From assembly GCA_027040785.1 (NCBI GenBank), contig JALULG010000079.1, positions 1 to 29,383 of the forward strand: 29,383 nt of DNA. The letters run 5' to 3'. The translations under genes and the position numbers were made by a program. The stretch comes from a bacterium (lineage in GTDB: Bacteria > Patescibacteriota > Patescibacteriia > JAACEG01). This document shows positions 1 through 29,383 of the stretch, piece by piece. The notes beneath the pieces are model-generated. The model did not search any database. It was not told where the DNA came from and saw only the letters and a program-made list of their open reading frames with translations. Each line of letters opens with the position of its first letter. Positions within the stretch are counted from its first letter, which is position 1.

Positions 1-67
1 TTATCAAAGCAAATGATTGGCTAAAAAACTTTCTACCGAATCTAAAATTTTATAATATAAAAAATTA

Positions 68-194
68 TTCGGAACACCACCCATGTCGTTCGGAACACCC
101 CCCATGTCATTCTGAACTTGTTTCAGAATCTCATAATTTAAACACCAACACCTCAAAATTTGCCCGTGTCATTCTGAACTTGTTTCAGAATCTC
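68..194. repeat. REP-like palindromic repeats, locus 1
   Basis: Two copies of GTCATTCTGAACTTGTTTCAGAATCTC (106-132, 168-194), preceded by two tandem 21-mers TTCGGAACACC(A/C)CCCATGTC(G/A) (68-109). Confidence 0.85.
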
Positions 195-403
195 CTCTCA
201 ATCATCCAAAAACCCCTTTCCGGCATTTCAACAATACTTGAAAAAACCGCCAAAAAAATTCAACTTAAAAAAATGCCCGAACATTTTAAAAAACAAGCCA
301 ATAAAGGAACGGAAATAATCATTAATGATAAAATATTAAAATTTCACGACAATGATCGTCGCCTGTATTATAAAAAAAAAAAAAAAAAAATAATCAAAAA
401 TCT

Positions 404-1753
404 ATGAAAATAAAAAAATTAATTTTTCAAATCAAAAAAAATCCGATTCAATTTTTAATTTATCTTTTTGTATTTTTTCTGCCCTTGCAAACAACCTATA
501 TTGTCAGAGAGGTTTTTCTGCATAAATCAAAATGGGAGTATTTAACGATTTCCTTTTATATCAGCGACATAATTCTGCTTTTGATTTTTGCGATTTTCCT
601 TGTTTCAAACATCAAATACTTTAAAAAAATAAAAAAATTCAAACTCTCAAAAATCACTTTAACTCTTTTGTTTTTAAGTCTTTTTTCCTTTGCGTCAATT
701 ATTTGGGCGCCGGACAAAGAGCTGGCTCTTTTTTCAGCGGTCAAGCTGTCTTTTGCCATTGCTTTCTTTTTTGTAATTCTCAACACTAAAATTAATTGGC
801 GCAAATTAATGTTTGTTTTTATTTTTACCGCTATGCTTCAAGGCGCCTTCGGTCTTTGGCAATTTTTCAATCAATATTCACCGGCCAATAAATATCTGGG
901 AATCAGCGAACATAAAACAACTACGATTGGAACTTCTGTTGTTCATACAGTTGGCGAGAAAGCCGAAGATTATCGTCGCTGGCTCAGATCTTACGGCGGT
1001 TTCAGTCATCCGAATATTTTGGGCGGATTTTTGGCGATTATGTTGATTTTTATCGTAAACATATATTCGGAAATTAACGAAAAAGAAGAACCCACTTTTA
1101 AAGATTTGTATATCAGATTGTTTTTACTTTTTTCTTTAATTGCCATTTTTGCCGGAATGATAACCAGTTTTTCACGTAATGCTTGGTTGGTGGCGGGCTT
1201 GTCTTTTTTGGCTTTTTTTATAATTCACTTTAAAGACCGCAAAGAAAGCTTGTTAAAAACATCTTTTATTTTTTCAGTAATTTTAATCTTTTTTATTATT
1301 AATTTTTCAAATTTATTTTTATCTCGTTTTACTTTAAACAATCACTTGGAAATTCAATCTATAGAAGAACGAGTAAAGTACACTCAACAAGCCAAAGATT
1401 TGATCAAAGATCATCCTTGGTTTGGCGTGGGCATTGGAAACTATACTTTGGCAGACTACAATAAATTGCAAAAAAAATTACCGGCCTGGTATTATCAACC
1501 CGTTCATAATGTTTTTTTGTTAATCATTGCCGAGCTGGGTATAATCGGACTGCTTTTATTTCTTCTCTTTTTAGTCCTTTTGTTAAAAAATTTCCACAAG
1601 CAAAAAAACAATGTTTTTCTCTTGGCGGTTTTTTCCTTTTTGATTATGATGTTTTTTGACCATTGGATATGGAGTTCGCATTTCGGCTTGTTTTTCTTCT
1701 TTCTTATTTCGGCTTTTTACTATAAAAAAAGTTTTCAAAAAAAATCATCATAG
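404..1753 (+). CDS. O-antigen ligase (Wzy_C/WaaL)-like membrane protein, 449 aa
   Basis: Many TM helices; motifs R-S-Y-G-G-F-S-H-P-N-I-L-G, T-S-F-S-R-N-A-W, P-W-F-G-V-G-I-G-N-Y and P-V-H-N-V-F-L typical of O-antigen ligase/polymerase family. Confidence 0.85.
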   Translation: MKIKKLIFQIKKNPIQFLIYLFVFFLPLQTTYIVREVFLHKSKWEYLTISFYISDIILLLIFAIFLVSNIKYFKKIKKFKLSKITLTLLFLSLFSFASIIWAPDKELALFSAVKLSFAIAFFFVILNTKINWRKLMFVFIFTAMLQGAFGLWQFFNQYSPANKYLGISEHKTTTIGTSVVHTVGEKAEDYRRWLRSYGGFSHPNILGGFLAIMLIFIVNIYSEINEKEEPTFKDLYIRLFLLFSLIAIFAGMITSFSRNAWLVAGLSFLAFFIIHFKDRKESLLKTSFIFSVILIFFIINFSNLFLSRFTLNNHLEIQSIEERVKYTQQAKDLIKDHPWFGVGIGNYTLADYNKLQKKLPAWYYQPVHNVFLLIIAELGIIGLLLFLLFLVLLLKNFHKQKNNVFLLAVFSFLIMMFFDHWIWSSHFGLFFFFLISAFYYKKSFQKKSS

Positions 1754-1778
1754 GATTGTCCAAAACTTCTCCCAAAAC

Positions 1779-1802
1779 AAAAACCGCTTTATAGCGGTTT
1801 TT
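1779..1802. terminator. Bidirectional intrinsic terminator
   Basis: AAAAACCGCT-TTAT-AGCGGTTTTT between two convergent genes. Confidence 0.8.
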
Positions 1803-1836
1803 ACTTGGAAATTATTCTCAAATCAAAATCTTAAAA

Positions 1837-2025
1837 TTAAAGAGGCAAATCTTCTTTGTTAATAGGAGCCAGTCCGGTTTTTTCTCTGACAAAATCAACA
1901 AGTTCTTGATTGTCCGCCCATTTGCAAAATTCGCTCGCCACTTTTTTAAATTCCTCTTGTTTTTCTTCCGGAATTTCAATGTTCTTTAATTTTTCAACGA
2001 TTTCTTTTTCCCTATTTCTTAACAT
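1837..2025 (-). CDS. Small charged hypothetical protein, 62 aa
   Basis: ATG start, E/K-rich helical protein-like composition, ends just before the bidirectional terminator. Confidence 0.6.
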   Translation of the reverse strand: MLRNREKEIVEKLKNIEIPEEKQEEFKKVASEFCKWADNQELVDFVREKTGLAPINKEDLPL

Positions 2026-2575
2026 ATTTCTTGAATTTATTTCAGGGTCTCATGTTTTCACTGTCGCCCTGAATATTTCAGGGTCTCATGTCAAATCCAC
2101 TGTCATCCTGAACATTTCAGAATCTCGGGTAAATATATGTCATCCTGAACTTGTTTCAGGATCTCGTGTTTTTTAAGGTTTCACTCTTTCCTCCGAGATG
2201 CTGAAATAATACCGAATAAATTCAGCACAAGATTCAGCATGACAGGGTAGTTTCACTGTCATTCTGAACATTTCAGAATCTCGTGTCAATTCTACTGTCA
2301 TTCTAAACATTTCAGAATCTCGTGTTTTTTAAGGTTTTACTCTTTCCTCCGAGATGCTGAAATAAATTCAGCATGACATGGGAAGGGCGAGATGCTGAAA
2401 TAATACCGAATAAATTCAGCACAAGATTCAGCATGACATGGGAAGAGAAAGATGCTGAAATAAATTCAGCATGACATGGGGGGGGCGAGATGCTGAAATA
2501 ATACCAAATAAATCAGCACAAGATTCAGCATGACATAGAGGATGGTAATCACTGTCATAAATTTATGACAGTATT
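2025..2575. repeat. REP-like palindromic repeat cluster, locus 2
   Basis: More than 10 units of GTCATYCTGAAC(TTG)TTTCAGRATCTC and the inverse form GAGATGCTGAAATAAATTCAGCATGAC, including nested variants carrying an internal CCGAATAAATTCAGCACAA. Confidence 0.9.
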
Positions 2576-2654
2576 TTTAATACCTTATAACAAAGATATT
2601 TAGCTTATTTTAGCCAAATATTTTATATATACCTCAAATATCTGTCACAAACCC

Positions 2655-2683
2655 TTGACAAGTTTTTAATAATATGCTATAGT
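2655..2683 (+). promoter_or_regulatory. Sigma70-type promoter for the accessory region
   Basis: TTGACA (2655-2660), 17 bp spacer, TGc-TATAGT (2678-2683) extended -10; predicted TSS about 2690. Confidence 0.75.
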
Positions 2684-2689
2684 GTAATG

Positions 2690-3756
2690 TCAAAATCAAA
2701 AAAGCACATTAATAAAAAAAATAAAGAAAACTTCCAAGCACTTGTTTCTTGAGGATTAGAGTAACAAGAAATTGCGGAAACGCGATACTTGTTCAACCCG
2801 AAAGAAAATCAAGCAAGTGGTAAGCAGTGAAGTTCACTTCCTTTCAAATGCTTGTCGAAAGGAGGTGAAACCTCTTCTTATCACAAGAAGATGAGACGTA
2901 CCCTACATAATAAAAAGAGGTTCGCAAATATGAAAAAGGGATTTGCGATAAACTCATAAAATCTTTTTTATTCCTAACCATGGATAAAAAGGATTAAAAT
3001 CCCCAAAATTTAAACAGGACCCGAAAGTAATATCTAATTTGTCCTTGTTTAAATTATAGCATATTTGCAACCCCCTTTCTATTAAGAAGGGGTACTAAAG
3101 TTCTTTTATTCAATAAATCGGGATTGCAACTGGCTTGGCATCACTCCCAAGCTAAGGCATCGGACTTAACCACCCGATGAGCGGAAGTGTAGCTCCTGTT
3201 CCGGAAAAACCGGGGCAAAGCTCGCCAACCTTCCCCAGTCCCTTATAATATTGAGTGATTGTGAGGAAAAATTTGCCTTAAAATAAATTTTTCCTCATTT
3301 CAGTCAATGTTATTGACAATTTCATATTCTAAACACTACACCCAGGAAAGTTTCTTGCAAGGCTTTTCTAAAAGTATTTTTTAGTAGTGTTTAGAATACT
3401 TTTAGCAAAAGTCCTGCAAAAAGCTTTCCTAAAAAGGAAAGCTTTTTGTTCGTTGACAACTGAATAAATCAAAAATATTTTTAATGAAATAGCGCTACTT
3501 GTTATTGGTGGCGTTCGCTCGGATAAAATCGGAGCATTTGAGTTGATGATATTTTTTGATAATGAATTGGTATTTAATATTAATTCTAAAAATACAAATT
3601 AATCTGAAATAATACGCAATTTCGCGTTTTTAGATATTTTCTCCTTTCTAATTGGATTGCCTTGCCCGAGGCGGTTATTCGCCGTTTCAGGGAGGCAATT
3701 CAAAAAAATTTTTTCCCAACCCGGCAGATGATCCGGGAAAGGGGAAAGGAGGAAAC
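2690..3756 (+). ncRNA. Long structured non-coding leader / candidate ncRNA(s) upstream of the Ubl operon
   Basis: No credible ORF over about 1.06 kb; successive hairpins, e.g. 2833-2869, 3120-3242 closed domain, 3245-3313, 3344-3430. No known family recognised. Confidence 0.5.
3422..3450 (+). terminator. Intrinsic terminator overlapping a long alternative hairpin (possible attenuator)
   Basis: AGCTTTCCT-AAAA-AGGAAAGCT followed by TTTTGTT. Confidence 0.6.
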
Positions 3757-5343
3757 ATGAAAAACTATTTCTTAGTCCTCAACGAGGATCAAAAAAATAA
3801 AATCCAGGAAACGGAAGTAGAATTTTGCGACCTGAACATTGACGGCCATGCCGGTGTGGTCGTTGATGAAGAAAATATCAACCCGGCATTACAGGCCATT
3901 GGCATGGTCGTGGTAGCTGAGACGGGAACCACCTTGGAGGGGATTGTCAAAGTTGAACTGCGATCAATTGAAACAGAGATTTTATCTCAATCTGCTGAAT
4001 CACGAGGTAAGGTTGAGGTGGAAAGCTGGAATGGCTATCAAAAAGATGAGTTTAAAAAACTTGTTTCAGACATACTTGTCCCAGTTGTGCAGACAGATAT
4101 TATTTTGTCTGTGCCACATGGAAGCCAAGTAAATCCTGTTTCTGGTGATAAATTTTATATCAGGATTTGGTCTGGGGCTGGAAAAAAAAATGACTTTAAG
4201 GCTCCTCAAAAAATTTGGGGTTATGATGTTGCTTGTCGTGATGCCGGATTCAAACCTACTGGTAAAGGTGTTGCTATCGTGGATATCGAAACCGGATGGG
4301 CGGTTGCCGAGTTGGTAAAGAATAATCTATATATTCACCATGATGCCTGCCACAGTGGCAAAAAATCAGAGGTAGAGATTTTCCGTCTACTTCTTAAGGA
4401 GGTAGTTGTTGAATTAACGCTTTCTCCAGAAGAAAAAGCGGAGCGACAACGGAAGTTGGCGGAGGAGCGCCGGCGGCGTTCGCGGGAGCAGTATATTCAG
4501 GAGTGTTCAAAGCGTCTAAAAAAGACGCTAGAGGGAACGCGGAAAAAAATTGCTGACGGCGAACGCGAGGTTGAGGAGCTCCAGAGGCAACTTGTCCGTC
4601 GAATTCGCGAGCTGGCGGGCGCGCGGCGAAAATTAGAGCAGCTTACATCTTGTCAGAGCGGAGAATTAGAACGGTATGGAAAGGAGTTCGACAAGCTTCT
4701 GGAGGTACCGAAAGTTCGCGACGTGCAGGTTGCATCCGGGGTAATCAAGGTGTTCACGGACACCTTGTATTGTACTGATCCTCGCTCTGGTAGGCTCCAC
4801 GAGATCGGCGCATTTCTTATTGAGATTTATACCGACAATGGCGACATTCGTTGGTATAATCTCACCCGTCAAGTTGATGGGTATGATTGGGGAAAGAGCC
4901 AGGCTCCGCACATCAATGGCAAGGGTAAAGCTTGTTTGGGGACAATGACAGAAATTGTCCCTGAGCTCGTGGCGAATTACGAGTTTGCAGCTTTGACTAT
5001 GGTGGCCATCCAGTTCGTAGAATCGGTTAACACTGATGATGCAGCTGGAAAGTATATTGATAGATGGCCGCTGGCCCCTATTGAACTACAGCCGTCAGAA
5101 ATTCAGGAGGAGCTGAGGCGAGTTGAGAAACTTCGCGGACAAAATCCGTTTCACAACGTAGAGTCTGATCTCAAGTTCGTGCAGATTGCTCGAAAGATGG
5201 AACCCGGATCTCGTATCCGCAATTGTGGTGATTGCTGGTGCTTCACAGGGAGTAATGGCGTAAAGACGTCGCAGCTGGCTAAGCTCCTAGAGGTTAGCGA
5301 GGGGCAGGTTCGGGAAGTTCTGAAAAATTATTTTACGATATAG
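3757..5343 (+). CDS. Coiled-coil plus C-terminal prokaryotic E2 (UBC-like) domain protein, 528 aa
   Basis: True start is probably ATG 3757 after SD AAGGAGG. A long E/R/K/L-rich coiled coil is followed by QAPHINGKGKACLG, which matches the E2 HPN...G.ICL active-site pattern with a catalytic Cys. Operon context with JAB, E1 and Ubl. Confidence 0.75.
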   Translation: MKNYFLVLNEDQKNKIQETEVEFCDLNIDGHAGVVVDEENINPALQAIGMVVVAETGTTLEGIVKVELRSIETEILSQSAESRGKVEVESWNGYQKDEFKKLVSDILVPVVQTDIILSVPHGSQVNPVSGDKFYIRIWSGAGKKNDFKAPQKIWGYDVACRDAGFKPTGKGVAIVDIETGWAVAELVKNNLYIHHDACHSGKKSEVEIFRLLLKEVVVELTLSPEEKAERQRKLAEERRRRSREQYIQECSKRLKKTLEGTRKKIADGEREVEELQRQLVRRIRELAGARRKLEQLTSCQSGELERYGKEFDKLLEVPKVRDVQVASGVIKVFTDTLYCTDPRSGRLHEIGAFLIEIYTDNGDIRWYNLTRQVDGYDWGKSQAPHINGKGKACLGTMTEIVPELVANYEFAALTMVAIQFVESVNTDDAAGKYIDRWPLAPIELQPSEIQEELRRVEKLRGQNPFHNVESDLKFVQIARKMEPGSRIRNCGDCWCFTGSNGVKTSQLAKLLEVSEGQVREVLKNYFTI

Positions 5344-5353
5344 GAGGTTAATA

Positions 5354-6082
5354 ATGTTGAAAAACAGCTGGAGAACTGCGGCAAAAAAATTTTTGCCGCA
5401 CAGTTTCCAAAACAGGGTAGAGTTGACTAATATTCCGAGGATTCTGATCACCCGCCAAGCCTATGAGGATATGTATATCCTCGTAGATGAGGTAAATAAG
5501 GAGGTTGGCTGGATCGGAACAGTAGAACGAGCAGGCAGTGATTTTTTGATAAAGGAAATTTTTCTCCTTGAACAGGAAACACATGTGGCCACCTGCGAAA
5601 TTACGGCTGACGGTTTGGCTGAGTGGGCGCAAGAAATTATGGCTTCCCGTCCTGATGGAATGGAAGTTGTAAATTCATTGCGTTTTTGGGGGCATTCCCA
5701 TGTAAATATGGGAACGAGTCCTTCTGGCCAAGACGAGAGTCAAATGACAGTGTTTGTTGAAAACGGATGTAACTATTTTATCCGCGGCATTTTGAACAAA
5801 CAGGGCCGGATGGAGTTCACGCTGTTTCTGTATGATGTTGGAATAAAGATAAGCGATGTTGAGTGGGAGCTGTATGAACCAGTTGACGAAAGCAGGCGCG
5901 AGCGATGGAAGACGGAGATTGAAGCTAAGGTGAAGGAAAAGTATGTTCCCCCGCCAACTCGCCATGTTGGTTTTGCCCCCTATTATAATAGAAATTGGGA
6001 GGATAATTACGCCGGTATTGTTGGTGGAAATTCTCGCTCCTGTTCTCGCAAGAGCCGAAAAAGGAAAGGAGGGAAGAGATGA
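5354..6082 (+). CDS. JAB/JAMM (MPN+) metallopeptidase, deubiquitinase-like, 242 aa
   Basis: Complete JAMM motif: E (KEVGW) ... H-S-H-x7-S-x2-D (HSHVNMGTSPSGQD); SD AGGAGG upstream. Confidence 0.9.
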   Translation: MLKNSWRTAAKKFLPHSFQNRVELTNIPRILITRQAYEDMYILVDEVNKEVGWIGTVERAGSDFLIKEIFLLEQETHVATCEITADGLAEWAQEIMASRPDGMEVVNSLRFWGHSHVNMGTSPSGQDESQMTVFVENGCNYFIRGILNKQGRMEFTLFLYDVGIKISDVEWELYEPVDESRRERWKTEIEAKVKEKYVPPPTRHVGFAPYYNRNWEDNYAGIVGGNSRSCSRKSRKRKGGKR

Positions 6083-6765
6083 ACAGAGTTGATCCCCTCC
6101 GACATCTTTCAGTATTTTCTCCCAGTAAATTTGGCTCGCGCCGGGTGGACGTTGTTGGTGCAGGCGCTACTGGTTCCCGCGTAGTGCCATCTCTTGCGAA
6201 ACTTGGAATTCAGAATATCCATTGCTGGGATTTTGATGTGGTTGAGGAACATAATGTGGCTAATCAGATTTTTGGAATCGGCGACATCGGAAAGTTGAAA
6301 GTGGAGGCTCTTGCGGAAGTTGTGAAACGCGACACTGGAGCTGAAATTCAAGTTCACGCGGAAAAAGTGGATGGTTCTCAGTCTCTGGGCGAGGTTGTTT
6401 TTTTACTAACGGATACAATGGAATCCCGCAAGCAGATTTGGACCAGGGCGCTTAAGTTCAAGTTGCGCACTCAGTTGGTAGTTGAGACTCGCATGGGCGC
6501 GGATAATGGTAGAGTGTATGCGTTAAATCCCAATAAACCCGGACATATCCGGGAATGGGAAAGGACGTTGTACGATGATGCGGAAGCGGAAATTTCAGCT
6601 TGTGGTGCGAGTGTTAGCGTGGGGCCTACTGCTGAGGTTATTTCAGGTATAGCTGTATGGCAATTAATACGGTGGTTCGCCATTGAGCAAGGAGAGGAAG
6701 ATGACCTTGATAATGAAATAATATTCTCTCTTAGGCCGATGGCGACCATCACCCGGAAATTTTAA
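6079..6765 (+). CDS. ThiF/MoeB-family E1-like adenylyltransferase, 228 aa
   Basis: VVGAGATGS nucleotide-binding loop, DFDVVEEHNVANQ motif, crossover-loop Cys in SACGASVSVGPT; ATGA overlap with the JAB gene. Confidence 0.9.
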   Translation: MNRVDPLRHLSVFSPSKFGSRRVDVVGAGATGSRVVPSLAKLGIQNIHCWDFDVVEEHNVANQIFGIGDIGKLKVEALAEVVKRDTGAEIQVHAEKVDGSQSLGEVVFLLTDTMESRKQIWTRALKFKLRTQLVVETRMGADNGRVYALNPNKPGHIREWERTLYDDAEAEISACGASVSVGPTAEVISGIAVWQLIRWFAIEQGEEDDLDNEIIFSLRPMATITRKF

Positions 6766-6890
6766 TTAACATTTAACCGTCCAACCCTATGACGTTAAAC
6801 TGGGGCTGTAATACTCCGGGGCAGCTCCGGGGCGCTTCGCACAGGCGGTCATTGTGTAAAAAATTCCAAGAACATGAAAGGAGAATGACT

Positions 6891-7100
6891 ATGATTACAG
6901 TAAGAATCGGAAGATTACCAGGACGGATTGAGGAATTGGCGCTTGAGTCTGGGTCTGTTGTAGCTGATGCTCTTGAGGTTTCTGCGCTTGACCCTGAAGG
7001 TTACGAAGTTCGGGTTAACGGCGCACCGACTGACCTAGAAGCGGAACTGACCGACGGTGACACGGTTCTCCTGGTTAAAAAGATCAAGGGCAACTGCTAG
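6891..7100 (+). CDS. Ubiquitin-like (beta-grasp, ThiS/MoaD-like) protein, 69 aa, C-terminus KIKGNC
   Basis: Start ATG 6891 (or 6885) after AAGGAG; VRVNG..........LxDGDTVLLV signature of beta-grasp modifiers; near-terminal Gly. Confidence 0.85.
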   Translation: MITVRIGRLPGRIEELALESGSVVADALEVSALDPEGYEVRVNGAPTDLEAELTDGDTVLLVKKIKGNC

Positions 7101-7860
7101 GCAAGCCCCAGCCAAAAGCCGAAACCATAAAAAGGAGGAGAAAGTGAGAAATAAATTTGTTTTGGCAGGCCGTTTGGGTTGAAGCGGGAAATGGCGGCCT
7201 AAAATAAACATTCCCCGCAGGTTATTTGTTTTATTTACGGAGGCATGGCCCGTAAATATAAACAAGTAACCCAAGCCCCGATATTGGAAGCGGTTAGAGG
7301 AACCGCTTAAACAAAATCCTCACCATGACTTGTCTAGGCAGTTTGGTGGTTCTGTCTAGGCTCGAGCTTGAAGGTAGGCATTGAAGGTCCCGAAGTTAAT
7401 GAGGACTGGCCGAAATCAAGCATCCGTCGTTTTCAATGACGGTAAAGAGCTGTTATATCCGAGTGGCTTCTTTATTGAAGTAGGGGTTTCGGCGCGAGTG
7501 AGCCCTTAACACAAGCGGATAGGTAGCCATACACCGAGACAAGTATGGCAGCTATACGGGTGAGTTAGCGCGACCTGGTATAGCATCTCCTTTGAGGAGA
7601 TACCCTTTAAGGGTGAACTAAAATGAACAGCTCAAAAATTACCCAAGAGAGGCCCGACTGTCTGAATGTGGCGGGCAGGAACGCTAATCTCTTGTATTTA
7701 AATGGCAAAAATCCACATCGTGAGTAGCCTTTGGAAAGAGCGGATGATCTCGGACCAAAAGGTGAAAGCGGGTTGCTTATAGTCAAGGAGTGCTATAAGC
7801 AACTATTTAACCAAACTCCATGGTTTTTTGAAGCGAAAGGTGGTACCTTTCGCTTCTTCT
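7101..7860 (+). ncRNA. Candidate large, highly structured ncRNA
   Basis: No credible ORF; nested long-range stems (7366-7371/7416-7421, 7447-7454/7626-7633, 7456-7461/7516-7521, 7644-7650/7688-7694) and three candidate pseudoknots; ends in a 12-bp hairpin at 7830-7856. Confidence 0.6.
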
Positions 7861-7876
7861 CCGAAACCATGATTTT

Positions 7877-7923
7877 AGATCCTGAAATAATACCGAATTC
7901 TCGGCACAAGATTCAGGATGACA
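7877..7923. repeat. Single nested REP-like unit, locus 3
   Basis: AGATCCTGAAATAATACCGAATTCTCGGCACAAGATTCAGGATGACA matches the nested units at 2191-2243. Confidence 0.85.
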
Positions 7924-7980
7924 TAAATATTAATCGTGGTTTCAGAGGAGGGAAATTTTAAAAAAAATCAACTAAAAAAT

Positions 7981-8135
7981 CTTTGGGCTTTGGTTGCCGG
8001 AAAAATGAAGTTGGCTTTTGGATAACCGCTTTATTTTTTCGGTAACCAAAAGGTTGCCCAAAGTGCCCGAATACGAATTAGATATTTTCAAAGTCTATTT
8101 TTGAAATTTATCTATATTCGTATTCGGGCTTTTTG
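7981..8135 (+). promoter_or_regulatory. Two tandem long imperfect hairpins, the second followed by a T-tract
   Basis: CTTTGGGC/GCCCAAAG (7981-8063); GCCCGAATACGAAT/ATTCGTATTCGGGC (8065-8129) followed by TTTTTGTTTG. Confidence 0.7.
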
Positions 8136-8168
8136 TTTGTCAAAAAATAAAAAAAGGAGGAAAAAGAG

Positions 8169-8549
8169 ATGGCGAAGAAAATTTTGTGGATTAGCCGGCA
8201 TCCAATGCATGGTGTTCAAATGGGCGCTTTGCGGAGGATGTTTGGTGAAGATGTTGTAGTTGAGGAGGACACCCGGCCGTTTGATGGAGCCGAGGCGATT
8301 GTTCGTAGATACCGAAAAGGCGATTATGATGATATTATCGTTGTGGCGCCATATTCGGTTTTAACGCGAATGGTTGATCTTGGCTTGCGGCCACTTTGGT
8401 CAGAGGCGGAAATTGTTCAAGATCCGGAATTAGCGGATTGGCGAGTCAAAAACCGTCTTTATCGTTTCAAACGGTTTCGGCGTGTTCGTCGACTGGTTAT
8501 GGAATTTGATGATCTCGGCCCAGAAGCCGAGAGAAAGGAGGAAGATTAA
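8169..8549 (+). CDS. Hypothetical protein, 126 aa (alpha/beta, WISRH motif)
   Basis: SD AAGGAGG, ATG start, protein-like composition, GC-richer than host. Confidence 0.8.
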   Translation: MAKKILWISRHPMHGVQMGALRRMFGEDVVVEEDTRPFDGAEAIVRRYRKGDYDDIIVVAPYSVLTRMVDLGLRPLWSEAEIVQDPELADWRVKNRLYRFKRFRRVRRLVMEFDDLGPEAERKEED

Positions 8550-8794
8550 TGGGAAGAAAAAAGATTGAATTGGAGAGCTTGATGTTTAGCCAGCCAGCCA
8601 GTGCGGCTATCACAGAGTTTATTCTCAATCTGGAAATCTTTTCCCAAATGACCGGCTCAGGAGATGTGGAAGCTTGGGGAGAGGTTAAAGACAACGGCGA
8701 TTTAGTTGTTAAAGCCGTTGTTAAAACCGCTTCCGGAGGGAAGATTAAAGGAGGTTTAGAAATCCCTTCGGAACACTGGGATTATGCCCAGTAA
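8549..8794 (+). CDS. Hypothetical protein, 81 aa
   Basis: SD AAAGGAGG, TAATG stop/start overlap with the previous gene. Confidence 0.75.
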   Translation: MGRKKIELESLMFSQPASAAITEFILNLEIFSQMTGSGDVEAWGEVKDNGDLVVKAVVKTASGGKIKGGLEIPSEHWDYAQ

Positions 8795-8811
8795 AATTTG
8801 GCAAACAAAAC

Positions 8812-8845
8812 GGGGGGGGCAAGTGTAAAACTATCTTGCCCCCTA
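8812..8845. terminator. Hairpin between convergent genes
   Basis: GGGGCAAG-TGTAAAACTAT-CTTGCCCC. Confidence 0.5.
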
Positions 8846-8860
8846 CGTTCTTTGAAAAAA

Positions 8861-10123
8861 TCAAATACTACTCACAAACCAAATCGGTCGGAATTTGACG
8901 GAGCAGTTTTGGTATTGCTCGTCTTTAACAATTGACCAATTGAGAACATAAGCTTCTTTTGGTTTATAGTTGCGAATAAAAGATTTTAATCCGGAAGGAA
9001 TGGTAGTTTGGTTTCCACCTTTGACTTCGATGGGAATCAATTGATTTTCTCGCTTGAGAATGATGTCTACTTCTTGACCTTGACGAGTACGCCAATAATA
9101 GACTTGTCCCCAGACACTCAAATTTTTCAACAGTTCCGTTACCACAAAGTTTTCCGCCAGCGCGCCGAAGTCGGTTGTCTTCGGCAACACCGAAAAATTA
9201 TCCAAGAGATAATTTCTCAATCCGCAGTCAATCAGATAAACTTTGGGGTTGCGAGTTAATTCTTTGATTTTGTTGGTGGAAAAAGGATGGAGCAAGTGAA
9301 GGATAAATGTATTTTGCAGAAGTTCCAAGCGATTTTCCAAAGCAACCCGATTAAGTTCGGAATTGACGGAGAGTTTTTGTTTCTCCAGCAAATTTCCGAT
9401 AAGAGAAGATAAAAGCGCCAGCAATTTCTTAACTTGCAAAGAATTGGCTTTGTAGTTCCAGATTTTAATGTCGCGAGTTAAATAAGAGTTTACCAATTCT
9501 TTCAAAGTTGATATTTTTTCTTCCGTACCGTTCAGATTGTTGACTTCCGGATAACCGCCGAAAGTGAGAAAGGAAACGAGTTTTTGATTAACGGATTTAA
9601 TCAGCCCGGTGGGTAATTGGCCGGAGTCTTGCAAAAGGGAAACAAACTGCCTCGTTTTTTCTTCGTTTTCCCAGTTAATGAATTCCTCAAAATCAAGCGG
9701 CCAAATCGGGATAACGATTTTGCGCCCCGCCATTGATTCATCAATATTGAGATACCAAGAAGCCGAGCCGGTAATAATCGGTTTGATATGCGGATAATGA
9801 TCATGAATTACTTTCAGAGTGGAACCAATTTCCGGAGATCTTTGAAATTCGTCAATAAAAAGATAGTATTTTTGAGAGGTATCTTTTAATGGAAGTGTAT
9901 TCAGAGCGTCTCTTTGGGTTTTCCATTGCTCCAGATCATCTGTTTGTTCTAAATCAAACCAAAGAATTTGGTTTTCAGAGATATTTTTTTCGGAAATTAA
10001 TTTCTCTCTAACCATTTTCATTAGAGTGGTTTTGCCAACTTGTCTGGCACCATTGAGAAGAATAATGTGATGAGAATCAATTTCTTGCCAAATTTTTGGA
10101 AATATTTTTCTGTTTTTTAGCAT
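8861..10123 (-). CDS. AAA+ ATPase (AAA_14 + DUF4143-like, C-terminal PD-(D/E)XK-like motif), paralog 1, 420 aa
   Basis: Start probably ATG 10123 (MLKNRKIF); Walker A GARQVGKT, Walker B FIDEFQ, TGSAS, GGYP, EVDII...IEVK. Confidence 0.88.
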   Translation of the reverse strand: MLKNRKIFPKIWQEIDSHHIILLNGARQVGKTTLMKMVREKLISEKNISENQILWFDLEQTDDLEQWKTQRDALNTLPLKDTSQKYYLFIDEFQRSPEIGSTLKVIHDHYPHIKPIITGSASWYLNIDESMAGRKIVIPIWPLDFEEFINWENEEKTRQFVSLLQDSGQLPTGLIKSVNQKLVSFLTFGGYPEVNNLNGTEEKISTLKELVNSYLTRDIKIWNYKANSLQVKKLLALLSSLIGNLLEKQKLSVNSELNRVALENRLELLQNTFILHLLHPFSTNKIKELTRNPKVYLIDCGLRNYLLDNFSVLPKTTDFGALAENFVVTELLKNLSVWGQVYYWRTRQGQEVDIILKRENQLIPIEVKGGNQTTIPSGLKSFIRNYKPKEAYVLNWSIVKDEQYQNCSVKFRPIWFVSSI

Positions 10124-10190
10124 AGTGATTATTTGATAGTTTAAATATAGATATATTTTGTATATTATACATACAAAATACCATAATTTA

Positions 10191-10218
10191 ATTATACAAC
10201 AAAGAAAATATCTGTCAA
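10191..10218 (-). promoter_or_regulatory. Sigma70 promoter for AAA paralog 1
   Basis: Minus-strand TTGACA (10218-10213), 16 bp spacer, TATAAT (10196-10191). Confidence 0.7.
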
Positions 10219-10269
10219 GAATTCCATTTTCTCGCTGATTTTCAAAATCGGCGGGAGATAGAGCTCTTA

Positions 10270-10411
10270 TCGTCTTCGGCGGTCGCAGAAAAACGCAGAA
10301 CAAACGCAGACAGACGCAGATACCGCTGGAGCGGTCGCGGACAGGCGCAGAACTTACGCAGACTGACGCAGAATGGACACAAACAGACGCGAAAGGATAG
10401 TTCTTTAAAAC
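10270..10411 (+). repeat. CGCAGA periodic repeat element, copy 1
   Basis: 10-11 nt units nnnACGC(A/G)GA with ACCGC-nnn-GCGGTCGC hairpins, followed by GTTCTTTAAAA at 10400. Confidence 0.8.
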
Positions 10412-10558
10412 CTCTCAAACGAACCTTAATGAAAAGGAAAATTATTTTCGTTTTTAGCAAGGTTCGTTTGAGGACCAAACATTTAGGGGCTGAGCATCCC
10501 CGGACCAACTGCTCTGCCTGAGGCGAAAGCCGAGGGCAAAATTCCTTAGGAGGAAATT

Positions 10559-11506
10559 ATGTATAATTTCAAACTCTTTGATCCTCGTCCGGTCCCCGCC
10601 GCCATCGCGACTAACGACCAGATTTTCGCCCAGGGCCCCGTCCTGGGTATTGAGGTCACCGTCCCGGTGCTCGCCCAGCGGTGCGAGCTGGGGAACATTG
10701 ACCCCCAACACACCGGAGGGGACACCTCCACTGCCGCCATTGAGGTGGCGCTAGAATGGCCCCTCCCGCCCGAAGGGGCGATGCTCGCCACCGTGCGGGC
10801 GGATCTGGATTCGGTCGGCGCCATGGCGGTCCTCGCCATGCGTGCCGAGGGACAGATTACTATGTTCCTCGAGGATGAAATTCTTGGGGACGAAGAACTG
10901 TCCCTGAGGATCGCGGCGGTTGCGGCCGCCGATAAATCCAAAACCGAGGAATGGCAGGGGCCGCGCCCCTTGCCGACACCTGAGGATCCCTAGGGCGACT
11001 CCCCTGCGGAGAAGCTCCTGGCTGCCATCGCGGCGTGTGTGGCGGACTTTCGTCGTCCTCTATCCGAGAGGGTAGAAGCGATGCGGAAATGGTTACTCAC
11101 CGGCGAAGAGCCAGAGGAGTACCGTGACCGCGTTGAGCGAGAGCGGGCCGAGATGGTGGCCGCCCTTCAAAGTGGCGCCATCAATGTCCGGACAGAGGCG
11201 GATGGGCGGATCGCGGTGGTGGAGTCCACCCACCGTGCCGCCACTGCCGTGGGCTATCACCTGGTCCCGGTAGTAGTCGCCCTGAATCCGGAGTTCAGGT
11301 TTCAGGGCGGGGAGCCCCACCGCAAGTTTACGGTCTGCCAATTCTCGGCAGGCTATGTGGATTTGCGGAAAGCCCTCCAAGAGCTTAACCAGCTCGAGGA
11401 GGGCTGGGGTGGTTCGCCCACCATTGGGGGCTCCCCGCAAGGGGTAAGCTCCCGCCTCTCCACCGATAAGGTGGTGGAGGTGGTAGCCCGCCACCTGCTC
11501 AGCTAG
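10559..11506 (+). pseudogene. GC-rich DHH/DHHA1-like phosphoesterase-type gene split by an in-frame TAG at 10991-10993
   Basis: ORFs 10559-10993 and 11039-11506 share a frame (PEDP*GDSPAEKLL...); SD AGGAGG; motifs NIDPQH, ADLDSVGAMA and C-terminal GWGGSPTIGGSP. The family call is tentative. Confidence 0.6.
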
Positions 11507-11519
11507 CCACTGAGTTTAT

Positions 11520-11550
11520 AAAAAAATCTCCAATTGGCGATTGGAGTTTC
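11520..11550. terminator. Hairpin terminator after the GC-rich gene
   Basis: AAAAAAA-CTCCAAT-TGGCG-ATTGGAG-TTT. Confidence 0.5.
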
Positions 11551-11650
11551 CGGGAAATCACAACCTCTGCTCCCACCATTTCTTGAGATCGGAAAATGGT
11601 AAAACATTTTGCGGTTTCAAATAGATGGTTAAATAAAATTAAATTAAAGT

Positions 11651-12409
11651 ATGCTTACCAAACACCTAACCCAAGCGGGTTTAAATGAAAATCAAGCCAA
11701 AGTTTATCAAGTCCTTTTGGAAAGGGGCGGTCTTTTGGGTGGGGAAATTTCGGTTTTAAGCGGTTTGGGCAGAGCTTTGACTTATAAAATTTTAAATGAC
11801 TTAGAAGAAAAAGATTTGATTTTTAAAGAAAAATCAGGGCAAGTTTATGTTTTCTTTGTGAAAAATCCGCAAAGAATGATTGAGAAAATAAAAAGAAAAG
11901 AAAAAAAATTACGTCAAGCGCGCGAGAATTTAAACTCCCAATTAAGCAATTTTAATGCTTTACATTTTGCTGATTCACCTAAAATATATCGTTACAACGG
12001 TTTAAACGGAGTAAAAAAAGTTTTGGATGATTCTTTAATTAACAATTCAAGCAAAGAAATTTTTTCTTTTCTTGATATGGAAAAATATGCCAATCATATC
12101 AATAATTTTCACAAAATAGATTATCAAGAAAAAAGAAAAAAATTAAAAATCAAAAAAAGAATTATCACTTTAAACAAACAAGCAAATCAAAAAATTGCTG
12201 AAAAGAAAAAAGACGGTTTTACCAAAATAAAATTCAGCGATCATAAAAATTATCCGTCCAATATGAAAGTAAATGTTTACGACAATAAAGTTGCTTTCCT
12301 AAATTTATCAGAACACAATCCTCACGGGATTATTATTGAAAGCAAGGAAATTTTTAATACTTTGAAAAGTATGTTTTTGAACCAATGGTTACTGCTTGGC
12401 AGTCGCTGA
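11651..12409 (+). CDS. TrmB-family transcriptional regulator (wHTH + PLD-like effector domain), 252 aa
   Basis: N-terminal GLNENQAKVYQVLLERG...SGLGRALTYKILNDLEEKDL HTH; YNGLNGVKKVL linker; VNVYDNKVAF C-terminal pattern. Confidence 0.8.
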   Translation: MLTKHLTQAGLNENQAKVYQVLLERGGLLGGEISVLSGLGRALTYKILNDLEEKDLIFKEKSGQVYVFFVKNPQRMIEKIKRKEKKLRQARENLNSQLSNFNALHFADSPKIYRYNGLNGVKKVLDDSLINNSSKEIFSFLDMEKYANHINNFHKIDYQEKRKKLKIKKRIITLNKQANQKIAEKKKDGFTKIKFSDHKNYPSNMKVNVYDNKVAFLNLSEHNPHGIIIESKEIFNTLKSMFLNQWLLLGSR

Positions 12410-12645
12410 GAATCGCGGAATACCGCTTTGCGGTCGCGGAAAAAGGCGGACTTTACGCGGACTGGCACGGAAAATTTAATATCAAAAATGCTCTGTTTGG
12501 AAGTTTTAGATTAATAAAATTTCCAAACAGGGCGCTTTGCCCTACCGCTACGCAGTCATGGAAGGACGCGTACTTTACGCGGAACGCGGACTGACGCGGA
12601 ACAAACGCAGATTGTCACGGAAAATATTTAATTGTTCTTTGAAAA
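12400..12645 (+). repeat. CGCGGA/CGCAGA periodic repeat element, copy 2
   Basis: TACCGCTTTGCGGTCGCGGA (12421), repeated ACGCGGA units, internal long hairpin GCTCTGTTTGGAA...TTCCAAACAGGGC, ends TGTTCTTTGAAAA (12633-12645). Confidence 0.8.
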
Positions 12646-12646
12646 A

Positions 12647-13810
12647 TCACAACAAAAACCCATAAGTTGTCTGAGGAGTATCGGTGTATTCTTGACTGAC
12701 AAGATAATGTTTTTTCAAACCGATTTTTTTGGCGCGGCGAGTCAAAGTTTTTAAATCTTGTTCAGTAGCGTGAAGTTTGACTTCGTAAGCGATTTTATCA
12801 TTAACGACAAAGTCAATTTCTTGCCCGTCTTTTTGTTGCCAGTATTTTACTTCTCCATGATGACGCAGAAGATTGAAAATACAATTTTCAAAAATTGATC
12901 CTCTGTCCAAACGGGAGAATTGATTAAGCAAGCCGGTATCAATGAAATACAATTTTTTGGCGCCGCGAATTTCCACATCGCGATTGGTGGAATATGGCGG
13001 GATGGTGGAGACAAGATAAGTATCGCGGAAAAATTCCAGATACGATTCAATCGTATCTTTGGCCACACCCAATTCTCTGGATAATTTGGTAATATCAATT
13101 TTGCTCCCCACTCGCTCCATGAGAAGAAAAATGAAATTACGAACTTTGTCTTTTTTGCGAAAATCACTCAATTTTTCCACTTCCAAAGACCAATAAGCGG
13201 AAAACACGTCATCAAGTTTGTTTTCTTTTTCTTGCTTGTTGTCCTCCAAAACAACCGCCGGGAAACCTCCATATTTCAGATATTCTGCGAAATAGGGAGC
13301 GTAATGTAAATAAAGTGATTGATTAATCGGCAAATCGGCTTTTGATTTTTTAAGATTTTTAGCGCGCAGAAATTCATTGAAATTAAAAGGATATAATTCA
13401 AAGATATATTTGCGGCCGGCCAAACTTTCGGTGAACATATTGCGGATATAATAACTGGCGGAGCCGCTGAGAAAGAATTTTATTTGATAATGATCGATAA
13501 GGTATTTTACAACAGAAGGTATATTGGGCATTGATTGAATTTCATCCAAAAACAAATAGATTTGTTTGTTGGGATTAATTCCGTATTCTTCCAGTTTGGC
13601 GGGAATGGTATCGTAATCAAAGGCGTCAAAAACAATTTGTTGACGAGGGTTGTCCAAGTCAAAAAAAAGCTTGTTGTCCGATTTTATTTCGTCAAAAATC
13701 ATTTTAAGCATAGTCGTTTTGCCCACTCGACGCATTCCGGTAACAATGATAGCTTCCGGTGATTTGATAAATCGCTCAATTTGAAAATGTAAATCTCGTT
13801 TGATTAACAT
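12647..13810 (-). CDS. AAA+ ATPase (AAA_14 + DUF4143-like), paralog 2, 387 aa
   Basis: GMRRVGKT, FLDEIQ, LSGSAS, YGGFP, EIDFVV...YEVK. Confidence 0.9.
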   Translation of the reverse strand: MLIKRDLHFQIERFIKSPEAIIVTGMRRVGKTTMLKMIFDEIKSDNKLFFDLDNPRQQIVFDAFDYDTIPAKLEEYGINPNKQIYLFLDEIQSMPNIPSVVKYLIDHYQIKFFLSGSASYYIRNMFTESLAGRKYIFELYPFNFNEFLRAKNLKKSKADLPINQSLYLHYAPYFAEYLKYGGFPAVVLEDNKQEKENKLDDVFSAYWSLEVEKLSDFRKKDKVRNFIFLLMERVGSKIDITKLSRELGVAKDTIESYLEFFRDTYLVSTIPPYSTNRDVEIRGAKKLYFIDTGLLNQFSRLDRGSIFENCIFNLLRHHGEVKYWQQKDGQEIDFVVNDKIAYEVKLHATEQDLKTLTRRAKKIGLKKHYLVSQEYTDTPQTTYGFLL

Positions 13811-13885
13811 AAAAATATAAATAGTTTAAAAGTTATACTTTTTTACTATTGGTAGTTTAGCATCATCTAAAAGTCTGTCAATACT

Positions 13886-13998
13886 AACCGCCTTTGGCGG
13901 TCGCAGAACAACGCAGATACTGCTTCGCGGTCGCGGACTTTGCGCAGAATAAACGCAGAAATACGCAGAAAAGAAAGAAGAAATTTGTTCTTTGAAAA
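13886..13998 (+). repeat. CGCAGA periodic repeat element, copy 3
   Basis: ACCGCCTTTGGCGGTCGCAGA, ACTGCTTCGCGGTCGCGGA, repeated ACGCAGA, ends TGTTCTTTGAAAA (13986-13998). Confidence 0.8.
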
Positions 13999-13999
13999 T

Positions 14000-15151
14000 C
14001 TACCCCAACCCCACAAATTCTTGATAATTCTCCGGAGTAATAGATTGAAAAGGGGTATTAGGATAAGCTTCGCGAAAAGGTTTAGGTGCTTGTTTTTTAA
14101 TCTTTCTAGGATTCCATTTGAATTCAAAGGCGGAAAGTTTTTGATTTCGTTCTTCTAGGTAGTCAATTTCTTGTTGTTGATGAGTACGCCAGAAGTAATT
14201 TCTGACCGAATGAGAATTATTTTCCAAAAACTTAATTCTTTCACTAATCAAAAAGTTTTCCCATAAAGCACCGACATCGTTACGAATATTTAAGGGATTA
14301 AAATTATTGATCAAGGCGTTTCTAATTCCTACATCATAAAAATAAATTTTGCGCAGTTTTTTTAATTCGGTTCGTAGGTTTTTGCTAAAAGGGGTGAGGC
14401 GAAAAATAATAAAAGCTTGTTCTAAAATTAGGATGTAATGATAAACGGTTTTTTTGTCAATTTGTAAAGTATTAGCTAATTCATTATAACTGACTTCATT
14501 TCCGTTTTGCAGGGCAATGGCTTGGAGCAGTTTATAGATAATGTCTGATTTCTTGATTCCTAAAAACTGTAGAACATCTTTATACAAATAACTATTAGCC
14601 AATTCTTTTAAATTGTCTTCCGCTTCATTGGGATTATTGATAATTTCCGGATACAAACCGAAACGTAAATAATTTTCTAAAGTGCGATTAATTTCTCTTG
14701 GGTTAAACTTTTGGATTAATTCTTGGAGAGAAAATGGATACAATTTGAAAGTGTATTTCCGACCAGTTAATGGTTCATTGATTTTATTGGCTAAATCAAA
14801 TGACGATGAACCGGTGGCAATAATCTGAATATGGGGATAATTGTCAATTAGTAATTTTAAGGTAAGCCCGATATTTTCTACTCGTTGCGCTTCATCAATG
14901 ACAACAATTTCATTATTACCCATAAAACTTTTTAATTCGGTAGATGTTTTATTGGTTAAAGCGAAACGATCATCCGGTTCGTCACAATTTAGATAAAGAC
15001 TTTTTTTATGGCGATAATTTTGCAAGATTTGTTTCACTAAAGTGGTTTTTCCAGCTTGTCTAGCTCCATAAATAATAATCACTTTTTCCTTAAAAAGTTT
15101 ATTTTCAATATTTTTTTGAATAGTTCTAGTTAGAAATTGAGTATTTTCCAT
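14000..15151 (-). CDS. AAA+ ATPase (AAA_14 + DUF4143-like), paralog 3, 383 aa
   Basis: GARQAGKT, VIDEAQ, ATGSSS, FGLYP, EIDYL...FEFK. Confidence 0.9.
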   Translation of the reverse strand: MENTQFLTRTIQKNIENKLFKEKVIIIYGARQAGKTTLVKQILQNYRHKKSLYLNCDEPDDRFALTNKTSTELKSFMGNNEIVVIDEAQRVENIGLTLKLLIDNYPHIQIIATGSSSFDLANKINEPLTGRKYTFKLYPFSLQELIQKFNPREINRTLENYLRFGLYPEIINNPNEAEDNLKELANSYLYKDVLQFLGIKKSDIIYKLLQAIALQNGNEVSYNELANTLQIDKKTVYHYILILEQAFIIFRLTPFSKNLRTELKKLRKIYFYDVGIRNALINNFNPLNIRNDVGALWENFLISERIKFLENNSHSVRNYFWRTHQQQEIDYLEERNQKLSAFEFKWNPRKIKKQAPKPFREAYPNTPFQSITPENYQEFVGLG

Positions 15152-15186
15152 AAATTTAATATAAATTAGGGGAATTAGATACCTTA

Positions 15187-15215
15187 ATTATATGTTATTT
15201 TGGAAATTTTGTCAA
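15187..15215 (-). promoter_or_regulatory. Sigma70 promoter for AAA paralog 3
   Basis: Minus-strand TTGACA (15215-15210), 17 bp spacer, TATAAT (15192-15187). Confidence 0.75.
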
Positions 15216-15350
15216 CACTGCTTTGACGGTCGCTAAATAACACTAAATATTATTTTACGATTACTGTAAATTACAGGATTTATATAAAATTTATATGTTT
15301 AATCATTTTTTTTATTTGTCTAAAAATATTTTTTAAGATAAAATATAAAT

Positions 15351-16139
15351 ATGTATCAAGATATTTTTAAACAAATAGGTTTTAATAAAAACGAGGCAAT
15401 CGTTTATGATTTTCTTTTGCAACACGGAGCCGTTTCCGCCGGGGAAATCATTAAAAAAACCCCTCTTAAACGCGGGGTGGTTTACAATGTTTTGAATGAT
15501 TTAATAAAAAAGGGGCTTATTGCGGAAAAAAAGAAGAATAAAAAAACAATTTTTAACCCCTTACACCCGGAAAAATTACGCGATTATGTTTTAGCAAAAG
15601 AAAAAGCAATTCAAAGCGCCAAAAACGCTTTGGAATCCAATTTGCCGGATATTGTTTCCGGTTTTAATTTGGTTTCCGGTCAGCCCGGAGTGAGATATTT
15701 TGAAGGGAAAAATGAAATTAAAAAGGCCTTAAAAATAATTTCAGATAATTTTACAGAAAAAACCGAGATACTTTCTTTTGTAAAAGTTTTACCCAAAGAA
15801 TTTGTCAAAGATGTTAATACGGCTTTTACCGCTTTTATTAAAAAAAGAATTCAAACAAAAGTGTTTACCAGAGTAATCGCGATTAAAAGCAGGGAATCTT
15901 TAAAATTGCAAAAAGATGATAAAAAGTCTTTGCGTAAAACAATGCTGGTTGATTTACAAAAAATGAAATTTGATTTTGCCGGCGGAGAATTTTTTATTTA
16001 CAAAAATATGATTTGCGCTGTTATTTTGAATAAAAACAGATATTCGGCTTTTCTTGTGGAAGATAAAAATATCAGTCAATTTTTAAAAATGTTTTTTGAA
16101 GCTCAGTGGTTGTTGATTAACAGGTCCAGTTTATCTTGA
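15351..16139 (+). CDS. TrmB-family transcriptional regulator, 262 aa
   Basis: GFNKNEAIVYDFLLQHG...TPLKRGVVYNVLNDLIKKGL HTH; PGVRYFEG linker; same architecture as 11651-12409. Confidence 0.82.
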   Translation: MYQDIFKQIGFNKNEAIVYDFLLQHGAVSAGEIIKKTPLKRGVVYNVLNDLIKKGLIAEKKKNKKTIFNPLHPEKLRDYVLAKEKAIQSAKNALESNLPDIVSGFNLVSGQPGVRYFEGKNEIKKALKIISDNFTEKTEILSFVKVLPKEFVKDVNTAFTAFIKKRIQTKVFTRVIAIKSRESLKLQKDDKKSLRKTMLVDLQKMKFDFAGGEFFIYKNMICAVILNKNRYSAFLVEDKNISQFLKMFFEAQWLLINRSSLS

Positions 16140-19100
16140 TTTTCTTTTTTGGCTTTGTCCGGAGAAAAAATAACATAAAAATTTTGATTTGTTTTGCTTT
16201 TTTCTTCAGGAATAAAACGGCTTAAAACATAGCCGTTTTTGTGTTGTTCGGCGATAGCCTTAAAAATCCAGCCATCCGGATCATTTTCCGTAATATCATC
16301 GTGATGATCTTGCCCATGATAAGCTATTTTACAAGCAGGATATTTTTCTCCCTGAAAATTAATTGTTGTTATTTTATTTTCGGTTAAAATTTGTGTTTTT
16401 AATATTTTTTCCAATTTTTTTTCTTCTTCGGAATTAAAATTTTTTAGAATATCCAAAGTATCCTCCGGAAAACGGCGAGTGCGGGCATAATGATCTTTGT
16501 ATTCGTTGTCTTTGGTGGAACCGGCAAAAGAAACAAAATTTAATCTTTCAATTAAAATCAAAAACGATCTAACATGTGGTTTGGCAACAGCGTAAAATAA
16601 CTTTTCTTTGTCTTCCTCAGAATTAAAACCAAGTCGTAAAGTGGCTTCTCCCAAACCCTTGATTTTTGCATCAGGGTTGGAAATAAACCAATCAATGTAT
16701 TCTATGTCGCCTTGTTTTTTTTCTTTACCAAAAAAAGAAACAATTTCATTGTTTATCAAAACAATTGTTAATTTTAAATTCGGATTATTTTGACATTCTT
16801 GTAAAAATACTTCATCATCTCCCGCCGGAAATTGCTTGCGAATTATTTTTTGAATTTGCGCCAATACTTTTTTGTTTTTTAACAATTCTTTACCGGAAAC
16901 ATTTTCCATTCTTTCTATGTCTTTAATTTTTCTTAAATCAATTTGACCAAGTTCTTCAATTGATAGTTGTTTTGTGATTTCGGAAAGTAAGATAACTCTG
17001 CCGTTGATTTGTTCTAATTCTTTTGCGATTACTTCTTCGTCAATTTTTTCTTTCCCAATTTTTTCAATGTAATCGTTTAAGATTTGATTTGCGTATTCCA
17101 AAAGATTATCACTGATTGCTTCAACTTTTTCTTCGTTTAACTCTTTGCTCTGAGCTAAAATTTTCCGAATTTCCTCTTTTCCCTTGCGCGCTTGATTAAT
17201 TATTTCGTTATATTTTTGAAAAACCAAGTCCGCGATATTTGTTTCAATATTCTTTGGTAAATTAGGTACTTGATCGTAAATTAATTCCATTATTTCATTC
17301 TCAAGGTTTTTCTGAAATTGTAAAACTTTTTTTGCCTTATCTATTTTTCTGTTTGCTTTTTCTATTTTGTCCTTAATTCTTGTAAAAATTTTTTTATCTA
17401 TTTTGTCCGATTTGCCAAAATTTTGAGCGTTTTCCGATTGTGCCATTTCGTAATAACCGTCAGTATGTAACATTGCTTCCAACTTTTTGACTGATTTTTG
17501 AGAGGCTTGAATAATTTTTTTCAAAACCGAACTATCTATTTTGTCTAAAATTTTTTCCATATCAAAATTCTCGTCCATCCACCAAGGACTAATCTCTCCT
17601 TTTTTTATTGCTTCATCAAGTTCTTGAGGAGTTTTATATTGTTCCGGATTACCGAATAATTCAGAGGCAATAGCATGCTCTCCGCCTTGTAAAAAGAGTT
17701 CGTCTTTTAATTTTTTCTTAGATTGATTAAAAAGTTTACTGATATGAATTAAATCATTTAATATTTTTCTATTTACCTTTTCTTGATGACGTAAATTGCT
17801 TATCAATCTTTTGATTATTTTTTCTTTTTCGGTTTCGCTGGCATCTTTTAATTCTTCAAAAGCTTGTTTTATCAAAGAAGATGCTTTGCGTAAAATTGTT
17901 TGAGTGGCTTTGTTTTTGTCCAATTCTTGGTTGGGAAAAATTTCTTTATATATTTGCACAAAAAAATCAATATGATTATTAACATTATCAACCATTTTGG
18001 CATACTCGCCAAAAATTTCATCAGCCAATTTTGATTCGTCTTTTAATTTTTCTCCAATACTTAAAATAATTTCACCCATTTGCGGGTCTTGTTCCAAGGA
18101 AAGGAAAGACTTGATACGATTGCTTTTTGATTGTTCACTTTTTGATTGTTTTAAAAACTCTTTTACTTGATCAACTTCTTGGTTTGTCTTGTCTTTTAAA
18201 AATTGCAAAAAATAACTTTGCTCCAAAGCGCTAAACTGAGTGATGTCAATTCCAAATTCTTCATCAATAGCCTCTCTAATCGGCTTTGACATTAAAAATT
18301 TATAATCATCCAGATTATCCGCGAAATCTTGTTTTTGTTTTTCAGTAAAAAAATCAATATCTTCTAAAGAGGTGATTTTATGAAAAAATTTTTCAATTTT
18401 ATGTTCATATCTTTCTAAAATTTCCGTGTTTATTCGTCCATTTTCATCCTCTCCAAAAGCATTAAAAACTTGACCTCTTAATTGAAAAAATTTATCTTCC
18501 AAATCTCCCATCTTTTTTCCAATTTCTGCCTTGGCTTTTGGAAATTTTTTAAAAAAATATTCATTTTGCTTAAATTCTTCTTCAATTTTGTCTTCAACCC
18601 CGTAAATACTTCCTTTGGTAAAAACCGTATTATCAAATCTGCCTTCCAAGATGCGAAAAGAAACTTCTTTGGGAAATCTATAATTTTCCGTTTCTTCGGG
18701 ATGATTTTGAAAATATTTTTCAATAAGTTCACTTTGCAGAGTGAGGTATTCTTTTTCAAGTTCTTTATATCTGCGATAAAGATCAATTATATTAAAATAA
18801 CTTTCCACCTCCTCGTAATCGTTTTTTTGAGTAATTTTTAATTCACCGGTTTTATCATACAAAGCAAAAATTTTTTTGCTTAATCTGAAAGGATAAACAT
18901 CTTTATCCGTAGCGGGTTCTTCAAAATAATAAAACACATTTTCATCTACAATTTTACGTAATCTTAAACTTAAAAAATAATTGTTTTCTTTTTCTTTGCT
19001 TAATTCTTTAATGTCTGCAAAAAATTCTTCCGGATCTTTAATTTTATCTTTTTCATATCCTCCAACTTCAAGCATTTCCTCATAAGAAGTGTAAATTAGG

Positions 19101-19549
19101 GTTTTTAAATTTCTGAAAATTTCCAAAAGTTTTTTTGTTCTTTTTTGCTCCTCTTTGTCTTTTGTTTTTAAATCAAATCTTTTTGTCAATTCTTCAATAA
19201 ATTCAAAAATTTCTTTTGGTTCTAAAAAATTTTCCGGAAAACTTAATTCCTCTACGATAATATTATTCAAAAAAATCTTCCTATCTTCTTCGGAAAGATT
19301 TTTATTAAAATAAACACTCTCTATCAAATCAAGAGTTTTTTGAGGACCTTCTTTTTTTAGAAAAATATCAAAAGCCGGAGAAGAAAATTCATCATAATCA
19401 TCTTCGTTTAATTTATCGGTCAAACTATTAACATAAAAATTCACCACTTTCTCAAAGTTTTCATCTTTTTCTTTTTCATTTTTTATCTCTTCGGAAATAA
19501 AATATTTATTATGCTTTTCTGGCAAAAATTGTAATTCTCCGGTCTCCAT
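16103..19549 (-). CDS. Large E/K-rich hypothetical protein (~1148 aa) with internal helical repeat and putative C-terminal GNAT-like domain
   Basis: Long ORF, ATG at 19549; two similar segments (ADEIFGEYAKMVD / ADLVFQKYNEIIN); YIDWFISNPDAKIKGLGEATL resembles a GNAT acetyl-CoA loop. Confidence 0.75.
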   Translation of the reverse strand: METGELQFLPEKHNKYFISEEIKNEKEKDENFEKVVNFYVNSLTDKLNEDDYDEFSSPAFDIFLKKEGPQKTLDLIESVYFNKNLSEEDRKIFLNNIIVEELSFPENFLEPKEIFEFIEELTKRFDLKTKDKEEQKRTKKLLEIFRNLKTLIYTSYEEMLEVGGYEKDKIKDPEEFFADIKELSKEKENNYFLSLRLRKIVDENVFYYFEEPATDKDVYPFRLSKKIFALYDKTGELKITQKNDYEEVESYFNIIDLYRRYKELEKEYLTLQSELIEKYFQNHPEETENYRFPKEVSFRILEGRFDNTVFTKGSIYGVEDKIEEEFKQNEYFFKKFPKAKAEIGKKMGDLEDKFFQLRGQVFNAFGEDENGRINTEILERYEHKIEKFFHKITSLEDIDFFTEKQKQDFADNLDDYKFLMSKPIREAIDEEFGIDITQFSALEQSYFLQFLKDKTNQEVDQVKEFLKQSKSEQSKSNRIKSFLSLEQDPQMGEIILSIGEKLKDESKLADEIFGEYAKMVDNVNNHIDFFVQIYKEIFPNQELDKNKATQTILRKASSLIKQAFEELKDASETEKEKIIKRLISNLRHQEKVNRKILNDLIHISKLFNQSKKKLKDELFLQGGEHAIASELFGNPEQYKTPQELDEAIKKGEISPWWMDENFDMEKILDKIDSSVLKKIIQASQKSVKKLEAMLHTDGYYEMAQSENAQNFGKSDKIDKKIFTRIKDKIEKANRKIDKAKKVLQFQKNLENEIMELIYDQVPNLPKNIETNIADLVFQKYNEIINQARKGKEEIRKILAQSKELNEEKVEAISDNLLEYANQILNDYIEKIGKEKIDEEVIAKELEQINGRVILLSEITKQLSIEELGQIDLRKIKDIERMENVSGKELLKNKKVLAQIQKIIRKQFPAGDDEVFLQECQNNPNLKLTIVLINNEIVSFFGKEKKQGDIEYIDWFISNPDAKIKGLGEATLRLGFNSEEDKEKLFYAVAKPHVRSFLILIERLNFVSFAGSTKDNEYKDHYARTRRFPEDTLDILKNFNSEEEKKLEKILKTQILTENKITTINFQGEKYPACKIAYHGQDHHDDITENDPDGWIFKAIAEQHKNGYVLSRFIPEEKSKTNQNFYVIFSPDKAKKENQDKLDLLINNH

Positions 19550-19642
19550 AATCAAATTTAACTAAATAATTATTTTATGATAAAATTATAACACAATCAT
19601 TTTTTAAATTACAATTAATTTTGCGTTTTGCATTACAAATTT

Positions 19643-22036
19643 ATGAAAAAACAAGCTTTTGTTCTTTGGTTTAAAAACATTAGAATCAAAGACATCCCTT
19701 TGGTTGGCGGAAAAAATGCCTCTCTCGGAGAGATGTATAGTCAACTAACCAAAAAGGGAGTTAATATTCCAAACGGTTTTGCCATCACGGCTCAAGCTTA
19801 TTATTATTTTTTGGAAAAAGCGGGCATTAAAGAACAAATGAGGATTATTTTGCAAGGGTTAGATATCGGTAATATAGATAATTTGTATTATCGGGGGAGA
19901 AAAATCAGAGAATTGATTTTAAAAGCCGATTTACCAAAAGATTTGGAAAAAGAAATTCTCAAAGCTTATAAAAAATTAAGCGCTTTAAACAAAGAAGCTC
20001 GTCGCGGAACAGATGTGGCTGTTCGTTCCTCAGCCACGGCCGAAGATTTGCCGGACGCTTCTTTTGCCGGACAACAAGAAACTTTTTTAAATATTAGAGG
20101 TGAGGAAGAACTGTTAAAGGCCTGTAAAGCTTGTTTTGCTTCTCTGTTTACAAACAGAGCTATTGTTTATCGCGAACAAAAAAAATTTGATCACTTTAAA
20201 ATCGGACTTTCCATTGGTGTTCAAAAAATGGTCCGCTCAGATTTGGCTTCTTCCGGAGTAATGTTTTCCATAGATACCGAAACAGGTTTTAGAGATGCTG
20301 TTTTGATAAACTCAATTTACGGCTTGGGCGAAAACATTGTTCAAGGCAAAGTGACACCGGACGAATTTTACGTTCACAAGCCATTGTTAAAAAAGGGCTA
20401 CCCTACTATTTTATCTCGAAAAGTCGGCAGTAAAGAAATAAAGATGGTTTACACTCATAACTCTAAAAAACCGGTAAAAGATATAAAAGTTTCCGAAAAA
20501 GATCGTCAAAAATTCAGCATTTCGGACTTGGAAGTTTTAACTTTGGCAAATTGGGCGATAAAAATTGAAGAACATTATCAAAAACCAATGGATATGGAAT
20601 GGGCAAAAGACGGCCGAAACAATAAACTTTATATTGTCCAAGCTCGTCCGGAAACGGTTCAATCACAAAAAAATTTCAATATTTTGGAGGAATATAAATT
20701 ACTGGAACACGGTAAGCCGATAGTTAAAGGCGCCTCGGTCGGATCTAAAATAGGCGCCGGAAAAATAAATGTTATCAAAAATATAGAAGATATTAAAAAT
20801 TTTAAAAAAGGAGAAATTTTGGTAACCGAAATGACCGATCCTGATTGGGTGCCGATTATGAAAAAAGCTTCCGCCATTGTTACTGACAGAGGCGGACGAA
20901 CTTGTCATGCCGCCATTGTTTCTCGCGAACTCGGAGTTCCTTGTATTGTGGGAACCGGCAACGGCAGTGAGATCTTAAAAACCGGAAAACCGGCAACTGT
21001 TTCTTGCGCCGAAGGAGAAACCGGTTTTGTTTATCCGAAAATTTTAAAATATAAAGTTTCCAAACACAATCTTAAAAAAATCAAACGGCCAAAAACAAAA
21101 ATAATGATAAACATCGGTTCTCCGGAAACGGCCTTTGCCGAATCTTTTATCCCCAACGACGGAGTTGGTTTGGCTCGAGAGGAATTTATTATCAACAATT
21201 ATATTAAAATACATCCTTTGGCTTTATTAAATTTTAATAAATTAAAAAGAGAAAAAAGATTAACTCGCGCCGAAATAAACAAAATAGAAGAAATTACGGT
21301 TGGCTATAAAAACAAAGCGCAATTTTTCATAGACAAATTGGCCGAAGGGGTAGCCACAATTGCGGGGGCATTTTACCCAAAAGATGTCATAGTCAGGTTG
21401 TCCGACTTTAAATCCAATGAATATGCCAATTTAATCGGGGGCGAGCTTTTTGAACCCAAAGAAGATAATCCAATGATTGGTTGGCGCGGAGCCAGTCGTT
21501 ATTATAATCCGATCTATAAACCGGCTTTTGAACTGGAATGCAAAGCTCTTTTTAAAGCGCGCCAAACAATGGGCTTAAAAAACATTAAAATAATGATTCC
21601 TTTCTGCCGAACAATTGAAGAGGGTGAAAAAGTTTTAAAAATTATGAAAAAGAATAAATTGGTCAGAGGTAAAAACAGACTTAAAATATATGTAATGACT
21701 GAAATTCCGTCCAATGTAATTTTGTTGGAAGAGTTTGCCAAAATTTTTGACGGTTTTTCAATCGGTTCCAATGATTTAACCCAATTAACCTTGGGTGTTG
21801 ACAGGGACAGTGAATTAGTAAGTCATGTTTATAATGAACGAAATTTGGCTGTTAAAACTTTAATTAAATTAGCCATTAAAAAAGCTAAAAAACATCATCG
21901 CAAGATCGGTATCTGCGGACAAGCGCCCTCTGATTTTCCCGACTTTGCCGAATTTTTACTCAAAAACGATATTGACAGTATTTCTCTAAATCCGGACACT
22001 GTCATTAAAACAACTCTGAAATTAAGTAAAATTTAA
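19643..22036 (+). CDS. ppsA: Phosphoenolpyruvate synthase (pyruvate, water dikinase)
   Basis: VGGKNASLGEM, VAVRSSATAEDLPDASFAGQQET, phospho-His motif GGRTCHAAIVSRE, FSIGSNDLTQL, ICGQ; ATG at 19643. Confidence 0.97.
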   Translation: MKKQAFVLWFKNIRIKDIPLVGGKNASLGEMYSQLTKKGVNIPNGFAITAQAYYYFLEKAGIKEQMRIILQGLDIGNIDNLYYRGRKIRELILKADLPKDLEKEILKAYKKLSALNKEARRGTDVAVRSSATAEDLPDASFAGQQETFLNIRGEEELLKACKACFASLFTNRAIVYREQKKFDHFKIGLSIGVQKMVRSDLASSGVMFSIDTETGFRDAVLINSIYGLGENIVQGKVTPDEFYVHKPLLKKGYPTILSRKVGSKEIKMVYTHNSKKPVKDIKVSEKDRQKFSISDLEVLTLANWAIKIEEHYQKPMDMEWAKDGRNNKLYIVQARPETVQSQKNFNILEEYKLLEHGKPIVKGASVGSKIGAGKINVIKNIEDIKNFKKGEILVTEMTDPDWVPIMKKASAIVTDRGGRTCHAAIVSRELGVPCIVGTGNGSEILKTGKPATVSCAEGETGFVYPKILKYKVSKHNLKKIKRPKTKIMINIGSPETAFAESFIPNDGVGLAREEFIINNYIKIHPLALLNFNKLKREKRLTRAEINKIEEITVGYKNKAQFFIDKLAEGVATIAGAFYPKDVIVRLSDFKSNEYANLIGGELFEPKEDNPMIGWRGASRYYNPIYKPAFELECKALFKARQTMGLKNIKIMIPFCRTIEEGEKVLKIMKKNKLVRGKNRLKIYVMTEIPSNVILLEEFAKIFDGFSIGSNDLTQLTLGVDRDSELVSHVYNERNLAVKTLIKLAIKKAKKHHRKIGICGQAPSDFPDFAEFLLKNDIDSISLNPDTVIKTTLKLSKI

Positions 22037-22055
22037 TTTTAGAAAATATTTCAAC

Positions 22056-22087
22056 AAAAACAGGGTGGAATGCCCTGTTTTTGTTTT
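22056..22087 (+). terminator. Intrinsic terminator of ppsA
   Basis: AAAAACAGGG-TGGAATG-CCCTGTTTTT-GTTTT. Confidence 0.8.
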
Positions 22088-22120
22088 TAGGGAGACTTTA
22101 ATAATTCGGTATAATAAAGG

Positions 22121-22335
22121 GCTGTCATTCTGAATTTAGTTCAGTATTGTTTTAGAATTTCATGGTAAACATATGTCATCCTGAACATTTCAGGGTCTCA
22201 TGTCAACTCCACTATCGCTCTGAACTTGTTTCAGGATCTCGAGGGTTTTTAATTTTACTTTTTCCTCCGAGATGCTGAAATGAATTCAGCATGACATGGG
22301 AAAAAACGAGACCCTGAAATAAATTCAGGGTGACA
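22121..22335. repeat. REP-like palindromic repeat cluster, locus 4
   Basis: Same units and nearly the same order as 2086-2243 (GTCATCCTGAACATTTCAGGGTCTC...GAGATGCTGAAATGAATTCAGCATGAC...GAGACCCTGAAATAAATTCAGGGTGAC). Confidence 0.88.
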
Positions 22336-22405
22336 AAAGAGATTCAAAATAACAATAAAACAAATCAATTTTCTTTAAAATACTTAAATTTTTTCGCTCT
22401 TGCTA

Positions 22406-22434
22406 TTGACATTTTTCTCTTTTTATGCTAATTT
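22406..22434 (+). promoter_or_regulatory. Sigma70-type promoter for the PEP-CTERM gene
   Basis: TTGACA (22406-22411), 17 bp spacer, TGc-TAATTT (22429-22434). Confidence 0.6.
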
Positions 22435-22498
22435 AAAATGTTGCGAACCTTAAAAATTATTAACCTAAAACGCCCAAAACGGGCGAGAGGAGCAAAAA

Positions 22499-23281
22499 AT
22501 GAAAAAGTTGATAACAATGATGATGACGGCAGTGATGGCGGTAACCTGGACAGTTGGCGCATTTGCGTCAACGGTCTTGTTTGACGTTGACTTTGACTCT
22601 CCACCCCACCACCATGATACGGTGGTGGCAACCGGAAGTGGCCCTAACACCCCTTCGGCCATCATTGGTCGGCCTCGGGTGGTTTACAACCCTGAAATGG
22701 AGAGTCACGTTCTCGACTTCAACACTGTTGAGAACGATTACCCCAATTATTACGATGGGGTAATTTTTGAAGTAAGCCCCAGTTTTCAGCAGTATGGGGT
22801 TTCCTTCAATATGATGACCAACAATTTTGTTGGTCAATCAGTTAACGGCCTCCAAGTTTTCTTGGGAAACATTTTTTTGAATGTCAATCCCTCGGGAACA
22901 ATGACCATCGGAGAGTCACTCCCCAATCAAGAGGGGAGCGGGGGATATAACTTCCTGAACTTCAAAGACAATGAGATTATTTTTGTCTCACTGGGCTTTG
23001 ACGTTCAGAACCAGGAAGTTTCCGTTGGAACTTCCGTTTCCGGCGGACCCCTGAAAATAAATTCATACTCGGATCCGGTTAATCCGTTAAACGGATTATC
23101 GGAAATAAGTATGATGTTTGGAGGGCCTGGCGGAGATGTTTGTCAACATGACAACTTGTATGTTGACAATATTTACATCACCGGCCACAACGCCAACCCT
23201 GTGCCGATCCCCGGAACCCTTTGGCTTCTTGGATCCGGACTTGCCGGAATATTTTTGAAAAGGAGGGCGAAATGTCAATAA
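22499..23281 (+). CDS. Secreted beta-rich protein with PEP-CTERM/VPLPA-type sorting signal, 260 aa
   Basis: N-terminal signal peptide (MKKLITM...AFA); C-terminus PVPIPGTLWLLGSGLAGIFLKRRAK = VP(I/E)P motif + TM helix + basic tail; SD GAGGAG. Confidence 0.85.
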   Translation: MKKLITMMMTAVMAVTWTVGAFASTVLFDVDFDSPPHHHDTVVATGSGPNTPSAIIGRPRVVYNPEMESHVLDFNTVENDYPNYYDGVIFEVSPSFQQYGVSFNMMTNNFVGQSVNGLQVFLGNIFLNVNPSGTMTIGESLPNQEGSGGYNFLNFKDNEIIFVSLGFDVQNQEVSVGTSVSGGPLKINSYSDPVNPLNGLSEISMMFGGPGGDVCQHDNLYVDNIYITGHNANPVPIPGTLWLLGSGLAGIFLKRRAKCQ

Positions 23282-23490
23282 AAATAATTTTATGGAGGGT
23301 TTTTTTATTCGCAGGCATGGTATTTTGCCTTGTCTGCGAAGGGGCCCACTTGATTGACCCCCTTGAGAAAACTTTTTTCTTATCAAAAATTCCCCCCGAG
23401 GTTATCATAACCATCGGAGTTAACATAGTGATTCTTTCCGTCCTTTCCGGACGGAAAATTTCCTATCCCACCCCCACCAGGAGGAGGTAG
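23272..23490 (+). CDS. Small two-TM membrane protein, 72 aa
   Basis: SD AAGGAGG then ATG 23272 overlapping the previous stop; two hydrophobic segments; followed by terminator-like hairpins. Confidence 0.55.
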   Translation: MSIKIILWRVFLFAGMVFCLVCEGAHLIDPLEKTFFLSKIPPEVIITIGVNIVILSVLSGRKISYPTPTRRR

Positions 23491-23511
23491 CCGCCTCCTC
23501 TACCTCCTCCG

Positions 23512-23546
23512 AACCCTTGGTTTATAACCGAGGGTTTTTCTTTTTG
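23512..23546 (+). terminator. Intrinsic terminator
   Basis: AACCCTTGGT-TTATA-ACCGAGGGTT followed by TTTCTTTTTT. Confidence 0.7.
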
Positions 23547-23644
23547 ATGACAATTTGAAAATATGTTAAAGTATAAACAGAAACTGTTGCCAAATCCCAT
23601 TTAATATTTTTTTAATTTTTAATCAAGATTAAAATCTTTAAATT

Positions 23645-24625
23645 ATGTTTTTACATACTTATCACCCGCAATCCGTTATTTTTTCCATTGGAAAAATTCA
23701 ATTTTATTGGTATGGTCTTTGCGTAAGTTTGGGAATTGTTTCCGGCTTGATTGTTGTTCAAAAATTAGCTGAAAAATACAAAATCAATAAAGAAAAAATT
23801 TTGGATTTTGCCATCTATATTATTGTTTTCGCCTTTTTGGGAGCCCGTATTTATGATGTTTTATTGGAACTGCCTTATTATCTAAATCACCCTTTAAATG
23901 TTTTTAAATTTTGGCGAGGAGGTCTGGCAATTCATGGCGGAATTATCGGCGCTTTATTGGCCAGTTTTCTTTATTTTAAAAGGGGTTATTTCCAAATCCC
24001 GATTTTTGCCAATTTTCCCAAATTTCGCCTGCGACTTGTTGAAAAAATTCTATCAATATGCCATATTGATAAATTTTTTTCAACAGCGTCTCGGCTGAAA
24101 TTTAAAAAAATTCATCAAAAACAGGATCTGGCAACAACCCCAAAAAAATTCAAATTAAAATTTTGGCTAACCGCTGACATTGCCGTTGTCGGCTTGGCTT
24201 TGGGACAAGCCATTGGTCGTTGGGGAAATTATTTTAACCAAGAACTTTACGGTTTACCAACCAATCTCCCCTGGGGAATCCCTATAGATCAATCACACCG
24301 ATCAAATTTCTTATATCAAAACGCTGAATTTTTTCACCCGACTTTTTTATATGAATCAATTCTGAATTTTTTAAATTTTTTACTGCTTTTATATTTACAC
24401 AAAAAAAGACTTTCCCAAAAACATAAAAATAAATTTTTAGCCACCGGAAATATTTTTTTGATTTATTTAATGAATTACGGCTTAATAAGATTTTTCTTAG
24501 AGTTTATCAAAATAGACAAAACCCCGCTTGTTTTCGGGGTTCGCTTTCCTCAGCTCGTTAGTCTCTTGCTTTTTATTTTTATTGTGTTAGCATTAAGTTA
24601 TCGGATAAAAAAAATCAAAAATTAG
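23645..24625 (+). CDS. lgt: Prolipoprotein diacylglyceryl transferase with a ~50-aa loop insertion
   Basis: WYG, GARIY, GGLAIHGG, GQAIGRWGNYFNQELYG, HPTFLYES motifs. Confidence 0.96.
   Translation: MFLHTYHPQSVIFSIGKIQFYWYGLCVSLGIVSGLIVVQKLAEKYKINKEKILDFAIYIIVFAFLGARIYDVLLELPYYLNHPLNVFKFWRGGLAIHGGIIGALLASFLYFKRGYFQIPIFANFPKFRLRLVEKILSICHIDKFFSTASRLKFKKIHQKQDLATTPKKFKLKFWLTADIAVVGLALGQAIGRWGNYFNQELYGLPTNLPWGIPIDQSHRSNFLYQNAEFFHPTFLYESILNFLNFLLLLYLHKKRLSQKHKNKFLATGNIFLIYLMNYGLIRFFLEFIKIDKTPLVFGVRFPQLVSLLLFIFIVLALSYRIKKIKN
24020..24103. repeat. 84-nt palindrome inside lgt coding sequence
   Basis: AAATTTCGCC TGCGAC T TGTTGAAAAAATTCTATCAATATG-C-CATATTGATAAATTTTTTTCAACA GCGTCTC GGCTGAAATTT folds into one long imperfect hairpin; exactly 28 codons. 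Confidence 0.8.
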
Positions 24626-24951
24626 TTTTCGTGCTTGTCGTGCCTACTCTTAGCTGATAATTGAATGACTTTTTCAAAATCATCATTATCAGCTATTTTA
24701 TTTACATTTCTTTTTCCACATTTCTGACAAGAATAAATTATCATTATTTTTTCTCTTTTTCTCACTTCTATTCCAATCGGTTTCATTAAACCGAAACATT
24801 GAGATTTTCTGTCTCCGGGAATTTCGTCATCAACATGCAAACTCCATAAGCAAAAAGGGCAATGATCAACATAAGCTCCGCCCATAAATTCCTGCCCGCA
24901 TTTTTGACAAATTACTTTTTCTTTTTTCGGTTTAATAAAATGTTTCGGCAT
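24622..24951 (-). CDS. RNHCP-domain (Zn-binding) protein, 109 aa
   Basis: CxxC...VDHCPFCLWSLHVD..PGDR...C.GLMKP...CxxC pattern of the RNHCP family. Confidence 0.85.
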   Translation of the reverse strand: MPKHFIKPKKEKVICQKCGQEFMGGAYVDHCPFCLWSLHVDDEIPGDRKSQCFGLMKPIGIEVRKREKIMIIYSCQKCGKRNVNKIADNDDFEKVIQLSAKSRHDKHEN

Positions 24952-25049
24952 TGTTTAAAATAATATTTAATCATATTTTACTATTTTAAAAAAATTTTAC
25001 AATAAGTTTAAAATTAAGTATTATAAAGTTATTGAAGTAAAAAATAATT

Positions 25050-27917
25050 ATGCCTATTCCGCAATTAGATAAAAAAAACATTATTATACCTAAAAAAATA
25101 TCTCCCAAAAAACGAAAAAAACGAAAAAAAAGTTTTTTTAAAAAAATCATTTTCACTACCTTAAAGTTATCTTTAATCGGAGGTATTTTAGGGGCTTTGT
25201 TTCTCGGAGGAACAATTCTTTGGTTTTCACGTGATTTACCCAGTCCGGACAAATTGATAGAAAGAAAAATCCCTTTAAGCACCAAAATATTTGATCGCAC
25301 CGGTAAAAACGTCTTATATGAAATACATGGCAACCAAAAAAGAACCTTCATTCCAATAGAAGAAATCCCCAAATATACCATTCAAGCAACCATTGCTATG
25401 GAAGACAAGCATTTTTTTGAACACAAAGGTTTTTCGTTGTGGGGAATTTTTCGCGGAGTGGTTATCGCCAAATTGCAAGGCAAAAGAATGCAAGGCGGTT
25501 CCACAATTACTCAACAATTAATTAAAAACGCTATCTTAACCAATGAAAGATCTGTAAAAAGAAAAATCAAAGAATTGATTTTAGCTTGGCGAATAGAAAA
25601 AAAATTCAATAAAGAAGAAATTTTGCAAATGTATTTTAATGAAATTCCTTACGGATCAACCGCTTACGGAATTGAGGCGGCCAGCAATCTTTATTTTAAC
25701 AAACATGTCAAAAATTTAACTATTGCCGAAAGCGCCATTTTAGCAGCTCTCCCCAAAGCGCCAACTTATTATTCTCCTTATGGATCGCATAAAGATAAAT
25801 TAATTACACGCCAAAGATATATTTTAAAATTAATGCTTGAGCAAGGATACATAGATGAAGAACAATACAAAGAAGCTTTAAACGAGGAACTGCATTTTCA
25901 TCCTCACAAAGAAAAAATTATTGCTCCTCATTTTGTAATGTACATCAAAGAATTATTAACCAAAAAATACGGTGAAAAAATGGTTGAACAAGGAGGTTTA
26001 TCAGTAATAACAACTTTGGATCTTTACAAACAAAAAAAAGCTGAAGAAGCGATTGAAAAATATGCTCAAAAAAATGAAGAAAAATATAATGCCACCAATG
26101 AAGCTTTGGTAGCGATTGATCCGAAAACAGGACAAATACTCGCCATGGTTGGATCCCGAGATTACTTTGATATGAAAAATGACGGAAATGTTAACGTGGC
26201 TATCAGATTAAGACAGCCGGGATCTTCTTTAAAGCCATTAGTTTATGCCACTGCTTTCAGTATCGGCTACACACCGGAAACAATTCTCTATGATGTTAAA
26301 ACAAATTTCGGTGTTCAAGGGGCTAAAGAATATATTCCTTACAATTATGATTTAAAATTCAGAGGACCAATTACCATTAGAAAATCATTAGGTGGTTCAT
26401 TAAATGTGCCGGCTGTCAAGACTTTATATTTGGTTGGTATAGATAAAGTAATTGAAAATGCTCAAAAAATGGGTTATACCACTTTAAACGATAAAAAAAG
26501 ATTTGGTTTATCATTGGTTCTTGGTGGCGCCGAAGTTAAACTTTTGGAACATGTTGGCGCTTACGGCACTTTTGCCCGAGACGGCTTATACCACAAACCG
26601 GTCGGGATATTGGAAATAAAAAACAGTCAAGGAAAAACCATTGAAAAATACACCAAAAACGAAAAACGTATTTTCAGTGAACAAACAGCCAGATTACTAA
26701 ACGACGTTTTATCTGATAATTCCGCGCGAGCTTGGGCTTTTGGAGAAAACAATAATCTTGTTTTAAAATCAAGACCGGTCGCGGCTAAAACGGGAACAAC
26801 TAACGATTATCGCGACGCCTGGACAATCGGTTATACACCGTCATTAGTTGCCGGGGTTTGGGTTGGAAACAATAACGGAAAAGCCATGAAAAGAGGCGCC
26901 GGTGGATCCACGGTTGCCGCTCCGATTTGGAGAACTTTTATGCAAAGCGTATTGGGTGATCCCAAAACCGGATCACCTGTGGAAACCTTTACAAAACCTA
27001 AAAAAGAAGAAATTAAAAAAGCTATTTTAAAAGGTGAAATAGGCGAAGAAATTATTTTAAAAATAGATAAATTTTCTCAAAAATTGGCAACAGAATACAC
27101 TCCGGAAGAAGCTGTTGAAGAAAAAAAATTCAAAGAAATACATTCTATCTTATATTATGTTGATAAAAATAATCCGCGCGGGGAGAAGCCGGAACATCCG
27201 GAAAACGACCCTCAATTTAATGCCTGGGAAAAAGGCATAAAAGAGTGGTTAAAAAATTTAAAAGAAGAAGACAGGAAAAAATTTGATTATGATTTACCAC
27301 CAACCGAATATGACGATCTACATATACCGGAAAATCAACCAACTCTTCTTGTAAACAATATCAAAGACAATCAAAATATCACCAATGACGAATTTTTTAT
27401 AGATATCACCACTTCGGCGCCAAGAGGGGTTAAAAAGGTAAAATACTGGATAGATAATACTTTAATAGATACTGTTACAATGGAACCTTTTGATCTGTAT
27501 TGGATAGTGGACAGTTTAAACGGGGAACATATTTTAAAAATAAGCAGTTATGATGATGTTTTAAACAGTAAAACAATATCAATCCCTATTAACATCAATA
27601 TAAACTACAAACCCTTGGAAATCATTTGGTTAAGTCCGGTTAATAATCAAACTGTTTTTAATGCAAATTTCCCTTTAACAATATCAACTGTTTTTTCCAG
27701 AATAAACAGAATTAACAAAATAGATTTTTATGCTAAAAATTTATCCGATCAGAAAAAAATATTAATAAATTCAATTATCAAACCAAAAAAGAAAAATATT
27801 TCCATTCAATGGAATAAAAAACCGAATAAAAATGGTTTTTATAAAATATTTTTAATTGTTTCAAATATTGATGGAAGTAAAATCAACAACAAAGGAGTTT
27901 TAATTAAAATAAAATAA
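25050..27917 (+). CDS. Class A penicillin-binding protein (PBP1A family) with C-terminal Ig-like domains
   Basis: Transglycosylase motifs EDKHF, GGSTITQQLIKN, RKIKE; transpeptidase SSLK, SLN, KTG; N-terminal TM anchor. Confidence 0.95.
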   Translation: MPIPQLDKKNIIIPKKISPKKRKKRKKSFFKKIIFTTLKLSLIGGILGALFLGGTILWFSRDLPSPDKLIERKIPLSTKIFDRTGKNVLYEIHGNQKRTFIPIEEIPKYTIQATIAMEDKHFFEHKGFSLWGIFRGVVIAKLQGKRMQGGSTITQQLIKNAILTNERSVKRKIKELILAWRIEKKFNKEEILQMYFNEIPYGSTAYGIEAASNLYFNKHVKNLTIAESAILAALPKAPTYYSPYGSHKDKLITRQRYILKLMLEQGYIDEEQYKEALNEELHFHPHKEKIIAPHFVMYIKELLTKKYGEKMVEQGGLSVITTLDLYKQKKAEEAIEKYAQKNEEKYNATNEALVAIDPKTGQILAMVGSRDYFDMKNDGNVNVAIRLRQPGSSLKPLVYATAFSIGYTPETILYDVKTNFGVQGAKEYIPYNYDLKFRGPITIRKSLGGSLNVPAVKTLYLVGIDKVIENAQKMGYTTLNDKKRFGLSLVLGGAEVKLLEHVGAYGTFARDGLYHKPVGILEIKNSQGKTIEKYTKNEKRIFSEQTARLLNDVLSDNSARAWAFGENNNLVLKSRPVAAKTGTTNDYRDAWTIGYTPSLVAGVWVGNNNGKAMKRGAGGSTVAAPIWRTFMQSVLGDPKTGSPVETFTKPKKEEIKKAILKGEIGEEIILKIDKFSQKLATEYTPEEAVEEKKFKEIHSILYYVDKNNPRGEKPEHPENDPQFNAWEKGIKEWLKNLKEEDRKKFDYDLPPTEYDDLHIPENQPTLLVNNIKDNQNITNDEFFIDITTSAPRGVKKVKYWIDNTLIDTVTMEPFDLYWIVDSLNGEHILKISSYDDVLNSKTISIPINININYKPLEIIWLSPVNNQTVFNANFPLTISTVFSRINRINKIDFYAKNLSDQKKILINSIIKPKKKNISIQWNKKPNKNGFYKIFLIVSNIDGSKINNKGVLIKIK

Positions 27918-27926
27918 AAATTCAAC

Positions 27927-27965
27927 AACAATAAAAGCCGATTTGTTTCAGCTTTTATTGTTTTT
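27927..27965. terminator. Bidirectional terminator between PBP and dnaN
   Basis: AACAATAAAAGC...GCTTTTATTGTT followed by T-tract. Confidence 0.7.
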
Positions 27966-27974
27966 TGTAAAAAA

Positions 27975-29126
27975 TTAAGATCGTATTGGCATTATAATAT
28001 ATAAATAATCTTTATTTTTAGTTGAGTTTAACAAACAAGGAGTATCTTTGTTTACCAATAAAATTCTCACATCATCACCTTCAATATGTTGTAATCCGTC
28101 CAATAAATATCTATAATTAAGTGTTATTTCATTATCATCACCTTTAATGGTTATAGGTATCTTTGATAAATTCTCACCCGTTTCCGTATTGGCGGAAAAA
28201 ACCGTTAATTCATTGGTTTTGTTTAAAAAACTGATCTTTATACTATCAACACCACTTTTGGTAAAAAGACTACTTTTCTTAATGGTTTTAATCAAGTCAT
28301 TTTTATCAACAACAACATCTGTGTTTATATCGGTTGGAATCACTTCTTTATACTCGGGATATTTTCCTTCGATTAATTTAGAAACTATTTCTATATTATT
28401 TTCCGGACCAATATTTAAATCGGAAAAATTAAACAATATTTGATTATCAGTAGATATTGAAATATTAATATAAGAATCCTTATCAGAAGAAAGATCGTTT
28501 TTTACAATACTTAAAACTCTTAATATTTCTTGTAAAGTCCTGGCCGGAACTATTATTTTATTTTTTTTCTTATTTGATGTTTTAAAAGGTATCTTTTTTT
28601 CAGCTAAACGATAACTATCCGTTGCGGCTATGGTTAATTTATCATCAAAATCAAAAACAACTCCGTTTATTTCCGGACGAGAATTGTTTAAAGCTACAGC
28701 AAATATTACACCGGACACTCCTTCTTTAAAATCTTTAACGGAAACAGTATAAATATTTTCTTTTTCAAGTTCCGGAATAACCGGAAACTCTTCGGGATTA
28801 TTTCCTTTAAATCTTGTTTTACTATTTGACGTTTTAATATTTAATTCATTTTCTATCAATTCAATACTAACTTGATTATTGGTTAATAAATTTACATAAT
28901 CTGAAAAAACTTTTGCCGGAACGGTAAAAACACCTTCTTTTTCCACTTTTCCTCTAATAAGACAATTTATTCCTATTTCCAAATTAGTGGTTGATAGTTT
29001 GATGACATTATTTTTTGCTTTTATCAAAACATTATTTAATATTGGTAAATTAATATTTTTAGCGGTTATGTTACTTACTATTGAGAGTCCTTGATTTAAA
29101 TTATCTTGTAAACAAATTAATTTCAT
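27975..29126 (-). CDS. dnaN: DNA polymerase III beta sliding clamp
   Basis: LPILNNVLI, TTNLEIGI, ATDSYRLAE, LIEGKYPEY, LNYRYLLDGL, YIIMPIR. Confidence 0.97.
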   Translation of the reverse strand: MKLICLQDNLNQGLSIVSNITAKNINLPILNNVLIKAKNNVIKLSTTNLEIGINCLIRGKVEKEGVFTVPAKVFSDYVNLLTNNQVSIELIENELNIKTSNSKTRFKGNNPEEFPVIPELEKENIYTVSVKDFKEGVSGVIFAVALNNSRPEINGVVFDFDDKLTIAATDSYRLAEKKIPFKTSNKKKNKIIVPARTLQEILRVLSIVKNDLSSDKDSYINISISTDNQILFNFSDLNIGPENNIEIVSKLIEGKYPEYKEVIPTDINTDVVVDKNDLIKTIKKSSLFTKSGVDSIKISFLNKTNELTVFSANTETGENLSKIPITIKGDDNEITLNYRYLLDGLQHIEGDDVRILLVNKDTPCLLNSTKNKDYLYIIMPIRS

Positions 29127-29169
29127 ATTTTTATATAATTTATTTATATATAAAGTAAAATAATATTAT

Positions 29170-29383
29170 TAATAAAGATGTGGATAAAGCTAAAAAATGC
29201 TTAAAATTCTTTTATTAATGGTATATGGTTTTGTAGATAAGTCGTGGATAAGTCGTGGATGAACTTGGTTTTATTTTGTTTATAAAAGTAATTTTTAAAA
29301 AGGTCTATTTTATAAACAGAATGTTCACACAGTTATAATGATAATTATACACAAAATATCCACAATTTATCCACAAATAATAT
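29170..29383. promoter_or_regulatory. Probable oriC segment with DnaA boxes
   Basis: TGTGGATAA (29179), TGTAGATAA (29232), CGTGGATAA (29243), CGTGGATGA (29254), TTATACACA (29345), ATATCCACA (29356), TTATCCACA (29367) in AT-rich DNA upstream of dnaN. Confidence 0.85.

What the first reader, a model, noticed from the sequence alone, without database searches (positions are those of the whole stretch)
2655..7860. Possible integrated system: Ubl-conjugation operon bracketed by two structured RNAs in one transcription unit
Seen: promoter, structured leader, E2-JAB-E1-Ubl and the ornate RNA are all on the + strand, with REP-like units at both ends (2025-2575 and 7877-7923). No clear U-tract terminator lies between Ubl and the RNA. 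Inference: the RNA may be a functional partner of the conjugation machinery (scaffold, sensor or even substrate), much as retron or type III toxin-antitoxin RNAs partner their proteins. I know of no described Ubl system with a large ncRNA component, but that needs a literature check.
Basis: inference. Interest (0 to 1): 0.8.

Follow-up and report, generated by a model that had tools for sequence, protein, structure and literature searches.

The report
Ubiquitin-like operon with its own RNA
A ubiquitin-like protein-tagging gene cassette in an ultra-small (CPR-type) bacterium carries a conserved, uncatalogued ~760-nt folded RNA right after its last gene, and that RNA displays the same small hairpin that sits in front of the first gene, which points to RNA-based control or partnership not reported for such systems.

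Summary
A complete E2-JAMM-E1-Ubl cassette lies on the + strand at 3757-7100. It is followed, with no terminator between, by 760 nt that lack an ORF and fold strongly.

The RNA is real and modular, with three modules: dom5, mid and dom3. Each module recurs downstream of Ubl genes in homologous cassettes and shows compensatory base changes. None matches Rfam.

New here: dom3 presents an 8-nt loop, C-R-N-W-U-G-A-W. The same loop sits on a simple hairpin about 35 nt upstream of the E2 start codon in 15 of 32 distinct cassettes, where 1.2 are expected by chance.

In about 550 CPR genomes sampled, the RNA appeared only in this genome and once more, there directly after a Ubl gene of the same family.

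The upstream "leader" is composite. It holds promoter P1 plus about 190 nt shared with one relative, then unique palindromes, a terminator-like hairpin, a second conserved promoter and a 300-nt 5'UTR. A single bracketed transcription unit is therefore unlikely.

More distant cassettes lack a detectable RNA.

Most likely mechanism (inferred): the operator hairpin and the large RNA bind one shared factor. No RNA-seq exists for this DNA.

An earlier scan note on another genome (e1-5160973) reported a structured leader of such an operon.

The parts
2655..2683 (+). Promoter P1 (TTGACA-17-TATAGT, TG-extended)
   Evidence: The promoter and the next ~190 nt align with L013:6529-6766 (nhmmer E = 1e-8).
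2684..2875 (+). L1: ~190-nt structured RNA segment driven by P1, conserved only with L013
   Evidence: Alignment shows hairpins kept through changes on both sides, read by eye from that alignment. Not found in the other 70+ loci.
2876..3415 (+). Hairpin-rich filler with long near-perfect palindromes, unique to this genome
   Evidence: Self-matches on the opposite strand at 3245-3313 and 3344-3430. No homologue in any related locus.
3416..3449 (+). 15-bp terminator-like hairpin flanked by an A-run and a U-run
   Evidence: -22.4 kcal/mol, z = -5.8.
3453..3481 (+). Promoter-like P2 (TTGACA-17-TATTTT), the probable operon promoter
   Evidence: The TTGACAAYTGAATAAAT box recurs in L013 (~7426), with a looser version in L082 (9752).
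3482..3756 (+). Conserved 5'UTR of the E2 gene
   Evidence: nhmmer: window 3452-3755 matches L082:9752-10028, E = 7e-19.
3720..3738 (+). Operator-type hairpin: CCCGG stem, 8-nt loop CAGAUGAU, 7 nt before the Shine-Dalgarno sequence
   Evidence: The same loop word lies at -80..-20 of the E2 start in 15 of 32 distinct loci, against 1.2 expected. Stems covary.
3757..5343 (+). E2-like protein: N-terminal alpha/beta region, ~90-residue coiled coil, UBC core 301-441 with invariant H385 and C393, and a C-terminal extension
5354..6082 (+). JAB/JAMM metallopeptidase
   Evidence: JAMM motif at residues 114-127. PADLOC JAB E = 1.2e-3. Conserved next to the E2 gene in almost all loci.
6079..6765 (+). Single-domain ThiF-type E1 (228 aa)
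   Evidence: Pfam PF00899 E = 1.5e-20. All NCBIfam hits fall below their cut-offs.
6885..7100 (+). Ubl (beta-grasp), family C-terminus ...KIKG-N
7133..7182 (+). AGGAGG Shine-Dalgarno-like box plus a 12-codon mini-ORF at the 5' edge of the RNA
   Evidence: Same layout (7-14 codons) in L082, L013, L083 and L034. Meaning unknown.
7126..7362 (+). RNA module dom5
   Evidence: Profile hits in L082, L083 and L013 at E = 1e-50 to 1e-65, though these sequences built the profile. 10 of 29 predicted pairs are compensatory.
7452..7580 (+). RNA module mid (three-way junction plus hairpin), absent from L082 and L013
   Evidence: Single-sequence nhmmer hits in L034 (E = 8e-17) and L059 (E = 6e-10). 12 of 41 predicted pairs are compensatory.
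7630..7790 (+). RNA module dom3: pseudoknotted domain carrying the signature stalk hairpin (loop at 7741-7748)
   Evidence: Model R1: 96.6% of cells paired, 10 of 17 pairs compensatory, slid controls at most 54%. Full-length hits in L013, L082, L083, L084 (two) and L034 (two).
7820..7870 (+). 3'-terminal long helix enclosing a 12-bp hairpin (7830-7856) with a weak U tract
   Evidence: The hairpin is kept in L082 with a different sequence.
7877..7923 (+). REP-like dispersed repeat unit (not part of the system)
8059..8140 (+). Strong intrinsic-terminator-like hairpin with a U-run; possible end of the operon-plus-RNA transcript
   Evidence: -37.8 kcal/mol, z = -7.5.

Best explanation
SHOWN. The region is a horizontally acquired Ubl-conjugation cassette of an undescribed, mainly CPR family. 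Its genes are a modular UBC-type E2, a JAMM peptidase, a short ThiF-type E1 and a Ubl ending in G-N. The cassette has its own RNA component. (a) A hairpin with the 8-nt loop C-R-N-W-U-G-A-W sits about 35 nt upstream of the E2 start codon. (b) A ~760-nt modular structured RNA (dom5, mid, dom3) begins about 30 nt after the Ubl stop codon. Its dom3 module shows the same loop on a stalk: an AGUA/GAA internal loop that resembles loop E, helix P1, an AWA/GAN internal loop, and a 3-bp helix.

INFERRED. The RNA is made as the 3' part of the operon transcript that starts at P2 (3453). The operator hairpin and the large RNA bind the same trans-acting factor, most plausibly a protein of the cassette. The factor bound at the operator holds back translation of the E2 gene. 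The large RNA competes for the factor or stores it, as a decoy or platform, so that RNA level or RNA integrity sets the activity of the tagging system.

The segment 2655-3450 is a separate, poorly conserved unit and not an obligatory partner.

My odds are about 0.9 for the anatomy and the operon-specific conserved RNA, and about 0.4-0.5 for the shared-factor operator/decoy mechanism.
For: Cassette identity.

Signs of horizontal acquisition: GC is about 47% in the cassette and RNA against about 33% in the flanks. Carriers are scattered: labels include Saccharibacteria, Paceibacterota, Parcubacteria, Buchananbacteria, Obscuribacterales and Thermoanaerobaculia, and only 1 of 150 class-level genomes holds it.

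RNA homologues on the operon strand next to the Ubl or E2 genes: L082, L013, L083, L084, L034/L085 and L059, with weaker matches in L022, L035, L086 and L033. All 24 R1 hits lie on the + strand.

Covariation:
- dom3: 10 of 17 pairs compensatory, 96.6% of cells paired against at most 54% for slid controls.
- dom5: 10 of 29 pairs compensatory.
- mid: 12 of 41 pairs compensatory.
- G-U pairs fit the + strand.

Shared loop: it lies at -30 to -65 of the E2 start in 15 of 32 distinct loci, against 1.2 expected, binomial P about 1e-13; the loci are related, so this overstates. Closing stems differ between loci: CCGG, GCGC, GTGC, GAGC, ATAC, AGGC.

Specificity:
- Modules are single-copy in the own genome, and the hairpin word with a 4-bp stem occurs at chance level there (25 found, 23.7 expected).
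- R1 was found in none of the other 150 class genomes.
- In genomes that hold the cassette, R1 hits lie at the cassette only, apart from one marginal hit at E = 0.03.
- The stalk pattern occurs in 1 of 400 phylum genomes, and there a full dom3 follows a Ubl gene of the same family by about 130 nt.

Co-transcription: no promoter-like or terminator-like site lies between Ubl and the RNA. The RNA starts 15-75 nt after the preceding stop codon in L082, L013 and L083, as in the window.
Against: - No transcript data exist, so co-transcription, processing and the RNA ends are inferred.
- No binding factor is identified. Short E2 forms that lack the N-terminal region (L020, L022) still have the hairpin, so that region is not the obvious binder.
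- A large RNA holds only one or two copies of the loop, unlike multi-site sponges such as CsrB. The RNA is far more elaborate than a decoy needs to be.
- The operator hairpin does not cover the Shine-Dalgarno sequence.
- Cassettes with E2 identity below about 44%, and a few nearer ones (L032, L037), show no such loop or module.
- Covariation rests on only 3-7 related sequences per module. The -40 hairpins were selected for having 3 closing pairs, so only the fourth pair (15 of 17 paired) is an unbiased count.
Confidence: 0.45

Rival explanations
1. Functional partner of the enzymes. The large RNA would be a scaffold that assembles E2, E1 and Ubl. Alternatively it would hold the machinery inactive until infection, as type III antitoxin RNAs or retron RNAs do, or even serve as a substrate or target of modification. 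The 5'UTR hairpin would then be a second docking site.
For: The RNA is tightly linked to the Ubl gene whatever the gene order: E2-JAB-E1-Ubl-RNA here, and Ubl-RNA-E2 in L033, L041 and L039. A Ubl-dom3 pair persists in G402, where no E2 was found. The RNA has an ornate, pseudoknotted, multi-domain build. Other notes of this scan report Ubl cassettes joined to retron RNAs (unchecked leads).
Against: No reverse transcriptase, nuclease or recognisable RNA-binding domain is in the cassette. Many homologous cassettes lack the RNA. Characterised Bil and Bub systems work in vitro without RNA (PMC11601596).
Confidence: 0.15
2. Ligand-sensing or otherwise self-contained cis-regulatory RNA. dom3 would be an aptamer-like sensor (riboswitch-like, or sensing the ribosome or a tRNA), and the -40 hairpin a reduced version of it. 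Both would act in cis on the neighbouring genes.
For: In several cassettes, dom3-like modules lie 200-450 nt upstream of the E2 gene within its leader: L035, L086, L033, L022. The loop and internal-loop nucleotides are highly conserved while the stems vary, as in aptamers.
Against: An 18-nt hairpin is too small to be an aptamer, yet it keeps the same loop. In the window and five other loci the large RNA lies after the last gene, with nothing obvious to regulate in cis; a REP unit and a strong terminator separate it from the next gene. No expression platform is evident.
Confidence: 0.15
3. Structured 3'UTR or an independent passenger. The RNA would stabilise the operon mRNA against 3' exonucleases, or be a separate non-coding gene of the mobile island (or a leader for the downstream d1-d2 genes), travelling with the cassette without acting on it.
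For: It ends in a long terminal helix. The d1 gene downstream is conserved in L082 and L013, at 69% identity by tblastn and 70% in the alignment for L013. Synteny among the three nearest loci could partly reflect common descent.
Against: The shared signature loop in the 5'UTR of the E2 gene would then be unexplained. The RNA keeps its link to Ubl in loci that lack d1-d2 (L083, L084, L034, G402), and d1 is cut off from the RNA by a strong terminator.
Confidence: 0.12
4. No function: decayed coding sequence or repeat debris that merely folds well.
For: AT-rich CPR genomes carry many hairpin repeats, such as the 45-copy REP family. The middle of the upstream leader does look like such filler.
Against: Compensatory changes occur in three modules. 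Strand-specific conservation holds across cassettes whose proteins are only 40-60% identical. The RNA is single-copy and has no ORF under code 11 or 25.
Confidence: 0.03

Closest known systems
Bil systems (Type I/II BilABCD; Ubl, E2, JAB peptidase, E1), as summarised in PMC11601596
   Same: The same four activities sit in one operon: a Ubl that needs C-terminal trimming, a cysteine-bearing UBC-fold E2, a JAMM peptidase and an adenylating E1. There is no E3. Distribution is sporadic and island-like.
   Different: The E1 here is a 228-aa single ThiF domain, not the IAD-AAD-CYS architecture. The E2 carries a ~200-aa N-terminal region and a long coiled coil. No Bil model of PADLOC, and no NCBIfam model above its cut-off, matches. 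No RNA component is described for Bil.
Bub (6E/DUF6527) operons and Type II CBASS Cap2/Cap3
   Same: Bacterial ubiquitination-like cassettes with E1, E2 and peptidase activities. The E1 adenylation domain gives partial PADLOC 'E1-E2' (Cap2) hits, best E = 3e-13.
   Different: No DUF6527 protease is present. The E2 has an invariant Cys, whereas Bub uses Ser/Tyr oxyesters. There is no E1-E2 fusion and no CD-NTase. Those systems are regulated by protein repressors (CapW/BrxR, CapH+CapP); here conserved RNA elements sit in the corresponding place.
Translational operator hairpins with RNA decoys (MS2/R17 coat-protein operator, ribosomal-protein and T4 RegA operators; CsrA with CsrB/RsmZ)
   Same: A small hairpin with an invariant loop and free-varying stem lies next to the ribosome-binding site of the first gene. 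The same loop is displayed again on a separate structured RNA.
   Different: No binding protein is known. There are only one or two loop copies per large RNA. The hairpin does not overlap the Shine-Dalgarno sequence or the start codon. The decoy candidate sits in the same transcript region and is much larger and more ornate.
Large ornate bacterial RNAs (GOLLD, ROOL, OLE, HEARO, raiA)
   Same: Length of 600-800 nt, multi-domain, pseudoknotted, found in mobile or accessory DNA, function unknown or only partly known.
   Different: No Rfam 15 model matches, even at E up to 5. This RNA has a strict link to one protein-coding cassette and shares a motif with that cassette's 5'UTR.
RNA-protein defence modules (type III toxin-antitoxin ToxIN, retrons)
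   Same: A structured non-coding RNA is encoded beside, and probably co-transcribed with, the proteins of an accessory cassette.
   Different: No endoribonuclease toxin or reverse transcriptase is present. There is no tandem short-repeat array and no msr-msd layout.

Membership tests
Bil (BilABCD) ubiquitin-like antiphage systems | Ubl gene with a beta-grasp fold and a C-terminal glycine exposed by processing | tested here: met
   71-aa protein with weak TGS/ThiS-type hits (faint ThiS/SAMP2 on homologues). About 40 homologues end in ...K-I-K-G-N. The fold itself was not modelled.
Bil (BilABCD) ubiquitin-like antiphage systems | E2 with UBC fold and catalytic cysteine | tested here: met
   AF2 model, pLDDT 83. 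The ten best VIA-align matches are all E2 enzymes over residues 301-441, Z 7.0-7.7; this Z is middling by the tool's own note. H385 and C393 are invariant in 29 homologues.
Bil (BilABCD) ubiquitin-like antiphage systems | JAB/JAMM peptidase | tested here: met
   H-x-H-x7-S-x2-D motif at residues 114-127. PADLOC JAB E = 1.2e-3. No Pfam hit.
Bil (BilABCD) ubiquitin-like antiphage systems | [quoted passage not shown] | tested here: not met
   The E1 is 228 aa with one ThiF domain at residues 19-201. All NCBIfam ThiF/MoeB-type hits fall below their cut-offs. No PDB sequence match at E up to 1e-5.
Bil (BilABCD) ubiquitin-like antiphage systems | Protection against phage through Ubl conjugation to phage proteins | not testable with these tools
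Bub (6E/DUF6527) operons | DUF6527 serine protease, and E1/E2 lacking catalytic cysteines (oxyester chemistry) | tested here: not met
   No DUF6527/PF20137 hit in any cassette protein. The E2 has an invariant Cys393.
Known RNA families (Rfam 15, including GOLLD, ROOL, OLE, HEARO, raiA, riboswitches) | Covariance-model match at or near the gathering score | tested here: not met
   No hit at gathering thresholds over the whole window. Only miRNA or snoRNA noise at E up to 5 over 2000-8200.
Translational operator plus decoy RNA (works-like comparison) | Hairpin with a conserved loop and covarying stem beside the ribosome-binding site of the regulated gene | tested here: met
Translational operator plus decoy RNA (works-like comparison) | The same recognition motif repeated on a separate RNA | tested here: met
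   dom3 stalk hairpin in the window (7737-7752), L082, L013, L083, L084 (two) and L034 (two). One or two copies only.
Translational operator plus decoy RNA (works-like comparison) | An identified protein that binds both sites and represses translation | not testable with these tools
   Needs binding and reporter assays.
Retron / type III toxin-antitoxin RNA-protein modules | Reverse transcriptase or ToxN-type endoribonuclease encoded with the RNA | tested here: not met
   No such domain in the cassette or its immediate neighbours.
Riboswitch | Conserved aptamer upstream of the regulated genes, with an expression platform | tested here: inconclusive
   dom3-like modules lie in the E2 leader in some loci but after the last gene in others. 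No platform was recognised.

The most novel reading that the evidence does not exclude
The Ubl-conjugation cassette is an RNA-dependent system. The ~760-nt RNA would be an obligatory partner, serving as an assembly platform, an infection sensor whose decay or cleavage releases the E2/E1/Ubl machinery, or a nucleic-acid target of the Ubl chemistry. The hairpin in the E2 5'UTR would be the second docking site of the same ribonucleoprotein. This would be the first ubiquitin-like conjugation pathway with a dedicated large non-coding RNA.
Probability: 0.2. Interest if true: 0.9.

Novelty: new variant of a known kind. Interest (0 to 1): 0.72.

Why it matters
Bacterial ubiquitin-like conjugation systems (Bil, Bub, CBASS Cap2/3) are a young field, and the descriptions I read treat them as protein-only, with protein repressors where regulation is known. 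This cassette family is absent from the databases and papers I could search. It carries conserved, covarying RNA modules that match no Rfam family, and they are joined to the operon's translation start region by a shared hairpin loop.

That offers a concrete and cheap experiment: loop mutants, the RNA supplied in trans, and pull-downs. The experiment bears on how such systems are kept silent or switched on. It also adds a new large structured RNA with a defined genetic partner, which most ornate RNAs lack. If the RNA proves to be part of the machinery rather than a regulator, it would be a new kind of ribonucleoprotein.

Tried and rejected
- Rfam at gathering thresholds (whole window) and at E up to 5 (2000-8200): nothing meaningful.
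- BLAST of the RNA against 100 relatives: only chance 20-40-nt matches.
- Both non-coding regions are single-copy in the own genome.
- Foldseek of the whole 528-aa model against the PDB: no match, because the long coiled coil and several domains interfere. A PDB search with the family profile gave only coiled-coil noise.
- PDB sequence searches with the E1 and the JAB protein: nothing.
- IMG/VR scan for the stalk pattern: two hits, both inside coding sequence, with no RNA module and no cassette, so taken as chance.
- The GC-rich kilobase at 10.5-11.5 kb was tested as a possible further RNA of the system: no homologue in any cassette locus.
- Alternative genetic code 25 opens no ORF in the RNA.
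- I considered pairing between the loop and a GGAUCA in the E2 coding start of the window. I dropped the idea because L013 lacks it, judged by eye from the sequence.
- I considered a kink-turn reading of the internal loop and could not fit the consensus.
- I did not run complex prediction, because jobs with RNA get no verdict and no candidate binder stood out.
- Literature searches for Ubl operons with structured RNA, and for new CPR RNAs, found nothing relevant.

Full report
CONTEXT

The window is contig C79 of a 1.04-Mb, 224-contig genome that is 93% complete. The genome size, and the CPR labels on most records that carry the same cassette, mark it as a CPR/Patescibacteria-type organism. The only public run that holds the DNA is a hydrothermal-vent metagenome.

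THE PROTEIN CASSETTE

Four + strand genes fill 3757-7100.

- The 528-aa first protein has no Pfam, NCBIfam or PDB sequence match. It has 115 homologues in metagenomes, with invariant H385 and C393 in a PH...C.G.N context. An AlphaFold2 model (pLDDT 83) shows an N-terminal alpha/beta region, a ~90-residue coiled coil and a C-terminal domain.
- Foldseek on the whole model found nothing. VIA-align against 48,161 chains placed ten E2 ubiquitin-conjugating enzymes at ranks 1-10, covering residues 301-441 with Z 7.0-7.7. The Z is middling by the tool's own note, but the hits are consistent and cover the whole UBC core.
- The second protein has an intact JAMM motif and a weak PADLOC JAB hit.
- The third is a 228-aa single-domain ThiF-type E1. 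It falls below every NCBIfam cut-off.
- The fourth is a 71-aa Ubl whose family ends almost invariably in K-I-K-G-N. That fits trimming to a C-terminal glycine by the JAMM enzyme.

The order E2-JAB-E1 is kept in nearly all of the roughly 70 related loci fetched. The cassette and the RNA are about 47% GC in flanks of about 33%. Only 1 of 150 class-level genomes has the cassette. These points indicate a mobile accessory cassette.

Against the definitions in PMC11601596, it has the Bil gene set but not the Bil E1 architecture. It also lacks the Bub hallmarks. I therefore file it as a relative, not a member.

THE DOWNSTREAM RNA IS REAL AND BELONGS TO THE CASSETTE

The stretch 7101-7870 has no credible ORF under code 11 or code 25. 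It folds with z = -6.9, matches no Rfam family and is single-copy.

nhmmer with the window sequence found homologues on the operon strand just after the Ubl or E1 genes in:
- L082, nearly full length, E = 1e-22 to 1e-24;
- L013 and L083;
- L034 (identical to L085) and L059.

The matches show that the RNA is modular:
- dom5 (7126-7362) is shared with L082, L013 and L083;
- the mid module (7452-7580) is present only in the window, L034 and L059;
- dom3 (7630-7790) is shared with L082, L013 and L083.

Profile and covariance-model searches then found dom3 twice in L084 and twice in L034. They also found weaker dom3-like matches upstream of the E2 gene in L022, L035, L086 and L033. All 24 hits of model R1 lie on the + strand.

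Structure support:
- In dom3, 96.6% of cells pair and 10 of 17 pairs show changes on both sides. Slid controls reach at most 54%, and no shuffle reaches the observed values.
- Two dom3 helices cross, so the domain is pseudoknotted.
- dom5 has 10 of 29 predicted pairs compensatory.
- Sample sizes are small (3-7 related sequences), so this is good but not overwhelming evidence.

THE LINK TO THE OPERON'S START

The most conserved piece of dom3 is a stalk hairpin. It consists of an outer helix, an AGUA/GAA internal loop that resembles a loop-E motif, helix P1, an AWA/GAN internal loop, a 3-bp helix, and an 8-nt loop C-R-N-W-U-G-A-W.

The same loop, on a plain 4-6-bp hairpin, lies at 3720-3738, seven nucleotides before the Shine-Dalgarno sequence of the E2 gene. 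It lies at the equivalent place in many relatives.

An unbiased count used the loop word alone at -80 to -20 of a defined E2 start. It gave 15 of 32 distinct loci, against 1.2 expected from the background frequency. The loci are related, so the nominal P of 1e-13 overstates the case.

The closing stems differ freely between loci. Because I selected instances with three closing pairs, only the fourth pair, paired in 15 of 17, is an independent count.

Across all loci, hairpins of this kind outside the matched coding regions number 65 on the operon strand and 22 on the other.

SPECIFICITY

- In the own genome the loop-plus-stem word occurs at chance level (25 found, 23.7 expected). Only the cassette copy has a GC stem followed by a Shine-Dalgarno sequence.
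- R1 found nothing in the other 150 class-level genomes.
- In five genomes that hold the cassette, R1 found only the cassette copies, apart from one marginal hit at E = 0.03.
- A strict stalk pattern hit 1 of 400 phylum-level genomes. That hit is a full dom3 (E = 7e-22) lying about 130 nt after a Ubl gene of the same family at a contig start. IS110-type transposases follow it, and no E2 was found in that assembly.
- Two IMG/VR pattern hits are coding-sequence coincidences.
- Where the Ubl gene precedes the E2 gene (L033, L041, L039), the RNA motifs sit between them. The RNA thus keeps its place between Ubl and E2 in both gene orders. In L035, L086 and L022, however, dom3-like matches lie upstream of the E2 gene with no detected Ubl before them.

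LIMITS OF THE ASSOCIATION

Cassettes whose E2 is less than about 44% identical, and a few nearer ones (L032, L037), have neither the loop nor detectable modules. Some have other hairpins before the ribosome-binding site. The RNA component is a trait of one branch of the family, or it has diverged beyond detection elsewhere.

THE UPSTREAM 'LEADER'

P1 (2655-2683) is an excellent promoter. It and the next ~190 nt align with L013, with hairpins kept through double changes, so this looks like a small structured RNA unit. It is absent from all other loci; in L082 a GIY-YIG gene occupies the place.

The stretch 2876-3415 is unique and made of long palindromes. At 3416-3449 lies a 15-bp terminator-like hairpin, immediately followed by a second promoter-like site, P2. 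The P2 box recurs in L013, more loosely in L082, and the downstream 300-nt 5'UTR is conserved with L082.

The REP-like units at both ends belong to a 45-copy dispersed family.

My reading is that the operon's transcription unit probably starts at P2. It would run through the Ubl gene into the RNA, since there is no promoter or terminator between them. It would end at the 7830-7856 hairpin or at the strong terminator at 8059-8140. This is inference: no RNA data exist.

MECHANISM

Shown: a cassette-specific structured RNA, and a signature loop shared between that RNA and the E2 5'UTR.

Inferred: both sites are recognised by one factor. A hairpin with an invariant loop and a free stem beside a ribosome-binding site is the classic form of a protein-bound translational operator. 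A second display of the same loop on a large RNA suggests competition or storage, as in a decoy or platform. I put this at about 0.45.

The rivals are:
- a true RNA partner of the enzymes, 0.15;
- a self-contained sensor, 0.15;
- a stabilising 3'UTR or passenger gene, 0.12;
- junk, 0.03.

Points against my reading are the low copy number of the loop, the unexplained complexity of the RNA, the hairpin not covering the Shine-Dalgarno sequence, and the lack of any candidate binder.

NOVELTY

No Rfam family matches. No paper in the searchable library links ubiquitin-like operons to structured RNA. Bub operons are reported with protein repressors.

I reached the hairpin independently before reading that note, and I could not check whether it is the same motif. 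A further note (e1-5160967) describes an unclassified CPR Ubl cassette that is probably of this family.

Noticed in passing
window 7133-7182; also L082:13637-13692, L013:11576-11630, L083:4522-4559, L034:7395-7442: A strong AGGAGG box, a start codon 5-8 nt later and a 7-14-codon mini-ORF open the large RNA in five loci. The peptides are mostly unrelated, except for an N-K-F-V stretch in the window and L083. In three loci the stop codon falls in the conserved UGAAGC at the first helix of dom5. This could couple translation to RNA folding.
   Followed up: partly
window 2655-2875 and L013:6529-6766: A near-consensus promoter plus a ~190-nt structured segment is conserved between just these two cassettes, upstream of the operon's own promoter. 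It may be a small RNA gene of unknown role.
   Followed up: partly
window 10500-11500: About 1 kb at 59-66% GC in a genome whose flanks here are about 33% GC. ORFs of 130-155 aa lie on both strands, with no Pfam hit and no Rfam hit. No homologue was found in the related cassette loci or elsewhere in the genome.
   Followed up: partly
window 11651-12409; L082:6475-7290, L085:2323-3099, L086:3849-4649: A TrmB-family regulator gene recurs near the cassette. In three relatives it is divergent and 1-2.7 kb upstream of the E2 gene; in the window it is 4.5 kb downstream. It is a possible transcriptional regulator of the island.
   Followed up: no
window 8169-8794 (d1, d2); L082:14618-15234; L013:12341-12727: Two small genes without family matches follow the RNA in the three nearest loci. 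d1 is about 70% identical to its L013 counterpart, which is better conserved than the cassette enzymes (40-54%). In the window a strong terminator separates d1 from the RNA.
   Followed up: partly
window 2025-2575, 3604-3620, 7877-7923 and 40 other places in the genome: A REP-like dispersed repeat (core CTGAAATAATACCRAAT inside an inverted-repeat unit) with 45 copies on both strands. It forms a tandem cluster just upstream of P1.
   Followed up: partly
L099 (G402:C44) 163-881 and 1411-4766: A Ubl gene and a full dom3 module sit at a contig start, followed by two IS110-type transposase genes. No E2 gene was found in that 97%-complete assembly. This is either an assembly break or a cassette remnant that keeps only Ubl and the RNA.
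   Followed up: partly
L013:11631-11640: A run of ten N inside the dom5 homologue of this public record, either masked or an assembly gap. It weakens the dom5 alignment there.
   Followed up: no
window 8861-10303 and 12647-13810 (- strand); L082:15337-16605; L083:6948-7385: AAA_14/DUF4143 ATPase genes flank the cassette here and in two relatives. There are several divergent copies in the window.
   Followed up: no
L020, L022 (E2 genes of ~340-355 aa): Short E2 forms that lack the N-terminal region still carry the -40 hairpin with the signature loop.
   Followed up: partly

Follow-up and report, generated by a model that had tools for sequence, protein, structure and literature searches.

Positions 7101-8168 of the window (the whole 29,383-nt stretch of DNA analysed here) lie between a gene encoding a ubiquitin-like protein (Ubl) and a gene encoding a conserved protein of 126 amino acids (p126), and contain no credible open reading frame (ORF). 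What does this region encode? A preliminary description, made from the sequence alone, had proposed a large ornate non-coding RNA with several pseudoknots, possibly of a new class. To our knowledge, few large (>400 nt), highly structured bacterial RNA classes are known (OLE, GOLLD, ROOL, HEARO and raiA), and each of them led to new biology. Moreover, 0.7 kb of non-coding DNA is costly for ultra-small CPR genomes, so such an RNA would offer a handle on the control or the targets of the Ubl operon.

The Ubl operon and its surroundings

The window is contig C79 of a CPR-like genome (1.04 Mb in 224 contigs) from a hydrothermal-vent metagenome. Its GC content is ~40-50% at ~3500-10500 versus roughly 30% for most of the remaining window. 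Separately, 62-64% GC was observed at 10501-11500, in a genome of roughly 30% GC. The following genes and repeats surround the RNA region, together with an AAA_14/DUF4143 gene:

3652-5343, + strand: putative E2-like protein of 563 aa, named after a motif in the preliminary description
5354-6082, + strand: JAB-like protein (weak PADLOC JAB match, 0.0012)
6079-6765, + strand: E1 (ThiF match, 1.5e-20)
6891-7100, + strand: Ubl of 69 aa with C-terminal KGNC, last gene of the operon (weak matches to Pfam ThiS, 0.007, and TGS)
7877-7927, + strand: hairpin repeat of ~50 nt (ATCCTGAA...TTCAGGAT), outside the RNA, occurring at least 25 times in the 1-Mb genome
7979-8140, + strand: two long palindromic hairpins ahead of p126 (the second at 8062-8135)
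8169-8549, + strand: p126, conserved small alpha/beta protein of 126 aa (66 clusters)
8549-8794, + strand: p81, the gene after p126

Regarding the separate Ubl, E2, JAB and E1 genes of a Bil-type operon, the E1 match is clear, the Ubl and JAB matches are weak, and no E2 match was obtained for the 563-aa protein with Pfam, PADLOC or NCBIfam models. As far as their sequences tell, the E2-like, JAB-like, E1 and Ubl proteins, encoded by four separate genes, appear to match the Bil layout given in PMC11601603. Relatives of the window Ubl (57-66%) were found in three loci anchored on E1 (L010-L012; loci are numbered in this way below), none of which carries the RNA. The RNA starts ~30 nt past the Ubl stop codon. 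No sigma-70-like promoter was predicted between them, so the RNA is possibly present only within the mRNA.

The ~50-nt hairpin repeat, which is REP/MITE-like, has further window copies at 2196-2244, 2390-2439 and 2488-2537 and flanks the GC-rich island. The second palindromic hairpin (8062-8135) is followed by TTTTT directly ahead of the p126 ribosome-binding site, and a similar hairpin with a T-run precedes p126 in L048 (770-845). Long palindromic hairpins were also seen between the RNA and p126 in L040 (1954-2130), and L040-L045 contain repeats of a related 167-nt element.

AF2 modelled p126 confidently (pLDDT 94.8), with a flavodoxin/Rossmann-like fold. Among named clusters, the best shape matches were MJ1673 / TIGR02221 'CRISPR-associated' (CARF-like) ones, at a TM of about 0.6, and the fold searches gave no function-bearing match above this value; the modelled fold may be described as CARF-like. 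The closest shape matches were virus-rich unnamed clusters, with MJ1673/TIGR02221 more distant. p126 recurs beside several kinds of E1/E2/JAB operon and beside bpMoxR+VWA genes (L112).

Constraint, fold and covariation of the RNA

The longest ORFs touching 7101-7870 encode 79, 76 and 59 aa, in line with the earlier statement that the region has no credible ORF. A close homolog was found in an ENA contig (L013), which carries a diverged operon of the window's type encoding proteins 40-53% identical to those of the window. Indels in L013 disrupt every small ORF of 7101-7870 and rule out coding under a small ORF; in addition, the substitutions between the two RNAs (12/19/13 by position mod 3) lack codon periodicity. 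The remaining possibility of this kind is that a coding sequence has decayed or that a GC-rich island folds by chance; the foreign character of the island favours it, but it is very nearly excluded, because the compensatory changes described below exceed all shuffle and slide controls and no frame or codon periodicity is conserved.

From 7134 to 8575, covering the RNA and p126, the window is 88% identical to L013. The identity reaches 94% in the core (7286-7870) and 98% at 7451-7620, against 86.8% for the p126 coding sequence, where third codon positions account for 36 of the 50 substitutions. By these comparisons, the RNA sequence is under tighter constraint than synonymous sites in the adjacent gene. 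Contigs from four metagenome runs were mostly L013-like variants. One contig (run X3) joins 7255 to 7707, a 451-nt skip that is doubtful because only 22 nt support one side; the join may be an artefact or a short-form relative.

The minimum free energy (MFE) of the + strand was -263.7 kcal/mol versus -219.9 +/- 6.3 for dinucleotide shuffles (z -6.9). The - strand (z -5.0, shuffle control) and the L045 homolog (z -4.7) also folded more stably than expected. For comparing architectures, MFE folds of individual homologs proved too noisy. The RNA extends from about 7130-7165 to 7871 on the + strand (~740 nt); its end is placed at 7871 because the repeat at 7877-7927 and the palindromes at 7979-8135 are separate from it. 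Its elements are as follows:

7131-7182, + strand: AGGAGG Shine-Dalgarno-like site and mini-ORF (GTG at 7144, 12 codons; AUGAAAAAUAAA-type start)
7168-7218, + strand: P1 hairpin region (stem 7168-7172/7195-7199; one compensatory stem change)
7221-7270, + strand: P2, a long hairpin whose apical loop GGAGGCAUGGCCC is conserved (both-side changes in stem pairs)
7290-7306, + strand: P3 hairpin with loop UUAGAGGAA
7310-7331, + strand: conserved junction AACAAAAUCCUCACCAUGAC after P3
7332-7361, + strand: P5 hairpin GUCUAGGCAG/CUGUCUAGGC (both-side changes at 7/10 pairs; 88% of cells paired)
7407-7436, + strand: 5' strands of long-range helices predicted with 7731-7757 (window and L013 only, 0 broken)
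7447-7633, + strand: optional middle domain closed by GAGCUGUU/AACAGCUC (98% identity to L013)
7644-7694, + strand: H hairpin with outer helix CAAGAGA/UCUCUUG, inner helix 7658-7664/7672-7678 and conserved GGAACGCUAA
7666-7718, + strand: pseudoknot of loop AUGUGG (7666-7671) with CCACAU (7713-7718), covarying
7720-7770, + strand: K block, GUAGCC..UGGAAAGAGCGGAUGAUCUCGGACC..GUGAAAG
7771-7804, + strand: 13-bp hairpin, variable in the family
7819-7871, + strand: T block, hairpin 7830-7856 and conserved pyrimidine tail UUCUUCUCCG

The Shine-Dalgarno-like site and mini-ORF are kept in L013 (MKNKFIL*) and L050 (MKNKDPPV*); the putative mini-ORF may be translated or may matter as RNA sequence only. 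An H-type pseudoknot between the P1 loop (7184-7193) and 7209-7218 is possible, since this duplex beats shuffles in three of five sequences (the window, L013 and L028) and is weak in L045 and L050. The P2 loop GGAGGCAUGGCCC is conserved across L013, L028, L045 and L115. The middle domain contains a three-way junction (7456-7521) and hairpins at 7526-7549 (loop ACCGAGACAA), 7551-7584, 7585-7601 and 7602-7614. No other module is shared as widely as the T block, which was matched in 7 distinct sequences (HMM E 1e-10 to 1e-17) and is likely to form the RNA's 3' end; a simple terminator scan did not call its hairpin as a terminator.

In the two-sequence consensus fold of the window and L013, 24 pairs differed (two-sided changes in 8, one-sided in 16, 0 broken), and the differences fell in 32 of 422 paired columns versus 100 of 357 unpaired columns. 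Covariation was then counted in MAFFT alignments taken from coordinates alone, with slid pairings and 500 shuffles as controls. In the H/pseudoknot core (5 sequences), 94.5% of cells were paired versus 32-55% in slid pairings, with 14 both-side cells (5.9 expected); in the middle domain (3 sequences), 91.7% were paired versus 32-40%, with 13 both-side cells (4.3 expected); and in the 5' domain (5 sequences), 79.1% were paired versus 38-51%, with 29 both-side cells (11.2 expected). The covariation scores (0.573, 0.439 and 0.455, respectively) compare with shuffled means of 0.377, 0.222 and 0.235 and slid values of 0.015-0.309, and 0 of 500 shuffles attained the score in each of the three domains. 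The stems therefore do better than shuffled controls, and compensatory changes above controls occur across independent sequences, as is generally expected of a structured RNA.

All of the hairpins noted earlier were found (7221-7270, 7290-7306, 7332-7361, 7526-7549, 7771-7804 and 7830-7856), and the one at 7526-7549 shows five two-sided changes and no broken pair in L050. The CAAGAGA/TCTCTTG helix was paired in 94% of cells, with both-side changes at 5 of 7 pairs, and TATCCG/CGGATA was likewise paired in 94%. The GAGCTGTT/AACAGCTC helix had a duplex energy of -13.2 versus -3.8 kcal/mol for shuffles, and L013 retains the pairing (GAGCUGUU/AACAGCUC) via two wobble-compatible changes in an otherwise variable stretch. 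The proposed pseudoknot ATGTGG(7666)/CCACAT(7713) was paired in 100% of cells in five sequences, with both-side changes at 3 of 6 pairs (A-U/G-C and U-A/C-G); in the structure-blind nhmmer alignment, 14 of its cells were unchanged, 4 changed on one side, 6 changed on both and 0 were broken.

Other proposals fared less well. Of the other two loop pairings suggested as pseudoknots, ATTGAA/TTCAAT has no support beyond the close pair of the window and L013, and GGAGT/ACTCC is lost outside that pair (9 broken cells) and was rejected as a family feature. The GCTTGA/TCAAGC closing helix also has no support beyond the close pair and competes with 7407-7418/7745-7757, and the predicted helices between 7407-7436 and 7731-7757, which would close the H/K core, have two near-identical sequences as their basis. 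A GCGA loop does occur at 7494-7497, although L050 does not keep it strictly.

Relatives, modules and gene neighbourhood

The region had no blastn homolog in 40 relatives, 400 phylum genomes or 50,697 phage records, and exact and purine/pyrimidine-degenerate motif scans of IMG/VR and JGI metagenomes gave no match; L050 has a 1-nt deletion inside the motif used for these scans. Homologs were obtained by a search anchored on p126, covering 66 protein clusters and 64 metagenome loci. Sequence-only nhmmer found collinear matches 5' of p126 in L028, L033, L040/L045 and L050, and iteration added L041/L043 and L036/L048. In this p126-anchored search, the RNA was present in at least six further metagenome contigs, always upstream of p126 and on the same strand; about 8-10 distinct copies are known in total, several of them cut by contig ends. 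A covariance model (CM) of the H hairpin (R1) recovered L013, L033, L028 and L045 at E values of 1e-19 to 1e-27 and L009 weakly. Weaker candidates include a 28-bit CM match at L009:359-539 and a weak yet collinear match in L115. Additionally, a K-block-like GTAGC..TTGGATAAGGGCAGATGATCCCGGACC was seen at L011 2916-3031, upstream rather than downstream of a Saccharibacteria Bil-like operon.

The conserved blocks keep the same order: GGAGGCAUGGCCC (P2 loop), AACAAAAUCCUCACCAUGAC, GGGGUUUCGGCG.AGUGA, loop CCGAGACAA, CCGACUGUCUGAAUGUGGCGGGCAGGAACGCUAA and AAAAUCCACAUCGU, then GUAGC..UGGA.AAG.GC.GAUGAUC and finally the 3' hairpin, with CUCUUCUUCCG after it. The K block is common to L013, L033, L028 (twice), L043, L045, L011 and L009. 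Other parts are optional. The middle domain (7447-7633) is present in the window, L013 and L050 and absent from L045 and L028, and the 3' module is duplicated in L028. Short forms of ~270-340 nt occur in L043 and L048; these differ in their 5' part and retain just the K and T blocks. In L009 (Kerfeldbacteria), two modular non-coding copies (30-645 and 1492-2507) flank the E1 gene; they share their ends and differ in their interiors, copy 1 weakly matches the H/K covariance model, and copy 2 contains a tRNA T-arm-like GGTTCGACTCC.

The adjacent upstream gene encodes a Ubl in 5 of the 6 lineages in which that gene is visible. A Ubl or multi-Ubl gene is found in the window, L013, L028, L043 and L048, that of L043 being preceded by E1 in the near-identical L041; in L040, the upstream gene is vWA, not Ubl. 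L013 encodes at 3114-3950 a 278-aa Ubl with three beta-grasp repeats, comparable to the Ubl3 proteins of type II Bil/Bub operons, and a C-terminus of the same kind lies directly ahead of the RNA in L028. Downstream, the distance to p126 varies from 120 to about 1440 nt, with intervening ORFs in L028 and L045 and sometimes repeats, which argues against a simple expression platform. The downstream DNA of L040/L045 and L041/L043 (LysM gene and p126) is near-identical, whereas the upstream cassettes differ: vWA with a compact long RNA in L040/L045, and E1-Ubl with a short RNA in L041/L043. The sequences suggest that cassettes may have been exchanged at this spot.

The linkage is not reciprocal. 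p126 without the RNA was found directly after E1/Ubl genes (L030 and L113) and in phage contigs, and the RNA was absent from the p126-found loci L014-L017, L026, L027 and L030, from the p126 loci in GTDB genomes (7/400) and from six viral contigs carrying p126. L029 is uninformative in this respect, as its contig begins 125 nt 5' of p126. A related E1 occurs in only 1 of the 400 genomes, where the RNA is absent. The RNA itself occurs once in the window's genome.

No known family accounts for the RNA. A search with Rfam 15 gave no match at the gathering threshold in the window; the models include OLE, GOLLD, ROOL, HEARO, RNase P, tmRNA and group I/II introns, to none of which the preliminary description could match the RNA, as well as raiA, riboswitches and T-box. 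At E<=10, only noise was obtained in 7101-7870 (snoRNA, flavivirus and FSE models; 12-19 bits versus thresholds of 40-60), and a low-scoring SNORA20 match (22.7 bits) spans 7769-7877. The RNA regions of eight related loci gave no Rfam match. Several candidates were also considered individually and rejected: no tRNA or tmRNA was found; a HEARO/omega RNA or bridge RNA would adjoin an IscB, TnpB or IS110-type gene, none of which is present; and a group II intron is contradicted by the lack of an intron model match and of any ORF > 79 aa. Full-text literature searches found no description of this RNA or of any RNA linked to Bil/Bub operons. Because it matches no known family, is more constrained than synonymous sites and carries compensatory changes, a new large RNA class is the best reading, which supports the original suggestion; we are highly confident that the window RNA represents a real and new family of structured RNAs.

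Possible roles and comparison with known RNAs

As to what the RNA does, we favour the tentative reading that it is a stable RNA partner working with the Ubl machinery and/or p126, to which we assign a probability of roughly 0.45. The RNA would be transcribed as a 3' extension of the Ubl operon transcript, perhaps with its own promoter in some relatives, would end at the T hairpin and would then stay folded and stable. More than a simple terminator or leader, it could be a ribonucleoprotein scaffold, sensor or regulator that acts jointly with the Ubl machinery, p126 or both. Its invariant loops and junctions would be sites of protein or tertiary contact, and its CCUC-containing tail could occupy Shine-Dalgarno sequences. 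This reading is favoured because constraint is concentrated in loops, junctions and the pseudoknot, because the RNA is modular and larger than known leaders, and because its spacing to p126 is not fixed. The strong, attenuator-like hairpin and T-run ahead of p126, the lack of a predicted promoter ahead of the window RNA, the frequent occurrence of p126 without the RNA, the small number of distinct copies and the lineage with vWA upstream speak against it.

The same attenuator-like hairpin, which in both the window and L048 stands just ahead of the p126 ribosome-binding site, is what the main rival reading, a giant cis-acting leader, would lead one to expect. In that case, the RNA would gate p126 (or E1 in L009), with a ligand, a protein or mini-ORF translation as the signal. 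Its invariable position 5' of p126 on the same strand, the conserved terminal hairpin, the Shine-Dalgarno site and mini-ORF at the 5' end of three members, the anti-SD-like CCUC tail, the L009 copy ahead of E1 and the lack of a predicted promoter ahead of the window RNA all agree with such a role. Nevertheless, we consider a leader less probable than a stable partner: at 450-740 nt and >20 helices, the RNA far exceeds known riboswitches and leaders, its spacing to p126 is very variable with ORFs and repeats between, the entire middle domain is optional, and L048 has a 10/12 promoter-like site at the RNA start, as for a separate gene.

The cassettes that meet near the T block in L040/L045 and L041/L043, sharing downstream DNA and differing upstream, raise another possibility, namely that the RNA belongs to a mobile or cassette element as a guide, a ribozyme or a recombination-site RNA marking the junction of exchange. 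The island of about 45% GC in a genome of roughly 30%, the flanking repeats and the 88% identity of RNA and p126 to L013, compared with 40-53% for the operon proteins, are consistent with it. Since the RNA occurs once in the genome, matches no intron, HEARO or ribozyme model and has no transposase, recombinase, reverse transcriptase, IscB or TnpB beside it, this reading seems decidedly unlikely. No more can be said for a 3' UTR module that stabilises or processes the Ubl operon mRNA and serves only in transcript protection or punctuation. Although the start close behind the Ubl stop codon, the lack of a predicted promoter and the stable hairpin at the end would suit such a module, the invariant loops, the covarying pseudoknot and the 98% identity over 170 nt exceed what a protective hairpin needs, and we hold it to be quite unlikely.

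A stable partner RNA might go further and be an integral working part of the Bil-type system, either as a scaffold or sensor of E1, E2 and Ubl or as an RNA bound or processed by the CARF-like p126. This is doubtful at present; if true, prokaryotic ubiquitin-like conjugation would gain its first known RNA component. In any case, an RNA with no detectable relative among known families, a covarying pseudoknot, a modular build and a repeated tie to Ubl operons is a good target for cryo-EM.

Among known RNAs, OLE (RF01071) is the best analogy for a large RNA followed by a partner gene, and both have many helices. OLE RNA (about 600 nt) functions as a ribonucleoprotein, has conserved loops and junctions and adjoins the gene of a partner protein (PMC9723947, PMC12054373). 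The likeness is one of working mode rather than homology: the RNA is linked to p126 as a gene neighbour, and there is no sequence or structure match to OLE. Moreover, OLE belongs to Bacillota and has oapA and others as neighbours, whereas the window RNA is found in CPR beside p126 and a Ubl operon and comes with an optional domain and short forms.

GOLLD and ROOL, which form RNA-only assemblies (bioRxiv 10.1101/2024.12.08.627333), are likewise large and ornate, with domains that are modular and variable, and are located in DNA that is mobile or foreign. In contrast, the window RNA has no CM match to them and lies neither beside tRNAs nor in a recognisable prophage. The HEARO/IscB omega RNA is also a structured RNA of a few hundred nucleotides linked on the same strand to one protein gene in horizontally moving DNA. 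However, p126 has no nuclease or transposase domain, no CM match was obtained, and the window RNA lies 5' of the gene, with no overlap with the gene's end. Long leaders such as T-box and processive antitermination RNAs of the EAR kind share the strand, the downstream gene, the terminal hairpins and a possible leader peptide and anti-SD tail, but the window RNA is 2-5x larger, has variable spacing and matches none of their models.

Finally, the operon itself is best compared with type II Bil operons, many of which, according to PMC11601603, encode a Ubl with three beta-grasp domains. The word RNA is absent from the main text of PMC11601603, and its accessible passages on Bil/Bub operon components list neither an RNA nor a p126-type gene. 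The window operon resembles the type II operons in its separate Ubl, JAB-like and E1 genes and its large E2-like protein, and L013 in its three-beta-grasp Ubl; measured against those passages, the RNA and p126 would be additions to Bil-type operons.

What the first reader, a model, noticed from the sequence alone, without database searches (positions are those of the whole stretch)
7101..7860. Candidate large ornate ncRNA with several pseudoknots directly downstream of the Ubl gene
Seen: about 750 nt with no credible ORF. Hairpins: 7221-7270, 7288-7308, CTAGGCAG/CTGTCTAG (7334-7359), GCCATAC/GTATGGC, 11-bp 7772-7803 and 12-bp 7830-7856. Long-range closing helices: GCTTGA/TCAAGC, GAGCTGTT(7447)/AACAGCTC(7626), TATCCG/CGGATA and CAAGAGA/TCTCTTG. 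Three loop pairings would form pseudoknots: ATTGAA(7380)/TTCAAT(7432), ATGTGG(7666)/CCACAT(7713) and GGAGT(7787)/ACTCC(7815). A GNRA loop (GCGA) is at about 7494. Established: large ornate bacterial RNAs (GOLLD, ROOL, OLE, HEARO) have this character. I cannot match it to any of them, or to RNase P, tmRNA or group I/II introns. Inference: a possibly new large RNA class.
Basis: partly seen in the sequence, partly recalled or inferred. Interest (0 to 1): 0.9.

Follow-up and report, generated by a model that had tools for sequence, protein, structure and literature searches.

The report
New modular pseudoknotted RNA beside Ubl operon
The gene-free stretch after the ubiquitin-like gene encodes a real, roughly 740-base, many-pseudoknot RNA built from three modules; it matches no catalogued RNA family and was found only beside ubiquitin-like conjugation operons of ultra-small (CPR) bacteria, which hints that this protein-tagging system has an RNA partner.

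Summary
Window 7101-8168 has no credible ORF under any stop reassignment. It folds far better than shuffles (z -6.9), and most of the listed stems are real.

Homologues were found at about 15 other CPR loci. They show three independently folding modules:
- A (7166-7359)
- B, the "core" (7446-7587)
- C (7638-7773)

These are followed by variable hairpins and a terminal hairpin (7830-7856). Covariation is strong:
- B: 38 pairs, 96.5% paired, 21 with compensatory double changes.
- C: 24 pairs in 18 distinct sequences, 22 with double changes.
- The pseudoknot AUGUGG(7666)/CCACAU(7713) covaries in four forms.

Modules are shuffled between loci (A-B-C, A-C, C-C, C-B-C). They always lie on the operon strand, directly beside an E2-like/JAB/E1/Ubl cassette. 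They occur once per genome and were absent from 150 other genomes of the class.

Rfam 15, ARAGORN and the literature searches gave no match.

Function is inferred, not shown. I favour a multivalent RNA partner or regulator of the Ubl cassette. A giant cis-acting leader is the main rival. Verdict: a genuine new RNA class of high interest.

The parts
3652..5343 (+). Context: 'big' protein. Beta-rich N-terminal domains, a coiled coil of about 100 residues, and a UBC/E2-like C-terminal domain with invariant P419, H420 and C428.
   Evidence: 111 homologues. Invariant columns. AlphaFold model pLDDT 87.8. All of the top 50 Foldseek PDB hits are E2 enzymes, with probability up to 0.99 and E 0.02-0.09. 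No Pfam hit and no PDB sequence hit.
5354..6082 (+). Context: JAB/MPN-like peptidase gene.
   Evidence: PADLOC JAB model, E 0.0012 (weak). Conserved position between the E2-like and E1 genes in more than 50 loci.
6079..6765 (+). Context: E1-like (ThiF family) gene.
   Evidence: Pfam PF00899, E 1.5e-20. PADLOC E1-E2 models.
6891..7100 (+). Context: ubiquitin-like (beta-grasp) gene of 69 aa. The RNA starts about 30 nt after its stop codon.
   Evidence: Weak ThiS/TGS hits below Pfam cut-offs. Homologues lie at the same operon position, sometimes as 2-7 tandem repeats.
7132..7182 (+). 5' edge of the RNA: SD-like AAGGAGG (7132-7138), then GUG 6 nt later (7144) opening a 12-codon mini-ORF (MRNKFVLAGRLG*).
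   Evidence: Read directly from the sequence. An SD-like site plus a start codon plus a 4-14-codon ORF sits at the RNA's 5' edge in 12 of 16 loci. L085 has MKNKFIL* and L090 has MKNKFVK*.
7166..7359 (+). Module A. A1 is 7168-7172/7195-7199. A2 is 7184-7190/7211-7218 and is pseudoknotted with A1. A3 is the long hairpin 7220-7271 with the conserved loop AGGCAUGGC (7241-7249). A4 is 7290-7306. PKa pairs GAGGA 7297-7301 with UCCUC 7317-7321. PKb pairs the A3 loop CAUGG with CCAUG 7323-7327. A5 is 7334-7359.
   Evidence: Five homologues: window, L085, L078, L079 and L090 (nhmmer). Each folds A3, A4 and A5 on its own with a different stem sequence. Compensatory changes were read: A2 is GCGGGAA/UUCCCCGC, GCGGAAGG/CCUUCCGC or GCAAG/CUUGC. 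The third PKb pair is C-G, U-G or U-A. PKa is GAGGA/UCCUC, GGGA/UCCC or GAAGAU/AUCUUC.
7360..7445 (+). Linker region with GCUUGA 7366-7371/UCAAGC 7416-7421 and the candidate pseudoknot AUUGAA 7380-7385/UUCAAU 7432-7437.
   Evidence: 93% identical to L085 and partly alignable to L079. Its pairing is not tested by covariation.
7446..7587 (+). Module B, the 'core': six helices, with long invariant single-stranded runs (AACACAAGCGGAUAGGU and ACACCGAGACAAG). It may be closed by GAGCUGUU 7447-7454/AACAGCUC 7626-7633.
   Evidence: Model R1 scores 81-162 bits in window, L085, L016 (=L091), L041, L077 and L114. 38 pairs, 96.5% paired, 21 with double changes, 0 of 500 shuffles as good, slid controls 26-39% paired. 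99.3% identical to L085, while d1 third codon positions are only 71% identical.
7585..7614 (+). Two small hairpins, AUCUCC..GGAGAU and ACCCUU..AAGGGU, between module B and its closing helix.
   Evidence: MFE fold. Identical in L085. No independent test.
7638..7773 (+). Module C. P1 is 7644-7650/7688-7694. P2 is 7658-7664/7672-7678. Pseudoknot PK1 pairs AUGUGG 7666-7671 with CCACAU 7713-7718. A loop-E-like AGUAG (7723-7727) faces GAAA (7764-7767). P3 is 7728-7734/7755-7762. P3b carries the conserved loop CGGAUGAU (7741-7748).
   Evidence: Plain MAFFT alignment A7: 30 pairs including PK1, 92.3% paired, 19 with double changes, PK1 100% paired. Model R2 finds 18 distinct copies: 89.9% paired, 22 of 24 pairs with double changes, 0 of 500 shuffles as good.
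7772..7819 (+). Hairpin P4 (7772-7782/7793-7803), whose loop GGAGU (7787-7791) pairs with ACUCC (7815-7819) as pseudoknot PK3.
   Evidence: L078 has a 13-bp hairpin of different sequence at the same place, and GGGGC/GCUCC in place of GGAGU/ACUCC. This region differs in L079, L090 and L082.
7830..7862 (+). Terminal 11-bp hairpin (7830-7840/7846-7856, loop UGGUA) and the CU-rich tail UUCUUCUCC (7854-7862). The tail is complementary to GGAGGAGAA at 7134-7142.
   Evidence: A hairpin with a different stem but a UGG(G)U-type loop, followed by a CU-rich tail, is present in L078, L079, L090 and both L082 copies. The 5'-3' pairing is read from the sequence only and cannot covary, because GGAGG is invariant.
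7877..7927 (+). Palindromic dispersed repeat of about 50 nt (REP/MITE-like). It lies inside the conserved gap but is probably not part of the RNA fold.
   Evidence: At least 27 copies in the 1.04-Mb genome. 98% identical in L085. Absent from L078.
7981..8135 (+). Long hairpin (7981-8063), then a strong intrinsic terminator (stem 8065-8078/8116-8129 followed by UUUUUGUUUG), just before the d1 ribosome-binding site.
   Evidence: Read from the sequence. 92% identical in L085. An equivalent terminator exists in L078. The simple terminator scan missed it because its loop is long.
8169..8794 (+). Context: d1 (8169-8549, 126 aa) and d2 (8549-8794, 81 aa), small genes of unknown function that follow the RNA.
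   Evidence: d1 follows the RNA in window, L085, L078, L079, L082, L114 and L106. It also occurs without the RNA. The model has pLDDT 93 and an alpha/beta fold, with no PDB match at E < 0.01.

Best explanation
Window ~7131-7870 (+ strand) encodes a genuine structured RNA of a previously undescribed family.

It is built from three kinds of independently folding, pseudoknotted modules: A, B (the core) and C. It ends in a conserved hairpin and a CU-rich tail. It is probably transcribed together with, or right behind, the E2-like/JAB/E1/Ubl cassette.

Proposed mechanism (inferred): the RNA is a multivalent partner of the cassette. Its repeated modules have invariant loops (AGGYAUGGC, CGGAUGAU, the core's single-stranded runs) and a loop-E-like motif. 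These would act as docking sites for a cassette protein, most plausibly the E2-like protein with its uncharacterised N-terminal domains, or for d1. The RNA would scaffold or hold in check Ubl conjugation. The SD-like site and mini-ORF at its 5' edge, together with the complementary CU-rich 3' tail, would let ribosome loading remodel the RNA. That would couple the system to the cell's translation state, for example during phage attack.

Shown: the RNA is conserved, its structure covaries, it lies on the operon strand, it is single-copy, and it is found only next to these operons.

Inferred: transcription, protein binding, any link to translation, and the defence role of the cassette.
For: Structure:
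- z = -6.9 against shuffles.
- Module B: 38 pairs, 96.5% paired, 21 with double changes.
- Module C: 92.3% paired on an unfitted alignment including PK1, and 22 of 24 pairs with double changes in 18 distinct copies.
- Module A hairpins recur with different stems in 5 sequences.

Strand:
- Invariant G-U/U-G pairs would be A-C mismatches on the other strand.
- All R1 and R2 hits lie on the operon strand.

Selection:
- Compared with L085, the core is 99.3% and module C 93% identical, while third codon positions of d1 are 71% identical. The operon genes upstream are too diverged for blastn.

Association:
- Modules sit directly beside a cassette gene in every locus with context: after Ubl in window, L085, L078, L079, L082, L090, L016 and L114; after E1 in L041; before E1 in L106; before the E2-like gene in L092, L017, L015 and L022. 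E1 identity across these loci is 42-75%.
- One copy per genome, at the operon, in G000, G607 and G744.
- No R2 hit in 150 other genomes of the class.

Multivalency:
- Module order varies between loci: A-B-C, A-C, C-C, C-B-C.

Cassette identity.
Against: - Most cassettes lack the RNA. About 60 of roughly 85 loci, many with ample flanks, gave no hit, so the cassette can work without it.
- In five to seven loci the RNA also precedes d1, and window and L085 share the RNA+d1 block at 88% identity while their cassettes differ. The unit of inheritance may therefore be RNA+d1, not RNA+cassette.
- A strong terminator between the RNA and d1, and an SD/anti-SD arrangement, fit a cis-regulatory leader equally well.
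- There is no expression data and no evidence that any protein binds RNA.
- The E2 assignment rests on fold similarity with weak E-values.
- Only 5-7 full-length sequences support modules A and C, and several alignments were fitted to the model.
Confidence: 0.45

Rival explanations
1. Giant cis-acting leader or attenuator. The RNA is the 5' untranslated region of the next gene on the strand (d1/d2 here, the E2-like gene or E1 in other loci). By sensing a ligand, a protein or translation of the mini-ORF, it decides whether transcription passes the terminator at 8065-8135 or whether the downstream ribosome-binding site is used.
For: - Modules always lie upstream of a same-strand gene: d1 in 7 loci; the E2-like gene in L092, L017, L015 and L022; E1 in L106.
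- A strong conserved terminator lies between the RNA and d1.
- An SD-like site plus a mini-ORF at the 5' edge in 12 of 16 loci, as in leader-peptide attenuators.
- A CU-rich tail is complementary to the SD-like site.
Against: - At 740-1000 nt with more than 15 helices and at least 5 pseudoknots, it is several times larger than any known leader.
- About 200 nt, including a dispersed repeat and another long hairpin, separate the folded part from the terminator, and no antiterminator alternative was found.
- Modules are shuffled and duplicated, which is unusual for a switch with one expression platform.
- d1 occurs without the RNA elsewhere.
Confidence: 0.25
2. Autonomous large ornate RNA, in the manner of OLE, GOLLD or ROOL. 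Its function would be unrelated to Ubl conjugation, for example an RNA-only or RNP assembly. It would merely travel in the same mobile or defence island.
For: - The island is foreign-looking: about 45% GC in a roughly 30% GC contig.
- A PDC-S01 defence ATPase lies next door, and a recombinase and a methylase lie nearby in L082.
- Look-alikes of d1 are often viral.
- The RNA+d1 block is exchanged independently of the cassette.
- GOLLD and ROOL are likewise island- or prophage-borne and form homo-oligomers (bioRxiv 10.1101/2024.12.08.627333, title and abstract listed; the island/prophage location is from my own knowledge).
Against: - In all roughly 15 loci with context the nearest gene is a cassette member. 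This holds across 42-75% E1 identity and in three different positions relative to the cassette. That is hard to explain by hitch-hiking.
- It was never seen elsewhere in 5 whole genomes or in 150 further genomes.
- Two motif scans of IMG/VR gave no true match.
Confidence: 0.15
3. Micropeptide mRNA. The real product is the short peptide (MRNKFVLAGRLG here), and the structure is a stabilising untranslated region.
For: - A perfect SD and correct spacing are present.
- M(K/R)NKF(V/I)(L/K) is shared by window, L085 and L090, with third-position differences UUU/UUC, GUU/GUG and UUG/UUA.
Against: - Peptide length and sequence differ widely between loci (MPPW*, MDDKTAV*, MNWERDGP...).
- The stop position is not conserved.
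- Selection is strongest on the core, 300 nt downstream.
- In several loci the AUG lies inside a conserved small hairpin, so conservation at the RNA level explains it equally well.
Confidence: 0.07
4. No function: a decayed gene, repeat debris or chance structure.
For: A dispersed repeat lies in the gap at 7877-7927. AT-poor islands tend to fold well.
Against: - Stops occur in all frames under every single reassignment.
- No tandem repeats were found.
- Compensatory changes occur in more than 40 base pairs.
- The core is far more conserved than synonymous sites.
Confidence: 0.02

Closest known systems
Large ornate bacterial RNAs: OLE, GOLLD, ROOL, HEARO/IscB omega-RNA, raiA
   Same: Several hundred nucleotides long. 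Many covarying helices and pseudoknots. Highly conserved unpaired nucleotides. Narrow phylogenetic range. Located in foreign-looking islands. Function not obvious from sequence.
   Different: - No covariance-model match to any of them.
- Built from shuffled, sometimes duplicated modules, not one fixed architecture.
- Strictly adjacent to an E2-like/JAB/E1/Ubl cassette, not to prophage tRNA regions (GOLLD, ROOL), membrane or isoprenoid genes (OLE), or an IscB nuclease (HEARO).
- Carries an SD-like site and a mini-ORF at its 5' edge.
Bil (BilABCD) and Bub bacterial ubiquitin-like conjugation and defence operons
   Same: The neighbouring cassette has the same four parts: Ubl, E1 (ThiF), an E2-like fold and a JAB peptidase (system described in bioRxiv 10.1101/2023.09.04.556158 and 10.1101/2023.09.26.559546, listed).
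   Different: - No RNA component has been described for those systems. My literature searches found none.
- The E2-like protein here is 450-560 aa, with extra N-terminal domains and a long coiled coil, and hits no Pfam or PADLOC E2 model.
- Ubl genes are often tandem repeats.
- The hosts are CPR bacteria.
Multivalent protein-sponge or scaffold RNAs (CsrB/RsmZ type) and type III antitoxin RNAs (ToxI)
   Same: Repeated structural units with an invariant loop motif, in variable number per locus. For ToxI each unit is a pseudoknot encoded next to its protein partner. These comparisons rest on my own knowledge of those families.
   Different: - Units here are 140-200 nt and of three kinds, not 20-36-nt identical repeats. 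Tandem Repeats Finder found nothing.
- No CsrA-like or ToxN-like gene lies nearby.
tmRNA
   Same: A structured RNA with several pseudoknots and a short internal reading frame.
   Different: ARAGORN finds no tRNA-like domain in the window or in 13 related loci. The mini-ORF has its own SD and start codon. Rfam tmRNA models do not match.
Long regulatory leaders (T-box, leader-peptide attenuators, EAR/put antitermination RNAs)
   Same: Lies upstream of a same-strand gene, carries a leader-like mini-ORF, and is followed by an intrinsic terminator.
   Different: Three to ten times larger. No identifiable terminator/antiterminator alternative. Modular. No Rfam match.

Membership tests
Any Rfam 15 family (including GOLLD, ROOL, OLE, HEARO, raiA, RNase P, tmRNA, group I/II introns, T-box) | Covariance-model score at or above the family's gathering threshold. 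| tested here: not met
   0 matches in the whole window. At E <= 10 over 6700-8300 only eukaryotic miRNA/snoRNA noise appears, far below threshold. 0 matches in the homologous gaps of 11 related loci.
tmRNA | tRNA-like acceptor/T-arm domain plus a tag reading frame. | tested here: not met
   ARAGORN finds no gene in the window or in 13 related loci.
Large ornate structured ncRNA (descriptive kind, not a homology family) | More than 500 nt with no conserved ORF. | tested here: met
   No genes are called in the equivalent gaps.
Large ornate structured ncRNA (descriptive kind, not a homology family) | Many helices supported by compensatory substitutions, including pseudoknots. | tested here: met
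   Module A was read.
Large ornate structured ncRNA (descriptive kind, not a homology family) | Expressed as a stable RNA. | not testable with these tools
   No transcriptome data are available here.
Bil/Bub-type Ubl conjugation operon (the neighbouring cassette) | E1 adenylating enzyme of the ThiF family. | tested here: met
   PF00899, E 1.5e-20.
Bil/Bub-type Ubl conjugation operon (the neighbouring cassette) | E2 (UBC fold) with a catalytic Cys. | tested here: inconclusive
   All of the top 50 Foldseek hits are E2s with probability up to 0.99, but E is 0.02-0.09. P419, H420 and C428 are invariant. There is no Pfam, PADLOC or PDB sequence hit.
Bil/Bub-type Ubl conjugation operon (the neighbouring cassette) | JAB/MPN deubiquitinase and a beta-grasp Ubl. 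| tested here: inconclusive
   PADLOC JAB model, E 0.0012. ThiS/TGS hits are below the cut-offs.
Bil/Bub-type Ubl conjugation operon (the neighbouring cassette) | Protects against phage by conjugating Ubl to a target. | not testable with these tools
   Needs an experiment.
Type III toxin-antitoxin RNA | Tandem short near-identical repeats next to an endoribonuclease toxin. | tested here: not met
   Tandem Repeats Finder: 0 arrays. No such protein family among the neighbours.
Transcription-attenuating leader or riboswitch | An intrinsic terminator downstream whose formation competes with an alternative pairing in the sensor. | tested here: inconclusive
   The terminator at 8065-8135 is present and conserved. 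No competing antiterminator was identified. The pairing of the SD-like 5' edge with the CU-rich 3' tail is only read from the sequence.

The most novel reading that the evidence does not exclude
The RNA is an obligate RNA subunit of a ubiquitin-like conjugation machine. Each module would dock one copy of the E2-like protein or a poly-Ubl repeat. Ribosome loading on its SD and mini-ORF would switch the complex on during infection. This would be the first ribonucleoprotein E1-E2-Ubl system and a new way of coupling translation status to protein tagging.
Probability: 0.2. Interest if true: 0.95.

Novelty: categorically new. Interest (0 to 1): 0.85.

Why it matters
- Large, intricately folded bacterial RNAs are rare. 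Each one found so far (ribosome, RNase P, group I/II introns, OLE, GOLLD, ROOL, omega-RNAs) has revealed new biochemistry.
- This one has clean covariation, at least five pseudoknots and a modular build. It sits in CPR bacteria, whose non-coding RNA repertoire is almost unexplored.
- Its exclusive position beside E2-like/JAB/E1/Ubl cassettes raises a testable possibility that no described ubiquitin-like system includes: an RNA cofactor, sensor or regulator of protein tagging.
- Even if it turns out to be a leader, it would be by far the largest and most complex cis-regulatory RNA known in bacteria.
- Modules of 140-200 nt are good targets for cryo-EM and chemical probing.

Tried and rejected
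- Alternative genetic code or hidden gene: rejected. There are stops in all six frames under each single reassignment.
- Known RNA families: rejected.
- tRNA or tmRNA: rejected.
- Tandem repeats: none found.
- Homologues by DNA search: none in 400 genomes of the phylum or in the 10 genomes of the order. The island is not vertically inherited with the host lineage.
- Exact core motif in genome contigs: one true hit (L077, a Saccharibacteria MAG) and one chance hit inside a gene (L076).
- IMG/VR scans with the core motif (0 hits) and with the module C motif (29 hits, all chance by model R2).
- The search for related loci on genome contigs with alignment A1 failed for lack of a conserved block.
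- d1 function: confident model but no PDB fold match at E < 0.01. Atlas look-alikes are unnamed.
- E2-like protein by sequence against the PDB: only coiled-coil noise.
- Simple promoter and terminator scan: nothing useful. It missed the long-loop terminator.
- Literature: no paper links an RNA to these operons or describes this RNA.
- A plain MAFFT alignment of module A misregisters three of five sequences. I therefore report module A helices from per-sequence folds and direct reading, not from a formal count.
- The GNRA claim at about 7494 was not upheld.
Full report
SETTING

The window is contig C79 of a 1.04-Mb, 224-contig genome (93% complete) of CPR/Patescibacteria type.

Positions about 3500-9000 form an island of about 45% GC in a contig that is otherwise about 30% GC.

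On the + strand the island carries these genes:
- A 563-aa protein ('big', 3652-5343).
- A JAB-like gene (5354-6082; PADLOC JAB, E 0.0012).
- A ThiF-family E1 (6079-6765; Pfam E 1.5e-20).
- A 69-aa beta-grasp Ubl (6891-7100; weak ThiS/TGS hits).

'big' has no Pfam hit or PDB sequence hit. Its AlphaFold model (pLDDT 87.8) shows beta-rich N-terminal domains, a coiled coil of about 100 residues, and a C-terminal domain. All of the top 50 Foldseek matches to that domain are ubiquitin E2 enzymes, with probability up to 0.99 and E 0.02-0.09. Pro419, His420 and Cys428 are invariant.

The cassette is therefore of the E2/JAB/E1/Ubl kind known from Bil/Bub defence operons (papers listed).

After the Ubl stop comes a gap of 1,068 nt (7101-8168). 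Then come two small genes, d1 (8169-8549) and d2 (8549-8794). A PDC-S01 defence ATPase lies on the other strand.

THE OBSERVATION

- The gap has no ORF longer than 77 codons in any frame, and none appears when TGA, TAG or TAA is read through.
- 7101-7870 folds to -263.7 kcal/mol against -219.9 +/- 6.3 for dinucleotide shuffles, z = -6.9. The reverse strand gives z = -5.0.
- Rfam 15 gives nothing at gathering thresholds for the whole window. Nothing relevant appears at E <= 10 for 6700-8300. ARAGORN finds no tRNA or tmRNA.

HOMOLOGUES

DNA searches in 400 genomes of the phylum and in the host's order found nothing. I therefore went through the neighbouring proteins:
- 'big' has 111 homologues.
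- A metagenome scan gave 66 loci with the same cassette.
- Contig look-ups and a genome search added more.

Within these loci, blastn, nhmmer and two covariance models (R1, R2) found related RNA at about 15 distinct loci.

L085 carries a full-length copy that is 89% identical. The others share only parts, and this revealed a modular build:
- Module A (7166-7359): window, L085, L078, L079, L090.
- Module B, the 'core' (7446-7587): window, L085, L016 (=L091), L041, L077 (a Saccharibacteria MAG), L114.
- Module C (7638-7773): window, L085, L078, L079, L090; twice each in L082, L016 and L114; more diverged copies in L092, L015, L017, L022 and L106.

Module orders seen are A-B-C (window; L085 has a further degenerate C-like element upstream), A-C, C-C and C-B-C.

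COVARIATION

Module B (R1-fitted alignment of six sequences):
- 38 pairs, 96.5% of cells paired, 21 pairs with changes on both sides.
- 0 of 500 shuffles as good. Slid controls were 26-39% paired.

Module C:
- On a plain MAFFT alignment not fitted to any structure: 30 pairs including the pseudoknot, 92.3% paired, 19 with double changes.
- In the R2 alignment of 18 distinct copies: 89.9% paired, 22 of 24 pairs with double changes.

- AUGUGG/CCACAU
- GUGUGG/CCACAC (L078)
- GUGCGG/UCGCAC (L079)
- GUAUGG/CCAUAC (L082, L090)

It is 100% paired in all seven sequences.

Module C also has a conserved AGUA/GAAA internal loop, which resembles a loop-E/sarcin-ricin motif, and an invariant CRRWUGAU hairpin loop.

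Module A was evaluated from per-sequence folds and direct reading, because MAFFT misregisters some rows:
- A1 and A2 form an H-type pseudoknot. A2 appears as GCGGGAA/UUCCCCGC, CGGGAAGU/ACUUCCCG, GCGGAAGG/CCUUCCGC or GCAAG/CUUGC.
- The long hairpin A3 keeps the loop AGGYAUGGC on stems of different sequence.
- That loop pairs with CCAUG downstream. The third pair is C-G, U-G or U-A.
- The A4 loop pairs with the adjacent UCCUC, seen as GAGGA/UCCUC, GGGA/UCCC or GAAGAU/AUCUUC.
- A5 is CUAGGCAG/CUGUCUAG, CUUGGAGG/CCUCCAAG, CAUGGA/UCCAUG or GUUGCC/GGCGAC.

The 3' hairpins 7772-7803 and 7830-7856, and the GGAGU/ACUCC pseudoknot, covary with L078.

Two claims were left open or not upheld:
- GCUUGA/UCAAGC and AUUGAA/UUCAAU are unchanged or only wobble-changed in the one close homologue, so they remain untested.
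- The 'GNRA' loop is not conserved as such.

STRAND, SELECTION AND COPY NUMBER

- Several invariant G-U pairs would be A-C on the other strand. Every model hit lies on the operon strand.
- Between the window and L085, third codon positions of d1 are 71% identical. Module B is 99.3%, module C region 93% and the linker 93% identical. The first part of module A is about 70% identical and carries compensated changes.
- In three whole genomes the modules occur once, at the cassette.
- R2 found nothing at E <= 0.001 in 150 other genomes of the class. The E1 of the cassette is present in 9 of 400 genomes.
- Two motif scans of IMG/VR gave no true match.

CONTEXT RULES

In every locus with context the modules touch a cassette gene:
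- After Ubl (window and seven others).
- Between E1 and the next gene (L041).
- Before E1 (L106).
- Between TrmB or Ubl and the E2-like gene (L092, L017, L015, L022).

This holds at E1 identities of 42-75%.

However, most cassettes have no detectable module.

In seven loci the RNA is followed by d1. Window and L085 share RNA+d1 at 88% identity while their cassettes are too diverged for blastn. d1 also occurs elsewhere without the RNA. Its confident model is a small alpha/beta fold without a PDB match.

EDGES OF THE RNA

- The RNA starts with a perfect SD-like AAGGAGG (7132), a GUG 6 nt later and a 12-codon frame.
- An SD, a start codon and a 4-14-codon frame mark the 5' edge in 12 of 16 loci. 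Examples are MKNKF[VI][LK]*, MN[WY]xRDGP... and MPP[WG]*. The AUG often sits in a small hairpin.
- The folded part ends with a hairpin that has a UGG(G)U loop and a CU-rich tail (UUCUUCUCC, 7854-7862). The tail is complementary to GGAGGAGAA at 7134-7142.
- Downstream come a dispersed 50-nt repeat (7877-7927; at least 27 genomic copies), a long hairpin, and a strong terminator (8065-8135) before the d1 ribosome-binding site. All are conserved in L085, and the terminator is also conserved in L078.

INTERPRETATION

That this is a real, selected, + strand structured RNA of a new family I hold at more than 0.9.

Its function is inferred. The explanations I weigh are:
1. A multivalent RNA partner or regulator of the cassette (0.45). 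Repeated, shuffled modules with invariant loops suggest docking sites. The exclusive, position-flexible adjacency to cassette genes suggests the partner is encoded there. The SD/mini-ORF and anti-SD-like tail suggest sensitivity to ribosome loading.
2. A giant cis-acting leader for the downstream gene (0.25). It is favoured by the terminator and the mini-ORF. It is disfavoured by the size, the modularity and the lack of an identifiable antiterminator.
3. An autonomous ornate RNA merely sharing a mobile island (0.15).
4. A micropeptide mRNA (0.07).
5. No function (0.02).

COMPARISON WITH KNOWN SYSTEMS

The RNA resembles OLE, GOLLD and ROOL in size and intricacy but matches none of their models. 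It resembles sponge or antitoxin RNAs in being multivalent, but its units are far larger and of three kinds. It resembles tmRNA only in having pseudoknots and a short frame.

No RNA component has been described for Bil/Bub-type systems in the papers I could search.

I therefore rate it a new RNA class with a new kind of genomic association.

Noticed in passing
window 7877-7927; also 2196-2244, 2390-2439, 2488-2537: A palindromic element of about 50 nt (ATCCTGAA...TTCAGGAT arms) is dispersed in at least 27 copies over the 1.04-Mb genome. It is REP/MITE-like. One copy sits inside the conserved gap and is also present in L085.
   Followed up: partly
window 1754-3651: 1.9 kb upstream of the E2-like gene has no ORF of 100 aa or more and holds three copies of the dispersed repeat. 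In other loci the equivalent gap carries RNA modules, but none was detected here.
   Followed up: partly
L092:5327-6000, L017:1300-1816, L094:5200-6000: A second conserved RNA-like element lies immediately upstream of the E2-like gene: ...AGCAAGGAAGA...GGGCGAGCUYGGGACA...CAGACGCCCGAGC. It is preceded by repeated AAAGGAGGUGG-AUG-CCACC hairpins and C-like modules. It is probably a further module type of the same RNA family. It is absent from the window.
   Followed up: partly
window 10501-11500: A 1-kb stretch of 62-64% GC lies in a 30-40% GC contig. It has overlapping ORFs of about 130-155 aa on both strands and no Pfam or Rfam hit. It may be foreign DNA or another structured element.
   Followed up: no
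L082:8896-10400; L078:9187-9603; L043:11781-12622; L060:5357-6019: Ubl genes in these cassettes are often tandem arrays: 2-3 repeats in most, and about 7 in L082 (poly-Ubl). L082 also has two tandem C modules.
   Followed up: partly
L109:9862-15793; L042:519-8356: Some loci carry 4-6 paralogues of the E2-like 'big' gene in a row. This suggests diversification of a recognition or docking domain.
   Followed up: no
window 8169-8549 (d1): d1 is 60-90% identical across many CPR lineages. Its model is very confident (pLDDT 93) with a flavodoxin/receiver-like fold plus a beta-hairpin and has no PDB match. Its Atlas look-alike clusters are unnamed and often viral. It follows the RNA in 7 loci but also occurs without it.
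   Followed up: partly
L106:1420-3193: A 1.77-kb ORF-free stretch lies between E1 and a d1-like gene in genome G744. It includes a tRNA T-arm-like GGUGGUUCGACUCCAUC segment. ARAGORN and Rfam find nothing there. It may be a very divergent member of the RNA family.
   Followed up: partly
L041:3227-3610 and L077:857-1582: A conserved protein (MVRVTIMSGP... / MIRVKCLSGP...) follows the core-containing RNA in two loci where no separate Ubl gene was detected. It could be a Ubl-fusion, but this was not tested.
   Followed up: no
window 11651-12409; L078, L079, L091, L092, L094 upstream of the cassette: A TrmB-family regulator gene accompanies the cassette in many loci, usually divergent and 1-2 kb upstream.
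   Followed up: no

What the first reader, a model, noticed from the sequence alone, without database searches (positions are those of the whole stretch)
8847..14002. The same GTTCTTTGAAAA motif abuts the stop codon of all three divergent AAA+ genes
Seen: on the + strand GTTCTTTGAAAA lies at 8847-8858, 12634-12645 and 13987-13998, each within 1-2 nt of the minus-strand stop codons at 8861, 12647 and 14000, although the three genes are divergent. A variant GTTCTTTAAAA is at 10400. Established: TGTTCTTTGAAAA resembles the bacterial rrn boxA antitermination element. Inference: either boxA-like sites driving antisense read-through, or a fixed recombination/insertion target at which these ATPase genes were captured as cassettes.
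Basis: partly seen in the sequence, partly recalled or inferred. Interest (0 to 1): 0.6.

Follow-up and report, generated by a model that had tools for sequence, protein, structure and literature searches.

The report
rRNA-type boxA signals facing three ATPase genes
A 12-base signal that heads ribosomal RNA genes in this group of tiny bacteria sits, base-exact, against the stop codons of three unrelated-looking backward-facing ATPase genes, most likely so that transcription of the opposite strand can run through them.

Summary
GTTCTTTGAAAA occurs exactly at 8847, 12634 and 13987 (+). These copies lie 2, 1 and 1 nt from the minus-strand stops of three AAA_14/DUF4143 genes that share only 27-33% identity. 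Shuffles of the window give 0.03 copies, and the 1.04-Mb genome holds five.

The boxA resemblance is real. In a genome of the same class the identical 12-mer follows a hairpin and a T-run upstream of both 16S and 23S rRNA. This genome's own 16S leader carries its first 10 bases. In relatives the motif lies in 5' leaders, always in the sense direction. nusB and nusG are present. Rho was not found in 31 genomes of the class.

Over 240 homologous ATPase genes elsewhere lack the motif. Only the closest A3 orthologue (G006) keeps it.

Five boxA-like copies lie on the + strand here, none on the minus strand, and every non-ATPase gene from 3652 to 16139 is on the + strand.

Best reading (about 0.5): Nus-loading signals let + strand transcription cross the inserted backward genes. 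Main rival (about 0.25): the edge of a duplicated spacer or cassette module.

The parts
8847..8858 (+). boxA-type 12-mer, copy 1, 2 nt from the A1 stop; preceded on + by the hairpin 8815-8845
12634..12645 (+). boxA-type 12-mer, copy 2, 1 nt from the A2 stop; preceded by a CGC(A/G)GA array
13987..13998 (+). boxA-type 12-mer, copy 3, 1 nt from the A3 stop; preceded by a CGC(A/G)GA array
10400..10410 (+). variant GTTCTTTAAAA, a perfect match to the E. coli-type consensus GYTCTTTAANA; array before it, 29-nt-arm hairpin (10414-10472) and + strand ORFs after it
3448..3459 (+). variant GTTCGTTGACAA after a hairpin and T-run in the leader of the Ubl operon; identical to the 16S-leader element of genome G052
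8861..10123 (-). A1, AAA_14+DUF4143 ATPase (ORF open to 10303; probable start near 10123)
12647..13810 (-). A2, AAA_14+DUF4143 ATPase
14000..15151 (-). A3, AAA_14+DUF4143 ATPase
10191..10218 (-). A1's own promoter, TTGACA-16-TATAAT (12 of 12)
13854..13881 (-). A2's own promoter, TTGACA-16-TAAACT with TG
15187..15215 (-). A3's own promoter, TTGACA-17-TATAAT (12 of 12)
10270..10399 (+). CGC(A/G)GA array, homologous to the other arrays, ending at the variant motif
12390..12633 (+). two CGC(A/G)GA array units around a hairpin (12494-12531), ending at copy 2
13890..13986 (+). CGC(A/G)GA array ending at copy 3
8815..8845 (.). GC-rich hairpin; on the minus strand it is followed by a T-rich tail (likely A1 terminator); on the + strand it precedes copy 1, as hairpins precede boxA in leaders
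2655..2683 (+). best + strand promoter of the region (TTGACA-17-TATAGT, TG), possible start of the long + strand unit
11651..12409 (+). TrmB-like regulator gene upstream of copy 2
15351..16139 (+). second TrmB-like regulator gene downstream of A3; a + strand terminator-like hairpin at 16214-16239 follows

Best explanation
The 12-mer is this lineage's rRNA-type boxA, the short RNA signal that loads NusB-S10 and the other Nus factors onto RNA polymerase. It is read on the + strand. Five boxA-like copies (3448, 8847, 10400, 12634, 13987) all point the same way along 3.4-16.1 kb. In that stretch every gene except the three ATPase genes is on the + strand. The three DUF4143 ATPase genes are separate, backward-facing units, each with its own strong promoter, wedged into this region. 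Each exact copy lies just where a + strand polymerase would enter a long untranslated antisense stretch, as boxA lies before 16S and again before 23S. Inferred mechanism: Nus-modified, pause- and termination-resistant complexes cross the backward genes. That would keep downstream + strand genes expressed (the GC-rich ORFs and the two TrmB-like regulators), or damp the ATPase genes by antisense transcription, or both. Shown: the sequence identity with true rrn boxA, its sense orientation in leaders elsewhere, the presence of nusB and nusG, and the strand layout. Inferred: that + strand transcripts reach these sites, and that Nus factors act there.
For: (1) In G070, a genome of the same class, the exact 12-mer follows a hairpin and T-run about 60 nt upstream of 16S and about 55 nt upstream of 23S (rRNAs confirmed by Rfam). 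(2) This genome's own 16S leader has a TTGACA-17-TATATT promoter, an AU hairpin, a T-run and then the first 10 bases of the motif, 81 nt before 16S. (3) 16S leaders across the class carry variants fitting GTTCnTTGAMAA, including GTTCGTTGACAA, which is the element at 3448. (4) The motif matches 10 of 11 positions of the E. coli consensus GYTCTTTAANA (PMC5725501) and 10 of 11 of the NusB-binding B. subtilis boxA (PMC13753749); the 10400 variant matches the E. coli consensus perfectly. (5) In same-family genomes, 8 of 14 exact copies are intergenic, and all 8 point toward a same-strand gene 41-542 nt downstream, several just after TTGAnn-17-TATAtT promoters, for example in front of a sigma-70 gene. 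More leader copies occur in G058, G008 and G052. (6) nusB and nusG are present. (7) All five boxA-like copies in the window are on the + strand. The genome has only 13 intergenic hits to the relaxed 12-nt pattern, 4 of them in this window; the 10400 variant falls outside that pattern. (8) Two copies (10400 here, G006 position 5709) are followed by + strand features rather than by an ATPase stop, as a normal leader boxA would be. (9) The motif does not travel with the ATPase genes: 0 of 20 A2 orthologues, 0 of 86 A3 homologues and 0 of about 30 other DUF4143 loci have it.
Against: No transcript data exist, and no convincing + strand promoter lies directly upstream of copies 1-3, so transcripts would have to come from far upstream. 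Rho was not found in 31 genomes of the class, so the classical anti-Rho reason for boxA before untranslated RNA does not apply. boxA is nevertheless kept before the rRNA genes here. The model does not require a 1-2 nt spacing to the stop codon; genome compaction or a cassette edge explains that better. Three of the copies (12634, 13987 and the 10400 variant) are the conserved end of a duplicated array module, so their identity may reflect duplication rather than selection at each site. Nucleotide homology with G006 begins exactly at the motif. Across the class the 12-mer is not clearly commoner than its reversed control.
Confidence: 0.5

Rival explanations
1. The motif is the terminal sequence of a duplicated intergenic spacer or cassette module. 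The unit is [12-mer, ATPase gene, its promoter, CGC(A/G)GA array, 12-mer], and units were joined or exchanged by recombination at or next to the 12-mer. Its likeness to boxA would be incidental, or the module borrowed a leader fragment.
For: Three units show this layout, bounded by direct copies of the motif: 8847-10410, 12634-13998 and G006 4324-5720. The array-plus-motif modules align with each other and with G006, while the genes between them are about 30% identical and their promoters and 5'UTRs are not homologous. Homology between the window and G006 starts at the first base of the motif. In G006 the motif is the first sequence of a 1.9-kb insert lying 2 nt after the uvrA stop. A3 ends at the natural C-terminus of its clade, so the boundary falls right after the ORF.
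Against: The empty sites in G004, G005 and G002 hold no motif, and the right end of the G006 insert has none, so it is neither a pre-existing target nor a target-site duplication. No integrase, recombinase or transposase domain was found in the ORFs scanned in the window. The integron core GTTRRRY does not fit. The arrays are an independent dispersed repeat found in 32 of 201 class genomes, mostly without the motif. Orthologues of A2 and A3 elsewhere have no such edges. The same 12-mer has a clear, different role in rRNA and mRNA leaders.
Confidence: 0.25
2. The element works on the minus strand, as the first 12 nt of the ATPase mRNAs' 3'UTR (UUUUCAAAGAAC). It could be a protein-binding or stability signal, or an anti-boxA able to pair with boxA-bearing RNAs.
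For: There is a tight, conserved 0-2 nt spacing to four stop codons: A1, A2, A3 and the G006 orthologue. Each gene has its own strong promoter, so these 3'UTRs are surely made.
Against: None of more than 240 homologues has it. Everywhere else in the class the functional orientation is the opposite one. Two copies (10400, G006 5709) do not follow any minus-strand gene.
Confidence: 0.08
3. It is a DNA operator for a transcription factor, for example the neighbouring TrmB-like regulators; the core is a TTC-N3-GAA inverted repeat.
For: The core is a partial palindrome. Tandem copies 11 bp apart lie just after the promoter of a sigma-70 gene in G002 and G007. Two TrmB-like genes lie in the locus.
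Against: In relatives the motif lies downstream of promoters at variable distances, often directly before the ribosome-binding site, and always in the sense direction. It also sits in 16S and 23S leaders after a hairpin. This is the behaviour of an RNA signal. No TrmB gene accompanies it in relatives.
Confidence: 0.07
4. Chance matches in an AT-rich genome.
For: With one mismatch allowed the window count is unremarkable. The 12-mer is not clearly enriched class-wide.
Against: Three exact copies occur where 0.03 are expected, and 0 of 100 shuffles reach 3. All three lie within 2 nt of stops of the same rare gene family (6 genes among about 970).
Confidence: 0.01

Closest known systems
rrn operon boxA and the Nus antitermination complex (NusB-S10, NusA, NusG, SuhB, S4)
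   Same: It has the same core sequence class: 10 of 11 positions to the E. coli consensus and to the B. subtilis NusB-binding boxA. It is identical to the element before 16S and 23S in a genome of the same class. It is often preceded by a hairpin and T-run. It is repeated before each long untranslated stretch, as in leader plus spacer of rrn operons.
   Different: Here what follows is the antisense of a protein gene, not an rRNA. No promoter lies close upstream. The lineage appears to lack Rho. Nus binding and antitermination are untested.
boxA outside rRNA operons (suhB 5'UTR and other mRNA leaders, PMC5725501; CRISPR-array leaders, cited in PMC13753749)
   Same: A boxA placed in front of non-rRNA transcripts, including long untranslated ones, to control elongation.
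   Different: The known cases lie in sense leaders of the regulated gene or array. Here three copies face into the 3' ends of convergent genes.
Integron gene cassettes (attC, core site GTTRRRY, IntI integrase)
   Same: Divergent genes are each bounded, right after the stop codon, by the same short sequence starting GTT, next to a repeat-rich element.
   Different: The core does not fit GTTRRRY. No integrase was found. Each gene has its own promoter. The repeat is a direct array and not an attC-type imperfect palindrome. The empty site lacks the motif.
Earlier notes of this scan: e1-5285045 (rRNA-style boxA leaders on accessory genes of a CPR-type bacterium) and e1-431327 (a prophage boxA read as carrying transcription across an inserted backward gene)
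   Same: The same kind of signal and, for the second note, the same proposed use.
   Different: Those are unchecked AI notes on other DNA. Here there are several copies, each abutting a stop codon.

Membership tests
boxA (Nus-factor loading signal) | Sequence fits the boxA consensus of the organism's own lineage | tested here: met
   It is identical to the element upstream of 16S and 23S in G070. Its first 10 nt are in G000's own 16S leader. It fits the class pattern seen in 16S leaders. It matches 10 of 11 positions of the published E. coli and B. subtilis consensus sequences.
boxA (Nus-factor loading signal) | Lies in the transcribed strand downstream of a promoter | tested here: inconclusive
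   This is met in relatives. In the window the nearest good + strand promoter is at 2655-2683, and no promoter lies just upstream of copies 1-3. No RNA data are available.
boxA (Nus-factor loading signal) | Genome encodes the Nus partners | tested here: met
   nusB is on C39 and nusG on C206. S10 and nusA were not searched.
boxA (Nus-factor loading signal) | Binds NusB-S10 and confers termination resistance | not testable with these tools
   This needs binding assays and a reporter.
boxA (Nus-factor loading signal) | Counteracts Rho | tested here: not met
   The Rho RNA-binding domain was not found in G000 or in 30 relatives of the class, while the control genomes score as expected. Any function here must be Rho-independent.
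Integron-type gene cassette | Integrase gene and attI nearby | tested here: not met
   No recombinase domain was found in the ORFs scanned.
Integron-type gene cassette | Core site GTTRRRY and an attC imperfect palindrome after each gene | tested here: not met
   The motif reads GTT then CTTT, which are pyrimidines where purines are required. The adjoining element is a direct array.
Site-specific insertion target | Empty sites carry one copy of the target | tested here: not met
   The uvrA to solute-binding-protein junctions of G004, G005 and G002 have no motif.

The most novel reading that the evidence does not exclude
In Rho-less ultra-small bacteria, rRNA-type boxA signals are placed at the 3' ends of backward-facing, strongly promoted DUF4143 ATPase genes. 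Nus-modified polymerases then drive antisense transcription through them. This would act as a dedicated on/off switch for these defence-island-like genes, and it would keep the surrounding operon intact after gene insertion.
Probability: 0.2. Interest if true: 0.7.

Novelty: new variant of a known kind. Interest (0 to 1): 0.45.

Why it matters
boxA is known from rRNA operons, a few mRNA leaders, CRISPR arrays and phage nut sites. If these copies work as proposed, processive antitermination is also used to carry transcription through inserted, oppositely oriented genes, or to silence them from the far end. That would be happening in a lineage that has lost Rho, which would show a Rho-independent use of the Nus system. 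It would also give a simple handle on how accessory genes are tolerated inside operons of very compact genomes. If the rival is right, the 12-mer marks the edges of a small cassette-like unit for a very common but uncharacterised ATPase family.

Tried and rejected
- A pattern scan of genome contigs for an array hexamer plus the motif returned only chance hits inside coding regions of unrelated bacteria.
- Reading the motif as a + strand promoter (TTGAAA as a -35) failed, because no usable -10 follows at any site.
- An ECF-type -35 on the minus strand was rejected, because no common -10 follows.
- A small + strand ORF starting at the motif was rejected, because the frames differ between sites.
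- A conserved 3' feature of DUF4143 genes was rejected.
- Convergent boxA as a general rule for DUF4143 genes was rejected. Among 155 genes only G000's own show it. Within G000, however, two further DUF4143 genes on contig C9 are also faced by boxA-bearing units.
- A search of viral contigs for the neighbouring 126-aa protein found nothing.
- Homologues of that protein in the class gave one suggestive case only, a 1-mismatch motif about 108 nt downstream in G225.
The contigs carrying the 89-90% identical A3 homologues P0002 and P0003 therefore could not be read.
- 23S rRNA is not in this assembly.
Full report
**Observation**

The 12-mer GTTCTTTGAAAA occurs exactly three times in the window, at 8847, 12634 and 13987, all on the + strand. 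Shuffles give 0.03 exact copies, and none of 100 reaches three. The minus-strand stops at 8861, 12647 and 14000 lie 2, 1 and 1 nt away.

The three ORFs each carry AAA_14 plus DUF4143 and share only 27-33% identity. Recent gene duplication therefore cannot explain the identical flank. The variant at 10400 is present.

The whole assembly is 1.04 Mb at 32% GC in 224 contigs, typical of an ultra-small CPR-type bacterium. Close protein relatives are labelled Moranbacteria or Parcubacteria. The assembly holds only five exact copies, and the other two are inside ORFs.

**The motif is not a property of the gene family**

- The other three DUF4143 genes of this genome lack it.
- So do about 30 DUF4143 loci from relatives.
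- So do 20 A2 orthologues at 35-63% identity.
- So do 86 A3 homologues at 46-72% identity from metagenomes.
- The single exception is the closest A3 orthologue, a pseudogene in genome G006 (77% nucleotide identity). It carries a one-mismatch copy directly after its stop.

**What the motif is elsewhere**

In genomes of the same family, 8 of 14 exact copies are intergenic. All 8 point toward a same-strand gene 41-542 nt downstream. Several lie just after good sigma-70 promoters, for example as a tandem pair in front of a sigma-70 gene in two genomes.

In a wider sample of the class, genome G070 has the exact 12-mer after a hairpin and a T-run upstream of both its 16S and its 23S rRNA (Rfam confirmation). 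Other genomes have it between promoter and ribosome-binding site of mRNAs.

This genome's own 16S leader shows a consensus promoter, an AU hairpin, a T-run and then the first ten bases of the motif, 81 nt before 16S. 16S leaders across the class carry variants of one pattern. One of them is GTTCGTTGACAA, which also stands at 3448 in the window after a hairpin and T-run in front of the Ubl operon.

Published consensus sequences agree:
- E. coli-type GYTCTTTAANA (PMC5725501).
- The NusB-binding B. subtilis element AUGAUCUUUGAAA (PMC13753749).

The window motif matches 10 of 11 positions of each, and the 10400 variant fits the former perfectly.

nusB and nusG are present. The Rho RNA-binding domain was not found in this genome or in 30 relatives, with controls behaving as expected.

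I therefore take the motif to be this lineage's boxA-class signal, read in the GTTC... direction.

**Layout of the locus**

Five boxA-like copies (3448, 8847, 10400, 12634, 13987) are all on the + strand. The genome as a whole has only 13 intergenic hits to a relaxed 12-nt boxA pattern, four of them in this window; the 10400 variant falls outside that pattern.

From 3652 to 16139 every gene other than the three ATPases is on the + strand:
- the Ubl operon;
- two small genes;
- GC-rich ORFs;
- two TrmB-like regulators.

The best + strand promoter is at 2655-2683. A + strand terminator-like hairpin follows the second TrmB gene at 16214.

Each ATPase gene has its own strong minus-strand promoter, and two of the three are perfect consensus.

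Each exact copy therefore stands where a + strand polymerase would enter a long untranslated antisense stretch. This is the position boxA holds before 16S and 23S. Two further copies (10400, and position 5709 in G006) are followed by + strand features instead: a long hairpin with ORFs here, and a very stable fold in G006 (z = -7.7). That is what an ordinary leader boxA would look like.

**Evidence pointing the other way**

Three of the copies (12634, 13987 and the 10400 variant), plus the G006 copy, are the conserved end of a homologous module made of a CGC(A/G)GA array and an A-rich spacer. Three units have the form motif, ATPase gene, promoter, array, motif. Homology between the window and G006 begins at the first base of the motif.

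G006 is a filled site. uvrA and a solute-binding-protein gene are adjacent in G004, G005 and G002, but in G006 they are split by a 1.9-kb insert whose first bases are the motif. This fits a cassette-edge reading.

Several points weigh against that reading:
- The empty sites have no motif.
- The other end of the insert has none.
- No recombinase is in the window.
- The promoters and 5'UTRs of the three genes are unrelated.
- The arrays are an independent dispersed repeat, present in 32 of 201 class genomes with zero control hits, mostly without the motif. In this genome they even sit in frame inside the leucyl-tRNA synthetase gene.

**Verdict**

The identity of the motif as a boxA-class element is well supported (about 0.8). 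That it acts as such at these three sites, carrying + strand transcription through the backward ATPase genes, is the best explanation but remains inferred (about 0.5). The module or cassette-edge reading is the main rival (about 0.25). The two are not exclusive.

The 1-2 nt spacing to the stop codons is not explained by the boxA model alone.

Both are unchecked notes.

This blocked the most useful comparison, with the 89-90% identical loci.

Noticed in passing
G000 contig C102, 6106-6324 (outside the window): Two CGC(A/G)GA arrays, one of them palindromic, lie in frame inside the leucyl-tRNA synthetase gene. The same repeat family occurs in 32 of 201 genomes of the class, up to about 50 copies per genome, with zero hits for the reversed control. 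It behaves like a mobile mini-repeat that can be tolerated in coding sequence.
   Followed up: partly
G000 contigs C9 (about 966, 2982, 4926) and C166 (about 6342): A conserved leader module of about 150 nt (promoter, hairpin, GTTCGTTGAAAA, two more hairpins, ribosome-binding site) is repeated in front of small unrelated genes. On C9 these units run toward the 3' ends of the genome's other DUF4143 genes, so 5 of the 6 DUF4143 genes in this genome are faced by a boxA-bearing unit.
   Followed up: partly
L151 (G006 contig C51) 4840-5120, minus strand: About 110 nt after the exact array-plus-boxA module lies a region of about 230 nt closed by a helix of about 19 bp. It folds at -92.5 kcal/mol (z = -7.7) and has no Rfam family. 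It could be an unknown structured RNA or a long palindromic repeat.
   Followed up: partly
L151 versus L197, L200, L201: In G006 a 1.9-kb segment (A3 orthologue pseudogene, array, boxA, structured region) is inserted between uvrA and a solute-binding-protein gene. These two genes are adjacent in three related genomes.
   Followed up: yes
window 27975-29378: dnaN (27975-29126, minus strand) is followed by tandem TTATCCACA-type DnaA boxes at 29343-29378 and an 11-nt tandem repeat at 29236-29260. This is probably the replication origin.
   Followed up: no
window 98-194, 2039-2540, 7877-7924, 22123-22340: A second dispersed repeat family of short hairpins (TGTCATYCTGAAC...GTTCAGRATC type) occurs in clusters on both strands.
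   Followed up: no
G000 contig C136, 4935-6897: The 16S rRNA gene spans 1963 nt for a 1533-position model, so it probably carries an insertion of about 430 nt. The leader and trailer form the usual processing helix.
   Followed up: no
window 24622-24951, minus strand: A small RNHCP-domain (zinc-ribbon) protein with a weak, sub-threshold similarity to antitermination protein Q.
   Followed up: no
window 10559-11506: A GC-rich (about 49% in a 32% genome) + strand ORF pair with no Pfam match, even when the in-frame TAG is read through.
   Followed up: no
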